Shown piece by piece: positions 1 through 64,000 of a stretch of 64,000 nt of DNA. A program made the position numbers and the translations under genes. Origin of the DNA: Spirochaetota bacterium (lineage in GTDB: Bacteria > Spirochaetota > UBA12135 > COTS27 > CBDBHE01). The stretch spans positions 1 to 64,000 of the forward strand of contig CBDBHE010000005.1 in assembly GCA_965205605.1 (NCBI GenBank), read 5' to 3'. The notes under the pieces are model-generated. The model worked only from the letters and a program-made list of their open reading frames with translations. It did no database searches and was not told the origin of the DNA. Positions within the stretch are counted from its first letter, which is position 1, and each line of letters starts with the position of its first letter.

Positions 1-581
1 GAAAGTACATGGGTCAGCAATAAAGCCATCTACAGAACAAGAAAAAGTATTAAAAAGGGAGGGGAACTTATTATTATTGCTCCAGGGGTAAAACGATTTG
101 GTGAACAAAAAATTGTTGACAAGTTAATTGATAAATACGGTTATTTTGGGACTAAAAAAAACTTTGAAAGCTTATAAAAAAAAATAAAGATCTCAATGAA
201 TTTTCAAACTCTGCCGCTCATTTAATCCATGGTTCTTCAGAAGGAAGGTTTAAAATTACTTACGCACCTGCAAGTCTTTCAAAAAAAAAAATCGAAAAAG
301 TCGGTTATCATTACATGGACATTAAAAAAGCACTTGAAATATATTCTCCTCAAAAAAAAAAAGAAGGTTATTATAAAGACAATAACAATTCTTATTATTT
401 TATTAAATACCCTAGTGCTGGCTTATGGTCTAGTCAAAAAAACTTTATTAAAAGTCTAAAAAAAAATCAAAAATATATTAAAAAAATGATCAAAAAAGAA
501 AACAAAGAAAATAGCTGGAACAAAATCTACGATCATAATTTGAAAATTATAAAAAAAATCAAAAAAAAAAATAAAATCTAA
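1..581 (+). pseudogene. 3' part of a LarA/DUF2088 (lactate racemase superfamily) gene; 5'-truncated by the window edge and frameshifted near 154-185
   Basis: Frame 1 reads ESTWVSNKAIYRTRKSIKKGGELIIIAPGVKRFGEQ...DKYGYFGT and stops at 175-177. Frame 3 continues NKDLNEFSNSAAHLIHGSSEGRFKITYAP...YMDIKK...PSAGLW into the 315..581 ORF. These motifs match LarA-domain proteins as I recall them. Confidence 0.65.
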
Positions 582-656
582 TAGTAAAATTAAAAAAATA
601 AGTGTATATTAAAATTAATAAATTTTTTTTTTGTTTATTCAAAAAAACCTTCTAAA

Positions 657-1158
657 ATGGCAATTATATTATTCAAAGGCAACCCTGCTAACACAATAGG
701 TGATTTTGCCTAATATAGGTGAGGATGCGAAGCCTTTTACATTGGCGTCCAAAGACTTAAATGATGTTTCATTAAATGACTATGAAGGTAAAATCAAAAT
801 TTTAAATATTGTCCCAAGTTTAGATACGAAAATTTGTGCCTTATCAGCGAAAAAATTTAATGAAATCGCCACTACAAAAAAAGAAATTGTTATTTTAACG
901 ATCTCTGAAGATTTGCCTTTTGCTCAAAAGAGATTTTGTGAAGCAGAAAATATTAACCAAGTCATTAGTCTTTCAAGCTTTAGGAGTTCCTTTGGGGAAG
1001 ACTATGGTGTAAAAATAATAGAGAGCCCCTTGAGAGGGTTATTGGCTCGTTCTATTTTAGTGATTGATCAAGCAAATAAAGTTATTTATAAAGAATTAGT
1101 AAAAGAAGTGACGAGCCAAGAACCCAATTACGATCAAGTTATTAAAGCTATTAATTAA
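657..1158 (+). CDS. tpx: thiol peroxidase (Tpx, atypical 2-Cys peroxiredoxin); +1 frameshift near 704-707
   Basis: Motifs VPSLDTKIC and SEDLPFAQKRFC. The typical N-terminus MAIILFKGNPANTIG starts at ATG 657 in a different frame from the 700..1158 ORF. Confidence 0.85.
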
Positions 1159-1505
1159 GAAATTTCTGATTTCTTTTGTAAAGCCCTTTTTTTTCTTTTA
1201 TTTTTTTGTTTCTTAAGTTTTCTTCTTTTTTTTTCTGTTTCACTTATGATTCCAAAAGAAGACTCTATTTTTTCAATTAAAAGGCGCCTGGCAAAAAAAC
1301 GATTATCCTCTCGACACCTTTCATAGCCTACTTTAACAATAATTCTTGTTGGTCTATGCTTTAAAAAAACTAAAGAAGCTGTTTTATTTGCCTTTTCTCC
1401 CCCTTTAGTTGAAGCTGATAAAAATTTTTCCTCAATGTCTTTTTCATTAATAGAAAGAAGATGCATCTTTTCTACTAACAATTTTTTTTTTTTATCAGAG
1501 ATCAT
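1155..1505 (-). CDS. short peptide chain release factor-like protein (ArfB/C12orf65-like RF-1 domain, basic C-tail) with GGE instead of GGQ
   Basis: DIEEKFLSASTKGGEKANKTASLVFLKHRPTRIIVK...RCREDNR, followed by a Lys/Arg-rich tail. Confidence 0.8.
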   Translation of the reverse strand: MISDKKKKLLVEKMHLLSINEKDIEEKFLSASTKGGEKANKTASLVFLKHRPTRIIVKVGYERCREDNRFFARRLLIEKIESSFGIISETEKKRRKLKKQKNKRKKRALQKKSEIS

Positions 1506-1509
1506 CTCT

Positions 1510-2097
1510 CTAGGTTATCAAATAAACCGTAAGCGACCTTGGACCATGAGCTCCTATAACAAGTGACTGTTCAATATCAGCTGTTTTTGAAGGACCCGAA
1601 ATGAAAAGACCATAAGAAATATTTTTAAAACTAATTTTTTCATAAGCTTCATGCATATTATTAACTAAATGCTTTAAGCTAGTAAAAAGAATCAAATGCT
1701 CTCCCATAAAATAAGTCAACCGATCCACCACCCCTTCATTAGTTACCCAAACAGCTCCATTTTCAGCAACACACACCCCTCCCTTAACAATAGCAAGGTC
1801 TAATTTCTTCACGCTCTCTTTTAAGTTATCTTCTTCAAATCCAAGACTTTTAATAAGCTTAAAATTAGAATAAATCGTTTTAGATTGTTTGTAAATCATT
1901 TGCTTTTCAATAGAAATTTTCAATTTTTTTTCATTTTTAACAATAAAACCTTTCCCTCCAACTTCAGAAAGAATTTTAAAAAACTGTTTTTCTTTATTTT
2001 TATAGATTGTTTTATCCGCTTTAAAAGGTTTTAATTCTTTCTCTTTTAAAGAAAAAAAATCTATTTTAGATAAAATTTTTTCCCGACTATTTCTCAT
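1510..2097 (-). CDS. lutC: lactate utilization protein C (LUD domain, YkgG/LutC)
   Basis: VAENGAVW and FISGPSKTADIEQSLVIGAHGPR; follows lutAB. Confidence 0.9.
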   Translation of the reverse strand: MRNSREKILSKIDFFSLKEKELKPFKADKTIYKNKEKQFFKILSEVGGKGFIVKNEKKLKISIEKQMIYKQSKTIYSNFKLIKSLGFEEDNLKESVKKLDLAIVKGGVCVAENGAVWVTNEGVVDRLTYFMGEHLILFTSLKHLVNNMHEAYEKISFKNISYGLFISGPSKTADIEQSLVIGAHGPRSLTVYLIT

Positions 2098-3487
2098 TTG
2101 ATTTTTTTTTAAAAACCCCTCCTAGCCTTTCTTGATAAATTTCCTTAAAGCTTTTTTTAGCAAAGAGAGGGAGTTCTCTTTTTTTTCCCCAAGCATTAAA
2201 TCGGTGATAAATCATAAAGCGAGGCAATTTAGAAGTTAATAACCTACCAACCTTCGAAAAAAAATGATAAAGAGAATTTTTATAAAGCACCTTCCCTAAA
2301 ATTTTCATTAAAATTCGTTTTGAAAAAGAAACCATTTTTTTATCGTTCAAATCAGCTCTCCAAGCAAGCAATTGATGGTGAAGATCCACTTTAACAGGAC
2401 ACACATCCGTACACGAACCACAAAGACTACTTGCAAAAGGAAGATTTGCATACTTTTTAGGGTTAACATGAGGTGCTAAAACAGCTCCTATAGGCCCTGG
2501 AACAACATAACCATAACTATGCCCTCCACTTCTTCTATAGACAGGACACGTGTTAATACAAGCTCCACAACGAATACAATTAAGAGATTTTCGGTAAACT
2601 GACTTGCCAACAATATCTGAACGATGGTTATCCACAATCACAATATGAAACTCTCCTCCCTTTTTAGGCTTTAAAAAATGAGAAGAATACGCTGTAATAG
2701 GCTGACCTGTTGCTGAACGAGCCAGTATTCTTAAAAAAATAGATAAGTCTTTCATTTGAGGAATCAATTTTTCAATCCCCATACATGCAATATGCACATG
2801 AGGTAACGAAGCTCCTATGTCTGCATTTTGTTCATTGGTACAAACAACGATTCCCCCCGTTTCTGCAATCGCAAAATTAACTCCTGTAATACCTGCCTCT
2901 GCATTTAAAAAATATTTTCTCATATCTTTTCTAGCTGCCATAACAAGGACTTTCTCATCATCTTCATGATCTTTTGTTTTTAAGTGCTGATGAAAAAGTT
3001 GGCCCACTTCTTTTTTCTTAAGATGAATCGCAGGCGTCACAATATGACTAGGCCTCTCTTTTCTAAGCTGAATAATTCTTTCTCCCAAATCAGTATCCAC
3101 TACTTTTATTTTTTTTGATTCTAAATATTGATTTAAATGACATTCCTCTGTTAACATCGATTTACTTTTAACCACATTTTTAACTTTATGTTTCTTTAAA
3201 ATACGATGAACAATTTGATTATGTTCCTTACCATTAAGAGCCCAATGAATATGGATTCCATTTTTTTTTGCATTCTTTTCAAAAAGCCTCAAATAATGAG
3301 AAAGCCGGCTAACCGTGTGTTCTTTAATTTGAGAAGCTTGGGAACGAAGGTCTTCCCATTCTTTAACTTGATTAACCGCTTTATCTCTTTTTTGCCTAAT
3401 AAACCAAATAGACTCATCATGCCAAAAGACTCTCTTCTTATCTTTATTAAAATGAGTCGCTTTTTTTGAATGATCAATTGTTTTCAT
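2087..3487 (-). CDS. lutB: L-lactate dehydrogenase complex Fe-S subunit (YkgF/LutB)
   Basis: KSKSMLTEE, TDLGERIIQL, PSHIVTPAIH, CIRCGACINTCP, SSLCGSCTDVCP. Confidence 0.95.
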   Translation of the reverse strand: MKTIDHSKKATHFNKDKKRVFWHDESIWFIRQKRDKAVNQVKEWEDLRSQASQIKEHTVSRLSHYLRLFEKNAKKNGIHIHWALNGKEHNQIVHRILKKHKVKNVVKSKSMLTEECHLNQYLESKKIKVVDTDLGERIIQLRKERPSHIVTPAIHLKKKEVGQLFHQHLKTKDHEDDEKVLVMAARKDMRKYFLNAEAGITGVNFAIAETGGIVVCTNEQNADIGASLPHVHIACMGIEKLIPQMKDLSIFLRILARSATGQPITAYSSHFLKPKKGGEFHIVIVDNHRSDIVGKSVYRKSLNCIRCGACINTCPVYRRSGGHSYGYVVPGPIGAVLAPHVNPKKYANLPFASSLCGSCTDVCPVKVDLHHQLLAWRADLNDKKMVSFSKRILMKILGKVLYKNSLYHFFSKVGRLLTSKLPRFMIYHRFNAWGKKRELPLFAKKSFKEIYQERLGGVFKKKSNEK

Positions 3488-4231
3488 TTAAGGCTTTTCT
3501 CCCAAAAGAATGTTGGCCAAATGCAATATTTTTATTTTAGATTTTTTCCTTTTTAAAAGTCCTTCCAAATGCATTAAGCAAGACATATCAACTCCTGTAA
3601 TCACTTGTGCATCTGCTTGCTTATGATCGATAAGTCGGTCTTCTCCCATTTGACAAGAAATCGTTTCTTGATAAGTAGAAAACATTCCTCCAAAACCACA
3701 ACATTCATCCTCTCTTTTAAGAGTAACAAGCTTTAAACCTTTGATTTTGCTTAAAAGACCTTTTGCTTTACTAAAAAAAGGGCCTACTTTTTCACTACTC
3801 TTTGCTAATCCAAGTTCTCTTAAACCATGGCAACTATGATGAAACCCTACTCGATAAGGAAAAGATATCTTCTTAGGTTCATAAGAAACAATTTCCACTA
3901 AAAATTCTGTTAATTCATAAGTTTTATTAAGAAAATCACGCGTATCCTTACTATCATTAAAAAAAGAATGATAATGATTTCTTATCATAGAGGTACAACT
4001 ACCCGAAGGACAAACAACATAATCATAATCATGAAACAAATCATAATACTTTTTAGCAATAGGCTTCACTCCTTTTTGAAACCCTGAATTGGCAATAGGC
4101 TGTCCACAACAAACTTGAGACAAGGGATAATGTGGTTTTATACCTACTTTTTCAAGTAAACGAAAAGTTGCTATACCAACCTCTGGATAAAATTGATCAA
4201 TATAACAAGGAATAAAAAGGGCAACATCCAC
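3488..4231 (-). CDS. lutA: L-lactate dehydrogenase complex CCG-domain subunit (YkgE/LutA)
   Basis: LFIPCYIDQFYP, CCGQP, SGSC, HHSCHGLR, CCGFGG. Confidence 0.95.
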   Translation of the reverse strand: MDVALFIPCYIDQFYPEVGIATFRLLEKVGIKPHYPLSQVCCGQPIANSGFQKGVKPIAKKYYDLFHDYDYVVCPSGSCTSMIRNHYHSFFNDSKDTRDFLNKTYELTEFLVEIVSYEPKKISFPYRVGFHHSCHGLRELGLAKSSEKVGPFFSKAKGLLSKIKGLKLVTLKREDECCGFGGMFSTYQETISCQMGEDRLIDHKQADAQVITGVDMSCLMHLEGLLKRKKSKIKILHLANILLGEKP

Positions 4232-4258
4232 TTAAGTAAAACCTAAAAAATAAAAACC

Positions 4259-5041
4259 TTAAGAAGAGTAAGCTCGATCCAAATGAGTATAACCACCATC
4301 AACATAAATAATTTGCCCTGTTGTATGATTAGATTTAGGGGAAGCTAAGAAAGTAACCATATCGGCTATTTCTTCAGAAGTCGTCATACGATTTCCTAAA
4401 GGAATTAAGTTATTAATTTTTTTTAAAGCAGACTCTCTATTTTCTAAAGAATTAAGCCAAGTTTCATAAAGAGGTGTTAAGACTTCTGCTGGCACAACCG
4501 TATTGACACGAACATGATATTTAGCAAAGTCCAAAGCCCATTCTCGAGTCAAAGCGTTCATCGCTCCTTTAGAAGCAGCATACCCACTTGTATTTCCTTG
4601 ACCTGTTTGAGCAACTTTTGAGGAAACATTGATAATAGTCCCTTGTCTCTTTTTAAGAACCGGTAGAGCATAGTGCACTAAAGCATAACAATGAACAATA
4701 TTTAAATGAAGAGAATCCATGAATTTTTCCGGAGAAGAATTAATCCCTACCGAATCATTTTTCCCTGCGTTATTAACTAAAATATCAATTTGTTGATACT
4801 TTTCTAAAGTACGCGAAATAATTTGTTCACAAAAACCATCTTTTGTTAAATCTCCAATAATAGGATAAACTTGTAACCCTTTGTTTGCTAATTGTTTGAC
4901 TAATTTTTCAGTGACTCCCTGATTTCGATCAACAATCACAACCTTTGCTCCTTCAAAAGCTAGCGACTTTACAATACCAGCCCCAATGCCTTTTCCACTT
5001 CCTGTAACAATAGCAACCTTGTCTTTTAATTTTAAATCCAT
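4259..5041 (-). CDS. SDR oxidoreductase, probable L-fucose dehydrogenase
   Basis: TGSGKGIG, NNAG, YAASK, C-terminal VDGGYTHLDRA; adjacent to a lactonase. Confidence 0.75.
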   Translation of the reverse strand: MDLKLKDKVAIVTGSGKGIGAGIVKSLAFEGAKVVIVDRNQGVTEKLVKQLANKGLQVYPIIGDLTKDGFCEQIISRTLEKYQQIDILVNNAGKNDSVGINSSPEKFMDSLHLNIVHCYALVHYALPVLKKRQGTIINVSSKVAQTGQGNTSGYAASKGAMNALTREWALDFAKYHVRVNTVVPAEVLTPLYETWLNSLENRESALKKINNLIPLGNRMTTSEEIADMVTFLASPKSNHTTGQIIYVDGGYTHLDRAYSS

Positions 5042-5069
5042 AACTCTTCCTTTCTACTTAAAAAAACAC

Positions 5070-5903
5070 CTATAAATCATAAAATTGAATAGCATTTTCT
5101 CCAAAAATTTTATTTTTTTTTTCCTTTGAAAAATGCTCTGTATAATCTTCCACAATCCCTTTAGCTTGTTCGTAGTCCTTAGCCCCTAAAAGTAAAACAG
5201 GCCAATCCGAACCAAACATCAATCGATCAAAACCAAAAGCTTCAAAAACAACATCCAAATAAGGAACAAAATCATCATACTTCCACTCATTCCAATTACC
5301 CTCTGTTACCAAACCAGAAACTTTACAATACAGATTGTTATGAGCACTTAATTCTTGTAAATGAGTTTTCCAAGGATCTATCAATTGATTAGCTATTTCA
5401 GGTTTTCCAAGATGATCAAGGACAATAGAAAGATTGGGTAGCTTATTTAAAAGTTGTATAGCCATAGGTAAATGCTTAGGATAAATTAATAAATCATAGG
5501 TTAATTTTTTTTGTTCTAAGACTTTAAGCCCCCTTATAAAATCATCTTTTAACATATAATTTTCATCTACTTCATCTTGAAGAATATGACGAATCCCTTT
5601 TAGTTTTTTATTGTGAGAAAGGGTCTGTAAAGTTTCTTCAATGTTTTCAGAGCAAAGGTCGACCCAAGCAACAACTCCATAAATAAAATTATTTTGTTCC
5701 GCCAAGCTTAAAAGCCACTTGGTTTCTTGGAAGTCTTGTCTTGCTTGAACACAAACACAACCGTCAATTTTATTTTTTTGAAGCTCTTTTTTAAGTAAAT
5801 TAGGCAAGTAATCTTTTTTTAAGATTCTCATCTTTTCGTTAATCCATCCATATTTTTCAGCAGAATAATGCCAAAAATGCTGGTGTGCATCAACAATTTC
5901 CAT
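5070..5903 (-). CDS. amidohydrolase_2 family, probable L-fuconolactonase
   Basis: DAHQHFW, GIRH, LDHLGKP, CKVSGL, MFGSDWPV. Confidence 0.8.
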   Translation of the reverse strand: MEIVDAHQHFWHYSAEKYGWINEKMRILKKDYLPNLLKKELQKNKIDGCVCVQARQDFQETKWLLSLAEQNNFIYGVVAWVDLCSENIEETLQTLSHNKKLKGIRHILQDEVDENYMLKDDFIRGLKVLEQKKLTYDLLIYPKHLPMAIQLLNKLPNLSIVLDHLGKPEIANQLIDPWKTHLQELSAHNNLYCKVSGLVTEGNWNEWKYDDFVPYLDVVFEAFGFDRLMFGSDWPVLLLGAKDYEQAKGIVEDYTEHFSKEKKNKIFGENAIQFYDL

Positions 5904-5936
5904 GTATCAATTGTCCTAAAAAATTAGCCCTATCCT

Positions 5937-6824
5937 TTAATTTTGCCCTTTATTTTGCCCTTTATTTTGCCCTTTAAAAGAAATCACATTTTGACGAGAA
6001 ACCCCTAAGCCATCAATTTTTGCTTCTACCACATCCCCTGCTTTTAAATATTGAGGAGAGCTCATTCCCAAACCTACTCCGGCAGGGGTGCCTGTAGAAA
6101 CAATGTCTCCTGGTAAAAGAGTCATGAAACAACTAATATAACTTAAAAGTGTTGGGACATCAAAAATTAAGTTTTTAGTGGTTCCATTTTGTTTCATCGT
6201 TCCATTAACGTTAAGGGTCATTTTTAAATCACTAATATCATTCATTTCATTTTGAGTAGCTACAAAAGGCCCAAAAGGAGCAAATGTATCACAACTTTTT
6301 CCCTTAACCCATTGCCCCGAACGCTCTAACTGAAACTCTCTTTCACTAAAATCTGAATGCAGTGCGTAACCTGCAATATAATCATACGCTGCTTCTTTAC
6401 TCACATAAGAAGCTTTTTTACCCACAACAAAAGCAAATTCAACTTCCCAATCAACTTTCTTTGCTCCTTTAGGAATCATCAAATCATCATAAGGGCCAAC
6501 ATAAGCCGAAGTTGATTTAAAAAATAAAACAGGTTCTTCAGGAGCTTTCATACCAGATTCTTCTGCGTGATCTTTAAAATTAAGACCAATACAAATGATT
6601 TTACTAGGACGACAAATAGGTGCTGCCCATCTTACAGACTGATCAACTTCCTTTAATAAATCTTTATTTTCAGAAAACCATTTTGAAAGCCGATTAATGC
6701 CACCTGTTTGAAAAAATCGCTCATTATAGTCTTCTCCAAAACCACTAGTGTCTACTCTTTTTCCATGGTCCAAAAGCAATCCTGTCTTCTCATTTGAAGT
6801 CTCTCCAAATCGAATAAGCTTCAT
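5937..6824 (-). CDS. fumarylacetoacetate hydrolase family, probable 2,4-diketo-3-deoxy-L-fuconate hydrolase
   Basis: KIICIGLN, DWEVE, WVKGKSCDTF, STGTPAGVG; operon context. Confidence 0.8.
   Translation of the reverse strand: MKLIRFGETSNEKTGLLLDHGKRVDTSGFGEDYNERFFQTGGINRLSKWFSENKDLLKEVDQSVRWAAPICRPSKIICIGLNFKDHAEESGMKAPEEPVLFFKSTSAYVGPYDDLMIPKGAKKVDWEVEFAFVVGKKASYVSKEAAYDYIAGYALHSDFSEREFQLERSGQWVKGKSCDTFAPFGPFVATQNEMNDISDLKMTLNVNGTMKQNGTTKNLIFDVPTLLSYISCFMTLLPGDIVSTGTPAGVGLGMSSPQYLKAGDVVEAKIDGLGVSRQNVISFKGQNKGQNKGQN
5940..5975. repeat. 3 x 12-bp tandem repeat (attttgcccttt) encoding C-terminal (KGQN)3
   Basis: three exact copies read directly. Confidence 0.95.
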
Positions 6825-6942
6825 ATTTCAATCCCTATCATAATAAATTTAAATACTTTTTAATAAAAAAAAGTTTATCATTATTAAATTTAAAATACCA
6901 CCCCTATTACTAATCACCTCGCTTGAATCATCATTTAATCTT

Positions 6943-7722
6943 CTAACGTAAATGCGTCACTCCCCCATCAATATCATAAGCCGATCCTGTGATAAAAGCA
7001 GCTTCATCAGAACACAAAAAAAATGCCAAAGCAGCAATTTCATTCGGTTGACCCATTCTCCCTAAAGGCTGGTAAGAAGAAAGTTTTTCAAACATTTCTT
7101 TTTCTTTTCCAGGATAGTTTTTCTTAATAAATCCATCAACAAAAGGAGTATGCACTCTAGCAGGACAAATACAATTAGCTCGTATCCCTTCATTGATATA
7201 ATCTTTAGCAACTGAAAGCGTCATCGTCAACACAGCTCCTTTACTCATCGAATAAGCAAATCGATCTTGAAGCCCTATTTTAGAAGCAATCGAAGCAAGA
7301 TTTAAAATCACTCCTTCTTTTTGTTTTAACATATACAAAATAGCTTCTTTCATTCCATTATAAACCCCTTTTACATTCACCTGATAAATTTGATCAAAAT
7401 CTTCTTCATTAGTATTTTCAATACTACCCACATGGGCAATACCTGCATTATTTATCAAAACATCAATTTTTGAAAATTCATCTACAATTTTTTTAAACGT
7501 TTCTTTCACATTTTTTTGACTAGAAACATCACAAGAAAAAAAAATAGCTTTTCCCTTTCCTCCTTGTTTAATTTTTTCTAAAACATTCGAAGCTGCTGCT
7601 TGATTTAATTCTAAAATAATAACCGTTGCTCCTTCTTTTGCAAAACGTACCGATATTGCCTCTCCAATCCCAGAGCCACCTCCTGTAACAATCACAATTT
7701 TGTTTTTTAATTGAATACTCAT
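6943..7722 (-). CDS. SDR oxidoreductase, probable 2-keto-3-deoxy-L-fuconate dehydrogenase
   Basis: TGGGSGIG, NNAG, DRFAYSMSKGAV, CICPARVHTPFV; operon context. Confidence 0.75.
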   Translation of the reverse strand: MSIQLKNKIVIVTGGGSGIGEAISVRFAKEGATVIILELNQAAASNVLEKIKQGGKGKAIFFSCDVSSQKNVKETFKKIVDEFSKIDVLINNAGIAHVGSIENTNEEDFDQIYQVNVKGVYNGMKEAILYMLKQKEGVILNLASIASKIGLQDRFAYSMSKGAVLTMTLSVAKDYINEGIRANCICPARVHTPFVDGFIKKNYPGKEKEMFEKLSSYQPLGRMGQPNEIAALAFFLCSDEAAFITGSAYDIDGGVTHLR

Positions 7723-7741
7723 TTATCAACCCCTACTTTTT

Positions 7742-9400
7742 TTAAAGAGAAATTCCTCTCTTCCATGGAATAAAATCTTCTTGTTGCAAAAGAAAAGCTT
7801 TGGTTTTAAGCTCTCCACTAGCAACTTTAATCGCAAAATCTAAAAGTTTTTCACCAAGTGACTGTATGCTTTCTTTACCACTAATAATCTCTCCTGTATC
7901 AAAATCAATCATGTCTTTTTGATTTTCAAAAAGATGCGTCGTTGTTGAAATCTTAATCACAGGGGCAATCGGATTGCCTGTAGGCGTACCAAGACCTGTA
8001 GAAAAAAGCACCAAATTAGATCCTGATCCTACTAAAGCAGTTACTGACTCTACGTCATTACCAGGTGTACACAAAAGATTGAGTCCTTGCTTTTGAAGCT
8101 TTTCTGAATAATCAAGCACATCAATAATTCTACCCGTACCCCCTTTTTTAGCTGCACCAGCTGACTTGATGGCATCGGTAATTAGCCCGTCTTTAATATT
8201 CCCAGGAGAAGGATTCATATCAAATCCAGATCCACTTTCAACAGCTCTTTTTTCATAAATTTCCATTAAATCAACAAAACGCTTGGAAACTTCTTTTGTG
8301 GCACAACGATTTATAAGCTCTTGTTCAACACCACAAAGCTCTGGAAACTCCGATAAAATAGCACTTCCCCCACAAGCTGTCAGTAAATCAACCACTTGAC
8401 CAATGACCGGATTAGCCGAAATCCCTGAAAATCCATCCGAAGCCCCACATTCAACTCCAAAAATCAACTTATTAATAGAAGCTTCTTCTCTAATACATTC
8501 ATCAGCTTTCATTAGCCCCACAAAAGTTGACTGTATTGCTTTTTCAATCAGCTTTTTTTCTGAAAAAATTTTCTGTTGCTCAAAAATATACAGTGGTTTG
8601 TTAAAGTGAGAATCTTTTTTATTAATTTCTTCTTTTAAAAGACTCACTTGGGCATGCTGACATCCCAAACTCATAACAGTCGCTCCACAAATATTAGGAT
8701 GAGTGATATAACCGGCTAAAAGCGAACACAACGCCCTTGAATCTCCTTGCGTTTCCCCGCAACCACTTTGATGTGTTAAAAACTTAATCCCATCAATGTT
8801 TTTAAAAACAATGTCCTTTTTAAAAAAAACAGATTTAATTTCTTCTAAAGAAAATTTTTCAATTTCTTCTGTTGTTTTTCCTTTCTTATATAGATTAATT
8901 AACGTTTCAATTTGATTTTTATAAATATTTTCTCTTTGATACCCCAATACTTTAGAAAACGCTTCTTTTAAAACAAGGACATTGCGATTCTCACAAAAAA
9001 CAAGTGGTAATACCAACCAATAATTAGCCGTTCCTACAAATCCATTAGACCTATGATACCCCATAAACGTTCTATCTTGAAATTTAGAAACATCCGGCTT
9101 CTCCCAAACAAACTTACTCTCATTTGCTTGATAAGCTTCTCTATCATGCTTTAAATTGCTAACTGTAATTAAAGCTCCTTTTTTGATTGCTTTGATCGCA
9201 CGCCCAACAACAACTCCATATAAAGTAGCCACTTCCCCTACTTTAAAATCTTTACAAGTAAATTTATGCTTGAGAGGAATGTCTTCTACTAAAAAAAAAT
9301 TTTGTCTCTTTAGTTTAATCTCTTCACCTTTTTTTAAATCGCAAAGAGCAACCATTAAGTCATCTTTTTGATCAATTTCTAAAAATTTTCTTGCTATCAT
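7742..9400 (-). CDS. uxaA: UxaA/GarD-family acid-sugar dehydratase (SAF + GD_AH_C domains)
   Basis: N-terminal SAF-like region, ECGASDGFSGISANP, LSEFPEL, NPSPGN, TPGNDVES, FSTGLGTP. Confidence 0.85.
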   Translation of the reverse strand: MIARKFLEIDQKDDLMVALCDLKKGEEIKLKRQNFFLVEDIPLKHKFTCKDFKVGEVATLYGVVVGRAIKAIKKGALITVSNLKHDREAYQANESKFVWEKPDVSKFQDRTFMGYHRSNGFVGTANYWLVLPLVFCENRNVLVLKEAFSKVLGYQRENIYKNQIETLINLYKKGKTTEEIEKFSLEEIKSVFFKKDIVFKNIDGIKFLTHQSGCGETQGDSRALCSLLAGYITHPNICGATVMSLGCQHAQVSLLKEEINKKDSHFNKPLYIFEQQKIFSEKKLIEKAIQSTFVGLMKADECIREEASINKLIFGVECGASDGFSGISANPVIGQVVDLLTACGGSAILSEFPELCGVEQELINRCATKEVSKRFVDLMEIYEKRAVESGSGFDMNPSPGNIKDGLITDAIKSAGAAKKGGTGRIIDVLDYSEKLQKQGLNLLCTPGNDVESVTALVGSGSNLVLFSTGLGTPTGNPIAPVIKISTTTHLFENQKDMIDFDTGEIISGKESIQSLGEKLLDFAIKVASGELKTKAFLLQQEDFIPWKRGISL

Positions 9401-9456
9401 TAATGATTAAAATAATTCATTTTATAAAATAAAAGAGAGGTTTCTTTAAAAAAACC

Positions 9457-10086
9457 TCAACTAGAAATCTGCATGATTTTTTTACAAATAGGTGATTGTA
9501 AAACATCAAACCCTCTAGCTGGTGAATACTCCCTCCCATAATAAATCATTTGAAGATGTAACTTAACCCAATTCTTTTTAGGAAACAAATTTTTTAAATC
9601 TTTTTCGATTTTTTGCACACTCTTTCCTCTCGAAAGCCCCCATCTTAAAGCAAGACGATGAATATGTGTATCAACAGGGAAAGCAGGTTTATTAAAAATC
9701 TGTGTCATAACAACAGACGCACTTTTATGCCCAATACCAGGAAGCGATTCTAAGGCTTCAAATGTACTAGGAACTTTACTCTCATATTTTTCAACTAAAA
9801 TTTTAGAAAGCAATGAAATGGCTTTTGACTTTTGAGGGGAAAGACCACAAGAACGAATAATAAAGTGAATCTTTTCTAAAGAAACTTTCATCATTTTTTC
9901 AGGAGTATCCGCTAAAGTAAAAAGAACAGGCGTTGTTAAATTAACCCTTGCATCAGTACACCTGGCCGAAAGAAGCACCGCAATTAAAAGAGTATACGGA
10001 CTTTTGTGCTTTAATGGAATCGATGGATTTGGATAAAGATAACTAAGAGTTTTTAGAATAAATTGAACTTTTGCTTTTTGATCCAT
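9457..10086 (-). CDS. nth: endonuclease III
   Basis: LLIAVLLSARCTDARVN, HhH LPGIGHKSA, FPVDTHIHR. Confidence 0.93.
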   Translation of the reverse strand: MDQKAKVQFILKTLSYLYPNPSIPLKHKSPYTLLIAVLLSARCTDARVNLTTPVLFTLADTPEKMMKVSLEKIHFIIRSCGLSPQKSKAISLLSKILVEKYESKVPSTFEALESLPGIGHKSASVVMTQIFNKPAFPVDTHIHRLALRWGLSRGKSVQKIEKDLKNLFPKKNWVKLHLQMIYYGREYSPARGFDVLQSPICKKIMQISS

Positions 10087-10128
10087 GATAGCTTAATCGA
10101 AAAAATCAAAATTTTAAAATAACTCTAG

Positions 10129-10500
10129 TTACTTGTCTTTTTGATTTAAATCGCCAATTCCTGTAATATTAATAGACCCCTTACTCACTCCCCCTTTTTG
10201 CACAAAAAAACTAGCTGTAATCACATCTCCCTCAATCTTACCAGAAGAAAGAATTTTCACTTCGTCTTCAGATAAAATATTCCCTTTTAACTTCCCAGCT
10301 ATCGTACTTTTTTTACTGACCACACTACTTTCAATACATCCCTTTTGGTCTAAATAAAGGCTCTCTTCTACTTTCAATTCTCCTTTAAAAGTACCATAAA
10401 CTTTCATTTTTCCTCTCACATAAAAAACTCCTTCAAAGACACTCTCAAGACCTATTTGAGAATCGGTTAATTTAGGAGAAGGTGTTTTTTTTAAACGCAT
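10129..10500 (-). CDS. bactofilin (polymer-forming cytoskeletal protein)
   Basis: SQIGLESVFEG..., repeated G-x-x-x-G beta-helix pattern, ends V-Q-K-G-G-x-x-x-G. Confidence 0.85.
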   Translation of the reverse strand: MRLKKTPSPKLTDSQIGLESVFEGVFYVRGKMKVYGTFKGELKVEESLYLDQKGCIESSVVSKKSTIAGKLKGNILSEDEVKILSSGKIEGDVITASFFVQKGGVSKGSINITGIGDLNQKDK

Positions 10501-10519
10501 GAAAAATTCTCTTTTTTAA

Positions 10520-12148
10520 TTAAAAAACAACCCATTTTTTTTCTTTTAAAAAATAAATCGCCTTTTTATAATCCTCTTCTTTTAAAAAAAGAATTATCCC
10601 ATGCTTCTTCAAGAAAATCACCTCTGCTTTTTCAGATAGCTTTTCTTCTAAAATTAATTTGGTATGTTTATACAGTTCTTTTGAGTATGTTCTAATTGCA
10701 AAAATGGATTCTTTTTTAAAAGTTTCTAGTTGTTTAAAAAAAGAATTAACTTGCTTAGAAACAAAATCATTATAATAATCAGGTGCAATTTTACTTAAAA
10801 AAAATTTGATTTTCTTGGGATAAAAATGACAAAACCAAGCTAAAGATAGCTTCTTCAAATCGAAAGAAGCCTGTATCGTATAATCAGCAATATTTAATTT
10901 GGTAAAAAGGCTCAAATAATACAAAATAGAAGGGCATGTTTTACTTTTATAAAGAGTTAGCATCCCATCTGTATCAATAATACCATTAAGCTTAGGCTTC
11001 TTTTTTCCACCTAGTTTATTGTTAATTGTCTCTTTAAGTACATAGCGCAACATTTTTTTTGAAAAAAAAATAAAATCCCTTTGCTCACTGATAAAAGCTA
11101 ATTTATCTAAACGATCAACTTCTTTATGAAACAAAGCATAATTTATTAATTCCTTTTGATCTAAAATTCTTTTTTTATTCATTTCATGAAATAATCTTTT
11201 TTTACTTATAAATCCTTTAGATTTTGATGCATTACTTATTAAAACAAGCAGTACTTCAAAACCATAAGAAAAAAAATTTTCAAGTAAAAACTGCACCTTC
11301 AAATGAAAAGGCTTTTTAAGGTAACTAATATACTTTTTCCTTCTAAAAAAAAAACGAGCTAAAACAAAAGCTTGTCTACCTCCTTTTTTTTGAAATAAAA
11401 AATGATCTTTTCTAATTTTTTTTTTAAGGTGAAGTTCATAAATAAATTCATCAACTGTGCTTAAAAAAAGAGAAGTCTTTTCTGAAGTATGAGCATGTGA
11501 GATCGGTTTTTTATTCTCTTCAAAAAAAACTGAATTTAAAAAAACTATCGGCTTAAAGTCCTTTGTAAAACCAAAAAGCAAGCATTTTTTTTTTAAAAGA
11601 GATAAAAGAATCGACTGTTCTTCTTTTAAAAAACAGCTTTTCGCATATAAAAAATTAAATTGCTCTAAGTAGCTCTTTTCTTCATAAGTAAGATTTTTCA
11701 AAGTATTTTTTGAAAGCATTTCTTTAGGTAAATTTTCTTCAATAACAAAAATAGACTTTAAAAAATCACAAAAGTTTTTTGAAAAAATAGCAACATCTTT
11801 TTTAGATTCTAAATAAGAACGATCTTTTTGAATCGAAATCACGTCTATTTCATCTAAAAAATAAACGGTTTTCATCAACGCTTGATCTTCTAAAAAAGGA
11901 GAAATTAAAAGGGGTTTTTGCTTTTCAGGTAAAACTAAGTAAGAATCTTTTAAAGAAAAAATAAACTCTTTTAAATAATTTTTAACAAAATTAGCCACGA
12001 TTTGATGGGCAATATTAGACAAAGATACATAATAAGTAAAAAATAAAAAAATATCATTTGAGATTTTTTGATACTCATCGAGATTTTTAATATTCCAAAA
12101 AGAAAGAAACGTTTTCTCTTTTTTTTCATCTATAAAAAATTTTAACAC
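10520..12148 (-). CDS. hypothetical protein; C-terminal part weakly resembles a Helicase_C_3/XPB-associated domain
   Basis: 542-aa ORF fills the space between genes; the resemblance is by eye only. Confidence 0.55.
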   Translation of the reverse strand: MLKFFIDEKKEKTFLSFWNIKNLDEYQKISNDIFLFFTYYVSLSNIAHQIVANFVKNYLKEFIFSLKDSYLVLPEKQKPLLISPFLEDQALMKTVYFLDEIDVISIQKDRSYLESKKDVAIFSKNFCDFLKSIFVIEENLPKEMLSKNTLKNLTYEEKSYLEQFNFLYAKSCFLKEEQSILLSLLKKKCLLFGFTKDFKPIVFLNSVFFEENKKPISHAHTSEKTSLFLSTVDEFIYELHLKKKIRKDHFLFQKKGGRQAFVLARFFFRRKKYISYLKKPFHLKVQFLLENFFSYGFEVLLVLISNASKSKGFISKKRLFHEMNKKRILDQKELINYALFHKEVDRLDKLAFISEQRDFIFFSKKMLRYVLKETINNKLGGKKKPKLNGIIDTDGMLTLYKSKTCPSILYYLSLFTKLNIADYTIQASFDLKKLSLAWFCHFYPKKIKFFLSKIAPDYYNDFVSKQVNSFFKQLETFKKESIFAIRTYSKELYKHTKLILEEKLSEKAEVIFLKKHGIILFLKEEDYKKAIYFLKEKKWVVF

Positions 12149-12261
12149 AAAACAAAACTTCTTTAAAACTCAAAACTGAGTTATATTATAACCTGCATCC
12201 CAAAAGTAAATTTTTTTTTACTGACTAAAAAAAATTTGTTGAAAATTTCAAAACATAAAAA

Positions 12262-12975
12262 ATGGAACCTCTTCAAAAGAAATTAAAACTTTTCTCCCTC
12301 ATTAGCACTCCTATTGGTAATCTAAAAGACATTACCTTAAGGGCTTTAGAAGTCCTTAAAGATTCAAATGCCATTGTTATTGAAAATTATAAAACAGGCA
12401 AAAAAAAACTCGAACAACTAGGAATTTCACTTGTCAACAAAGATCTTTGGGAAATAAATCGAAAAAATGAAACAAGAGAATCTACCAATTTAGCACTAAC
12501 TCTCATTAAAAATTATAAAACAGCCTCCATGATTTCAGATGGGGGGGCTCCTTTATTTGCTGACCCTGGGAAGCAACTGATAAAAAAATTAAAACAGCAC
12601 CATATCCCCATTACTTTTTTACCAGGAGCCTCTTCTTTAATTGCCGCTTTAGTGCTCTGTGGTTTTGAATTAGAATCTTTTTTCTATGCAGGTTTTTTAC
12701 CAAGAGAAAAATCCCAAAGAATTATTTCGTTAAAAAAATTAAAAAATCATCGATGTCCTATTGTTTTTTATGAAACTCCTTATCGTCTTAGCGCCATACT
12801 ATATGATTTAAATAACATTTTCGAACCATCAACAAAAATAGCTCTTTGCTTTAACCTAACAGAAGGAAAAGAAACCATTATTCAAAAACCTTTAAAAGAA
12901 ATTTATCAGCTATTTTTCAAAAAAAAAATTAAAGAACCTTTTGTCTTAATCACAAACTCTTTGATTAAAAAATAA
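12262..12975 (+). CDS. rsmI: 16S rRNA (cytidine1402-2'-O)-methyltransferase
   Basis: STPIGNLKDITLRALEVL, ISDGGAPLFADPG, FYETPYRL. Confidence 0.9.
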   Translation: MEPLQKKLKLFSLISTPIGNLKDITLRALEVLKDSNAIVIENYKTGKKKLEQLGISLVNKDLWEINRKNETRESTNLALTLIKNYKTASMISDGGAPLFADPGKQLIKKLKQHHIPITFLPGASSLIAALVLCGFELESFFYAGFLPREKSQRIISLKKLKNHRCPIVFYETPYRLSAILYDLNNIFEPSTKIALCFNLTEGKETIIQKPLKEIYQLFFKKKIKEPFVLITNSLIKK

Positions 12976-13056
12976 GCCTTCTTCAAAAAATAAAATTTTA
13001 AACTATAAAGTCTATTGATTTTATAGATAATTAATTTAATGTTATAATGAAAAAAA

Positions 13057-14907
13057 ATGAAAAAAATTAATTTAAAAGAAGTCACCATTCGAATTAGTGG
13101 AGATTCTGGAGATGGCGTGCAACTGATTGGACAAAATCTAGCAAATACCACTGCTTTTTTTGGTAATGATATTGGAACTTTACCTGATTTTCCAGCAGAA
13201 ATTAGAGCTCCTATGGGAAGTTTATCGGGAGTTTCTGGATTTCAGATTCGACTCGGAAGCTATGAAATACATACAGCTGGGGATGAAGTAGATGCTCTTA
13301 TAGCGATGAATCCTGCTGCTTTAAAAACGAGTCTTTCTTCATTAAAAAAAGGAGGAGTTTTAATTGTTAACACAAAACATTTTGATCTCAAAGGTTTAAA
13401 ATTTGCAGGGTATGAAACCAATCCTTTAGAAGACGGGAGTGTCAGTAATTATCAAACACATGCGATTAACTTAACGGAATTAGTAGGAAAAACTCTTAAA
13501 GAACTTGACTTGTCTCATAAAGCCTCTGATCGTTGTAAAAATTTCTTTGCTCTTGGGATGCTTTACTGGCTTTATAATCGAGATTTAGAAGAAACTATTT
13601 TATTCTTAAAAAACAAATTTGAGAAACAAGAAGTTCTTTTAAAGGCCAATCTTCTAGCCTTAAAAGGAGGCTATGCTTTTTGTGACGCCAGTGATTTATT
13701 TCAAGACTCTTACCAGGTTAACCCTGTTAAATTGTCTAAAGGGACTTATAAAAACATCAATGGAAATGAGGGGATTGCCCTTGGGTTGATTGTAGGGGCA
13801 AAGAAAGCAAATCTCAATTTATATTATGCTTCTTACCCTATTACACCGGCGAGTGATTTGCTTCATTATCTTTCTAAACAAAAGCAGTATAATGTTAAAA
13901 CGTTTCAAGCAGAAGACGAAATTGCAGCTGTTTCTTCAGCTATTGGGGCTTCTTATGCAGGGAGCTTAGGTGCTTGTGGGTCATCGGGGCCAGGGATTCT
14001 TTTAAAGCAAGAAGCCATCAACTTAGCAATAATGACAGAACTCCCTTTAGTGATTGTTAACATTCAAAGAGCAGGTCCAAGTACAGGGATGCCAACTAAG
14101 ACAGAACAATCTGATCTTTTAATGACACTTTATGGGAGAAATGGAGATTCTCCTATCCCTGTTTTAGCGACTAGCCACCCAGGGGATTGTTTTGAAGTCG
14201 CTATAGAAGCGGCAAAAATTGCTTTAGAAACAATGTCTCCTGTTTTTTTACTTTCTGATGGCTATATTGGTAATGGATCAGCCCCTTGGAAAATCCCTGA
14301 TTTTAAGAAGTTAGCAGCGATTTCAACTCAAAAAGATCATTTACCAAAACCTTTTAAGCCTTACATACGTCATGAAAAAACACTCTCTCGCTACTGGGCT
14401 ATTCCAGGACAGAAAGGATTTGAGCATCGGATTGGAGGCATTGAAAAAGAAGCTATTAGTGGTGAAATTAGCTACGATCCAACAAATCATGATTTAATGA
14501 CAAAAATCCGTTATCAAAAAATAAAAGCAATTCAAAATCGATTGCCAAAATTTTTATTATTAGGTAAAGAAAAAGGAGACGTTTTAGTGATTGGGTGGGG
14601 AAGTCCTTATGGAAGTATTCGAACGGCTGTTGAAGCATTACAAAAAGAAAATAAAGATGTTTCTTGGATTCATTTGAAATACTTAAATCCTCTCCCAAAA
14701 CAATTAAAAACTTTAATTAAAAATTTTAAACATATTCTCATCCCAGAAATTAATCAAGGGCAACTTTCCTTTATCATCAAAGCTAAATTTTTACGTGAAA
14801 TCCAAGGTCTTAATTTAGTAAGGGGGCTTCCTTTTCAAGTTTCAGAAATCAAACAAGCTATTACCAATCTTCTAAAAAAAGCATCTTCTTTTTATGAAAC
14901 AAAATAA
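13057..14907 (+). CDS. korA: 2-oxoacid:ferredoxin oxidoreductase alpha subunit
   Basis: GDSGDGVQL, YPITPAS, QAEDEIAA, QRAGPSTGMPTK. Confidence 0.93.
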   Translation: MKKINLKEVTIRISGDSGDGVQLIGQNLANTTAFFGNDIGTLPDFPAEIRAPMGSLSGVSGFQIRLGSYEIHTAGDEVDALIAMNPAALKTSLSSLKKGGVLIVNTKHFDLKGLKFAGYETNPLEDGSVSNYQTHAINLTELVGKTLKELDLSHKASDRCKNFFALGMLYWLYNRDLEETILFLKNKFEKQEVLLKANLLALKGGYAFCDASDLFQDSYQVNPVKLSKGTYKNINGNEGIALGLIVGAKKANLNLYYASYPITPASDLLHYLSKQKQYNVKTFQAEDEIAAVSSAIGASYAGSLGACGSSGPGILLKQEAINLAIMTELPLVIVNIQRAGPSTGMPTKTEQSDLLMTLYGRNGDSPIPVLATSHPGDCFEVAIEAAKIALETMSPVFLLSDGYIGNGSAPWKIPDFKKLAAISTQKDHLPKPFKPYIRHEKTLSRYWAIPGQKGFEHRIGGIEKEAISGEISYDPTNHDLMTKIRYQKIKAIQNRLPKFLLLGKEKGDVLVIGWGSPYGSIRTAVEALQKENKDVSWIHLKYLNPLPKQLKTLIKNFKHILIPEINQGQLSFIIKAKFLREIQGLNLVRGLPFQVSEIKQAITNLLKKASSFYETK

Positions 14908-15913
14908 TTCTTCTAATCTTACTAAAAAAGACTTTATTTCTAATCAACAAGTGCGTTGGTGTCCTGGATGTGGAGACTATGCTATTTTATCAGCAATTCA
15001 AAAAACTTGTCCTCAATTAGACATCCCAAAAGAAAATTTTGTTTTTGTCTCTGGCATTGGGTGTGCTTCTCGCTTACCTTACTATATGAATACTTATGGG
15101 TTTCATACCATTCATGGAAGAGCACCTTCTTTTGCAACCGGTATTAAAATTGCCAATCCTGATCTTATGGTTTGGGTTATTACTGGAGACGGGGATGCTT
15201 TAAGTATTGGGGGGAATCACTTTATTCACCTACTAAGAAGAAATGTCAATGTCAATTACTTGTTAATTAACAACCAAATTTATGGACTGACAAAAGGACA
15301 ATATTCACCGACTTCAGCACAAGGGCAAAAAACAAAATCAACTCCTCAAGGTTCTATTGAAACCCCTATTAATCCTGTAAAACTTGCTATTGCTTCAGGA
15401 GCGTCTTTTGTCTCAAGAGTGTATGATACAGATGTTAAAGGAATGGAAGCCATCTTTTTAGAAGCTTCTAAACATCAAGGGACTAGTTTCATAGAAATTT
15501 ATCAAAACTGTAACATCTTTAATGATAAAGTATTTGAAAAATATACCCATAGAGATACCAAAGAAGACACAACTATTTTTTTGGAAGACCAAAAACCTCT
15601 TATTTTTGGAAAAAACAAAGACAAAGGGATTCGGTTAAAAGGATTTTCTTTAGAAGTTGTCGATTTAAATAAAGAAAAAAGCGACAATTTATTAATCCAT
15701 AGTGTAAAAGAAGATTCTGAGTTGCAAGCTTATCTTTATAGCACGATGGATACAAATCCAAACTTACCCGCTCCTTTTGGTATTTTTAGAAAAATCTCTA
15801 AGGGGGTTTATGAAACCACTCTTGAGCATCAAGTAAAAGAAGCCAAAAAAAATAAACCCACTAATGACTATCAAACATTACTACAATCAGGCCAAACTTG
15901 GAAAATCAAATAA
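14894..15913 (+). CDS. korB: 2-oxoacid:ferredoxin oxidoreductase beta subunit
   Basis: WCPGCGD, SGIGC, TPP motif GDGD...NN, YGLTKGQYSPT. Confidence 0.93.
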   Translation: MKQNNSSNLTKKDFISNQQVRWCPGCGDYAILSAIQKTCPQLDIPKENFVFVSGIGCASRLPYYMNTYGFHTIHGRAPSFATGIKIANPDLMVWVITGDGDALSIGGNHFIHLLRRNVNVNYLLINNQIYGLTKGQYSPTSAQGQKTKSTPQGSIETPINPVKLAIASGASFVSRVYDTDVKGMEAIFLEASKHQGTSFIEIYQNCNIFNDKVFEKYTHRDTKEDTTIFLEDQKPLIFGKNKDKGIRLKGFSLEVVDLNKEKSDNLLIHSVKEDSELQAYLYSTMDTNPNLPAPFGIFRKISKGVYETTLEHQVKEAKKNKPTNDYQTLLQSGQTWKIK

Positions 15914-16477
15914 ATGTTTGATCAGAAAAAACTTATTTGGAAAAAAATGAGTCAAAAAATAGAAAAGTCTTTTGAATTTTTTGATATTTCTGCCATTGCT
16001 TTAAAGCATCCCATTTCCAAAGAGCAAAAAACCTTTTATCAATTTAAATCACACGATTGGGTTAATATCTTTGCTTTAACAGAAAAAAAAGAACTCGTTA
16101 CCATTAAATTATTTCGTTTTGGCAATTTAAAACTATCTATTGAAACTCCAGGGGGAGTGGTTGAAAACAAAGAAAATCTTAAAAAAGCAGCCCAAAGAGA
16201 ATTGCTAGAAGAAACAGGTTATCTTGCCAAAAAACTTGAATTAATGGGTCATTTTTCACCAAATCCAGCCATTAATACCAATCAAATCTATTATTATTTA
16301 GCAACAAAACTAGAAAAAAAAGAACAACGATTAGATGAAAATGAAATTATTAATGTAGATTTAATTTCTATTAAAAAATTTGAAAAACTAATTGAAAAAA
16401 GAAAAATTGATCATGCCCTTGTGATAACAGGGTACTATTTATTAAAAAAAAATTTAATTAAAACAGGAAAGAACTGA
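15914..16477 (+). CDS. NUDIX hydrolase (ADP-ribose pyrophosphatase-like)
   Basis: Nudix box GGVVENKENLKKAAQRELLEETG. Confidence 0.9.
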   Translation: MFDQKKLIWKKMSQKIEKSFEFFDISAIALKHPISKEQKTFYQFKSHDWVNIFALTEKKELVTIKLFRFGNLKLSIETPGGVVENKENLKKAAQRELLEETGYLAKKLELMGHFSPNPAINTNQIYYYLATKLEKKEQRLDENEIINVDLISIKKFEKLIEKRKIDHALVITGYYLLKKNLIKTGKN

Positions 16478-17442
16478 TGGAAAATATTTTAGAAATAGCA
16501 AAAGAGGTCATTAAAAATGAAGCGGACGTTATTAAAAATTTATCAAAAAATCTTAGTGAACATTTTGAAAAAGCAGTGAAGTCTATTTTAAACTGCAAAG
16601 GCAAAGTCGTCATTTCAGGAATGGGGAAAGCAGGGCTTATTGGAAAAAAAATAGCTTCTACTTTTTCTAGCTTGGGGACTTCTTCTTTCTTTATGCATCC
16701 AGCCGAAGCTTCTCATGGAGACTTGGGAATGCTTAAAAGAGAAGACATCGTTATTTTACTTTCTAACAGTGGGGAATCTTTTGAAATCATCAATATCATT
16801 CCTCCTATTAAATCTATTGGGTCAACCATTATTGCTATCACTGGAAAAGCGAATTCTACTTTAGCAAAACAAGCTAATTTTTTAATTCATATTGGAAATA
16901 TTAAAGAAGTTGATCAATTAGGTTTGGCTCCAACGACTTCTACAACGGCTATGCTGGTTATAGGGGATGCTTTAGCCATTGCTGCTGTAAGACAAAATAA
17001 AAATTGGAGTAAAGAAGACTTTGCTTTTTTTCACCCAGGAGGGTCGCTTGGAAAAAAACTTCTTAAAGTTAAAAAAATAATGAAGACAAAAGAAAACAAT
17101 GTCTTAATCAAAAAAGAAACCTTTGTGAAAGAAGTTCTTTTGGAAATTTCTGAAAAAAAAACAGGTTGTGCGATTATTATTGATGCTAAAGAACACATTA
17201 TTGGTATTTTTTCAGATGGGGATTTGCGGCGTCATTTAAAACAAAACGAAAACCTTTTAAAACAACCCATTGAAAAAGTAATGACAAAAAACCCAAAGAC
17301 AATTACCGACACGAGTTATGCCTTAGAAGCTCTTAAAATCATGAGAGATCATCAAATAGCAGACCTTCCTGTAATGGATAAAGCTAAAAAAATAGTCGGT
17401 CTTATTTCTATAAAAGACTTAGTTGCCATTGGTCTTTTATAA
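16477..17442 (+). CDS. kdsD: KpsF/GutQ/KdsD arabinose-5-phosphate isomerase (SIS + 2 CBS)
   Basis: SGMGKAG, HPAEASHGDLG, APTTST, FHPGGSLG, CBS pair. Confidence 0.92.
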   Translation: MENILEIAKEVIKNEADVIKNLSKNLSEHFEKAVKSILNCKGKVVISGMGKAGLIGKKIASTFSSLGTSSFFMHPAEASHGDLGMLKREDIVILLSNSGESFEIINIIPPIKSIGSTIIAITGKANSTLAKQANFLIHIGNIKEVDQLGLAPTTSTTAMLVIGDALAIAAVRQNKNWSKEDFAFFHPGGSLGKKLLKVKKIMKTKENNVLIKKETFVKEVLLEISEKKTGCAIIIDAKEHIIGIFSDGDLRRHLKQNENLLKQPIEKVMTKNPKTITDTSYALEALKIMRDHQIADLPVMDKAKKIVGLISIKDLVAIGLL

Positions 17443-17462
17443 AAGGGGTTTAAATCAAAAAG

Positions 17463-20174
17463 TCAAACTGCTTTAAGGATTTCTTTTACTTTTGTCAAAG
17501 CTGCTTTTAAAAATTCTTTATTTGGAGCACCTGCTTGGGCAAAATCATCCCTTCCCCCCCCATTTCCTCCACAAATCTTAGCGGCTTGTTTGACTAAATT
17601 TCCAGCTTTAACAGACGAAGTGAGTACTTTTGAAATACCACATAAAAAAACTAATTTTTCATTTTCTTTTAAAGAAAATAAAATCACTGCTTTTTTATTT
17701 TTAGATTTTAAATAATCAATTTGTTCTCTTAAAATTTTAACGGGGACTTTTTGAAATTCGTGATAAAAAAATAAAATTTGATTTAAAAATTCTCCTTTCA
17801 GAGTCTGTAAAACTGTTTTTACTTGAAACAAAGTAATTTTTTCAAGTTCTTTTTCATATTGCTTATTATCATCAATCAAAGTTTTAATTTGACTTAAGAG
17901 TGTTTCACTTGAAGATATTCCAAGTAATTTTTTGATTTCTAAAAAAAAAGATTCTTTTTGCTGATAATATTCAAAGGCTTTTTTTCCTGTGATGGCTTTA
18001 ACTCTTCTAATACCAAAAGCACTTGAAGATTCATCTAGGATTTTAAAAAAGCCTATTTCAGAAGTGTTATTTACATGAGAGCCCCCACAAAGCTCAACGG
18101 AATAATCCTTCCCTATATTCACAACTCTCACTTTTTTACCATATTTTTCTTCAAAAAAAGCCATCGCTTTTTTCTTTTCTGACTCTTCTTTTGTCATTTG
18201 CTCTATAACCACACTATCATGGCGCCAAATAGCCCCATAAACCATTTTTTCAATTGTATTAAGAGCTGCTTTTGAAATGGTTTCAAAATGATTAAAGTCA
18301 AAACGAAGCCCATTCTCATTAATAAAAGACCCTTTTTGACTGATATGAGGGCCCAATTCTTGTCTAAGTGCTCGATGCAACAAATGAGTGGCGGTATGAT
18401 TTTTTCGAATCAAATCTCTCTTTATTTCATTTCGAATTAAAAAATAAGAGCTTCCTATTTTTACTTCTCCAAAAATAAGCTGCCCTTCATGAAGAAAATA
18501 ATTTTCTATTTTTTTTACATTACTAATAGCAATAAGGCATTCAAACTGATTTGAAGAAAAATCAGTTTGTTTAAAAAAATTTTTTTGATTTAAAAAAGAT
18601 CTAAAATCCTCTTCGTTCACAGGAGAAGCAACCCAACCACTATCACCAATTTGCCCCCCTGACTCAGCATAAAAAACACTTTGATTAAAAACAAGAAAGG
18701 ACGATTCATTTAAAGAACAAGAGGAAACTTTTTCTTGTTCTTTAAAAATAGCTAAAAGCTTTGCTTGACAAAAAAAATGATTAAAATCCCCCTCTTCTGC
18801 CCCTAAATAATTTGTTTTAGTTTCAACAGACCGCAGAGATAAGGCTAGTGTCTTTGAAAAATTTTCTTTGTTTTTTTTAGAACGTTCTTTTTGCAAAGTC
18901 ATCTCTTGAGAAAACCCTTTTGTATCAACATCAATATTTTGTTCTTTAGCAAGAAGTAACGTTAAATCCAAAGGAAATCCATAAGTATCATAAAGTTTGA
19001 AAGTGTCTTTAGAAGAAAGTAGTTTTTTATTTTCTTGTTTAAGCTTTTCTGTAAATCCATTAAAAACAACCAGCCCTCGATCCAAAGTTTTGTGAAAAGT
19101 TTCTTCCTCTAAAGCAACAATTTTTTCAATAAAAGCCTGGCTTTCTAATAGATTTTTGTAATAAGGGCCAAACTCACGACAAATAACACCCACAAGAGAG
19201 CTAAGCCAAATTCTTTTAATCTTAATATTTCGACTATAACGAGAAGCTCTTCTAAGCAAACGCCTAATCACATACCCCCTTCCCTCATTAGAAGGAATAA
19301 CCCCATCTGCAATTGAAAAACAAATCGAACGCATATGATCCGAAAGCACTCTCATCTCAACTGAAGATGTAAAATCTCTATAAGATTTTTTACTCGCTTT
19401 TTCAATACAAGCAATAATAGGCATAAATAAATCTGTTTCATAATTAGAATCTTTATTTTGTAATACTCCAGCAATTCTCTCAAGTCCCATACCGGTATCT
19501 ACATAATGTTGATTTAATTTTTCTAAAGTACCATCTTGCTTTCGGTAATATTGAATGAAAACCAAATTCCAAATTTCAACAAAACGATTAGAATTAGCAT
19601 TAATCAGTGGCTTAGGGGAAGCATCTAAATGTTCTCCTAAATCAATGTGAATCTCTGAACAAGGTCCACAAGGGCCTGTACGACCCATTTCCCAAAAATT
19701 ATCTTTTTCCCCAAAACGAAGAATTTGATCAACTCCAATATCTGTGGCTTTTTTCCAAATTTCAAAACTTTCATCATCGTCTTGATAGACCGTCACATAC
19801 AGCTTTTTTTTATCAAGGCCCCATTCTTTTGTTAAAAGCTCCCAAGCCCAAATAATGGCTTCTTCTTTCCAATAATCTCCAAAAGACCAATTTCCAAGCA
19901 TTTCAAAAAAAGTATGATGATACGTATCAAAGCCTACCTCTTGAAGATCATTGTGTTTACCAGAAACTCGAAGGCATTTTTGAAAATTACAAATACGCTG
20001 ATGTTCATAAGATTGTAATCCTAAAAAAATATCTTTAAAAGGATTCATTCCTGCATTAGTGAACAGAAGCTCACTATTTTCCTCCGGTACTAAAGAAGCA
20101 CTAGAAAAAACAACATGCCCTTTAGAAGCAAAAAAATCCAAAAAACTTTTTCGAATTGTTTGATGATTCATCAC
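17463..20174 (-). CDS. alaS: alanine--tRNA ligase
   Basis: LFTNAGM, HHTFFEMLGNWSFGDY, DTGMGLER, editing motifs HTATH and ELCGGSH, GGGR. Confidence 0.98.
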   Translation of the reverse strand: MMNHQTIRKSFLDFFASKGHVVFSSASLVPEENSELLFTNAGMNPFKDIFLGLQSYEHQRICNFQKCLRVSGKHNDLQEVGFDTYHHTFFEMLGNWSFGDYWKEEAIIWAWELLTKEWGLDKKKLYVTVYQDDDESFEIWKKATDIGVDQILRFGEKDNFWEMGRTGPCGPCSEIHIDLGEHLDASPKPLINANSNRFVEIWNLVFIQYYRKQDGTLEKLNQHYVDTGMGLERIAGVLQNKDSNYETDLFMPIIACIEKASKKSYRDFTSSVEMRVLSDHMRSICFSIADGVIPSNEGRGYVIRRLLRRASRYSRNIKIKRIWLSSLVGVICREFGPYYKNLLESQAFIEKIVALEEETFHKTLDRGLVVFNGFTEKLKQENKKLLSSKDTFKLYDTYGFPLDLTLLLAKEQNIDVDTKGFSQEMTLQKERSKKNKENFSKTLALSLRSVETKTNYLGAEEGDFNHFFCQAKLLAIFKEQEKVSSCSLNESSFLVFNQSVFYAESGGQIGDSGWVASPVNEEDFRSFLNQKNFFKQTDFSSNQFECLIAISNVKKIENYFLHEGQLIFGEVKIGSSYFLIRNEIKRDLIRKNHTATHLLHRALRQELGPHISQKGSFINENGLRFDFNHFETISKAALNTIEKMVYGAIWRHDSVVIEQMTKEESEKKKAMAFFEEKYGKKVRVVNIGKDYSVELCGGSHVNNTSEIGFFKILDESSSAFGIRRVKAITGKKAFEYYQQKESFFLEIKKLLGISSSETLLSQIKTLIDDNKQYEKELEKITLFQVKTVLQTLKGEFLNQILFFYHEFQKVPVKILREQIDYLKSKNKKAVILFSLKENEKLVFLCGISKVLTSSVKAGNLVKQAAKICGGNGGGRDDFAQAGAPNKEFLKAALTKVKEILKAV

Positions 20175-20321
20175 ACGCTTTTATTGTTAAAAACAAATCC
20201 TTAATATAAATATAAAAAAATTAAACTAAAAAGATTTTTCTTTAGTTGAAAAAAATAATTGTACTATTACTTTATCAAAAGCTGATGTTTAAAAACAAAC
20301 CTTAAAGTTTCTTTTTAGAAG

Positions 20322-21362
20322 CTATCCTCCGATTTGAAACATCTCAATTTTTTTTTCAGATGATTTTTTTTCTAAAAAACGTTTTCTTTCCTCAGAATAG
20401 CGATCAAAACGATGGGCCCAAATTTCCCTTAAATAAGCCTCGATTTGCTGATCTGTCTTACTTAGGACTTCACTTAAAGGAAAGCCTTTTTTAGCAAAAA
20501 GACATGTATATAAAATTCCTTGAACTGAAAGTCTGGCCCGATTGCAGTTTTTACAAAAAGGTTTTGTAACAGAAGAAATAAACCCTACCCCTCCTGGAAA
20601 ATGATCTAAAAAAAAATAATTTTCAGCAACTCCTTGTGAAAAAGAATCCCGTAAAGAAGATTTTAAACGGGGAGTTTGTTTACATGGTGTAAGAGGATAT
20701 TTCACTTCAATTTGTTTCTTAATAAAGGATGAAGAAACAACTTGTTTTTCATTCCAATGATTAAGATTGCCAGTATCCATAAATTCAATAAAACGAATAA
20801 AAACACCTTTTTCCCGAGCATAATCCACTAAAGGCAAAATTTCACTTTCATTAAAATGACGCAGGATAACGGTGTTAATTTTAACTTCAAACCCTGTCTT
20901 TAAAGAAGCTTCAATCCCTTTTAAAACTTTATGAAAAGCTTCCTTTGAAGTTCCTCTTATTTTTGAAAAAAGAGTTTCATTTAAAGCATCCAAACTAACA
21001 GTCAAACCATCAAGCCCACTCCTTTTTAAATCTTCTACTAAAGGTTCTAAAAGATCTCCATTGGTGGTTAAAAAAATTTTTTTAATGCCTTTAATTAACT
21101 TTAAAGTTTTGATAATCGTACAAATATCTTTTCTAAGTAAGGCTTCACCCCCGGTTAATCTAATTTTAGAAACACCTAGTTTTGTAAAAATTTTAATAAG
21201 ACGTTTTAAATGGGAAATCGATAAATAAGTATCAGGAGGAAAAAATTGATACTTATTTCCTTTAGGCATACAATAAGTACATCGAAAATGACACTTATCA
21301 GTTAATGAAAGACGGAGTGTGTTTAAAGGGCGATTGAAAGTATCGTGAATCAAGTGTGACAA
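20322..21362 (-). CDS. moaA: GTP 3',8-cyclase (molybdenum cofactor biosynthesis)
   Basis: CxxxCxxC (CHFRCTYC), FCKNCNRARL...C, C-terminal IGG. Confidence 0.95.
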   Translation of the reverse strand: MSHLIHDTFNRPLNTLRLSLTDKCHFRCTYCMPKGNKYQFFPPDTYLSISHLKRLIKIFTKLGVSKIRLTGGEALLRKDICTIIKTLKLIKGIKKIFLTTNGDLLEPLVEDLKRSGLDGLTVSLDALNETLFSKIRGTSKEAFHKVLKGIEASLKTGFEVKINTVILRHFNESEILPLVDYAREKGVFIRFIEFMDTGNLNHWNEKQVVSSSFIKKQIEVKYPLTPCKQTPRLKSSLRDSFSQGVAENYFFLDHFPGGVGFISSVTKPFCKNCNRARLSVQGILYTCLFAKKGFPLSEVLSKTDQQIEAYLREIWAHRFDRYSEERKRFLEKKSSEKKIEMFQIGG

Positions 21363-21479
21363 AACTATAAAAACAACTTTTTATTTTTACTTTAAACTAA
21401 ATTTCTTTTTTTTGAAAATAGAAATTTGTTTTAAAAAAATGTCTATTTTATAATGAAAAATAATCTTTTCTTAAAAACG

Positions 21480-22338
21480 ATGAACAATACCGATAAAGCA
21501 AAAATTCTTACGGAAGCAATTCCGTATATTCAACGATTTTCCAAAAAAAAAAATGGTTATTAAAGTAGGTGGATCAGTGATAGAGAATGAAAATTTACAA
21601 AAAAATTTATTTCAAGATATTGTTTGGATGCAATTAACAGGCATTGAACCTATCATCGTTCACGGAGGAGGTAAACATATTTCATCGATGATGAAAAAAC
21701 TGGGAAAACAAAGTCAATTCATTGATGGGTTAAGAGTAACCGATAAAGAAACAATGGAAATTACTCAAATGATTTTAGCAGGTTTATTAAGTAAAGATAT
21801 TGTTTCAATGATTCAAAGAGAAGGTGGAAAAGCTGTTGGTTTTTCTGGAAAAGATGGCAATATGGTTTTAGCAAAAAAAATTGAAAAAAATAAAATTGAC
21901 TATGGTTATGTAGGTGAGATTGAAAAAATTGATCCTGTTATTATTAATTATTTATTAGAAAAAAATTTTATTCCAGTGCTTTCGCCTATTGCTAATAGTC
22001 AAAGTGCTCAATCTCTTAATATCAATGCCGATCTTTTTGCTATTGAACTCTCCATTGCTTTAAAAGCAGAAAAAGTAATTTTTATTACTGATGTGAAAGG
22101 AATCTTACTTGAAGAAAAAAATGAAAAAACACTGATTGAAAAAATAAATATTAAAAAAATAAAATCTTTAATTAAAAACAAAACCATTTCAAAAGGAATG
22201 ATACCAAAAGCAGAGTCAGGTATAAAAGCCATCGAAAAAGGAGTTTTAAGTGTACACATTATCAGTGGAAAAATTCCCCACTCTTTAATGATCGAGCTTT
22301 TTACAACAGAAGGTATCGGGACTCAAATCATCAAATAA
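21480..22338 (+). CDS. argB: acetylglutamate kinase; N-terminal 24 codons out of frame at an A11 tract
   Basis: VIKVGG, VHGGG, GLRVTD, NINAD, GMIPK. The upstream ATG 21480 gives MNNTDKAKILTEAIPYIQRFSKK, the usual ArgB N-terminus. Confidence 0.92.
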
Positions 22339-22366
22339 AATCATTTTTATTTGATTAAAAACCACT

Positions 22367-23539
22367 ATGACACAAGCTCTTTTTGACACTTATCATCGAT
22401 TTAATATCGAGTTTATCAAAGGAAAAAAATCCACTCTTATTGATACAAAAGGAAAAAATTATATTGATTTTCTTTCAGGACTTGGTGTTAATAATCTTGG
22501 ATATAGCAACAAAATAATTTCAAAATCTATAAAAAAAGCTTTAAAAAAACCTTTACATACTAGTAATTTATTTGAGATTTCTAGCCAAAGAAGTCTTGCT
22601 AAATTGATTCAAAAAGAAACTTTTTCAGGAGCTTCTTTTTTTTGCAATAGTGGCACAGAAGCCAATGAAGCAGCTATTAAGTTTACCCTTAAATATGCTA
22701 AAATAAAAAATAAAAAAAATCCAATTATTTTAAGTGCAATTAATTCGTTTCACGGACGGACCATCGGTTCGTTAAGTTTAACAGGTCAAAAAAAATATCA
22801 AACCGATTTTAAGCCTCTCCTACCCAATATTAAAACATTTGAATACAACAACACAACCTCTTTAGAAAAAAAATTTTCAAACAATACAGTCGCTGTTTTC
22901 ATTGAAGTCGTTCAAGGAGAAGGAGGCGTGTTTCCTATTGAATTAAATTTTTTTAAAAAAATAAGAGACTTATGCAATCAACACGAAGCTCTTCTAATTG
23001 TTGATGAGGTCCAATCAGGGTGCAGCCGAACAGGTCGTTTTCTTGCTTCTCAACATTTCAAAGTCCCCATTGATGGATTTACTTTAGCAAAATCATTAGC
23101 GGGAGGTCTTCCAATAGGGTGCTTTACAATTAAAAAAAAATATGCCGATATTTTTTCTTATGGGGATCACGCTTCTACTTTTGGGGGCAATCCTTTTGTC
23201 ACCCAAGTCGCTCTTTGTGCTTTTAAGCTATTAACTCATCCCAATTTTCTAAAAAAAATAAGAGAAAAAAGTCTTTTGTTCAAAGAAATTTTATTAAATT
23301 TAAAAAAAGAGTATTCTTTTATTAAAGAAATAAGGCAATTGGGCCTCATGATGGCTTTTGAAATGAAAAAAAACACTTTATCGGCTTCTTTATTGGTTCA
23401 AAAAGCACTTGAAGAAGGTCTTATTATTGGAAATATTGGAGAGAATACAATTCGAATGTTACCCCCTCTTATCATTAATAAAAAAGAACTTGAACAAGGA
23501 GTAAAGTGCTTAAAAAAAATAATAAGTTGTCTAAAATAA
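22367..23539 (+). CDS. argD: acetylornithine aminotransferase
   Basis: NSGTEANEAA, SFHGRT, DEVQSG, LAKSLAGG, HASTFGGNP; lies between argB and argF. Confidence 0.92.
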   Translation: MTQALFDTYHRFNIEFIKGKKSTLIDTKGKNYIDFLSGLGVNNLGYSNKIISKSIKKALKKPLHTSNLFEISSQRSLAKLIQKETFSGASFFCNSGTEANEAAIKFTLKYAKIKNKKNPIILSAINSFHGRTIGSLSLTGQKKYQTDFKPLLPNIKTFEYNNTTSLEKKFSNNTVAVFIEVVQGEGGVFPIELNFFKKIRDLCNQHEALLIVDEVQSGCSRTGRFLASQHFKVPIDGFTLAKSLAGGLPIGCFTIKKKYADIFSYGDHASTFGGNPFVTQVALCAFKLLTHPNFLKKIREKSLLFKEILLNLKKEYSFIKEIRQLGLMMAFEMKKNTLSASLLVQKALEEGLIIGNIGENTIRMLPPLIINKKELEQGVKCLKKIISCLK

Positions 23540-23541
23540 AC

Positions 23542-24438
23542 ATGTTTAATCAAAAAGACTTCATTGATCTAAAGGACTTTAACCAAAAAGAACTTGAATC
23601 TATTTTAAAATTGGCTACTGCTTTAAAAAAAAAAAAATCTCTTTTAAAAAAATCTCTTTTAAAAGGCAAAAATATTGGTCTACTTTTTAACAAAGAATCA
23701 ACAAGGACAAGAATTGCTTTTGAAGTGGCCATTAATCAATTAGGGGGACATTGTATTTTTTTACAAGATTCTCAAATACAAATGAGTTGTGGAGAAGATC
23801 TTTTAGATACTGCTAAAGTTTTAGAACGTTATTTAGATACTCTCATTATTAGAAATAATTCTTATGAGGATCTTATAAAAATCTCAAAAAACATTCAAAT
23901 CCCCGTTATCAATGCTTTAACAAATAAGAATCATCCTTGTCAAATTTTAGCTGATTTTCTTACGATTCAAGAGAGAAAAAAAAATTTACAGAAAATAAAA
24001 ATTGCTTATCTTGGAGATGGCAATAATGTCGCTTATTCTTTAGCGATGGGGTGTAAGATTTTAAACATTTCTCTTTCAGTTGCTTCTCCTAAAAAGTATC
24101 AACTAGAAAAAAAAATACAACAAGAACTTCATGCTCCTTATATTCAATTTTCAAATGATCCAATTGAAGCTTGCAAACAAGCTGATGTGATTTACACTGA
24201 TGTTTGGACTTCAATGGGAGACAAAAAAAAAGAAAAAAAATTATTTCAAAAATTCCAAATTAATCAAAAACTCCTTAAAAATGCAAAAAAAGATTATATT
24301 TTTCTTCATTGTTTACCGGCTCATCGTGGAGAAGAAGTCACCAACACAATTATAGATAGTTTTCAATCTTGCGTTTTTGATCAAGCTGAAAATAAACTTT
24401 ACACACAAAAAGCAATTTTAATACTATTATTTAATTAA
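23542..24438 (+). CDS. argF: ornithine carbamoyltransferase (start at ATG 23542 preferred)
   Basis: STRTR, HPCQ, DVWTSMG, HCLP. Confidence 0.93.
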   Translation: MFNQKDFIDLKDFNQKELESILKLATALKKKKSLLKKSLLKGKNIGLLFNKESTRTRIAFEVAINQLGGHCIFLQDSQIQMSCGEDLLDTAKVLERYLDTLIIRNNSYEDLIKISKNIQIPVINALTNKNHPCQILADFLTIQERKKNLQKIKIAYLGDGNNVAYSLAMGCKILNISLSVASPKKYQLEKKIQQELHAPYIQFSNDPIEACKQADVIYTDVWTSMGDKKKEKKLFQKFQINQKLLKNAKKDYIFLHCLPAHRGEEVTNTIIDSFQSCVFDQAENKLYTQKAILILLFN

Positions 24439-24468
24439 ATAAGTTTAAGTTAGATTTAAAAAATTAAA

Positions 24469-24768
24469 ATGATAAAAAGCAATATAAAAAAAATTATTTT
24501 AGTTTTGTTTTCAATATTTCTTTTTTTAAAAGAACGCTCTTTTTTAAAAGACTTTTTAATTTATGAAAAATCAATTCCTTTAAAAGAGATCAAAATTACA
24601 GGCCCTATTTTAAAAAAAGGTATTTATAGAGTCCCAATGGATGCTAATATTAAAGAAATTATTAAAATAGCGGGTGGATTAAAGCCATCTTATTTTTTAA
24701 AAAAAAATACAGGAAATTTAGTACTTATTAATGAATCTACAATAAATATGATAAAATACACTTATTAA
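24469..24768 (+). CDS. small membrane-anchored SLBB-domain protein (ComEA N-terminal-like)
   Basis: N-terminal hydrophobic segment, then ITGPILKKGIY...IIKIAGG. Confidence 0.6.
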   Translation: MIKSNIKKIILVLFSIFLFLKERSFLKDFLIYEKSIPLKEIKITGPILKKGIYRVPMDANIKEIIKIAGGLKPSYFLKKNTGNLVLINESTINMIKYTY

Positions 24769-24790
24769 TATTAATAATAATAAGTAAGTC

Positions 24791-25963
24791 ATGGCAGAAG
24801 AAACGATGAAAGATGATGAAAAAGAGGATATAAGCCTTTCGGAAAATGAATTAGATAACATTCTTTCAAAAGCTGAAATTTCACAAATTGACATTGATTC
24901 ACAAGAAATAGACTCAAGCTTAAAAGAAGAAAATACCTTTTTTCCTAGTACTAACTTTGATGAAACCCCAGAAGATATTGACGATATTACTCTTGAAAAT
25001 AAAGATAACATTTCCACTAATTTAGACACAAGTCCTCAACCTAAAAAAGAACCTACCTCTCTTATAGATGAAGATAAAAAAAGTGAAGATAAGGGTGATT
25101 TTTCTTTAGATAACAACGATGACCCTAGTCTCTATGATTTTGATCCTAATGTCGATCCTGCTACCAAAAGCACCTCTTCTTCTGTAGAAGCTCAAGCTCC
25201 TAAAAATCCAACAGATAGTAGTAATACAAATCCCCCAGAATCTTCTTTAGATGACAACGATGACCCCAGCCTCTATGATTTTGATCCTAATGCCGATCCT
25301 GCTACCAAAAGCACCTCTTCTTCTGTAGAAGCTCAAGCTCCTAAAAATCCAACAGATAGTAGTAATACAAATCCCCCAGAATCTTCTTTAGATGACAACG
25401 ATGACCCTAGTCTCTATGATTTTGATCCTAATGCCGATCCTGCTACAAGTAATGAAACCTCAATTAATGATCAAGCTCCTGAAGACCCTTCTTTTGTGAG
25501 TGATTTCTCTGCTGACCAAGCAGATGAAAACCAAGTCGAAAAAAGCGCTATCCAATCAAATGAAGAAGATGAAACTGTCTCTTTATCACCAAACGAGATG
25601 GGCAGTATTTTAGAAAATGTTGATAAATCAAAGATGGTTAATTTAAACGAAAATTTAAAAAATACAATAACTAACTCTATCGATAAAGTTTCTAGTAGTG
25701 AAACAAACGAAAGTTTTGATGGGGGTGTTACTCAAGGAGATATTGAAAATGCTCCTGTCATTGACCCAGAAATAAGCAGTTTAGTCACAAAAAATAGCTC
25801 AAGCCAAGCTTTATCTTTACCCATTAGTGAAGAAGAACTTTATGATCTTTTTAGTTTTTTAGATGAAATATTAAGTTATCTTCCTGAAGATAAAATTCAA
25901 GAGTTTGCTCATTCAAGTTATTATGATAAATATATTGCACTTTTAAATAAACTTGGTATTTAA
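24791..25963 (+). CDS. highly acidic, largely disordered protein with internal repeats and a conserved-looking C-terminal domain
   Basis: D/E/S-rich; ISLSENELDNIL-type motif twice; C-terminus FLDEILSYLPEDKIQEFAHSSYYDKY...LGI resembles a spirochaete hypothetical family. Confidence 0.75.
   Translation: MAEETMKDDEKEDISLSENELDNILSKAEISQIDIDSQEIDSSLKEENTFFPSTNFDETPEDIDDITLENKDNISTNLDTSPQPKKEPTSLIDEDKKSEDKGDFSLDNNDDPSLYDFDPNVDPATKSTSSSVEAQAPKNPTDSSNTNPPESSLDDNDDPSLYDFDPNADPATKSTSSSVEAQAPKNPTDSSNTNPPESSLDDNDDPSLYDFDPNADPATSNETSINDQAPEDPSFVSDFSADQADENQVEKSAIQSNEEDETVSLSPNEMGSILENVDKSKMVNLNENLKNTITNSIDKVSSSETNESFDGGVTQGDIENAPVIDPEISSLVTKNSSSQALSLPISEEELYDLFSFLDEILSYLPEDKIQEFAHSSYYDKYIALLNKLGI
25103..25446 (+). 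repeat. in-frame 141-bp (47-aa) tandem repeat, about 2.4 copies
   Basis: near-identical units start at 25103, 25244 and 25385 (SLDDNDDPSLYDFDPNADPAT...). Confidence 0.95.
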
Positions 25964-25971
25964 TCTTTCCT

Positions 25972-26538
25972 ATGAGTTTATATCAAAAAAGTAAAAATTT
26001 TCTTTTTCAAGAGTTTATTCACAAAAATTACCAAGGCATTAATGAAGAAAATAAAAAAAAATTACTTGCCATTAAAACAGAAGATATTTTAACTTACAAA
26101 GAAGAATTAGAGGGTCTTTTAAAATTAATTGAACAAACAACTATTATTTTAAGTAAATCACCCAAATCTCTTTCTTTAAAAGAAAGTCTTTTTAAAATAT
26201 GTCGCGAATTTGAAATTGATTTTTTTACTTTATATCTTTTTAATTACAAAAAAACAATATTAGAAAAAAAAATTCACTTTGGAAATGAAGATTTACATAA
26301 AGCATCTATTCCCATTGAAGAATGGATAACCAAATCAGACAACCCTTTACTCTCTTTTTCCCTTTATAAAAATTCTAAAAAAAAACCTATTTTAGAACAA
26401 AAAACTATTTTAGAAAATTACAAAGGAAATCAAATTGGAGGAGTCATTTGGAAAAAAAAACTAAGTCATTATTCTTTACCTGTGATTAGAAATTTCTTAA
26501 AAAGCATGACTGTTTTTTGTATTAATAATTTTAAATAA
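25972..26538 (+). CDS. hypothetical protein
   Basis: 188-aa ORF tightly packed between co-directional genes. Confidence 0.6.
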   Translation: MSLYQKSKNFLFQEFIHKNYQGINEENKKKLLAIKTEDILTYKEELEGLLKLIEQTTIILSKSPKSLSLKESLFKICREFEIDFFTLYLFNYKKTILEKKIHFGNEDLHKASIPIEEWITKSDNPLLSFSLYKNSKKKPILEQKTILENYKGNQIGGVIWKKKLSHYSLPVIRNFLKSMTVFCINNFK

Positions 26539-26568
26539 ATTTCATATTTTTTTATTCTCACCTACCTT

Positions 26569-27576
26569 TTGATGAAAGGGTTTATTGATCAATTAAATTT
26601 AACAGTGGCTTCCGGTAATGGGGCTCCTGGAGCTGTCTCTTTTAGAAGAGAAAAATTTGTCCCAAAAGGAGGGCCAGATGGGGGAGATGGGGGAAATGGG
26701 GGGAATATTATTTTTATTGCCAGTAAAAAATTATCTTCTCTTTCTCACTTATATTCTTTAAAAGTTATAAAAGCCAGTGATGGTCAAGCCGGCAGTGGGC
26801 TTAATAAAAAAGGTAAAAATGGTGATTTCAAAACCATCCTACTTCCAGTAGGTTCTATTTTAAAAGATCAATTAGGAAATCTTATTGTAGATTTCAATAA
26901 AGATGGAGAGTCTTTTTTGTTTTTAAAAGGTGGCAAAGGAGGTAGAGGTAATGCTTTTTTCGCAAATTCAAAAAATCAAACCCCCCTCTATGCTCAAAAA
27001 GGCATTAAAGGAAGTCAAGTTGATATTTTTTTAGAATTAAAATTGATTGCTGATATCGGACTTTTAGGGCTTCCCAATGTTGGAAAATCAACATTTATAG
27101 CTTCTATAACCAATGCAAGGCCTAAAATAGCTAATTATCCTTTTACAACGCTTTCCCCTCATTTGGGAATTTATAACATTAATATTGAAAAACAACTCAT
27201 TATCGCTGATATTCCAGGTATCATTGAAGGAGCATATACAGGTAAAGGGCTTGGTCTTTATTTTTTAAAACATATTGAAAGAACAAGTTTTCTTTTTTTT
27301 ATTATTGAAAGTCTTTCAAAAGACCCTTATACAGATTTTAAAAAAATAAAAAAAGAAATTAACTCGTATAGTAAAGAGCTTTCTAAGCGTCCTTATGCTA
27401 TTGGCATTAGTAAATCAGAATTAATAACTGACAAAAAAAAACTGATTAATGAATTTTCAAAAATAGAAAGAAGTAAGCTTTTTTTCTTTAGTAGTCTTAC
27501 CAAAGAAGGCTTAAAAGAGTTTCAAAAAATTGGGTATGAAGTTTTATTTTTAAAAGAACAAAAAGAGGTAATTTAA
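26569..27576 (+). CDS. obgE: GTPase Obg/CgtA
   Basis: FRREKFVPKGGPDGGDGG, GLPNVGKST, YPFTTL, DIPG. Confidence 0.96.
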   Translation: MMKGFIDQLNLTVASGNGAPGAVSFRREKFVPKGGPDGGDGGNGGNIIFIASKKLSSLSHLYSLKVIKASDGQAGSGLNKKGKNGDFKTILLPVGSILKDQLGNLIVDFNKDGESFLFLKGGKGGRGNAFFANSKNQTPLYAQKGIKGSQVDIFLELKLIADIGLLGLPNVGKSTFIASITNARPKIANYPFTTLSPHLGIYNINIEKQLIIADIPGIIEGAYTGKGLGLYFLKHIERTSFLFFIIESLSKDPYTDFKKIKKEINSYSKELSKRPYAIGISKSELITDKKKLINEFSKIERSKLFFFSSLTKEGLKEFQKIGYEVLFLKEQKEVI

Positions 27577-27582
27577 ATTCAA

Positions 27583-28527
27583 TTACTCATCAATTATAAT
27601 TGGAAAAGAATGACGAAAACCATTTAAAAAAAAAGGGATTTCCAACGCTTTTTTATTTTCTTTTTTTATTTTTTTAACTTCAAGGACGCCTTCTTTTAAA
27701 ATCAAAAGCAGGCTTTTCTTACCTTTATTAATTAAAGTGCCACTAGGTAGATTTGAAAAATCAGTATCTTCTTGATGGTAAAAAATAAGATCTAAAAGCT
27801 CATGTTTTTTCCCTTTTAAGGAAAAAAAAATTCCAGGCCAAGGCAAGTAAGCTTTGAATTTTCTAAAAATATTCAAAGCATTGTCTTTTGGTGTAACTCT
27901 TCCATCTTCTTTTTTAATCTTAAAGCAATAACTAGCTTGAGAATGATCTTGAGAAGACAAATTAAGAAATGACCCCGGAGCTGTTTTAAAAAAAGTCTGG
28001 AGTAAGTGTTTTGTTTTTTTTGTTGCTAAATCAAAAACTTGAGGAGCGGTTTTGTCTTTAATTTCAAAAGAATCTTTCATGGAAATATCACCTTGATCCA
28101 TTTTTTCATTAATTTTTTGAATCGAAATACCAGTTGTTTCTTCTCCTTTTATAATAACCGATTGAATGGGAGAAGCTCCCCGATACTTTGGCAAAATAGA
28201 AAAATGAACATTAAACATCCCATATTTTGGGATAGAAAAAAAATTCTTTGGTAAAATAAGACCATAAGAAATCACTAATCCTAAATCAACTTTGATTTTT
28301 TTAAGTGATAAAATATCTTCACTTGTAATAGAAGAAGGGCAAAAAAATGGAATTTTTTTTTCTTTTGCTAAAAAAATAATTTTCGAATGGGAATGAGCTT
28401 GATTTCTTTTTTGAATTGTTTCATTTTTTGTCCATATTACTTTAACATTGGCTAAAGAATGCTGAAGAATAAACTCTAAAACTTCTGCTGAAAAAGCCGC
28501 TGAAGCTAAAAAAACAATTGATTGCAA
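27583..28527 (-). CDS. fmt: methionyl-tRNA formyltransferase
   Basis: NVHFSILPKYRGASPI, MDQGD, KIKKEDG, YLPWPG. Confidence 0.9.
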   Translation of the reverse strand: MQSIVFLASAAFSAEVLEFILQHSLANVKVIWTKNETIQKRNQAHSHSKIIFLAKEKKIPFFCPSSITSEDILSLKKIKVDLGLVISYGLILPKNFFSIPKYGMFNVHFSILPKYRGASPIQSVIIKGEETTGISIQKINEKMDQGDISMKDSFEIKDKTAPQVFDLATKKTKHLLQTFFKTAPGSFLNLSSQDHSQASYCFKIKKEDGRVTPKDNALNIFRKFKAYLPWPGIFFSLKGKKHELLDLIFYHQEDTDFSNLPSGTLINKGKKSLLLILKEGVLEVKKIKKENKKALEIPFFLNGFRHSFPIIIDE

Positions 28528-29586
28528 CTAAATCTCAATAATTAAAGAAGCAAAAGAATACCCACCTCCCACAGCAGTAAAACCTATCTTAGAAGAACTT
28601 TTATAAGAAGGATATCCTTGAAGCTTCCCTTTTATAAGTAAGTTCATCGCTACAGGAATGGTTGCACTAGATAAATTTCCTAGTTGCTCAATGCACTTAA
28701 CAAAATGACATTTTTCTGGAAGATTTAATTTTTCTTCTAAAGCATTTAAAATACGAAGGTTCGCCTGATGGGGAATAATGTAATCAAGATCTTCTAAAGA
28801 CATTTTAGATTTTTCTAAAGCTCCCAGTAAGACACTTGACATTGCATTGACTGCTTTTCTTTGGACTAAAGGGCCTCCTCCCATTTGTAATTTCTGACCT
28901 CTTAACATACAGATATGGTCTTTATTAAAACGCATTACATCTAAAAAACCAAAAACATTGTTTTTTTCACTTCGGCTTACCAAAAACGCTCCAGCTGAAT
29001 CCCCAAATAGAATACAAGTAAGTGGGTCATCAAAATTAATTTTATTACTCATATATTCCGAAGCAACAACTAGTACATGGTTATAAAAACCAGAAGACAC
29101 TTTAAGCACAGCATCAATTAAACCATCTATAAATCCACTACAAGCGGTGTTTAAAGTAACCCCTGAAATTTTTTGATCCATAAGTCCAAGAAAATTTTGT
29201 AAAGAACAAACAGGTGCAGGGATGACCATTTCACTTGAAAAAGAACAGTAAATAATATGATCAATTTTTTTTGAATCAATGCCAGCATTTTTAATAGCCT
29301 CTTCACTTGCTTTAAAAGCCATATACTCGTTCATTAAAGAAGCTTCTTTAGATTCTTCTGAAGAAATGAAATGTCTTTTTTTAATCCCACTCACTTGCTG
29401 CACCCAAAGGTCAAAGACTTGTTTTTCACTGACGTTTTCAGAGATGGTTCCTTTTTTCAAAAGAGAATACTTTGCCTTTTGCACATCAAAATTAGTAATT
29501 TTTTCATATAAATCTTGATTAGTAATCTCTTTTTTAGGTAAATAATAACCCATTCCTGAAATATAAGCGTTTAATTGATTTCCCAT
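28528..29586 (-). CDS. fabH: 3-oxoacyl-ACP synthase III family
   Basis: Cys-His-Asn triad: ACSGF, PHQAN, GNLSSAT; LFGDSAGA. Confidence 0.88.
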   Translation of the reverse strand: MGNQLNAYISGMGYYLPKKEITNQDLYEKITNFDVQKAKYSLLKKGTISENVSEKQVFDLWVQQVSGIKKRHFISSEESKEASLMNEYMAFKASEEAIKNAGIDSKKIDHIIYCSFSSEMVIPAPVCSLQNFLGLMDQKISGVTLNTACSGFIDGLIDAVLKVSSGFYNHVLVVASEYMSNKINFDDPLTCILFGDSAGAFLVSRSEKNNVFGFLDVMRFNKDHICMLRGQKLQMGGGPLVQRKAVNAMSSVLLGALEKSKMSLEDLDYIIPHQANLRILNALEEKLNLPEKCHFVKCIEQLGNLSSATIPVAMNLLIKGKLQGYPSYKSSSKIGFTAVGGGYSFASLIIEI

Positions 29587-29714
29587 AATTTGAAAAATAT
29601 TATCACATAAAAATTTAAGTAATTCATCTTTTTAATCTTTTTTTTTAAAAAAATCTTCCTTCAAAACTAATTAATTTAATTAATGTTAATTTTCATTATT
29701 TAAATTAAAATACA

Positions 29715-30941
29715 GTGATGAAGCAAAAACTTATTACACGCATCTTACATTCCAATCGTTTAGATAAAATAGAACACGGTTCTTTACACAAACCGATCCA
29801 CTCCTCTGTTGCCTTTAATTATGAAAAAGTAGAAGACTTAATCAATGTTTTTCAAAACAAAACAAAAGGATATTCTTATGGGCGTCAATCAAATCCAACG
29901 ATTACAGCTTTAGAAAAAAAAATTAATCAAATGGAAGACGGAGTAGGTAGTGTTTGTTTTTCTACAGGCATGGCCTCAATTGCCACAACTTGTCTTGCTC
30001 TTCTAAAAAAAGGCGATCACTTAATTTCAAGTCAATTTCTTTTTGGAAATACAAACAGTCTTTTTAGAACTCTTGAAAGAATAGGCATCGGTGTTTCTTT
30101 TGTTGATGCAACTCAAGTAGAAAACATTGAAAAAAAAATTTACAGCAAAACCAAAATTATTTTTGTTGAAACCATTGCCAATCCAAAAACTCAAATTGCG
30201 GATCTTCTTAAAATAGGTGAACTTTGCAAAAAAAAAAACTTAGTTTATATTATTGATAATACCATAACAACATCTTATTTATTTAGTCCCAAAGCAGCTG
30301 GAGCTAGTTTTAGTTTAATTTCCTTAACTAAATATATCGCCGGTCATGGCAATACTCTTGGAGGTTGTATTACTGACTTAGGAAATTATAACTGGGAAAA
30401 CTTTGATAATATCTTAGATATTTATAAATCTCAAGATAAAAAAAGTTGGGCTCTACTACAAATTAAAAAAAAAGGACTCAGAGATTTTGGATCAACGCTT
30501 TCTCCTTTAGAAAGTCACCTTATTTCTATTGGAATGGAAACTCTTTTTCTTAGAATGGAAAAACAATGTCAAAATACCAAAAAACTTTGTGATTTTTTAG
30601 AACAACACTCAAAAATCGATCAAGTTTTTTATCCAGGTTCTAAACAACATCCTCAACACAAAAGAGCAAAAAAATTACTTCATCATTTCGGAGCTATTTT
30701 TTCTTTTACTTTAAAAAAAGAATCCGATTGTTTGAAAATGATCAATCGTTTAAAAGTAGCCATTGTTTCTAGCAATTTAGGAGACGTAAGGACTCTTGTG
30801 ATCCCTGTAGCAAAAACTATTTTTTATGAAATAGGTCCTGAGAGAAGAAAAAAAATGGGGATTAATGAGTCAATGATAAGGGTTTCAGTGGGCATTGAAG
30901 CCATTGAAGATCTTATCGAAGATTTCAAACAAGCTTTATAA
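29715..30941 (+). CDS. Cys/Met metabolism PLP-dependent enzyme (cystathionine gamma-synthase / O-acylhomoserine sulfhydrylase family)
   Basis: YGRQSNPT, STGMA, ETIANP, DNT, SLTKY (PLP Lys), RVSVGIE. Confidence 0.88.
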   Translation: MMKQKLITRILHSNRLDKIEHGSLHKPIHSSVAFNYEKVEDLINVFQNKTKGYSYGRQSNPTITALEKKINQMEDGVGSVCFSTGMASIATTCLALLKKGDHLISSQFLFGNTNSLFRTLERIGIGVSFVDATQVENIEKKIYSKTKIIFVETIANPKTQIADLLKIGELCKKKNLVYIIDNTITTSYLFSPKAAGASFSLISLTKYIAGHGNTLGGCITDLGNYNWENFDNILDIYKSQDKKSWALLQIKKKGLRDFGSTLSPLESHLISIGMETLFLRMEKQCQNTKKLCDFLEQHSKIDQVFYPGSKQHPQHKRAKKLLHHFGAIFSFTLKKESDCLKMINRLKVAIVSSNLGDVRTLVIPVAKTIFYEIGPERRKKMGINESMIRVSVGIEAIEDLIEDFKQAL

Positions 30942-31007
30942 AAAAAATAAAATAAAATAAAAAATCATTAAAATGAAAATAAAAATAGACGATATTAACT
31001 ACTATAG

Positions 31008-31053
31008 TACCTTCCCTACCCCCTCTAAGGGAAGGTATTATTTTCTTTTTCTT
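31008..31053 (+). terminator. probable intrinsic terminator
   Basis: 10-bp stem taccttccct/agggaaggta with 10-nt loop, followed by a T-rich tract. Confidence 0.65.
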
Positions 31054-31097
31054 CAAAGTTTTATTTTTTAGCGACAACCTTATTTATTCATAAAAAG

Positions 31098-32111
31098 ATG
31101 CTTCTTCTAAAAACTCTTGAAAACAAAAATCATTCTAGACCTCCTATTTGGTTTATGAGGCAAGCAGGTAGATGTCTTAAAGCCTATAGAGACCTTAAAC
31201 AAAAATATGACTTCAAAACACTCATGACCACTCCTAAGCTTGCCGCTGAAGTTACTTTGCAACCTATTCATTACTTAAAAGTTGATGCAGCCATTTTGTT
31301 TAGTGATATTTTAGTGATTCCAGAATCTTTAGGGATTAAAGTATCTTTTGAAAAAAAACCCGTCCTTAAAAATATTTTAAGTGAATCTAAAGGAAAATTA
31401 AATTCTTCTTTATTCACAAAAAATCCTCTTGAAAAAACATATCAAGCCATCAAAGAAACTCTTAAAAAAAAACCAAAAAACATTCCTTTAATTGGATTTT
31501 GTGGAGGCCCTTTAACTGTTTTTCTATACATGTGGCAAGGCAATCGTAATCACGGAAACTTTGATGAAGCGATTAAAGCAATTTATCAATTTCCTTCTCA
31601 AGTTTCTACTATTATTAAAATTATTAGCGAAGCTTCAATTGAATATGCTTTAAAACAAACTAAAGCCGGAATTAATGTCTTTCAAATTTTTGAAACTTTG
31701 GCAGGTACAATTCCAATTAATTTATACATGACTCATTTTTTCCCTTACGTCCTTCAAATGGCTAAAGCCATAAAAAAAGAAGGAATCCCTATTATTTTTT
31801 TCCCTAGATTATTTGGAATAGGGTATGAACAGATTCCAAAAAACTCTTTTGATGCTATTGGGATCGATTGGCAAACTCCCTTAGAAATAGCTAGAAAAAA
31901 AATTCACAAAAAAACTTGTCTTCAAGGCAACTTGGATCCTAGGCTTCTTGCAACTGGTTTCTCTTCTTTAACACAAAAACTTGAAACTCTTCATCAATTT
32001 GGAAAAAAAAATAAAAATTGGATTATCAACCTAGGTCACGGTATCTTACCAGAAACAAAAGAAAAATCTCTTCTTAAATTAGTCCAGTGGGTAAAACAAA
32101 CTAATTGGTGA
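31098..32111 (+). CDS. hemE: uroporphyrinogen decarboxylase
   Basis: RPPIWFMRQAGR, DAAILFSDIL, LQGNLDP, NLGHGI. Confidence 0.95.
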   Translation: MLLLKTLENKNHSRPPIWFMRQAGRCLKAYRDLKQKYDFKTLMTTPKLAAEVTLQPIHYLKVDAAILFSDILVIPESLGIKVSFEKKPVLKNILSESKGKLNSSLFTKNPLEKTYQAIKETLKKKPKNIPLIGFCGGPLTVFLYMWQGNRNHGNFDEAIKAIYQFPSQVSTIIKIISEASIEYALKQTKAGINVFQIFETLAGTIPINLYMTHFFPYVLQMAKAIKKEGIPIIFFPRLFGIGYEQIPKNSFDAIGIDWQTPLEIARKKIHKKTCLQGNLDPRLLATGFSSLTQKLETLHQFGKKNKNWIINLGHGILPETKEKSLLKLVQWVKQTNW

Positions 32112-32119
32112 CCCCCTAT

Positions 32120-35077
32120 TTAGAAATCAAATCCAATAAAGAAAAAAGTATTCCATTTCCCTAAATTATGGCCTGTATGAGGCATCGAAAAATCAAGCTT
32201 CATTGGAAAAATTAAAAATAACCAACGAAGTCCTACCCCAAAACTCGCTTTTAAATCTTTATAAATTAATTTACTTCCTTCAATTTCCCAAGGATTAAAT
32301 TGAGTAATATCATTATAAGCTGTCCCAATATCATAAAAAATAATTCCATTAATATTACCAAAAAAAAGAGGAATTGGGAAAAAAAATTTCGCAAACTCTA
32401 AAAAAGTTGTTCGATATTCAATATTAAAGAGATGCATATAGTTTCCTCTAAGAAAACGAAAAGGATACCCCCGAATATTTGGATAATTAGGACTCACCGC
32501 TCCGCCTCCTACATAATAATTAAATTTATCTCGATCCTTTCCAAAAGCTCCCCCTGATAAAAAACGCATCGCCAAACTCGAGTTTTTTGTGACAAGCAAA
32601 TACTTTCTAAAATCTAAAAAAACTCTCGAAAAACTAAAAAAATAATCACCCCATAAATTAGGCGAATACTCTATCGATGCATAAGAACGTTCATTATCAA
32701 TAGGGTGCAAAAAACCAAATAAAGTAGAATCATGAGTATACGATAATGAAATAGGAATCGAAAATTTTCCAAACTCTTGAAATGAACGATCAATATATTG
32801 CTCATTAAAATCTAAAAAATTCCTTTCAATCCAAGAAGGAGAAAAAGCTAAATCTACTCGATTATACTTATTAAAAGAATATCTTAAAAATCCCCCAAAA
32901 GCATAATTTTTATCAATAAAACCTGCATAATTATTAAGCAAATTTTCTGTATCGACATAACCTCTTTTAGAAGAAATAAAAGAAAGAGAATGGTATTGAT
33001 TAAAAGCAATATAATAGCCATAATTAATCCTATTTTTAGTATCAAGATATTGGCTCGTTGTGACGGTATTAAGAAGGTTATAGCCCACATCATATGAAAT
33101 AATCGCATCAATATCCAATCGATAATCATTTAAAATATCACTAAAAGACGTTACTATTTGCCCAAAAAACCAACCTTGCAAACCCGTAGAACTCCCTCCT
33201 AAAACAAGATAAAGATTATCTGAACTTAAAGAAGGTTTGTAAAAACTTGATGATAAAGTATTTTCAATTGTATTGTTATCACTAACTAAAATATCTTCTT
33301 CTTCTTCTTTTTCTTGAGCAATTAAAGATTTTTTTTCTTTTTTTAATGAATTTTCATAAACAGCAAAAGATTCTTTTTGGTATTGTTCTAAATTAATTTT
33401 TGTTGAAAAAACATCAAAAGCTCCTAATTGAAACTGTGTGTAAATAATTTTACTACCATCATAAGACCAATTTGGGTAAGAAATCCCTCCAAAAATATCC
33501 GTGACTTGAAAAATCTCTTTCGTTTTAAGATCTTGAATGTAAATATTGGCAACTCCTTTTTTTTCAGAAATAAAAGCCAATTTTTTATAATCTGGAGAAT
33601 AAATAGGATAAGATTCGTTATGTTCATTTGAAGTCAAACGAACACTTTTAAATGTTTTAAACTCAAATGAATAAAGATTTTTTTTAAAAGAAAAACTTGA
33701 AAATCCTTTGTTACAAGCATACACAATGCTTCTAGAGTCAGGTGCCCAACAAGGAAAAGATTCTGTATAAATATCATCTGTCAATTTATCTAATGTCCCG
33801 CTTTTCAAATCAAATAAATAAAGATCTACTTGTTTGCCATCAAATCCAGAAAAAACAACTTTTTCTCCATTAGGTGAAAGACGAGACCCATAAACTCCAT
33901 TTAAATTAACGCCTTTGCTTTTGATGATTTTATTTTTCTTAACATCATAAATATTAAAAAAATAAGTCGCTCCTGACCTCGATGAAAATAAAAGAAATTT
34001 TCTTGTTTTATCAAAAGATAAAATGTTATTTAAAACATTAATGCTTTCAAATGAAGCCTCTTGATCTGAAGATGCAATGACTTTGACAATTTCTTTATTT
34101 TTAATAGAATATTTAACAATTTGAGGATACTTTTTTTCATTACTAATCATGTAAAAAAAATGGTCATTACTTGCAAACACAGGACTAAAATTAATAATTG
34201 ATGAATTCTTTAAATGAGAAGTATGTTGCTTTGCTTCACGATTAGTTGAAATGACTTGATCTGAAATCGTCTTCCAATAATGTTTTTTTAAAAAAAAATG
34301 CCATTTTTTACTAGCTTCTTCTTTCGAAATCCCCAAGACTTCTTCAAATGTTTTTTTTGAGTCTTTTTTCAACATACTATGAATAAAATGATAAAGCTTA
34401 TCCTTTCCATAATACTTCTCTAGCCAATAAAAAAAACCTTGTGCCCCTTTATACACATAGTAATAACGTTTACCAAGACGATATGGATTTTCTAATTCTT
34501 CAATTGTTGGCAAAACTCCATGAATAATCCCATCTCTTAGGTATGATTCTGTTTTTGGATCTAGACCCAGGGTGATGTATTCTGCTGAGCCTTCCATAAA
34601 CCAAAGCATTGAAGAAGAAAAACGATTAAAAGAATAAGACTTCTGATTATTTAATAAGTCAAACTGAAAAGCATGATTTAGTTCATGGATTAAAACATGT
34701 CGAAACTCTTCTCTCTTCCCATTAAACGGTAAAACAACTCGATTTCTTGCAATTTCTGTAAATCCCCCTGTAGATTCACCTAAAATGCCACTACTAATAT
34801 TATTATTCTCAAACTCAAAAGAAGAACTAAAAATAATAATTGGTATCACCTGACTCAACTCATGCTGATACGCTTTAGAAAGTTTATCAATAGCCTCCTC
34901 AGCAATGTCTGCTACCAACTTCCCAATGTCTTTATTTTGTTTCTCTATGTAAATATCAAAATGTATTGTCTTTTGAACAATCCAATTTTTGTCATAATAT
35001 TGGACTTTGTTTTTACCAAAATAATAACAAAAAAGAAATTCAAAAATTAATAAAAAAGAAAAAAGAACAGTCTTCAT
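32120..35077 (-). CDS. Omp85/BamA-superfamily outer membrane protein with N-terminal HExxH metallopeptidase-like domain and TolB-like (PD40) propeller
   Basis: signal peptide, HELNH...WFMEGSAEY, SPNG/WAPD/YSPD/WSYDG repeats, IRGY, FYDIG, FGVGLR, terminal Phe. Confidence 0.85.
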   Translation of the reverse strand: MKTVLFSFLLIFEFLFCYYFGKNKVQYYDKNWIVQKTIHFDIYIEKQNKDIGKLVADIAEEAIDKLSKAYQHELSQVIPIIIFSSSFEFENNNISSGILGESTGGFTEIARNRVVLPFNGKREEFRHVLIHELNHAFQFDLLNNQKSYSFNRFSSSMLWFMEGSAEYITLGLDPKTESYLRDGIIHGVLPTIEELENPYRLGKRYYYVYKGAQGFFYWLEKYYGKDKLYHFIHSMLKKDSKKTFEEVLGISKEEASKKWHFFLKKHYWKTISDQVISTNREAKQHTSHLKNSSIINFSPVFASNDHFFYMISNEKKYPQIVKYSIKNKEIVKVIASSDQEASFESINVLNNILSFDKTRKFLLFSSRSGATYFFNIYDVKKNKIIKSKGVNLNGVYGSRLSPNGEKVVFSGFDGKQVDLYLFDLKSGTLDKLTDDIYTESFPCWAPDSRSIVYACNKGFSSFSFKKNLYSFEFKTFKSVRLTSNEHNESYPIYSPDYKKLAFISEKKGVANIYIQDLKTKEIFQVTDIFGGISYPNWSYDGSKIIYTQFQLGAFDVFSTKINLEQYQKESFAVYENSLKKEKKSLIAQEKEEEEDILVSDNNTIENTLSSSFYKPSLSSDNLYLVLGGSSTGLQGWFFGQIVTSFSDILNDYRLDIDAIISYDVGYNLLNTVTTSQYLDTKNRINYGYYIAFNQYHSLSFISSKRGYVDTENLLNNYAGFIDKNYAFGGFLRYSFNKYNRVDLAFSPSWIERNFLDFNEQYIDRSFQEFGKFSIPISLSYTHDSTLFGFLHPIDNERSYASIEYSPNLWGDYFFSFSRVFLDFRKYLLVTKNSSLAMRFLSGGAFGKDRDKFNYYVGGGAVSPNYPNIRGYPFRFLRGNYMHLFNIEYRTTFLEFAKFFFPIPLFFGNINGIIFYDIGTAYNDITQFNPWEIEGSKLIYKDLKASFGVGLRWLFLIFPMKLDFSMPHTGHNLGKWNTFFFIGFDF

Positions 35078-35874
35078 AAAATATCAAAATAAAAATGAAA
35101 CCCTAAAACAAGTTGATCCATAGGAGACTCTCCCGATGAGTACAAAATCTTACTCAAACCTAAATTAAAAGAAAGATAACGAAGCAAATGATATGAAAAC
35201 AAAAATTCAAAAGTATGTCTTTCTGTAGCCCTAAAAACATTATTAATTCCTTTATAACCAAGCTTCATATTGATATAATAATTAAAATAAATAATAAAAC
35301 CCAAAGAAAAATCAAAATAAGCTTCCCTAAAAGCTAAGTCTTTAGGATTGACATTAAAAGAGCCTTCTAGATGAAGCGGCAATGTGAAAATAGGGACTTG
35401 AAACGCAGAATATGTTTTTAATGATTTCGCATAATTAAGAACCCACCTTTGTTCACCGAGCAAAAGATCATTTGATTGATGATCAACATACCCTAAGCCA
35501 ATTCTAAATGGTCTCAAATGATAAAAAACGCCTGTTTCAAAATGATGTTGAAATAAAGAAGAAATAGATTGATAAGTTTCATTAAACTGATTATAAAAAG
35601 ATAAATTAGGATAAAAAAAATGTTGATTTAAAAAAAAAGAAAAATTATTATAATTTAAAAAACTAGTCACTTTTAAAAAATAAACATCTTGTACTAAAAT
35701 CTGATCCGAATTATCAACCAATGCCCCTTTTTGATAAGTATTATCCAGTCTAGCTCTCTGCTGGACATATTGAAATGTTTGAGAAAACTGTAAAGTTGTT
35801 TTTTTATCTCGTTGATCACAAAACAACCCCTTATGTAGTAAAAGAAAAAAAAAAAACGATAAAAAACACTTCAT
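35074..35874 (-). CDS. secreted hypothetical protein, probable outer-membrane beta-barrel
   Basis: signal-like N-terminus, alternating aromatic beta-strand pattern, C-terminus VLGFHFYFDIL. Confidence 0.55.
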   Translation of the reverse strand: MKCFLSFFFFLLLHKGLFCDQRDKKTTLQFSQTFQYVQQRARLDNTYQKGALVDNSDQILVQDVYFLKVTSFLNYNNFSFFLNQHFFYPNLSFYNQFNETYQSISSLFQHHFETGVFYHLRPFRIGLGYVDHQSNDLLLGEQRWVLNYAKSLKTYSAFQVPIFTLPLHLEGSFNVNPKDLAFREAYFDFSLGFIIYFNYYINMKLGYKGINNVFRATERHTFEFLFSYHLLRYLSFNLGLSKILYSSGESPMDQLVLGFHFYFDIL

Positions 35875-37037
35875 AAAAGTGGATTAATCTCCTTTACAGC
35901 AAGTCCTTTCAAAAGCAGCTGATTTCGTTTTTTATCAATTCCTTTATTTTGTCCTAATAAAAAATAAGCTTGTTTTTCTTTCACTAAAAAATCTTTATCA
36001 TCAAAATCAACTAAAGCTGTATAAGTAACCGCTCCTTCTTCAAAGATAGAAAAAAGCCATAATTCTTCTTTAGTTTTTTGTTTAGAGAAAAACCCCTGCC
36101 ACTTAATATACACATCTAAACAATGTTGATTGGTTAACAAAAAAGAAACTCCAAGATTATTTTTAAATTCTGAAAAATTAGGGTTTGGAATTAATTTTTT
36201 TAACATGTAAAACCTTTCTTTATAAATAAAACTAATCTCAGAAGCTCTTATTTGATTGTATAGCATAATAGCTTGATTATCTTGACGAGTTTGAACAAAG
36301 TGTTTCATTTTTTTATAATAGATAAAAATTTCTTCTGCTGTATGCCCCTGGGTGGCATTTGTTTTAGAAAAAACAGCTGTCTTTTCTGTTGTTTTTAAAA
36401 AAAATTCTTTATCTGTATTTTTAAAAGTAAAATTCTTTAAAAAATCATCAAAATTAAAATTAGTAATTTTATTTTCCTTAATGAGAGTGTAAAAATAAAA
36501 CATAGTACTTAATAAAAATAACAGTAAAATCAAAAGTAAAACCCACTTTAATTTTAAAAAATTTGACTTTTTTTGCTTCTTTTTTTTACCTGTGTTTAAA
36601 TCCTCAAAAAGATTTTTAGGTAAAGAAAAAAAAGATTCAAAAGAGTATTTCTTAATTAAAATAGGTAAAGAACTTTTTTTAAGATTGGTTAAAATCCATT
36701 CTACTTTTTTAACATAAAAAGCTGACTTTAAAAGTCTTGTATACTTCATGATTGCTTGCTTTTCACGACCTGCTAAAAGATCTGTGTAAGCTGAAAACAT
36801 TAATGCCGCTTGATGATTGGGGTCTACTTGTAAAATACTTTCTAAATGACTAACTGATAATTGAGGCCTTCCTTGCTTAACAAAAAGATAAGCAAGCAGT
36901 AAATTGATTAAAGAATCTTTGGGAAAAGATTCTTGAAGAATAGAAGCTTTATCAAAAGCTTCATCGTATTTTTTTTTTTTAAAGAGCTTTTCTAGTTTTT
37001 TTAAGGTAACATCTTTTTTTAAGAAAGAAGGCCTCAC
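35871..37037 (-). CDS. TPR-repeat membrane protein
   Basis: N-terminal TPR-like helices (ILQVDPNHQAAL), one central TM segment. Confidence 0.7.
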   Translation of the reverse strand: MRPSFLKKDVTLKKLEKLFKKKKYDEAFDKASILQESFPKDSLINLLLAYLFVKQGRPQLSVSHLESILQVDPNHQAALMFSAYTDLLAGREKQAIMKYTRLLKSAFYVKKVEWILTNLKKSSLPILIKKYSFESFFSLPKNLFEDLNTGKKKKQKKSNFLKLKWVLLLILLLFLLSTMFYFYTLIKENKITNFNFDDFLKNFTFKNTDKEFFLKTTEKTAVFSKTNATQGHTAEEIFIYYKKMKHFVQTRQDNQAIMLYNQIRASEISFIYKERFYMLKKLIPNPNFSEFKNNLGVSFLLTNQHCLDVYIKWQGFFSKQKTKEELWLFSIFEEGAVTYTALVDFDDKDFLVKEKQAYFLLGQNKGIDKKRNQLLLKGLAVKEINPLL

Positions 37038-37084
37038 TACTTATCCAAAAAAGATTTTATTATTATAATTACTTAGGAAATCAA

Positions 37085-38422
37085 TCATAAAGTAAAATTA
37101 TCTAAAAAATCAGTCCCAAAATCTCCTGTAGTAAAATTCTTGTCATTCATAACAGCAAAATTAAAAGGAATTGTTGTCGGCACTCCTTCAACAATAAACT
37201 CATCAAGCGAACGTTTCATTCGATTAATAGCCTCTTCTCTATCAATTCCCCAAACAATTAATTTAGCAATCAAAGAATCATAGTGAGGAGGAATCTCATA
37301 ATTAGTATAACAATGAGAATCAATGCGTACCCCTAATCCTTGAGGTAAATGATAACGAGTAATTTTTCCAGGTTGAGGAGAAAAATTGTTATAAGGGTCT
37401 TCTGCATTAATTCGGCATTCTATAACATGCCCTCTAAAATTAATTTGATTTTGAGTGTAAGGAATTTTTTCACCATTAGCAACTTTAATTTGATATTTAA
37501 CCAAATCAATCCCTGTATATAACTCACTAATTGTATGCTCTACTTGTATGCGTGTATTCATTTCAATAAAATAAAAATTCATATGCTTATCAACTAAAAA
37601 CTCAACCGTTCCCGCTCCAACATAAGAAGCTTCTTGAGCGACTTTAATGGCTGCATCTGCGATTTTTTTTCTTATTTTAGAATTAATAAAAGAAGAAGGG
37701 GTTTCTTCAATAAGTTTTTGATGCCTTCTTTGAATCGAACAATCTCTTTCTCCTAAATGAAGAATTTTTCCATATTGATCCCCTAAAATTTGTACTTCTA
37801 TATGATGAGGCTGCTCAATGTATTTTTCCAAATAAATATCCGAATTACCAAAATTAACCGCTGATTCATTTTTAGCAAGATCAAAATTTTCTTTAAGCTC
37901 TACTTTATCCCAACAAATTCTCATTCCTTTTCCCCCTCCCCCGGCACTGGCTTTAAGAATCACAGGGTACTTAATCTTATTAGCTTGAAGAACAGCTTCT
38001 GCTTTAGAGGTTAAAATACCTGTTCCAGGTACAATAGGGACACCTGCCTTTTTAACAGCTTCTCTAGCAGTTGACTTGTTTCCCATTTTTAAAATAACGT
38101 CTTTTTTAGGCCCAATAAAATTAATCTTATTAGCCTCACAAGCTTCAGAAAAAGAAGCATTCTCTGACAAAAATCCATATCCCGGATGAACCGCATCGGC
38201 TCCTGTAATTTCTACAGCAGCAATAATCCTTGGTATATTTAAATACGAATCTGTTGAAGAGGGTTCTCCAATACAAACATCTTCATCAGAAAAAAAACGA
38301 TGAAGCGAATTCTCATCCGCTGTTGAATGCACCGAAACCGTTTTAATACCAAGCTCTTTACAAGCCCGTATCACTCTAAGAGCAATCTCTCCTCGATTAG
38401 CAACTAAAACTTTTTTAATCAC
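37085..38422 (-). CDS. accC: acetyl-CoA carboxylase biotin carboxylase
   Basis: ANRGEIA, HPGYGFLSEN, GGGGKGMR, ERDCSIQRRHQK, EMNTRIQVEH. Confidence 0.97.
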   Translation of the reverse strand: MIKKVLVANRGEIALRVIRACKELGIKTVSVHSTADENSLHRFFSDEDVCIGEPSSTDSYLNIPRIIAAVEITGADAVHPGYGFLSENASFSEACEANKINFIGPKKDVILKMGNKSTAREAVKKAGVPIVPGTGILTSKAEAVLQANKIKYPVILKASAGGGGKGMRICWDKVELKENFDLAKNESAVNFGNSDIYLEKYIEQPHHIEVQILGDQYGKILHLGERDCSIQRRHQKLIEETPSSFINSKIRKKIADAAIKVAQEASYVGAGTVEFLVDKHMNFYFIEMNTRIQVEHTISELYTGIDLVKYQIKVANGEKIPYTQNQINFRGHVIECRINAEDPYNNFSPQPGKITRYHLPQGLGVRIDSHCYTNYEIPPHYDSLIAKLIVWGIDREEAINRMKRSLDEFIVEGVPTTIPFNFAVMNDKNFTTGDFGTDFLDNFTL

Positions 38423-38454
38423 GTAATAATAAATCCAAATAAATTACTTTAAAG

Positions 38455-38910
38455 CTATTCTAAGCGAATAACCGGTTGTCCATATTCAACTGGCTGCCCT
38501 TCTTCTACAAGAAAATTAACAATCTTACCATTTTTAGCCGCCACAAGATTGTTGGGTATCTTAAGAGAAATGACCCTAGCAACCACATCTCCTTTTTTAA
38601 CCACGTCTCTTAATTTAACATATTGCTTTTTATTAGGACCAAAGCGACTAAAAAACCCTACTTGATTGGAGCAAATATCATTTTTACTAATTTTTTGTTT
38701 TTTAAAATCCCCTTTCTTATTAATGTCACTAGGTTGTTCTACAGTATTCACTCCTTCAAAATCAGGGGAAGAAAAATCTTTTTGTTCAGATAAAATCTTT
38801 TCTTCTCCTTTAATAAGGTTGATTTTAAAATTCTTTGACTCTATTGTTAGCTGATTAATTGACTTTCCTTGAATAGACTTGTAAATAGAATCTAAAAATT
38901 TTACATCCAC
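38455..38910 (-). CDS. accB: biotin carboxyl carrier protein-like (divergent biotinylation motif)
   Basis: immediately upstream of accC; VKKGDVV...GQPVEYGQP; ISLKIPN aligns to the canonical EAMKMMN. Confidence 0.75.
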   Translation of the reverse strand: MDVKFLDSIYKSIQGKSINQLTIESKNFKINLIKGEEKILSEQKDFSSPDFEGVNTVEQPSDINKKGDFKKQKISKNDICSNQVGFFSRFGPNKKQYVKLRDVVKKGDVVARVISLKIPNNLVAAKNGKIVNFLVEEGQPVEYGQPVIRLE

Positions 38911-38950
38911 AATGTTCTCGCTTGTAGTTTATCTTATAAATAAATAAAAA

Positions 38951-38975
38951 TAATCTAATTTCAAAAATTAGATTA
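38951..38975. promoter_or_regulatory. perfect 11-bp inverted repeat in a divergent promoter region (possible operator)
   Basis: taatctaattt-caa-aaattagatta. Confidence 0.35.
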
Positions 38976-39076
38976 GTAAATAATAAGTTAAGAGTATATC
39001 ATTAATTGATTAATTTTCAAATGAATGTTAATTTAATCATTTACTTTTTAAAAAGTAAAAAGGCTTTTTTAAAAAA

Positions 39077-39412
39077 ATGTTTTTAATTAAAAAAAAAAAA
39101 TTACTGATTTCTTTTTTATCTTTTTTTTTAATATTAATAAACTGTTCTTATTATAATAAAAATTCGTATTCAAAAAGGCTCATTCATTTTTATAAGCTAT
39201 TGTCAAAAGAAGAAATTTCTTTTTTTAAAGAAGGTAAATTAAAAAAAGTTGCTGATTCATTAAATCAAAGCATTAAAACAAACCCAAATTTAAAAAAACA
39301 ATGGAAACTTTTAAAAAAAAAAGAAGCCATTAATTTGTTTTCAGTTGAACAAACTATTATTTTCTTTTACCAACATTTCTACCTTAAAACTAATCCAAAA
39401 AAAATTCATTAA
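39077..39412 (+). CDS. hypothetical lipoprotein
   Basis: basic N-terminus, hydrophobic core, LILINC lipobox-like motif. Confidence 0.55.
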   Translation: MFLIKKKKLLISFLSFFLILINCSYYNKNSYSKRLIHFYKLLSKEEISFFKEGKLKKVADSLNQSIKTNPNLKKQWKLLKKKEAINLFSVEQTIIFFYQHFYLKTNPKKIH

Positions 39413-39439
39413 ATTGTTTTTACTTAATTTTTCGAAAAA

Positions 39440-39970
39440 ATGAATCATGAGATACAAAAAATAGAAGCAATTTTAATTTTAGAAAATCAAGCTGTTGAAC
39501 TATTAAAAATTAATCAATTAACTAAAATCGAAATTAATAAAATTGATTCTTTAATTGAAACTCTTAACAAAAAATACGATTTGATTCAATCCGTTTTTTA
39601 TATTAAAAAAATAGCTTCTTCCTATCAAATTACTTTACGAGGAAACTACAATGAAATTATACCAGAAGAATATAAAATAAAAAAAAAAAAAATATCAAAA
39701 GCTTTTCTAGAAACACTAGCTATTATTGCTTACAAACAACCTATTACAAAAATAGAAATCAACAATATTAGAGGAGTTAATAGTAATAATCATATTAAAT
39801 TTTTATTAGAAGAAAATTTTATTAAAACAGCTGGGAAAAAAAATATATTAGGAAAACCCACTTTATATAAAACAACTTCTAAATTTCTAGAGTATTTTGG
39901 GTTATCTTCTTTAAAAAGCTTACCCAATATAAAAGAGATCAAGACTTACGATTTTTTAGAAGAAAAATAA
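39440..39970 (+). CDS. scpB: SMC-Scp complex subunit ScpB
   Basis: ETLAIIAYKQPITK.EI..IRGV, GKPTLYKTT..FLEYFGL. Confidence 0.93.
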   Translation: MNHEIQKIEAILILENQAVELLKINQLTKIEINKIDSLIETLNKKYDLIQSVFYIKKIASSYQITLRGNYNEIIPEEYKIKKKKISKAFLETLAIIAYKQPITKIEINNIRGVNSNNHIKFLLEENFIKTAGKKNILGKPTLYKTTSKFLEYFGLSSLKSLPNIKEIKTYDFLEEK

Positions 39971-40078
39971 AAAAATTCAGTAAAAACAAAGAGAAGAGAC
40001 TATTTTAGAAAGAAATCAACACCTATAATAGATTATAGATAAAAGAGTTAAACAAAAATTAATAAAGAAGCTATAAAT

Positions 40079-40109
40079 TTGACACCAAAGAGAAATCTTA
40101 TAATATAAT
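40079..40109 (+). promoter_or_regulatory. candidate sigma70 promoter upstream of flaB
   Basis: TTGACA at 40079 with overlapping TATAAT/TAATAT boxes at 40099-40109 (spacers 14, 16 or 19 nt). Confidence 0.45.
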
Positions 40110-40110
40110 C

Positions 40111-40145
40111 AAGTATAAACTTTACTTGTTTATACTTTTTTTTTT
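40111..40145 (+). terminator. hairpin plus T-run (terminator-like, or palindromic operator)
   Basis: aagtataaac-tttactt-gtttatactt running into a 10-T tract. Confidence 0.45.
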
Positions 40146-40251
40146 GCTTTTTAGTTCTTTACCTAAAGGTAGAGTTATAGCCTACGTAATAAGTATCGGA
40201 ATTAAATAGTAATTATTTAGTATAAACATAAAAAAAATAAGGGAGTTGGTA

Positions 40252-41100
40252 ATGATTATTAACAACAATATGTCAGCAAATGGTGCAAGTCGAATACTAA
40301 AGGTTAGAGAAGGAGAGTTAAACAGCTCTATTAAAAATCTCTCAACTGGAATTCGCATCAATACTGCTGGAGATGATGCAGCGGGGCTCGCTGTTTCTGA
40401 AAAAATGAGAAGCCAAGTATCTGGCTTAAAACAAGCAAGTAAAAATGCCTCTGATGGAATGTCGTTCATTCAATCAACAGAAGGTTACCTCCAAGAAACT
40501 CATGACATTTTAAATCGTCTTAGAGAATTATCAGTTCAAGCTGGTAATGGTATTTACACTGCTGAAGATAGAAGTATGGTTCAAACAGAGGTTTCACAGT
40601 TAATTGCTGAAATTGACCGTATTGCATCTCATGCTCAATTCAATGGGCTAAATATGCTTACAGGTCGATTCGGTAGAAGTGCTGAAGGAGCTATTGGAGC
40701 AGGTGGAACAAGTATGTGGTTTCATATTGGAGCTAATGCTAACCAAAGAGTTCAAGTTTATGTAGGGACGATGACAACTCAAGCCTTGAATATCAATGGG
40801 TTAACTCTTAGTAATCCTGGAGCTGCAAATCAAGCCATTGCTTCGATTGATAGTGCTATTACACAAGTTTCTAACCAAAGAGCTAATCTTGGTGCTTTTG
40901 AAACAAGATTAGGAAAACTAATTGAAGGTGTTGACATTGCAGCTGAAAATATTCAAAGCGCAAGAAGTCGCATTAGAGATGCTAATATGGCTGATGAAAT
41001 GGTGAAATTTTCTAAAGATCAAGTCTTAAGACAATCAACTGTTTCTATGCTTGCTCAAGCTAATCTTAAAAACCAAAGTGTTCTACAACTTCTTGGTTAA
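40252..41100 (+). CDS. flaB: flagellin, spirochaete periplasmic filament core FlaB type (start ATG 40252 after GGAG)
   Basis: MIINNNMSA, RINTAGDDAAGLAVSEKMRSQ, AQFNGLNMLTGRF, MWFHIGAN, SRIRDANMA; short, with no D2/D3 domains. Confidence 0.95.
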   Translation: MIINNNMSANGASRILKVREGELNSSIKNLSTGIRINTAGDDAAGLAVSEKMRSQVSGLKQASKNASDGMSFIQSTEGYLQETHDILNRLRELSVQAGNGIYTAEDRSMVQTEVSQLIAEIDRIASHAQFNGLNMLTGRFGRSAEGAIGAGGTSMWFHIGANANQRVQVYVGTMTTQALNINGLTLSNPGAANQAIASIDSAITQVSNQRANLGAFETRLGKLIEGVDIAAENIQSARSRIRDANMADEMVKFSKDQVLRQSTVSMLAQANLKNQSVLQLLG

Positions 41101-41135
41101 TTTTTAAAAAAACTGTAGTTAAATTCTTTTTAAAG

Positions 41136-41173
41136 CTTGAACCTAAAGAAAATTCTTTTTCTTTAGGTTCAAG
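41136..41173 (+). terminator. strong hairpin downstream of flaB
   Basis: 17-bp perfect stem cttgaacctaaagaaaa / ttttctttaggttcaag with 4-nt loop. Confidence 0.8.
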
Positions 41174-41220
41174 TCCTCTTTACATCTTAACTTCTTTAAT
41201 CATCATTCTTACTTTTAAAT

Positions 41221-41249
41221 TTGACATTTAACTTCAAAAATATTATATT
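41221..41249 (+). promoter_or_regulatory. sigma70 promoter for ftsH
   Basis: TTGACA-17 nt-TATATT. Confidence 0.6.
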
Positions 41250-41315
41250 AACTTCTTATTCTATTGCATTTAATTTTGGGATAAAATAAATTTTATACAA
41301 TTAGCCATTACCTTT

Positions 41316-43274
41316 ATGAAAGAACCAAAAAAGAATAAAAAGCAAAAAGGAAGAGAATCTTTTTTAAAAGATTTAGAAAAAAAACTTCAACAAAAAAAAA
41401 ATTCTTCTCAAAATAAAAGCAATAAAGACTCTCAAAAACCTCAAGAAAAACCAATAAAACCAAAATTTTCTACTTTTCGTTTCTTATTTCTTGCTTTTCT
41501 AAGCTTTATTATTCTAAGTGTTGTTTTAATGTATTTTAGTGAAGAACAAACAAAAGGCAAATTCGCTCCATATTCAACTTTCATCGAAAAAGTTAAAAGA
41601 AAAGAAATTAATAGCTGCAAAATTATAAATGAAAATATTATTGAATTTTATTACAATGATATCAAATGGCAAACAAGTATTCCTTACCGTCATAACACCT
41701 TATTACCTTTTTTACTAGAAAACAAAGTTGATGTTCAATCAGAAAAAAGAGAAGAAAACAAATATTTTATAGTTTTACTCCAATGGTTACCTTGGATCAT
41801 TTTAATTCTTTTCTTTTGGTTCTTTTTATCAAGGCAGTTAAAAAACCAAACTGGAGGGGCTCTAGGTTTTGGTAAAAGTAAAGCAAAATTTATTATTAGT
41901 GAAGAAATAAAAGAGACTTTTAATGATGTTCAAGGGTGTGAAGAAGCAAAAAATGATCTTAAAGATATTGTTAGTTTTTTAAAAAATCCATCAAAGTATT
42001 CAGCTATAGGGGCTCGCATTCCAAAAGGGCTCTTATTAATTGGTCCTCCGGGAACAGGAAAAACTCTTTTAGCCAAAGCAGTTGCAGGCGAATCCAAAGT
42101 TCCATTTTTATCGATGTCCGGTTCTGATTTTGTAGAACTTTTCGTAGGGGTAGGTGCTTCTAGAGTACGAGATCTTTTTGAAACAGGAAAAAAAAATGCT
42201 CCTTGTATTATTTTTATTGATGAATTAGATGCCGCTGGTAGAGCTAGAGGCGCTGGATATGGCGGGGGACATGATGAAAGGGAACAAACCCTTAATCAAA
42301 TGTTAGTTGAAATGGATGGGTTTGGCACTGATAAAGGAATTATTGTTTTAGGGGCAACCAACCGTCCTGATATTTTGGACAAAGCTCTTCTTAGACCAGG
42401 TCGTTTTGATCGTCAAATTGTAGTTGACATTCCTGATTTAAAAGGAAGAAAAGCTATTTTAGAGATCCATGCCAAAAAAATCAAGCTTAATATAAAAGTT
42501 AATTTAAAGGATATCGCTAGAGGGACTCCAGGATTTACAGGTGCTGATCTTGCTAATTTGATCAACGAATCTGCTCTTATGGCTGTCAATGAAAATAAAA
42601 AAAGTGTTTCTTTAGATCACATTGAAAGAGCCAAAGATAAGCTTACTTTAGGTACAGAAAAAAAATCAATGCTTATTAGTAGTCAAGAAAAAAAAAACAC
42701 CGCCTATCACGAAGCAGGTCATGCTTTAGTAGGTCTACTTGTTAAAGAATCTCCTTCTTTACACAAAGTTAGTATTATTCCAAGAGGGAGCGCTCTTGGA
42801 ATCACTTATTTTCTTCCAAAAGATGGTGTTTTAACGCAAACAAAAACATCCGTAGAAGCTGAACTTCGTGTTTTATATGGCGGACGAGTCGCAGAAGAAG
42901 TCGTTTTTAAAAGCATTACTAATGGAGCCATGAATGACATTCAAAGGGTAACAAAAATAGCTCACGCTATGGTTTGTAATTGGGGATTTAGTGAATTGGG
43001 CCCTATTTCTTTTGGTAATAATGAACAACCTGTTTTTATTGGAAGAGAAATCAAACGTTCTGAAACATATTCAAGTGAAACTTCTAAAAAAATTGATACT
43101 GAAATTAAACGAATTCTTGATGAAGCCTATAAAGATACTGTGAAAATCATCAAAGAAAACTTATCAAAACTTAAAAAATTAGCTGAAAAACTTCTTGAAA
43201 AAGAAACTCTAGAAGTAAGTGAAATTTACAAACTTTTAGACATACCTAATCCTGAAAAAAAATCAATGATTTAA
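41316..43274 (+). CDS. ftsH: ATP-dependent zinc metalloprotease FtsH
   Basis: 2 TM segments, [38 protein letters not shown]. Confidence 0.97.
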
Positions 43275-43275
43275 A

Positions 43276-43518
43276 ATGCCCACTTACGAATACAACTGTA
43301 AAAATTGCAATAAAAACTTTACCCAGTTTCAATCTATTTCGTCACAGCCTTTTTTAAATTGTCCAGACTGTTCTTCAAAATCAAAAAGAATTATTTCAAG
43401 TGGTTCTGGTGTTATTTTTAAAGGTTCTGGCTTTTATGTGACTGATTATAAAAATAAAAAAACAACTAAAAAAATAAATAAAGTAACACCTAAAGAAACA
43501 AAAAAAAAAACAGCCTAA
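43276..43518 (+). CDS. FmdB-family zinc-ribbon protein
   Basis: MPTYEYNCKNC...CPDC...FKGSGFYVTDY. Confidence 0.9.
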   Translation: MPTYEYNCKNCNKNFTQFQSISSQPFLNCPDCSSKSKRIISSGSGVIFKGSGFYVTDYKNKKTTKKINKVTPKETKKKTA

Positions 43519-43556
43519 TTCAATAATTTTTTTTGAAATAACTATCCTCTAAAAAA

Positions 43557-44525
43557 TTATAAATAACCTTTTTTTCTAAAACTATTCATCATTCTCTCTT
43601 CCATAGAAAACTGATCAGGTTTAATAACATTATCTGTTAATTTTTCATAAAGCATGAAATATCGTTGAGCTAACTCAATAAGAACTTCACTTGGAACCTC
43701 AAGAGATTTTTTTAAAAGATACGGATTTTTGTTTTTCACACACCATTTTCTAAGGTATTCTTTATCTAAATTAAAAGGCTCTAAACCTTTAGAGGTTAAT
43801 TCTAAATAGTTTTTTTCAAGCCAATATCGAGACGAATCCGCTGTATGTATTTCGTCACAAAGATAAATTTGACCCTCTTCATCCGTCCCAAATTCATACT
43901 TAGTATCAACTAAAATAAGTCCTTTGTCTTTAGCATATAAACTGCCAAACTGAAAAAGAGCAATCGCATAATGATAAATTTGATCCCATTGTTTTTTTGT
44001 CATAACACCAAAATTAATGATTTCTTTAGAAGTAATCCCTTCGTCTTTTTTATTACTTTTTGTTGTGGGTGTTACAAGAGGCTTGGAAAAAGCTTCATTT
44101 TTTTTCATACCATCTTTTAATATTTCTCCCCAAAATTTCCTTGTTCCTTGAGAATAAAGATACCAAAGAGACGTTGAAGTAACTCCTGTTAAATAACCTC
44201 TAACAACAACCTCAATAGGAAAAATTTTTAGAGGCTTACAAACCATTATATTAGGATCAAAGACTCCAATCAAATGATTTTTGATTATTTTTTTAGTTTT
44301 ATGAAACCAAAATTCTGAAAGTTTTGTTAAAATTTCACCTTTATAAGGTACTGCTGCTATCGCTCGATCAAAAGCAGAAACTCTATCAGTAGCAATAAGA
44401 AAAAGATGATTTTTACTTCTATAAATATCTCTTACTTTTCCTTCTTTTTTATTTCCTAAAAAGGTTAATTTTGTACTTTTTAAGGTTTTATTTAAATTAT
44501 CTATTATTAGGTTTTTTTCAATCAT
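43557..44525 (-). CDS. purC: SAICAR synthase
   Basis: GKVRDIY, TDRVSAFD, EVVVRGYLTG, TPTTK, DTKYEFG, DEIHTADSSRYW. Confidence 0.95.
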   Translation of the reverse strand: MIEKNLIIDNLNKTLKSTKLTFLGNKKEGKVRDIYRSKNHLFLIATDRVSAFDRAIAAVPYKGEILTKLSEFWFHKTKKIIKNHLIGVFDPNIMVCKPLKIFPIEVVVRGYLTGVTSTSLWYLYSQGTRKFWGEILKDGMKKNEAFSKPLVTPTTKSNKKDEGITSKEIINFGVMTKKQWDQIYHYAIALFQFGSLYAKDKGLILVDTKYEFGTDEEGQIYLCDEIHTADSSRYWLEKNYLELTSKGLEPFNLDKEYLRKWCVKNKNPYLLKKSLEVPSEVLIELAQRYFMLYEKLTDNVIKPDQFSMEERMMNSFRKKGYL

Positions 44526-44680
44526 AAAAAAAATTGAACTTTTCTTAAAAAATAAATATAAAAAAGATATTCTACCTATAATAAATTTTAAAAATAATGA
44601 TTTACTTCTCCAAAATCTATATTCATATTATAAGTTTTTTAAATAAAATTCCTTATTTTTATGAATTAGGACTTTTTTCC

Positions 44681-45687
44681 ATGATTTCAAAATCAATAGA
44701 TAAAAATAAAATATTAACATTATTTTTCATTATTTTCTTTACTTCAAGTTATTTTATCAAGTAATATTTAATAAAAAAAAAGCTAAATTATTTATCATAC
44801 TTGTTTTTCTTGCTATTACCTTGTTTATTTTATGCAAAGTGTTTTTCGTTTCTAAAAAATTACTTATTAGAATAAAAAAACATTATTTTCAATTTCTGAT
44901 ATAGATTATGAAAAAAACCCTTCAAATTTACTCCATCATCAACATTATTTCACTAACCATTTTTATCACTAAAAAAATAAAAATTTTAAAAAAGTATCAA
45001 GAGGTTTTATTTCTTTTTTTATACTTATCTCTTGCTTTATTATTGATTTTTTTAAAGAAGATTTGAATAAATATCTTAATAATACTTATTCCTTTAGTCA
45101 AATTTTTATTCCTATAACAATGACTTTAGTCTATCGCTTTTTTAATGGTATCGATTTATAGTTTTTATTCCAAAAAAAACTGGAGTAGTTGCAATTCTTA
45201 TAAAGCAAAAACTTCATTTTTTAAAAATGAAGAAAATAAAATTTTTATTACAAAAATCAAATTTATTCTATTTCTGTTGGGAAAGAAAAATTTCAAACAC
45301 TTATTGAGGTTGTATTAATGGTTTCAAAAAAAACCAACATTCGCTTTGTCTATCAAGAAAATCTATAAGAAAAGTAAAATTGTAAAATATGCTAGAAATC
45401 TAGAGGGAAAAAATTTTAAAGTCCCTTATAAAAAAATGAGAAGTTTAGGTTTGAAGATTAATGGATTTACAGGTTACATCATTCACTTGACACCAGAAGA
45501 TTAGAATATTGGAAAAAATATTTCTGCTGAGTATATTCGACTCAATATTCCACAAATGCTAAATTTATTTAAAGAAATGAACTTTAAAACAATTGTTACT
45601 ATCAATTACATTTTAAATGAAATTATTGGAAATTCTCTTTTAAATTTTGATAAATGTTTAAATTTTGAATATTATATCAGAAGTTAA
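44681..45687 (+). pseudogene. decayed remnant of an unknown, probably membrane-bound, protein gene
   Basis: 1.2-kb gap in the ORF track containing consecutive protein-like fragments broken by stops and frameshifts; 45361-45687 is about 108 codons with one internal TAG. Confidence 0.5.
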
Positions 45688-45727
45688 AAAAGACTTACCT
45701 AAAAAAATCGCTTTATAAATAAAAAAG

Positions 45728-48427
45728 TCATACAAGATATTTTTCTTTTAGGACGGTTTGTAAAATGCCTCCATTGGCATAATAGTTAAGCTCAATTTGA
45801 GTATCTAACCTTACTAAAACGTCAAAAGAAATTTTTTTTTCGGATTTTTTTTGACAAGTCACTTGAATAAAACTAGCAGGTTTAATACTGGCAATCCCTT
45901 TTATAGAGTAGATTTCCGAGCCATCTAAATCTAAAGATTTTACATTTTGATCTTCTTTAAATTGAAGAGGCAAAACCCCCATTCCAACTAAATTATTTCT
46001 GTGAATTCTTTCATAGCTCTCTGCAATGACCGCTTTAACTTTTAAAAGTTTTGTTCCTTTTGCTGCCCAGTCTCTAGAACTTCCTGTTCCATATTCTTTT
46101 CCAGCGATGATGATAAGGGGCGTCTTTGTTTTTTGATATTTCTCAGAAGCATCGTAGATATGGATTTCTTTATCTTCTGGAAAATAAGGAGTGATTCCGC
46201 CTTCTTTATTTTTAAGCAGCTGATTTTTAATACGAATATTTGCAAAAGTACCTCGCATCATTACTTCGTGATTTCCTCTTCTAGATCCATAAGAGTTAAA
46301 GTCTTTAACTTTAATTCCTTTTTCTATCAAGTAACGACCTGCCGGATATTCAGATGAGATTGCCCCTGCTGGAGAAATATGATCGGTTGTCACGGAATCT
46401 GAAAACATTGCCAAAACTCTAGCTTCAATAACATCTTTTTTTTGATTTTCTCTTTCTTCTTCAAAAAAAGGAGGACATTGAATATACGTTGATTTTTTTT
46501 CCCATTGGTAAAGATTATTTTCAAATACTTGGAGGTTATTCCAAAAGGAATCTCCTTTTAGAGCTTTCTGATAACACTTTAAAAACAAGTTTGAAGAAAC
46601 CATTGTTGAAACGACTTTTTCAATTTCTTTTTTAGAAGGCCAAATATCTTTTAAATAAACAGGGTTGCCTTCATTATCAGTCCCTAGAGAATCTTTTTTA
46701 GGATCAAATAAAACTGTTCCAACAAGGGCATAAGCAACAACTAATAATGGAGAAGCCAAATAATTTGCTCTGATATGAGGGTTAATTCTTCCTTCAAAGT
46801 TTCGGTTGCCTGAAAGGACCGAAGCGACTACTAAATTTTCTTTTTCAATAACATCAATTACATTTTGACTAAGACTCCCACTATTGCCAATACAAGTTGT
46901 GCAACCATAACCTACGATATGAAATTTCAACATTTCCAAATACTTTAAAAGACCTGCTTGCTGAAGATATTCTGTGACCACTTGAGAACCAGGAGCAAGG
47001 CTTGTTTTAACATAAGGTTTAACATTCAGTCCTTTTTCTGTAGCTTTTTTGGCAATAAGAGCAGCTCCTATCATGACACTTGGATTTGAAGTATTGGTAC
47101 AAGAAGTAATGGCAGCTAAGACCACTGAACCATGTTTTAAAGTCACTTGATCCATTACTTTAATAGGAATTTCTTTAAGTAAATCTTCTTTTAAGATGCC
47201 AAAGCCACGATTAGAAGGAAGGCCTTCTAAATCTTTTTTAAAATTGGACTCCATTTCATCAAGTAAAACTCTATCTTGAGGTCTTTTTGGCCCTGCTAAA
47301 GAAGGTTTAATCATCTCTAAGTCAACTTCTAAAACATCTGAATATTCAGGATCAACGCTTTGGCTTTCTCTAAAAAGATTTTGAGATTTATAATATTTTT
47401 CAACTAAAACTCTTAAATTTTCGCTTCTACCTGTAAGCTTAAGGTAAGCAATTGTTTCTTTATCAACAGGAAAAAACCCCATTGTTGCCCCATATTCTGG
47501 AGCCATGTTGGCTATTGTAGCTCGATCTGTTACTTGTAAAAATTCTAACCCACTCCCAAAAAATTCAACAAATTTTCCAACAACTCCTTTTGCTCTAAGT
47601 TTCTCTGTAATCGTCAGTACCAAGTCTGTCGAAGTCACGCCTTCTTGCAAACTACCGACAAGCCTAACTCCAATCACATCTGGTAAAAGCATGTAATAAG
47701 CTTGCCCTAAAATAACTGCTTCTGCTTCAATACCACCAACTCCCCAGCCCATAACACCAATGCCATTAATCATCGTCGTATGCGAATCTGTACCAATTAG
47801 TGTATCGGGATATAAAATCATATTCCCATCTTCTTCTTTTTGTTGAACGACTTTTGCTAAATATTCTAAATTGACTTGATGAATAATCCCTACTCCAGGA
47901 GGAACAACTTTAAAATTTTCAAATGATTTTTGAGCCCATTTTAAGAGTGAATAACGCTCTTTATTTCGTTTGTATTCTAAATCAATATTTTTTTTAAAAG
48001 CTTGCTTATTTCCAAAAAAATCTACCTGAACAGAATGATCAATAACTAAAGCGGTTTCTACTAAAGGGTTAATTAATTTTGGGTCTTTTCCTAAAGAGTT
48101 TACCTTTTCTCTCATTGCCGCTAAGTCAACAACAGCAGGAACTCCTGTAAAATCTTGCATCACAACTCTTGAAGGTTTATAGGGAATTTCTTTTTTATCC
48201 ACATTTACAGGTTGCCAATTTAAAACATTTAAAACATCTTTTTCTGTAACAATTTTTTCATCTTGATGATGGAGCATGTTTTCCAAAAGAACCCTAATAG
48301 AAAAAGGTAGCTTTTTGATTTCAACTTTTATCTCTTCTTCTAATTTAGGAAGACTATAATATAAATATTTTTTGCCTGATAGTTCTAAAAATGATTTTGT
48401 TTTATTTTTCAAAGAATTGTTTTGCAT
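45728..48427 (-). CDS. acnA: aconitate hydratase A (start at ATG 48427 preferred)
   Basis: QDFTGVP, DHSVQVD, DSHT, AITSCTNTSNP, GCTTCIGNSG, SGNRNFEGR, TTDHISPAG, GSSRDWAAKG. Confidence 0.97.
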   Translation of the reverse strand: MQNNSLKNKTKSFLELSGKKYLYYSLPKLEEEIKVEIKKLPFSIRVLLENMLHHQDEKIVTEKDVLNVLNWQPVNVDKKEIPYKPSRVVMQDFTGVPAVVDLAAMREKVNSLGKDPKLINPLVETALVIDHSVQVDFFGNKQAFKKNIDLEYKRNKERYSLLKWAQKSFENFKVVPPGVGIIHQVNLEYLAKVVQQKEEDGNMILYPDTLIGTDSHTTMINGIGVMGWGVGGIEAEAVILGQAYYMLLPDVIGVRLVGSLQEGVTSTDLVLTITEKLRAKGVVGKFVEFFGSGLEFLQVTDRATIANMAPEYGATMGFFPVDKETIAYLKLTGRSENLRVLVEKYYKSQNLFRESQSVDPEYSDVLEVDLEMIKPSLAGPKRPQDRVLLDEMESNFKKDLEGLPSNRGFGILKEDLLKEIPIKVMDQVTLKHGSVVLAAITSCTNTSNPSVMIGAALIAKKATEKGLNVKPYVKTSLAPGSQVVTEYLQQAGLLKYLEMLKFHIVGYGCTTCIGNSGSLSQNVIDVIEKENLVVASVLSGNRNFEGRINPHIRANYLASPLLVVAYALVGTVLFDPKKDSLGTDNEGNPVYLKDIWPSKKEIEKVVSTMVSSNLFLKCYQKALKGDSFWNNLQVFENNLYQWEKKSTYIQCPPFFEEERENQKKDVIEARVLAMFSDSVTTDHISPAGAISSEYPAGRYLIEKGIKVKDFNSYGSRRGNHEVMMRGTFANIRIKNQLLKNKEGGITPYFPEDKEIHIYDASEKYQKTKTPLIIIAGKEYGTGSSRDWAAKGTKLLKVKAVIAESYERIHRNNLVGMGVLPLQFKEDQNVKSLDLDGSEIYSIKGIASIKPASFIQVTCQKKSEKKISFDVLVRLDTQIELNYYANGGILQTVLKEKYLV

Positions 48428-48491
48428 CGAAGTTTTTTTCTTTAAATATGAGAGGTTGTTTAATTTTAAGTTGATTTTAAGAAAATTACTA

Positions 48492-49289
48492 TCAAGAAGA
48501 AAAAGCAAAAGGACGAATAGGGATTTTTTTCAAAGAAAGAATTTTTTTGATTTCTTCTATAGAAATATTTTTCAAATGAGGAGAATACAAAATAGAACTA
48601 ATAATGGCTGCTGAAGCTTCTGTTTGAGTCAATACTTGTTCAATATGATTGATTGTTCCCGCTCCACCAGAAGCAATCACTGGAATATTAACTGCTTTAG
48701 CAATCTTTTTAGTAATTTCTAAATCATAACCTTGATGTGTGCCATCTTGATCGATGCTATTAACAACAATTTCTCCAGCCCCCAGTTCTTCTCCTTTTTT
48801 TGCCCATTCAACAGCATCCATTCCTGTAAAAACACGAGCTCCATCAATAGCGATTTCATAACCACTAGAGATCGTCTTAGTTTTCAATACTTTTTTTACT
48901 TGCATACTTAACACCATACATTGTTTACCAAAAGCCTTTGATCCTTCTGAGATAATTTTAGGATTTCTAACCGCCATAGAATCAATACTAATTTTTTCAG
49001 CACCTGCTTTTAAAACATCATACATATCTTCTAAAGATCTTATTCCTCCTCCTACGGTAAAAGGAACAAAAATATTTTGAGCAACTAATTTGACTGTTTT
49101 TAAATCTATTTTTCTTTTTTCACTACTGGCTGTAATGTCATAAAAAACAACTTCATCAATCCCTTGCTGATAAATTTTTTTTGCTAAAATTTGAGCATCT
49201 TCAATATCAATATTATTCAAAAATTTTTTAGCTTTCGTAACACGCCCTTCTCTAATGTCAAAGCAAGCAATGAGTCTTTTTGTTAGCAT
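48492..49289 (-). CDS. hisF: imidazole glycerol phosphate synthase cyclase subunit (start at ATG 49289 preferred)
   Basis: MLTKRLIACFD, DEVVFYDITAS, PFTVGGGI, GAGEI, SIDQDGT, IASGGAG. Confidence 0.92.
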   Translation of the reverse strand: MLTKRLIACFDIREGRVTKAKKFLNNIDIEDAQILAKKIYQQGIDEVVFYDITASSEKRKIDLKTVKLVAQNIFVPFTVGGGIRSLEDMYDVLKAGAEKISIDSMAVRNPKIISEGSKAFGKQCMVLSMQVKKVLKTKTISSGYEIAIDGARVFTGMDAVEWAKKGEELGAGEIVVNSIDQDGTHQGYDLEITKKIAKAVNIPVIASGGAGTINHIEQVLTQTEASAAIISSILYSPHLKNISIEEIKKILSLKKIPIRPFAFSS

Positions 49290-49296
49290 AATAAAT

Positions 49297-49908
49297 TTAA
49301 AGATTTGAGAAATTTTTAAGTATTTCAAGTCCTACTTCACTACTTTTTTCAAGATGAAACTGAGAAGCAAAAATATTATTAAAGTGAATCATCGAACAAA
49401 AATCAAGCCCATAAAAAGTCTTTGCTAATATCATCGAAGAATCTTCAGGCTCTACATAATAAGAATTAACAAAATAAAAATAACTTTCATTTTTAATATT
49501 AGAAATAATAGGAGAAGACTCTACAAAAGAAACTTTATTCCAACCAATTTGAGGAATACGCACCAATTCTTTTGGAAGTTGTTTAACCTTTCCCTTAACC
49601 CATCCCAAGCAATCAAAATCATCTTCTTCACTATGGTCAAATAAAATTTGAAGACCAACACAAATACCTAAAAAATAAATTTTTTCTTTTAAGACTTTTT
49701 CCGTAAGTATCCCTAGCAAATCATTCTCTAAAAGAGAATGAATCGTTTCTTTTGCTCTACCTACTCCAGGAAGAATAATTTTAGTTGCTTGAGAAAGCTC
49801 TTTTTTAGTAGCAATAATTTTAGAAGCGATTTTAAGGCTATCCAAAGCATATTTAACACTTTGAGGGTTTCCTGCACGATAGTTAATAATTGAGATCATG
49901 CCTCTCAA
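49297..49908 (-). CDS. hisH: imidazole glycerol phosphate synthase glutaminase subunit
   Basis: LPGVG, GICVGLQ, PQIGWN, YFVNSY, QFHLEKS. Confidence 0.92.
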   Translation of the reverse strand: MRGMISIINYRAGNPQSVKYALDSLKIASKIIATKKELSQATKIILPGVGRAKETIHSLLENDLLGILTEKVLKEKIYFLGICVGLQILFDHSEEDDFDCLGWVKGKVKQLPKELVRIPQIGWNKVSFVESSPIISNIKNESYFYFVNSYYVEPEDSSMILAKTFYGLDFCSMIHFNNIFASQFHLEKSSEVGLEILKNFSNL

Positions 49909-49913
49909 AAAAC

Positions 49914-50177
49914 TTAAACAAGCTCACCTAAATCCTCAGTTACAATAACTGCTTTATTGTTCTCAACGCTCAAAAGACCTCCTTTAATCAGGAAACTTTT
50001 TTCTTTTTTATTTTCAGCAAGAAAAAAAATAGACCCCGTTTTTAAAGTCACTACTATAGGAGTATGATTTGAAAGAATACCTAATTGTCCTTGTTCTCCT
50101 AAAACTTTAAGTGAATAAACCTTTTGTTTTAAAGGTTCTCCTAAAGGAGTCATAATTAAAAGAGAAAACGTGTTCAC
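49914..50177 (-). CDS. atpC: ATP synthase epsilon (short, beta-sandwich only)
   Basis: GQLGILSNHTP; follows atpD. Confidence 0.9.
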   Translation of the reverse strand: MNTFSLLIMTPLGEPLKQKVYSLKVLGEQGQLGILSNHTPIVVTLKTGSIFFLAENKKEKSFLIKGGLLSVENNKAVIVTEDLGELV

Positions 50178-50185
50178 TCAAAAAA

Positions 50186-51628
<1,443 letters not shown>

Positions 51629-51653
51629 TTACTTATTTATAAATATTTTTTGT

Positions 51654-52544
51654 TTAACCTTTTAACGCTTCTGCCCCTGATGTAATTTCAGTCAACTCAG
51701 TTGTAATCGAAGCCTGTCTCACTCTGTTTTTTTTAAGAGTATAACTTGCTATAAGCTCTTCTCCATTTTTAGTAGCACTGTCCATCGCGGTCATTCGAGA
51801 AGCATGCTCACTAACTTGAGAGTTTAAAAAAACATTGAAAATTTCAGATTTAAATAAATAACTCAAAATCGCTTCAAACACACTTGAAAAATTTTTTTCA
51901 TAAATCCAATTTTCTTGATCCATTTGTGTTGTTTCAAAATCTTTTAAAACCTTTTCTTTTATTTCAAAAGGCAATACTTTTTTAATCATTGGGCTTTGCT
52001 TAATAGTTGATTCAAACTTAGTGTAAGCAACATAAACCGCATCTGCTTTACCAGATGCAAAAAGATCTAAAAGCTCTTTAGCCACTTCACAGCAAGAATG
52101 GTAAGTGATACGATTAAGTAAAGAAGCATCGTGAATTTTAAAAAAACAATTTTCATAGTCTCTTAAATAATCTTTCCCTTTTTTCCCAAAAAAATGAATC
52201 TTAATTTCTTTATTTAAAAATTGATCCTTTTTCATTAATTCAATAACCTTCTTACAAACATTGATATTATAAGGGCCACACAAACCTCTTTCTGAAGTAA
52301 TAACAATCAAATGTATTTTTGATTGCTTGTTTTTACTAACAAAATAAGGATGTGATTTTAAATTAATTTTTTTAAGATGTTCTTTAAATAAAACATTTAA
52401 ATGATCATAATAAGAATAACTACTCAGTAAATCACTCTTGGCTTTAACGAGCTTATTAGTTGCAATGAGTTTCATTGTTTTAGTGATTTTGCTTGTGTTT
52501 TGAAGCGATTTTATTTTAGTATTAATTTCTTTTAAATTACTCAT
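51654..52544 (-). CDS. atpG: ATP synthase F1 gamma
   Basis: KITKTMK, SERGLCG, SEHASRMTAM, RQASITTELTEI. Confidence 0.96.
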   Translation of the reverse strand: MSNLKEINTKIKSLQNTSKITKTMKLIATNKLVKAKSDLLSSYSYYDHLNVLFKEHLKKINLKSHPYFVSKNKQSKIHLIVITSERGLCGPYNINVCKKVIELMKKDQFLNKEIKIHFFGKKGKDYLRDYENCFFKIHDASLLNRITYHSCCEVAKELLDLFASGKADAVYVAYTKFESTIKQSPMIKKVLPFEIKEKVLKDFETTQMDQENWIYEKNFSSVFEAILSYLFKSEIFNVFLNSQVSEHASRMTAMDSATKNGEELIASYTLKKNRVRQASITTELTEITSGAEALKG

Positions 52545-52562
52545 ATTGTGAAACCAAATAGT

Positions 52563-54071
52563 CTAAAAGATAGCTTTAAATATTTTAATAATCCTTTTAA
52601 GTTCTTTTAAAGTAGTCTCATCAAATTTTTTATCTTTTTTGATTTTTTTTAAAAAAGTACTGTGATTAACTTTAATATCTTCTAAAAATCTTTTTTCAAA
52701 ACCAAGGACTTTTGAAAGGCTAATGTCATCCACATAGCCATTCGAAGCACACCAAATAATGATTGATTGCTCAAAAATAGAAAGAGTACAATACTGCTTT
52801 TGCTTTAAAAGTTCCATCAAACGAGCACCTCTATTAAGCTGTCTTTTTGTTGAATCATCCAAATCACTTGAAAATTGAGAAAAAGCTTCCAATTCTCTAT
52901 ATTGTTGCAAGTCTCCTTTAATAGGGCCTGCAGCTTGTTTAATAAGCTTAATTTGAGCATCTCCCCCTACCCTAGATACAGAAAGCCCTACATCAATAGC
53001 TGGGCGTTGACCACTATTAAACAACTTAGTGTCTAAAAAAATTTGTCCATCTGTAATAGAAATAACATTGGTTGGAATATAAGCCGAAACATCTCCTTCT
53101 TGAGTTTCAATAATAGGAAGTGCTGTTAAAGACCCTCCCCCTTTTTCTTTGCTTAACTTTGCTGCTCTTTCAAGAAGTCTAGAATGAATGTAAAAAACAT
53201 CTCCTGGATACGCTTCTCTTCCAGGGGGCCTTCGTAAGAGTAAAGAGATTTCACGATAAGCTTGAGCTTGCTTAGTCAAATCATCATAAATGATTAAGGC
53301 ATGTTGCCCATTATCTCTAAAATATTCAGCCATAGAAACAGCCGAGTAAGCCACTAAAAACTGCAATGATGCCGATGCCGATGCCGATGCCACCACCACC
53401 GTTGTATAAGCAAGAGCTCCTTGTTCTTTAAGGTGTTCAACAATAGCAGCAATTGTAGATTGTTTTTGCCCAATAGCAACATAAAAACATTTAATATTTT
53501 GATCTTTTTGATTAATGATCGTATCGATAGCAATAGCAGTTTTTCCCGTTTGCCTATCTCCAATAATCAGCTCTCTTTGCCCTCTTCCAATAGGAATCAT
53601 CGAGTCGATTGCCTTAATGCCTGTTTGAAGAGGCTCATTAACATTTTGTCTATCAATGACTCCTGGGGCTTTAATTTCAATTTCTCGACTCTCTTTAGTA
53701 TTAAGCCTACCTAAACCATCTATAGGCTCACCTAAAGCATTCACAACTCTACCTAAAAGAGCTTCTCCTACAGGAACATTTGCAATTTTTTTTGTTCGCT
53801 TAACCTGATCCCCTTCTTTGACAAGACGCTCATCACCAATAATTGGAATCCCCACATTGTCTTCTTCTAAATTTAAAGCAATCCCCAAAACACCACTTTC
53901 AAACTCTACCATTTCACCAGCAGTCACATTGGAAATCCCATGAACACGTGCAATCCCATCAACTACTTGAAGGACAGTGCCTACTTCATACGTAGTGACT
54001 TTGCCATCAAAATTTTCTATTTCTTTTTTCAAAATACTAGAAATTTCTTCCATTCTCATTTTTTCTTCCAT
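52563..54071 (-). CDS. atpA: ATP synthase F1 alpha
   Basis: [31 protein letters not shown]. Confidence 0.98.
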
Positions 54072-54104
54072 AAAATTAACTCCTTAGAAAACCAAACAAT
54101 GGTG

Positions 54105-54647
54105 TTAACTAAGCCATTTCTCCTTAAAAGAGTCTAAAGAGGCTTTTAAACTACCATCAAAAAAACTATCGCCTATTTGAAGTGAAATCCCCCCAATAAG
54201 AGATAGATCCAATTTTTCTTTTAAATAAAAATTCTTTTCATAACGACTATCAAGTTTTTTTTTAAGAGATTTTTTAAAAACTTCTTTCAGTGGTATCGCC
54301 GAATAAACCGTTGCATAAGCGATATTTTTTTCACTTTCATCTAAGGAAATTAGCGTTTGAGCAATCATTTTTAAATAAGAAACTCTTTTTTTAAAAGCTA
54401 AAAAATTTAAAAAAAGTAAGGTTGTATCGCTGATATTTTTAGAAAATACTTTAGAAATTCCTTTTAATTTGCTTTTTTCATCTCTGATGACTTCTACTTC
54501 TAAAAGAAAGCGCAAATCATTAGATTGTTTAATCGTCTGCAAAATTAGTTTCATATCTGTAATTGTTCTTTTCAAAATATTTTTTTCCTTAGAAAAATTA
54601 AAAAATGATCTTGCATATCTACTAGCAATTTTTTTTAAAGACATCAT
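54105..54647 (-). CDS. atpH: ATP synthase delta
   Basis: IASRYARS, DLSLIGG...IGD..DGSL; operon position. Confidence 0.9.
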   Translation of the reverse strand: MMSLKKIASRYARSFFNFSKEKNILKRTITDMKLILQTIKQSNDLRFLLEVEVIRDEKSKLKGISKVFSKNISDTTLLFLNFLAFKKRVSYLKMIAQTLISLDESEKNIAYATVYSAIPLKEVFKKSLKKKLDSRYEKNFYLKEKLDLSLIGGISLQIGDSFFDGSLKASLDSFKEKWLS

Positions 54648-54656
54648 AAAAAAACC

Positions 54657-55289
54657 TTAAAAATGGTTTATTTCCTCAAGATACTTTTCAGCTAATTTAG
54701 CATCCGCATTTTGATCTATCTTTTCACCTAAAAGTTTAGAAGCAACTTTCAAACCTAGTTGTACTGATTCAGATTTAATATAATTTTTCACTTCATTTTT
54801 TTCTGCTTTTATAGAAAATTTTGCCTCTTTAATCATTTGGTCTACTTGGATTTTAGCTTTTTCTTTAATCTCATTAGCAATCTTTTCGGCATTTTTTTTA
54901 CTTTTATTAATTATTTCTTCTGCTTCTTTTTTTGCTTCTTTTAAAAGAATCTGATTTTTTTCAGTGATTTTCTCAGACTCTTTTTTAAGCCGATCTGCAT
55001 CTTTTAAAGATCGATCAATTTTTTCTTCTCTTTCCTTTAAAGATTTTAAGATCGGTTTCCAAGCAAACTTTGTAAGCAAAGCAAGCAACATAAAAAAAAC
55101 AACCCACGTCCAAATCACCATTCCAGGTTCGATTGATAAAAGCGGATCTTCTTTTTTTGACAAATGAGCACGATCATGGGTCGTTGATGCCAATCCTTGT
55201 TTTTCAACAGCAGATTTTGAAGTATTTAATACAACTAATTCATCAGCTTTGAAAAATGATTTTTGTATTGTTATAAACTTTTCTTCCAT
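54657..55289 (-). CDS. atpF: ATP synthase F0 subunit b
   Basis: PGMVIWT TM segment, KFAWKPILKSLKERE, coiled coil. Confidence 0.92.
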   Translation of the reverse strand: MEEKFITIQKSFFKADELVVLNTSKSAVEKQGLASTTHDRAHLSKKEDPLLSIEPGMVIWTWVVFFMLLALLTKFAWKPILKSLKEREEKIDRSLKDADRLKKESEKITEKNQILLKEAKKEAEEIINKSKKNAEKIANEIKEKAKIQVDQMIKEAKFSIKAEKNEVKNYIKSESVQLGLKVASKLLGEKIDQNADAKLAEKYLEEINHF

Positions 55290-55382
55290 AAAACATTCAC
55301 ATTATTTTTTGCTTTCTTATCCTTTAATTTTACTTTTAAGTTATTAACTATATTTCTTAGTTTTAAAAAATAAATAAAATAT

Positions 55383-55604
55383 CTAACCTAGTACAGCCAA
55401 TAAACAAATTACAGCACAGAAAAAAGCAACTCCTTCAATAAGAGCAGCTCCAATAATCATGGCTGTTTGAATCTTCCCACTCGCCTCTGGTTGACGTGAA
55501 ATTCCTTGCACAGCACTCTCAGCAATTTTACCAATACCAAGACCTGTCCCTATAACTACAATTCCGGCTCCTAAAGCAGCCATTCCTATTTTTAAATATT
55601 CCAT
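55383..55604 (-). CDS. atpE: ATP synthase F0 subunit c
   Basis: GxGxG, RQPE loop, ALIEG carboxylate. Confidence 0.95.
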   Translation of the reverse strand: MEYLKIGMAALGAGIVVIGTGLGIGKIAESAVQGISRQPEASGKIQTAMIIGAALIEGVAFFCAVICLLAVLG

Positions 55605-55650
55605 CTTATTTTATTCTCCTAAATATTTTTTTATTCTCTTTTTTTTAAAA

Positions 55651-56487
55651 TCAATGATTCGGATGTAACATCGATCCAAAAAACATCGCCGATAAAAGAG
55701 TAAAAACATACGCTTGTATAAACGCAACCAATAACTCAAGAATATAAATGAAAAGAGCCAAAAAAAGAGCTGGTAACGCAACATACCCTAAAATCATAAC
55801 CAAACCAATTAAAAATGAAATCACCATATGCCCCGCTAACATATTAGCAAAAAGCCGCATCATTAATGCAAAAGGTTTAACTAAAAGACCAATTAATTCT
55901 AAAAAAAATAGCATCGGAACAAATACAGAAGGAACCCCAGAAGGCACCAAACCTTTAATAAAGCCCACAAAACCATTTCGAAAAATGCCCCCGATAATCA
56001 TCATTGAAAAAGTAATCAGTGAAAAACCAACTGATGTGCCCAAGTTGGCCGTTGAAGTGGCAAAAAGTGGAATCAGTCCCATTAAGTTGGCAATTAAAAT
56101 AAAAAAGAAAAAATTAAGAAAAAAAGGTGCAAATCGTTCCCCATCTTTTTTTCCTAAATAATGGTAACAAATATCATTTCGAACAAATAAAACAAGTGAT
56201 TCTAAAAGATTCGTAACCCCTTTTGGAGCTTGGTCACTTCTTTTTCTATAGACAAAAACAAACATGAAAATACAAAACAATGCTGCCAAAATAAGCATAA
56301 AAGCATGTAGTCCCTTATCAAAAGTATAATTCCCTATCTTAAATATAGGAAAGGTTACCTCTCCTATATGAAAAGGAAGTGGATGCCATTTATTGCCATC
56401 TATAATATGCTTAAAAACATACTCTTGAATCTCTTTAGGGGTTGCTTTTGATAAAGGCAAGCTTACAAAATTGATTAAATCATTCAT
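55651..56487 (-). CDS. atpB: ATP synthase F0 subunit a
   Basis: NLMGLIP, KPFALMMRLFANMLAGH, ELLVAFIQAYVF. Confidence 0.95.
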   Translation of the reverse strand: MNDLINFVSLPLSKATPKEIQEYVFKHIIDGNKWHPLPFHIGEVTFPIFKIGNYTFDKGLHAFMLILAALFCIFMFVFVYRKRSDQAPKGVTNLLESLVLFVRNDICYHYLGKKDGERFAPFFLNFFFFILIANLMGLIPLFATSTANLGTSVGFSLITFSMMIIGGIFRNGFVGFIKGLVPSGVPSVFVPMLFFLELIGLLVKPFALMMRLFANMLAGHMVISFLIGLVMILGYVALPALFLALFIYILELLVAFIQAYVFTLLSAMFFGSMLHPNH

Positions 56488-56914
56488 TGAACTCTAAACC
56501 TTTTTTAACTTGTTTTTGATCCAAACGAAGGACTGAAATGATTTCAAAAAACCAAACACTTAAAAAAGCTCCTAGCATGACTAACGTATACTCTTTAAAG
56601 AATTCTTTCTTTAAAAAATAAACCACCATCATGGTTAAAAGCAAAAGAAAAATCCGAAATAACCCACACCCTAAAAACATTCCCATTAAAAAAAACAAAC
56701 CTTTTTCTTTAAATAAAGCAGACATGAAAAAAACAAAATAACTACTTAAACTCACTAAAAGCCACAATAAAAAAATTAGGGGAAAATTTAATACTTTAAA
56801 CTTTAAAAAAATAATCCAAAGAAAAATAAACAAAACCCCATAACTTACAAACAGTAAAATACTTTTTTTAAGTAAAAAAATAAAAAAATTATTTTGTTTT
56901 TCTATCTCTTTCAC
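56480..56914 (-). CDS. ATP synthase accessory membrane protein (AtpI-like)
   Basis: about 4 TM segments, directly upstream of atpB. Confidence 0.65.
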   Translation of the reverse strand: MKEIEKQNNFFIFLLKKSILLFVSYGVLFIFLWIIFLKFKVLNFPLIFLLWLLVSLSSYFVFFMSALFKEKGLFFLMGMFLGCGLFRIFLLLLTMMVVYFLKKEFFKEYTLVMLGAFLSVWFFEIISVLRLDQKQVKKGLEFNE

Positions 56915-57179
56915 TATCCAATTTATTAATTAAAAAAACCGTTTTAAAGATCTCGTAAAAACCCCAAAAAATCGCTAATAATACGCCGATAATTAAATAC
57001 AATCCTTTTTTTTCAAAGTGTCGATCCAATAGAAAACCTAAAAAAGAAAATAAAATAACACTCCCTATTAAATTAATTGGAAGGCTCATTAGTCTCGATT
57101 TTAATAAATGATTCTTATTGTCTTTGTCTTTGTCTTTGTCTTTGTTTTGAGAATCTTTATGTTTTTCACTATTTAACAT
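56889..57179 (-). CDS. AtpZ/AtpI (ATPase gene 1) family protein
   Basis: FLGFLLDRHF...IIGVLL; first gene of the atp operon. Confidence 0.75.
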   Translation of the reverse strand: MLNSEKHKDSQNKDKDKDKDNKNHLLKSRLMSLPINLIGSVILFSFLGFLLDRHFEKKGLYLIIGVLLAIFWGFYEIFKTVFLINKLDSERDRKTK

Positions 57180-57292
57180 TTACGTCGTAAGACTCCCAAT
57201 AAAAGCTTATTAAAACATTAATTAAACAATAAAACAATTCTTTTGGTAAAAAAACCCTACAAAAACAACTTCTTTTTTTTAAAATCAAAAAC

Positions 57293-58402
57293 TTAACGCT
57301 TTCTTTTTCGAAGCTCTTTTAAATAAAGCTTTATATTTTTTTGGTGCTCGCTATAAGTCTTACTAAAAAAGTGAGATTTAGAACCATCTCCTTTCGCCAC
57401 AAAAAAAAGATATTCTGTTTTTGCAGGACTAATCGCTCCTTTAAACGAACCTAAACTTGGTGAGCAAATAGGGCCTATCGGTAATCCTTTATAGTAATAA
57501 GTATTATATCTAGAGTTGAGGTAATAGTGCTTTCGCTTAATATTAATCGCCCCTGCTTTCAAATTAAACTCGTAAAGCCCTTTTTCTTTAAGTGCATAAA
57601 TAATCGTCGGATCATAACGAAGCTTTTCTTTCAATTTTAGCCTATTATAAAGAACTGAAGAAACTAATGGCTTTTCTCTTTCAAGAGAAGTTTCTTTTTC
57701 AATCAAAGAAGCAATCTTAATCTTTTGATAGATTTTACCTGGACTTAAATTTCTTGATTTTGAAAAATCAATGATTCGATTTGAAAAATTGTCTAAAGCA
57801 AGTATAAAAAAATTGGTAATCGTGTCCGTTTTTCTCAAATAATAAGTATCTGGATATAAAAATCCTTCACAAGAATTGTTGACTAAAATCCCTAATTGCT
57901 GATTAATTTCATGTCGCACCCAAAATGATTTGAAAAAATCAAGCGCTTCTTTATTACTAGTAACAACTTTTTTAGTTTCCATTAAAAGTGCAATATCATA
58001 AATATCATACCCTTCTCTAATCGTTAAAACAATATAAGCTTCCTTACCACTAACAAGAGTTGTTAAAATTTCCCAAGTACTCATTCGGTTGTTAAAAGTA
58101 TAAAACCCTGCCTTCGCTCTACGGTCATACCCTATTAACAATGATAAAACCCAAATGAAATTTCGACTTCGAATCACCTTATCTGCTTTTAACCCTATAA
58201 AAAGCTTGTCTAAAGAACCCGATTTTCCTGAAAGATGATATTGGTATTCTTTAAAAGGCTCTAAAACATAGCCCATATTTAAAAAAGAAAAAAAAAAAAG
58301 AAAAAAAAGAAACGTAAAGCTAATGACGTAAAAAAAATATTTTTTAAAAAAATTTTTATGATGTAAAGTAGTTTTTAATTTTGATTGAATAGAAGAAAAC
58401 AC
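57293..58402 (-). CDS. mltG: endolytic transglycosylase MltG
   Basis: TIREG, EGFLYPDTY, ASLIEKET, NTY..KGLPIGPICSP, YLFFVA. Confidence 0.93.
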   Translation of the reverse strand: MFSSIQSKLKTTLHHKNFFKKYFFYVISFTFLFFLFFFSFLNMGYVLEPFKEYQYHLSGKSGSLDKLFIGLKADKVIRSRNFIWVLSLLIGYDRRAKAGFYTFNNRMSTWEILTTLVSGKEAYIVLTIREGYDIYDIALLMETKKVVTSNKEALDFFKSFWVRHEINQQLGILVNNSCEGFLYPDTYYLRKTDTITNFFILALDNFSNRIIDFSKSRNLSPGKIYQKIKIASLIEKETSLEREKPLVSSVLYNRLKLKEKLRYDPTIIYALKEKGLYEFNLKAGAINIKRKHYYLNSRYNTYYYKGLPIGPICSPSLGSFKGAISPAKTEYLFFVAKGDGSKSHFFSKTYSEHQKNIKLYLKELRKRKR

Positions 58403-58517
58403 AGAGAAATAAAATATTTTTTTTGATTTATTTAGATTCTTTTTATTTTAAAATGAGGTTATAAAAGATTCAATCATTGAACCAACTTAAAAAGTTAATA
58501 TCAAACACTTATTTTTT

Positions 58518-59141
58518 TTAAGAGCGAAATCGAGCAAGGCTTTCTAAAGGAAGCCCTAAAATATTAAAATAGCACCCTTTAATCTTTTTAACAAAAGAAA
58601 GTCCTAAAAGCTGTATTTTATAAGCCCCTGCAGCATCTAAAACAAACTCTTTTTTTAAGTAATTTCTTATTTTTTTTTTATCAAAATTATAAAACCAAAC
58701 CTTCGTTTTATAAGAGCGCATCTCATACCAATCTTCATAAACACTGAGACAAGTTGTCAAAATAAGATGAGCCTCTCCACTCAATATCAAAAGCATTTTT
58801 TTAGCTTCATTTAAATCTTTTGGTTTACCTAAAAGCATTCCTTTATAAAGCACGACTGTGTCATAGCAAAAAGTTAGTTTATCTTTACAACTTGGGAAAA
58901 TCGATTGATATTTACTAAGGACGATTTCTCTACTTACTTGTAGCAGTTTTTTTGAATAAGTTTTTTTAAAAGAAACAATCTTATTTTTTTTTAAAACCAA
59001 GCTTTCATCACATTTTGGAGCAAGGGTTTTAAAGCGAAGATTCATTTTACAAAGTAAGTCTTTTCTTTGAGGAGAAGAAGAGCCTAAAATAATTTCTTCA
59101 TTAAAAGCTTTTTTTAAAGAAGTAAGATTTATTTTTCTCAT
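58518..59141 (-). CDS. maf: Maf family nucleoside triphosphate pyrophosphatase
   Basis: ILGSSSPQR, DTVV, LGKP, AGAY.IQ, NILGLP. Confidence 0.9.
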   Translation of the reverse strand: MRKINLTSLKKAFNEEIILGSSSPQRKDLLCKMNLRFKTLAPKCDESLVLKKNKIVSFKKTYSKKLLQVSREIVLSKYQSIFPSCKDKLTFCYDTVVLYKGMLLGKPKDLNEAKKMLLILSGEAHLILTTCLSVYEDWYEMRSYKTKVWFYNFDKKKIRNYLKKEFVLDAAGAYKIQLLGLSFVKKIKGCYFNILGLPLESLARFRS

Positions 59142-59178
59142 ATAAGTTTAAAAAATAAAATAAAAACCTTAGAGACCA

Positions 59179-59928
59179 TTAAGATTTTTTAAAAAGATAA
59201 ATATCACCAAAAACGCGATGTTGACGAATCAATAAATAGTCTAACTTATACAACTCTAAAATAGCTAAAAAAGTAACAATAACTTCGTTTTTAATAAAGC
59301 GATTTCCAAACAAGCTATAAAATTCAATTTTTTCTTCTTGCTTAAATTGATTTTTAATAAAATTCAATTTATCTTCAACTTGAAATTCTTCCTCTTCTTC
59401 TAAGCTTTCATCATTTTCCATTTTATCAACTACGTCAACAAATCCAGAAAAAACTTTTAAAAGTTCATAAATTGTCACGCTTTCCCAAATATTTCCTTCA
59501 TTCACATCAAAGGTTGTTTGGCAATCTTTTCTTTCAATGATTCTTTCAGCATGAAATTCACTATTTTCAAGCTCTGCAGCAATTGCTTTGTATTTTTGAT
59601 ATTCAATGAGTTTGTCAACAAGGTCTTTTCTTGGATCTTCTAAAAGAAGGTCTTCATCTGACTGCATTTCAACCGGCAAAAGCATTTTAGATTTAATCAT
59701 AATCAACGTAGCCGCCATTGCTAAAAAATCAGAAGCCAGATCAATATCCATTTTTTGTATCACTTTAATCGCATCTAAGTATTGTTGTGTAATTTCAAAA
59801 ATAGGAATATCAAAAATATTAACTTCAGAAGAACGAATAAGATCTAATAATAAATCAAGAGGACCATTCCAAGTAGGCAGTTTGACTTTATATTGAAAAG
59901 GTTTAGAAGAAGTTTTTTGAGGATTCAA
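59179..59928 (-). CDS. scpA: segregation and condensation protein A (kleisin)
   Basis: GPLDLLLDLI, FLAMAATLIMIKSKMLLP, EDPR, FLAILEL. Confidence 0.95.
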   Translation of the reverse strand: MNPQKTSSKPFQYKVKLPTWNGPLDLLLDLIRSSEVNIFDIPIFEITQQYLDAIKVIQKMDIDLASDFLAMAATLIMIKSKMLLPVEMQSDEDLLLEDPRKDLVDKLIEYQKYKAIAAELENSEFHAERIIERKDCQTTFDVNEGNIWESVTIYELLKVFSGFVDVVDKMENDESLEEEEEFQVEDKLNFIKNQFKQEEKIEFYSLFGNRFIKNEVIVTFLAILELYKLDYLLIRQHRVFGDIYLFKKS

Positions 59929-59941
59929 TTAATTTTTAAAA

Positions 59942-60691
59942 TCAAAATAGATTTTTTATATTTTCTCTCAAAATAGGGAGATATTCATCCCAAGTTCCTA
60001 TGTCTTTAAACCCCCCTCTAGGTTCAAAAAAAGAAATTGCATACTGATTAGAAATGGCATATTTAACAATTTGAGTCGTGGTGTACTCATCATGCTCTGT
60101 TTTTGCAATCTCTTTTGAAAGCATCGCTAAACGATTAGACAAAAGCATCACGCCTCCTTTTGCTAAATTTCCCCATTCACTACTGTCTTTTGGCTTTTCA
60201 TAAATATCAATTGGATAACCCTCATCATTACACTTAATAATGGCAAATTTTTTCACATTATCCACATGAGCAACCATAATTGATAAATCAGATTTTTTTT
60301 CTAAATAAGTATTTTGAAGTTTAACAAAAACATCTTCTTCTAATAAATAATTATCACAATCCATAAGCATCACATCACTTTCTCCAAAAAGATGTTGTGC
60401 TTGATAAAAAGCCCCTCCATTTCCATCTAGTACTTCTTGAAAACAATAAGTAATCTTAAGGTCAAATTTAGAACCATCCCCCAAATACTTCATAACCATC
60501 TCAGCAAAATAATGCAATACTATAATGACTTCAGAAACTTTCAAACGCTTTACCTGTCCTAAAATTCTTTCCATAATAGAAACAAAACAACCTTCTTTTC
60601 CCACTTCAATTGGCATCAAAGGCTTAGGCAATACTTTAGAGTAAGGACTAAGGCGAATCCCTTTACCAGCAGCTAAAATAACAACTTTCAA
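59942..60691 (-). CDS. sugar-phosphate nucleotidyltransferase (NTP_transferase family)
   Basis: VILAAGKGIRL...LPKPLMPI, YEKP, DIGT. Confidence 0.88.
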   Translation of the reverse strand: MKVVILAAGKGIRLSPYSKVLPKPLMPIEVGKEGCFVSIMERILGQVKRLKVSEVIIVLHYFAEMVMKYLGDGSKFDLKITYCFQEVLDGNGGAFYQAQHLFGESDVMLMDCDNYLLEEDVFVKLQNTYLEKKSDLSIMVAHVDNVKKFAIIKCNDEGYPIDIYEKPKDSSEWGNLAKGGVMLLSNRLAMLSKEIAKTEHDEYTTTQIVKYAISNQYAISFFEPRGGFKDIGTWDEYLPILRENIKNLF

Positions 60692-61878
60692 TTTTTAGAA
60701 GCTTTAGAAAAAGTCGTTTTTTTACTTTTTAAAAAGATTTTTTGATAAATCTCTTGATGATACTTTCTTAACCATTCATTAAGACGAATAATCCCAATCG
60801 TAAGACACATCATCGCTTCTGTTTTTTTCTTCAAGTGAAAAGGGATCATGCTTAAAAAAAGAGAAGCTTCGATAAAAGAAGCTCGATACTCAATATTACC
60901 AAAATAGATCAACTTTTTTTTAACTAATTTTTCAACATATTTAAAATGTTTTTCAAAACAAGAAACAAGATCTAAATTTGTAAATTGATATTTAATCTCT
61001 ACCTTTTTATTTTTATTAAAAAGCTTAATTTCATAAAGACCTCTTTCAATCAAAGAATAAAAACTTCTTAAGTCATGATAAAGCTTAGCCACATCATAAG
61101 CAACATCAAAATAAATAGATCCATCTGGACTACTGCCTCGACAGTCCAACAAAACAAAATTAAACGGTAAAAACCCACATAAAATATTGTTACAATGAAT
61201 ATCCCCGTGAGAATAATAAAGTTTTTCAGGCGTTAATAAATTAATAATATCTTTGTCTTTCTGGACTGCTTTTAAAATAATGGGTGCATTTAGATATTCT
61301 TTACCATTAATTTTAATAATACTTTCATCCATCATAGGTTTTAAAAAATCAGCTGATTTTTTAATTTCTTTATTTCTTACTCTTAGTTTTTTTAAATGCA
61401 TGTTTTCAAAATAATCTTTTTTAACACACCTAATCGAATTTTCTTCTGTATACAAATGTTTATTTAGTATCTTAAAAAGATGACTCCATCTTAGTTTATC
61501 AAAAAAACTGATGCTAAGTTGATCAATAATAATTTTCCTTAAACTAGGGAAATCATAATACTTCATTTCAAAGAAAGTATCTTTTTTTTTTATAGAAAAA
61601 TGATAGATTTGGGGCAAATAACGACCCAAAGTTTTTTTTTTAAATTTAAGATTCCATTCAATTTCTTTTTTTAATTTCTGTTCCCCTTTAAAGTCTGCTC
61701 TTTTAATAATTCGCTTACCTACTCTCTTAATCGTAGTAAAAGAAGCCCCTAAATCATTTAAAGTGGTGTCTTTTCGAAATTTGTTTAAAAAGTAGCTTTT
61801 TAAAAAAATACTAGTAATATTTTTATTAAGTTTATTTTTTGTTTTTTTTCCAATGCGATTTAGTAATTTTGATTTCAT
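60688..61878 (-). CDS. APH/choline-kinase-fold phosphotransferase
   Basis: Brenner-type HGDIHCNNIL, LLDCRG, YDVAKL. Confidence 0.75.
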   Translation of the reverse strand: MKSKLLNRIGKKTKNKLNKNITSIFLKSYFLNKFRKDTTLNDLGASFTTIKRVGKRIIKRADFKGEQKLKKEIEWNLKFKKKTLGRYLPQIYHFSIKKKDTFFEMKYYDFPSLRKIIIDQLSISFFDKLRWSHLFKILNKHLYTEENSIRCVKKDYFENMHLKKLRVRNKEIKKSADFLKPMMDESIIKINGKEYLNAPIILKAVQKDKDIINLLTPEKLYYSHGDIHCNNILCGFLPFNFVLLDCRGSSPDGSIYFDVAYDVAKLYHDLRSFYSLIERGLYEIKLFNKNKKVEIKYQFTNLDLVSCFEKHFKYVEKLVKKKLIYFGNIEYRASFIEASLFLSMIPFHLKKKTEAMMCLTIGIIRLNEWLRKYHQEIYQKIFLKSKKTTFSKASKN

Positions 61879-62061
61879 TAAATAAAATTCGCTTTATAAG
61901 CAATACCTTATTATACACGCTAAGAGATTATTAAGTAAAGGCAGATTTTTTTTTAAAAAAAAAGGCAAAAATTCTATCAAAATCAAAAAAAGCAATGGTA
62001 TAAAAGAAAATTACTTAAATTAGCTACTAATATGATATTTTTTTAGGAGAAACAAAAAACA

Positions 62062-63192
62062 ATGAAAGGACTCATTTTTTATATTGGCACAGGAGAAGGG
62101 TTTAAAGCTCCTGCTATTTCTATCCAACAATCACTCAAAAAAGAACAACAAGTAATCGTCGATTGTTTTGATTTTTTCCAAGCACTTTCATTAAATTTTA
62201 CTGATAAAATGTTAAAAAGAATGTGGCGATTTTATCTGAGCTTCCCTCTTTTTTTCTTTTTACTGTTTAAAGTAACAGATATTTTTATTATTGACAAATT
62301 GACTAATTGGATACAAAATTTTCTTTTTGAGAAAAAAACATTACATTACTTAAAAAAAAAATCTCCTGATTTTATTATTTCGACTCATTTTATTTCAACA
62401 AAAATTCTTGCAAAAACAATTCATCAACACAATCTTCCTATCTGTTTCTTTGCTTATAACTCTGATGTGATTCTCTCTCACCGAGCTTATATAACCCCTT
62501 GGGTCAAAAAATACTTTGTTGCAACCGAAAAAGGCTATCAAGCAATGCAAGCACAAGGACTGCCCACATCCAAATTATCTATCTGTGAATTTCCAATTAA
62601 TGAAAAATTTTTCAAACAATTTGAATCGGTTAAAAAAGAAAGAAAAAAATTAAATCTTAAAGATAAACCAACCCTGCTGATGGTCTTTGGCGGAGAAGGA
62701 ATCTCTCCTATTTATACATTTATCAAAAAACTTATAAGCTCACCCATTTCTTTACAAATCATTGTTATTTGTGGCAAAAACCAACACATTAAAAACAAGC
62801 TAAAAGTATTAAAAACAAACTACCCAAAAGCAGATCTTTATATTAAAGGCTTTGTAACAAATATGCAAGATTATCTTTATTGCTCTGATATTTCTAGTGG
62901 AAAATCAGGATTAAATGCCATTTTTGAAAGCATCTATATGAAAAAACCTTTTGTTACTTTGTTTTCAATGGCTAATGAAAAATTTGCAAAAGACTATACT
63001 TTTGAACAAGGATTTGGGATTCCTTATACTTCAAAAAACAAACTTATTAAGATTTTAAAAACAATGACCACTAACCAAAACTCCTTAAAACCTTACCAAA
63101 AAGCCTTTAAAAACATCAATGTTAAATTTAAAGGGAACTCTATTTCAAGAGAAATTATTACAGAAACAAAAATCTTTAAAAAAACACTTTGA
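62062..63192 (+). CDS. MGDG-synthase/UgtP-like GT28 diacylglycerol glycosyltransferase
   Basis: GTGEGF..PA, PDFIISTH, FGGEG, VICGKN, GFVTNM, GKSG. Confidence 0.8.
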   Translation: MKGLIFYIGTGEGFKAPAISIQQSLKKEQQVIVDCFDFFQALSLNFTDKMLKRMWRFYLSFPLFFFLLFKVTDIFIIDKLTNWIQNFLFEKKTLHYLKKKSPDFIISTHFISTKILAKTIHQHNLPICFFAYNSDVILSHRAYITPWVKKYFVATEKGYQAMQAQGLPTSKLSICEFPINEKFFKQFESVKKERKKLNLKDKPTLLMVFGGEGISPIYTFIKKLISSPISLQIIVICGKNQHIKNKLKVLKTNYPKADLYIKGFVTNMQDYLYCSDISSGKSGLNAIFESIYMKKPFVTLFSMANEKFAKDYTFEQGFGIPYTSKNKLIKILKTMTTNQNSLKPYQKAFKNINVKFKGNSISREIITETKIFKKTL

Positions 63193-63232
63193 AATTAAAA
63201 TTGGAGTTTTAAAAAAATTAATTTGTTTTTTT

Positions 63233-63859
63233 TTATTTAAATAAATTAAAAAATTCTTTCGGGTTTGAAACTAAATAATCAGGGTTTTGTTTTTTTAAAG
63301 CTTCCGTGTTATTATATCCCCAAGAGACAGCAATCACTTTAATACCTGATTTTCTTGCTGCTTCGATATCTCTAGTTTCATCCCCTATATAGACAGATTC
63401 TTTTGCTAAAAGACCATGTTTTTGCATCAGTTTAAGAATATTTTTGTGTTTGCCAAAAATACTGCGAACTGCATAAAGTTCATTAAAAATATCAATATCA
63501 TTTTTTTTTAAAAATCTAACAACATTATCCTCAACATTAGAAGTCACAATCGCCATAAAGTATTTTTTTTTAACTAATTCTTTTAAAGTATTACAAATTC
63601 CTTCAATAGGAGGGATTTCAGTAATCGCTTTTCCAATTTGTTGTTGACATTCTTTGATAAATTTTGGTATCTTAAAAGGGTTAACTCTCATACTTTTAAT
63701 AAAACCTTGTAAAGTTAATCCTGTCATGGCATTCATTTCTTCATAAGTCTTAGTAGGATACCCATAACGTATGGCAATATCATTACCAATTTCAATCGCT
63801 TTTCTAAAACTATTAATAATGGTCCCATCGAAGTCAAATATAAGATTTTTAAACAACAT
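63233..63859 (-). CDS. HAD-IA hydrolase (phosphoglycolate phosphatase-like)
   Basis: FDFDGT, VTSN, YIGDETRDIEAA, VSWGY. Confidence 0.88.
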   Translation of the reverse strand: MLFKNLIFDFDGTIINSFRKAIEIGNDIAIRYGYPTKTYEEMNAMTGLTLQGFIKSMRVNPFKIPKFIKECQQQIGKAITEIPPIEGICNTLKELVKKKYFMAIVTSNVEDNVVRFLKKNDIDIFNELYAVRSIFGKHKNILKLMQKHGLLAKESVYIGDETRDIEAARKSGIKVIAVSWGYNNTEALKKQNPDYLVSNPKEFFNLFK

Positions 63860-64000
63860 ATTTCTAAATTCTTTTTTTATATTAAAATGCTTTATGCTTT
63901 TTTACAAAAAAGTAAGAAAAATTAACAAGTAACAATTAATTTTATTAATGAAGCATTTAAAGCAAATCATCTTTTCTCTTTTTCTTCTTTTCAACTATTC

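Follow-up and report, generated by a model that had tools for sequence, protein, structure and literature searches.

Does a cluster in which genes for sugar-acid breakdown run directly into lutABC turn a single sugar into two pyruvates, or are two unrelated sets of genes simply neighbours? The question is raised by eight co-directional, closely packed genes on the minus strand (9400 to 1510) of the 64,000-nt stretch of DNA analysed here, which we call the window. An initial annotation had proposed a non-phosphorylative fucose-type route feeding LutABC in a probable spirochaete. The host does look like an uncultured member of Spirochaetota with a small genome, given that the best named matches of its AlaRS are Spirochaetota MAGs (46-49% identity).

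Gene content and boundaries

All eight ORFs are present, with Pfam domains that fit the proposed families (Table 1). From the dehydratase gene to lutC, the intergenic gaps are 19, 118, 33, 28, 27, 0 and -11 nt, the 27 nt lying between the fucose dehydrogenase stop and the lutA start and the last value being an overlap of lutB with lutC. A scan of both strands from 900 to 12400 gave two terminator-like sites (5.8 +/- 2.5 expected from shuffles), and the sole minus-strand one lies between nth and the dehydratase gene; neither a terminator-like site nor an Rfam match was found inside the cluster. Because no gap exceeds 118 nt, purine-rich motifs precede seven of the eight starts and internal sites of both kinds are lacking, the genes are probably transcribed as one operon, although, against this reading, an internal promoter could lie in the 118 nt upstream of the FAH gene. 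The cluster had also been called self-contained, and this stands for its enzymes, which form a complete set, but not for a transporter, mutarotase or regulator, none of which lies within the eight genes.

A ninth co-directional ORF, with an RF-1 domain, went unmentioned in the initial annotation and is possibly co-transcribed with the cluster. It reads GGE where release factors carry the GGQ motif, and no orthologue was found in five same-order genomes.

Table 1. Features of the cluster and its borders (positions in the window)
Feature	Position	Strand	Details
UxaA/GarD-family sugar-acid dehydratase	7742..9400	-	552 aa; Pfam SAF + GD_AH_second + GD_AH_C; first gene of unit
SDR, putative 2-keto-3-deoxy-L-fuconate 4-dehydrogenase	6943..7722	-	259 aa; Pfam adh_short
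FAH-family hydrolase, putative 2,4-diketo-3-deoxy-L-fuconate hydrolase	5937..6824	-	295 aa; Pfam FAA_hydrolase
cog3618 lactonase, putative L-fucono-1,5-lactonase	5070..5903	-	277 aa; Pfam Amidohydro_2
SDR L-fucose 1-dehydrogenase	4259..5041	-	260 aa; Pfam adh_short
lutA	3488..4231	-	247 aa; Pfam CCG x2
lutB	2087..3487	-	466 aa; Pfam LUD + 4Fe-4S dicluster + LutB_C
lutC	1510..2097	-	195 aa; Pfam LUD_dom, E 1.5e-17
RF-1-domain (ArfB-like) ORF	1155..1505	-	Pfam RF-1, E 1.5e-15; starts 4 nt after lutC
Terminator-like hairpin then T-run	9437..9458	-	After nth; upstream boundary of unit

Enzyme families and the proposed route

The proteins were compared with NCBIfam equivalog cut-offs (among them NF052481, 300 bits; NF052480, 400 bits; TIGR00273, 444.8 bits), and three of the five sugar enzymes as well as LutB fall below their own. 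The SDR next to lutA does not, scoring 363.3 bits with NF052481 (FucosDh); its Ser/Tyr/Lys region is conserved, and its alignments to PDB 4gkb (E 1.1e-74) and to 6drr, the C. jejuni FucX (E 1.7e-65), run from end to end. According to PMC6946681, L-fucose is oxidised by FucX (6DRR) and by B. multivorans BmulJ_04919, whose family also oxidises D-arabinose, with BmulJ_04919 acting on L-galactose too. For the lactonase, the top NCBIfam model is L-fucono-1,5-lactonase (NF052480, 277.1 bits, under the cut-off), and its single match in the PDB at E<=1e-10 is 4dlf (E 3.7e-49). The FAH hydrolase has as its top PDB match 8gsr, an L-2,4-diketo-3-deoxyrhamnonate hydrolase (E 1.9e-63), and its best NCBIfam match is likewise named for rhamnonate. 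According to PMC11199699, the fucose and rhamnose routes meet at one diketo acid that is hydrolysed to pyruvate and L-lactate, and four types of L-KDF dehydrogenase, one of them from Sphingobacterium, were assayed. The second SDR of our cluster is 52-66% identical to the SDR found 3' of the dehydratase in fucose clusters and keeps the equivalents of Arg183 and Phe192 of this Sphingobacterium "type 4" enzyme; the position equivalent to 211 is Tyr. LutB scores 442.0 bits with TIGR00273 (LutB/LldF), against its cut-off of 444.8.

Aligned along its full length, the dehydratase shares 57-60% identity with UxaA-family proteins of Bacteroidota; with one protein from an ENA metagenome it shares 88%. 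Orthologues at the same level (58%) sit in uxaB-uxaA-uxaC hexuronate loci and are by this context genuine altronate dehydratases, which weakens the specificity assignment; we infer an L-fuconate dehydratase here, its substrate being read from context only. Altronate-dehydratase-family enzymes reportedly occur in fucose pathways, to go by the title of a 2019 Mol Microbiol paper. PMC13668718 also lists K01685, altronate hydrolase, for fucose pathway II.

Judged by these matches, every enzyme of the diketo-hydrolase L-fucose route is present, each best matching the expected characterised family. The SDR next to lutA would oxidise L-fucose to L-fucono-1,5-lactone, which the Amidohydro_2 lactonase would open to L-fuconate; the UxaA-type dehydratase would then yield 2-keto-3-deoxy-L-fuconate, the second SDR would oxidise its C4, and the FAH hydrolase would split the resulting diketo acid into pyruvate and L-lactate. 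LutABC would finally oxidise L-lactate to a second pyruvate, passing electrons to a respiratory chain. Homology and recurrent synteny support this pathway, in which the substrates of all the enzymes, co-transcription and the electron acceptor are inferred.

The rest of the draft genome (8 contigs, 91% complete) carries four fucosidase-family genes (two each of GH29 and GH95), a COX1 haem-copper oxidase and a RhaM-family mutarotase. Searches of it for the lactate permease LctP, for FucI and for UxaC found none, which is consistent with lactate being made inside the cell, with just one route for fucose and with a dehydratase acting outside hexuronate catabolism. Nor did they find the FucP fucose transporter (TIGR00885), and MFS queries from other fucose clusters gave no tblastn match in the genome.

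Recurrence of the fucose-lut link and known systems

The sugar genes recur together in other lineages. Among 80 genome loci anchored on the closest dehydratases and inspected over 10-kb flanks, 22 have two or more of the four partner genes adjoining the dehydratase, and in seven, all from Sphingobacteriaceae, the order uxaA-SDR-FAH-lactonase-fucDH is identical. These Sphingobacteriaceae clusters (Pedobacter, Mucilaginibacter, Daejeonella, Sphingobacterium) encode proteins 42-64% identical to those of the spirochaete, whose second SDR belongs to the Sphingobacterium type that has been assayed. Unlike the spirochaete cluster, however, they lack lutABC within 10 kb, as do all 80 genome loci, Acidobacteriota fucose clusters among them; the one Mucilaginibacter genome examined has a 56%-identical LutB match, but outside its fucose locus. 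The fucose-lut link is thus a minority arrangement.

It is not unique, and is less unusual than the initial annotation supposed. In 4 of 80 metagenome loci, all among the 20 with full 10-kb flanks, lutABC lies inside or beside fucose genes. Two of them (L158 and L165) are near-copies, and the four show three orders, all different from that of the spirochaete: lutABC-SDR-fucDH-GH95 (L138), MFS-SDR-FAH-fucDH-lactonase-ADH-lutABC (L157) and rhaM-MFS-SDR-lutABC-FAH-fucDH (L158/L165). As in the spirochaete, lutABC stands directly with genes for L-KDF dehydrogenase, FAH hydrolase and fucose dehydrogenase, and the LutB proteins are 53-60% identical to its own. In contrast, these loci have transporters and no UxaA-type dehydratase within 10 kb. 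L138 has a GH95 gene directly downstream. Judging by PSCyt/DUF1501 neighbours and a SusC-type receptor, the hosts of these loci appear to be PVC-like and Bacteroidota-like, respectively.

L-fucose degradation II (MetaCyc), known from Xanthomonas campestris, Burkholderia multivorans and Herbaspirillum huttiense, comprises the same five reactions with pyruvate and L-lactate as products, and shares its dehydrogenase, lactonase, 4-dehydrogenase and FAH hydrolase families with the spirochaete cluster. Its dehydratase is enolase-type, whereas that of the spirochaete is UxaA/GarD-type, a substitution already in use; the spirochaete cluster also differs in lacking a transporter, regulator and mutarotase and in having lutABC appended. 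The C. jejuni fucose locus (Cj0480c-Cj0489) has a FucX-type dehydrogenase along with Cj0483, annotated as a dehydratase, and the amidohydrolase Cj0487, but the DapA-like Cj0481 and an aldehyde dehydrogenase replace the 4-dehydrogenase/FAH pair; its LutABC (Cj0073c-75c) occupies a separate locus rather than adjoining the fucose genes. A functional parallel comes from Rodionova et al. 2013 (PMC3870299), who place LutABC/LldEFG in the regulons for L-rhamnose of certain Actinomycetales and Rhodobacterales. There too, a 6-deoxyhexose route is extended to pyruvate by an L-lactate-oxidising complex, but the route is phosphorylated, lactaldehyde is the source of the lactate (RhaEW) and the connection is one of regulation, whereas in the spirochaete the route would be oxidative and the lut genes are physically fused to it.

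Origin of the genes and competing readings

Horizontal acquisition of the sugar genes, as had been suggested, is supported by the absence of FucosDh at E<=1e-60 from 400 other sampled Spirochaetota genomes and by the dehydratase tree, in which the protein nests in a Bacteroidota-dominated clade, outside the Sphingobacteriaceae fucose-linked clade; its best in-phylum match has 41% identity and covers no more than the C-terminal part. None of the eight genes departs from the genome's normal range in GC3 or codon usage (4th-87th percentile), so any transfer would be old. An ancient acquisition from a Bacteroidota-type source is the most likely history of the five sugar genes. The impression that the proteins are Bacteroidota-like does not extend to LutB, whose best named matches are from Planctomycetota. 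Its vertical descent is not rejected (p-AU 0.178), nor is co-transfer with the sugar genes, and lutABC stands alone in two same-order relatives (G019 and G033); it may have arrived with the sugar genes or have been resident already.

Could Bacteroidota-derived DNA have ended up in a spirochaete genome through misassembly or misbinning? The sugar genes do have their closest homologues in other phyla and the genome is a draft, but we find this hardly credible: the cluster sits within an 83.8-kb contig, between nth/bactofilin on one side and AlaRS-type housekeeping genes on the other, with same-order or Spirochaetota best matches; its codon usage is native; the dehydratase reaches only 57-60% identity to any Bacteroidota protein; and lutB, the dehydratase and the junction of lactonase and dehydrogenase genes are all carried by a second strain (~91% nucleotide identity). 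An independently built 6096-nt contig from a public run matches 1628-7723 with 0 differences, spanning lutC to the second SDR, but the run is probably the source sample and so not independent support. An oxidative L-rhamnose route (LRA1-3, 5, 6 type) would yield the same diketo acid, and hence pyruvate and L-lactate; the shared last intermediate, the rhamnonate names of the FAH matches and the RhaM-family mutarotases that accompany such clusters would suit it. It is nevertheless very improbable, as the first enzyme scores above the equivalog cut-off for L-fucose dehydrogenase, fuconolactonase is the best family of the lactonase, and the second SDR groups with Sphingobacteriaceae-type fucose-cluster SDRs, L-KDR and L-KDF dehydrogenases having opposite C4 stereoselectivity (PMC11199699). 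The GH29 and GH95 genes found in the genome by a search for fucosidase families point the same way.

More plausible, yet still unlikely, are two abutting independent units: a sugar-acid cluster with D-arabinose or L-galactose as its real substrate, next to a standard lutABC operon for imported lactate. The substrate range of the BmulJ_04919/FucX family would allow it, the UxaA/GarD family includes, according to PMC6336799, a D-arabinonate dehydratase in a route ending in glycolate and not lactate, and the solitary lutABC of the relatives, the unrejected vertical descent of LutB and the lut-free Sphingobacteriaceae and Acidobacteriota clusters are in keeping with it. Against it stand the short, terminator-free junction before lutA, the missing LctP, the four fucosidase-family genes and the fact that other lineages have put together the same fucose-lut pairing in three further gene orders, which would be difficult to account for if lactate were not the product. 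We thus consider it likely that the eight genes are a unit for non-phosphorylating (oxidative) L-fucose catabolism to two pyruvates, probably one operon. The oxidative L-fucose route itself is already known; in this spirochaete, it would be extended by LutABC.

Layout of the eight-gene unit

A run of minus-strand ORFs occupies the first 12 kb of the window, and the eight co-directional genes described by the initial annotation were reproduced exactly, in coordinates and families, by ORF calls, Pfam, and NCBIfam. From the dehydratase to lutC, the intergenic gaps are 19, 118, 33, 28, 27, 0, and −11 nt, the last two being the lutA-lutB junction and the overlap of lutB with lutC, and purine-rich motifs lie upstream of seven of the eight start codons. 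On the minus strand, the stretch from 900 to 12400 contains a single terminator-like hairpin (9458-9437), which immediately follows nth, the gene upstream of the unit. With its close spacing and no terminator-like site inside it, the unit is probably a single transcript, running from 9400 to at least 1510. A promoter scan was uninformative, with 44 sites against 39.6 ± 6.5 expected.

We also considered a structured RNA or riboswitch in the 118-nt gap between the SDR and the FAH hydrolase, and rejected it, as the fold (z-score −0.21) was no better than that of shuffled sequence; Rfam gave no match at E ≤ 0.1 across positions 1-13000. The ninth ORF of the run, which follows lutC, reads GGE where release factors carry GGQ and ends in a lysine-rich tail, and no orthologue of it was found among five same-order genomes.

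Features of the window, with the families or properties on which their names rest
Feature	Coordinates	Strand	Basis or remark
LarA-family gene, 3′ part	1-581	plus	NF052594
RF-1-domain (ArfB-like) ORF, 116 aa	1505-1155	minus	ninth co-directional ORF; starts 4 nt after lutC
LutC	2097-1510	minus	LUD (Pfam)
LutB	3487-2087	minus	LUD, 4Fe-4S, LutB_C (Pfam)
LutA	4231-3488	minus	two CCG domains (Pfam)
SDR (fucDH)	5041-4259	minus	Pfam/NCBIfam
Amidohydro_2 (lactonase)	5903-5070	minus	Pfam/NCBIfam
FAH hydrolase	6824-5937	minus	Pfam/NCBIfam
SDR	7722-6943	minus	Pfam/NCBIfam
UxaA/GarD-type dehydratase	9400-7742	minus	Pfam SAF, GD_AH_second, GD_AH_C; NCBIfam
ORF, 542 aa	10520-12148	minus	no Pfam/NCBIfam match
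2-oxoacid:acceptor oxidoreductase alpha/beta pair	13057-15913
Four ORFs (390, 188, 266, 388 aa)	24791-26538 and 35074-37037		no Pfam match at E ≤ 1e-5
Flagellin, 284 aa	40246-41100
Aconitase	45728-48508
F-type ATP synthase operon, full	50186-56914

Assignment of the sugar and lactate enzymes

The fucose dehydrogenase (fucDH) passes the L-fucose dehydrogenase equivalog NF052481 with 363.3 bits (cut-off 300) and aligns end to end with PDB entries 4gkb and 6drr, with the Ser/Tyr/Lys region conserved. The former we take to be BmulJ_04919, its PDB title giving only 3-oxoacyl-ACP reductase, and from these matches the protein is predicted to be an L-fucose 1-dehydrogenase of the BmulJ_04919/FucX SDR type. 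The latter, 6DRR, is C. jejuni FucX, reported in PMC6946681 to be active on L-fucose and D-arabinose. For the putative lactonase, the best family is NF052480 (L-fucono-1,5-lactonase), at 277.1 bits and thus below the cut-off of 400, and the sole PDB relative is 4dlf (E 3.7e-49, residues 4-275). The FAH protein has its best family in NF053535 (308.7 bits against a cut-off of 500, with residues 1-284 of 295 aligned) and its best structure in 8gsr (E 1.9e-63), and both correspond to L-2,4-diketo-3-deoxyrhamnonate hydrolase. According to PMC11199699, the fucose and rhamnose routes converge on the same diketo acid, which on hydrolysis gives pyruvate and L-lactate. The SDR next to the dehydratase, a candidate 2-keto-3-deoxy-L-fuconate 4-dehydrogenase, shares 52-66% identity with the SDR encoded after the dehydratase in other fucose clusters. 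Against the R-R-F-T pattern of type 4 2-keto-3-deoxy-L-fuconate dehydrogenases, which in section 10 of PMC11199699 is that of an assayed Sphingobacterium enzyme, it keeps the equivalents of Arg183 and Phe192 and has Tyr for Thr at the last position; the position of the first Arg was judged by eye only.

Of the sugar enzymes, the dehydratase has the least secure assignment, and its role as an L-fuconate dehydratase is putative. It belongs to the UxaA/GarD family and occupies the dehydratase position of the fucose cluster, and its closest relatives, at 57-60% identity, include members of fucose clusters and also of plain hexuronate loci of the uxaB-uxaA-uxaC/GH28/GH88 kind. For instance, at 8487-13174 of L034, a Chitinophagaceae locus, a UxaA with 58% identity to the window's enzyme is flanked by uxaB, which its record splits into two ORFs, and by uxaC, and adjoins GH28 and GH88 genes. 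A hexuronate role is nevertheless unlikely here, because a search of the window's genome, which is 91% complete, did not find UxaC. As for the substrate range, PMC6336799 describes a UxaA/GarD-family enzyme that accepts D-arabinonate, D-altronate, L-fuconate, and L-galactonate, all of which share the C2-C4 configuration. The definition of the oxidative L-fucose pathway II, as used in PMC13668718, already includes K01685, “altronate hydrolase”, and the fucose locus of C. jejuni has the FucX dehydrogenase and an annotated dehydratase. Closely similar “altronate dehydratase” orthologues, at one level of identity, thus sit in either hexuronate or fucose clusters and serve two pathways, which makes them a trap for annotation transfer and calls for a warning to annotators.

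The three adjacent lut genes have the expected domains. LutB reaches about 442.0 bits against the TIGR00273 equivalog, around 3 bits short of the cut-off of 444.8, with model positions 17-432 aligned, and we keep the name as a borderline pass despite this miss. In the proposed route, the FAH hydrolase would cleave the diketo acid to pyruvate and L-lactate, and the latter would pass straight to LutABC as a respiratory dehydrogenase. Taken together, the family matches, the synteny, and the content of the genome bear out the earlier reading of a fucose-type oxidative route that runs into LutABC, and we consider it likely that this is what the eight genes encode. A comparable extension has been described for rhamnose, in that PMC3870299 places LldEFG/LldD genes in rhamnose regulons and describes them as extending that pathway to pyruvate. 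A literature search that covered mainly open-access papers gave no account of a fusion between lutABC and an oxidative fucose cluster. The unit is a known kind of system in a new phylum and with a new gene order; the biochemistry of the pathway is by now textbook knowledge, and the unit brings no new mechanism.

Recurrence of the pairing and origin of the genes

Synteny searches, a check that the initial annotation suggested, found elsewhere the sugar-gene order and, in other gene orders, fucose genes paired with lutABC. Species-representative genomes scanned with the dehydratase alignment gave 80 loci, 70 from Bacteroidota, nine from Acidobacteriota, and one from Verrucomicrobiota according to the record titles. 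In 22 of these, the dehydratase has two or more of the four partner genes beside it, and the exact order uxaA-SDR-FAH-lactonase-fucDH is present in seven (Mucilaginibacter, Daejeonella, Sphingobacterium, and Pedobacter). In none of these 80 loci does lutABC occur within 10 kb; one locus has a LutB of 33% identity 9 kb away. JGI metagenome contigs scanned with the fucose dehydrogenase alignment gave another 80 loci, of which 20 had full flanks, and here four have lutABC among the fucose genes. One (L138) reads lutABC-SDR-fucDH-GH95 and has planctomycete-type PSCyt/DUF1501 neighbours, another (L157) reads MFS-SDR-FAH-fucDH-lactonase-Zn-ADH-lutABC, and the remaining two (L158 and its near-copy L165) read rhaM-MFS-SDR-lutABC-FAH-fucDH with a SusC-type receptor adjoining; in a fifth locus (L179), distant lut genes lie 4 kb away. 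The link between fucose genes and lutABC is recurrent, but a minority arrangement, and its assembly in different gene orders argues for function over chance adjacency.

That the host is a spirochaete, as had been thought probable, agrees with the window's AlaRS, whose best named matches, after one metagenome relative at 89% identity, belong to uncultured Spirochaetota (46-49%). Within this phylum, none of 400 other genomes (an even sample, with at most six candidates scored per genome) gave the fucose dehydrogenase family at E ≤ 1e-60, and the best match to the dehydratase covers just the C-terminal part, at 41% identity. The phylogeny of the dehydratase (48 rows, quick search, SH-aLRT) places it within a clade dominated by Bacteroidota: together with an 88% relative, it adjoins one Verrucomicrobiales sequence (support 93), and these three fall with 23 Bacteroidota sequences in a clade with a support of 97. 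Acidobacteriota are the next group out, and the UxaA paralogues of the phylum are very distant. Not found in the sampled relatives and nested in a foreign clade, the sugar genes appear to be a horizontally acquired block. Verrucomicrobiota are an unlikely donor of the dehydratase. G401 is the genome with the record title Verrucomicrobiales; of 201 genomes sampled from its phylum, only two have this type of dehydratase, and the LutB of G401 is 38% identical. Given this rarity, Bacteroidota are the likeliest ultimate source.

The horizontal origin that the initial annotation had allowed for is thus supported for the sugar genes, by the dehydratase tree and by the lack of fucose dehydrogenase matches in the sampled genomes, and may or may not extend to lutABC. 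At E ≤ 1e-40, 16 of those 400 genomes have LutB, among them same-order relatives whose LutB is 52% identical and has no fucose genes close to it. Database matches reach 60-63% identity at best, and those with a name come mostly from Planctomycetota. A quick tree leaves the window's LutB on a long, unsupported branch, and neither its grouping with the same-order LutBs (p 0.178) nor its grouping with the fucose-linked ones (p 0.254) could be rejected in AU tests. lutABC may have come with the sugar genes or may have been resident already.

Composition gives no signal of transfer: all eight genes resemble the host in GC3 and codon usage. In addition, contigs from three public runs of one study show, in the same sample, a second strain or species that is around 91% identical at 4597-5183 (dehydrogenase and lactonase), 8426-9014 (dehydratase), and 2949-2972 (lutB). 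This strain fits the 88-89% protein relatives of the dehydratase and AlaRS, and no such relative is among the listed LutB matches. Host-like composition together with the same genes in this strain indicates that the transfer is old. In the three relatives compared (G019, G033, and G003), only the upstream bactofilin-nth pair is conserved; nothing downstream is syntenic, and the ancestral empty site could therefore not be reconstructed. The 542-aa ORF upstream of bactofilin-nth has an unusually low GC content of 0.246, the 5th percentile among the ORFs of the genome.

Genome context and significance

The window's genome comprises 1.69 Mb in eight contigs. It carries two GH29 alpha-L-fucosidase genes, two GH95 genes, and a RhaM-family mutarotase, as well as haem-copper oxidase subunit I; FucP, cytochrome bd, the LctP lactate permease, and the FucI C-domain were not found in it. 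This content would suit an aerobic organism that degrades fucosylated, sulfated glycans and has a single fucose route, in which LutABC would handle internally made lactate. The oxidoreductase pair, flagellin, aconitase, and ATP synthase of the window, with the oxidase elsewhere, point to respiratory metabolism in a 1.7-Mb spirochaete. The eight genes had also been called self-contained, which they are not, since no fucose transporter was identified.

One GH29 gene lies in a glycan cluster (L201, G000:C7:271000-281500) with a GH89-type alpha-N-acetylglucosaminidase (NAGLU), a sulfatase, and a 1099-aa PL8-type lyase, which suggests the use of sulfated, fucosylated glycosaminoglycan-like polymers. 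Beside the other is a minus-strand run (G000:C7:384100-390300; 11108-17318 of locus L200) that comprises an Nramp-like transporter of 561 aa, a weak enolase-superfamily protein, a GFO/IDH/MocA oxidoreductase, DUF993, and a xylose-isomerase-like TIM barrel, a candidate second sugar or sugar-acid unit. Two genes away from the fucose-lut unit, the LarA-family gene, truncated by the contig start, matches a “nickel-dependent putative hexonate epimerase” at profile positions 267-322 in frame 1 (1-174) and 323-410 in frame 3 (168-578). This change of frame points to a frameshift at about 168-177 or to faulty assembly, and a variant contig has 1-nt deletions at 154 and 176. Such a sugar-acid epimerase may or may not be related to the unit.

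As a broader proposal, which we advance tentatively and hold to be slightly less likely than not, LutABC could have been recruited repeatedly and independently as a sixth step of the oxidative 6-deoxyhexose route, and fucose-lut supra-operons would then have arisen, in differing gene orders, on at least four occasions (in this spirochaete, in one lineage of PVC type, and in two of Bacteroidota type). In the family of this spirochaete, the sugar block may have been transferred long ago, either to a site beside lutABC or along with it, which would have made a transporter-less module from fucose to two pyruvates that would underpin an aerobic, small-genome life on fucosylated, sulfated host or algal glycans. 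If the functional reading of the eight genes holds, the gain would be ecological and evolutionary, not mechanistic. The unit would then cleanly illustrate how gene fusion can extend a pathway, the definitions of “L-fucose degradation II” in glycan-degradation surveys could usefully take in LutABC, and the oxidative fucose pathway would extend into Spirochaetota, a phylum in which none of the 400 other sampled genomes showed it.
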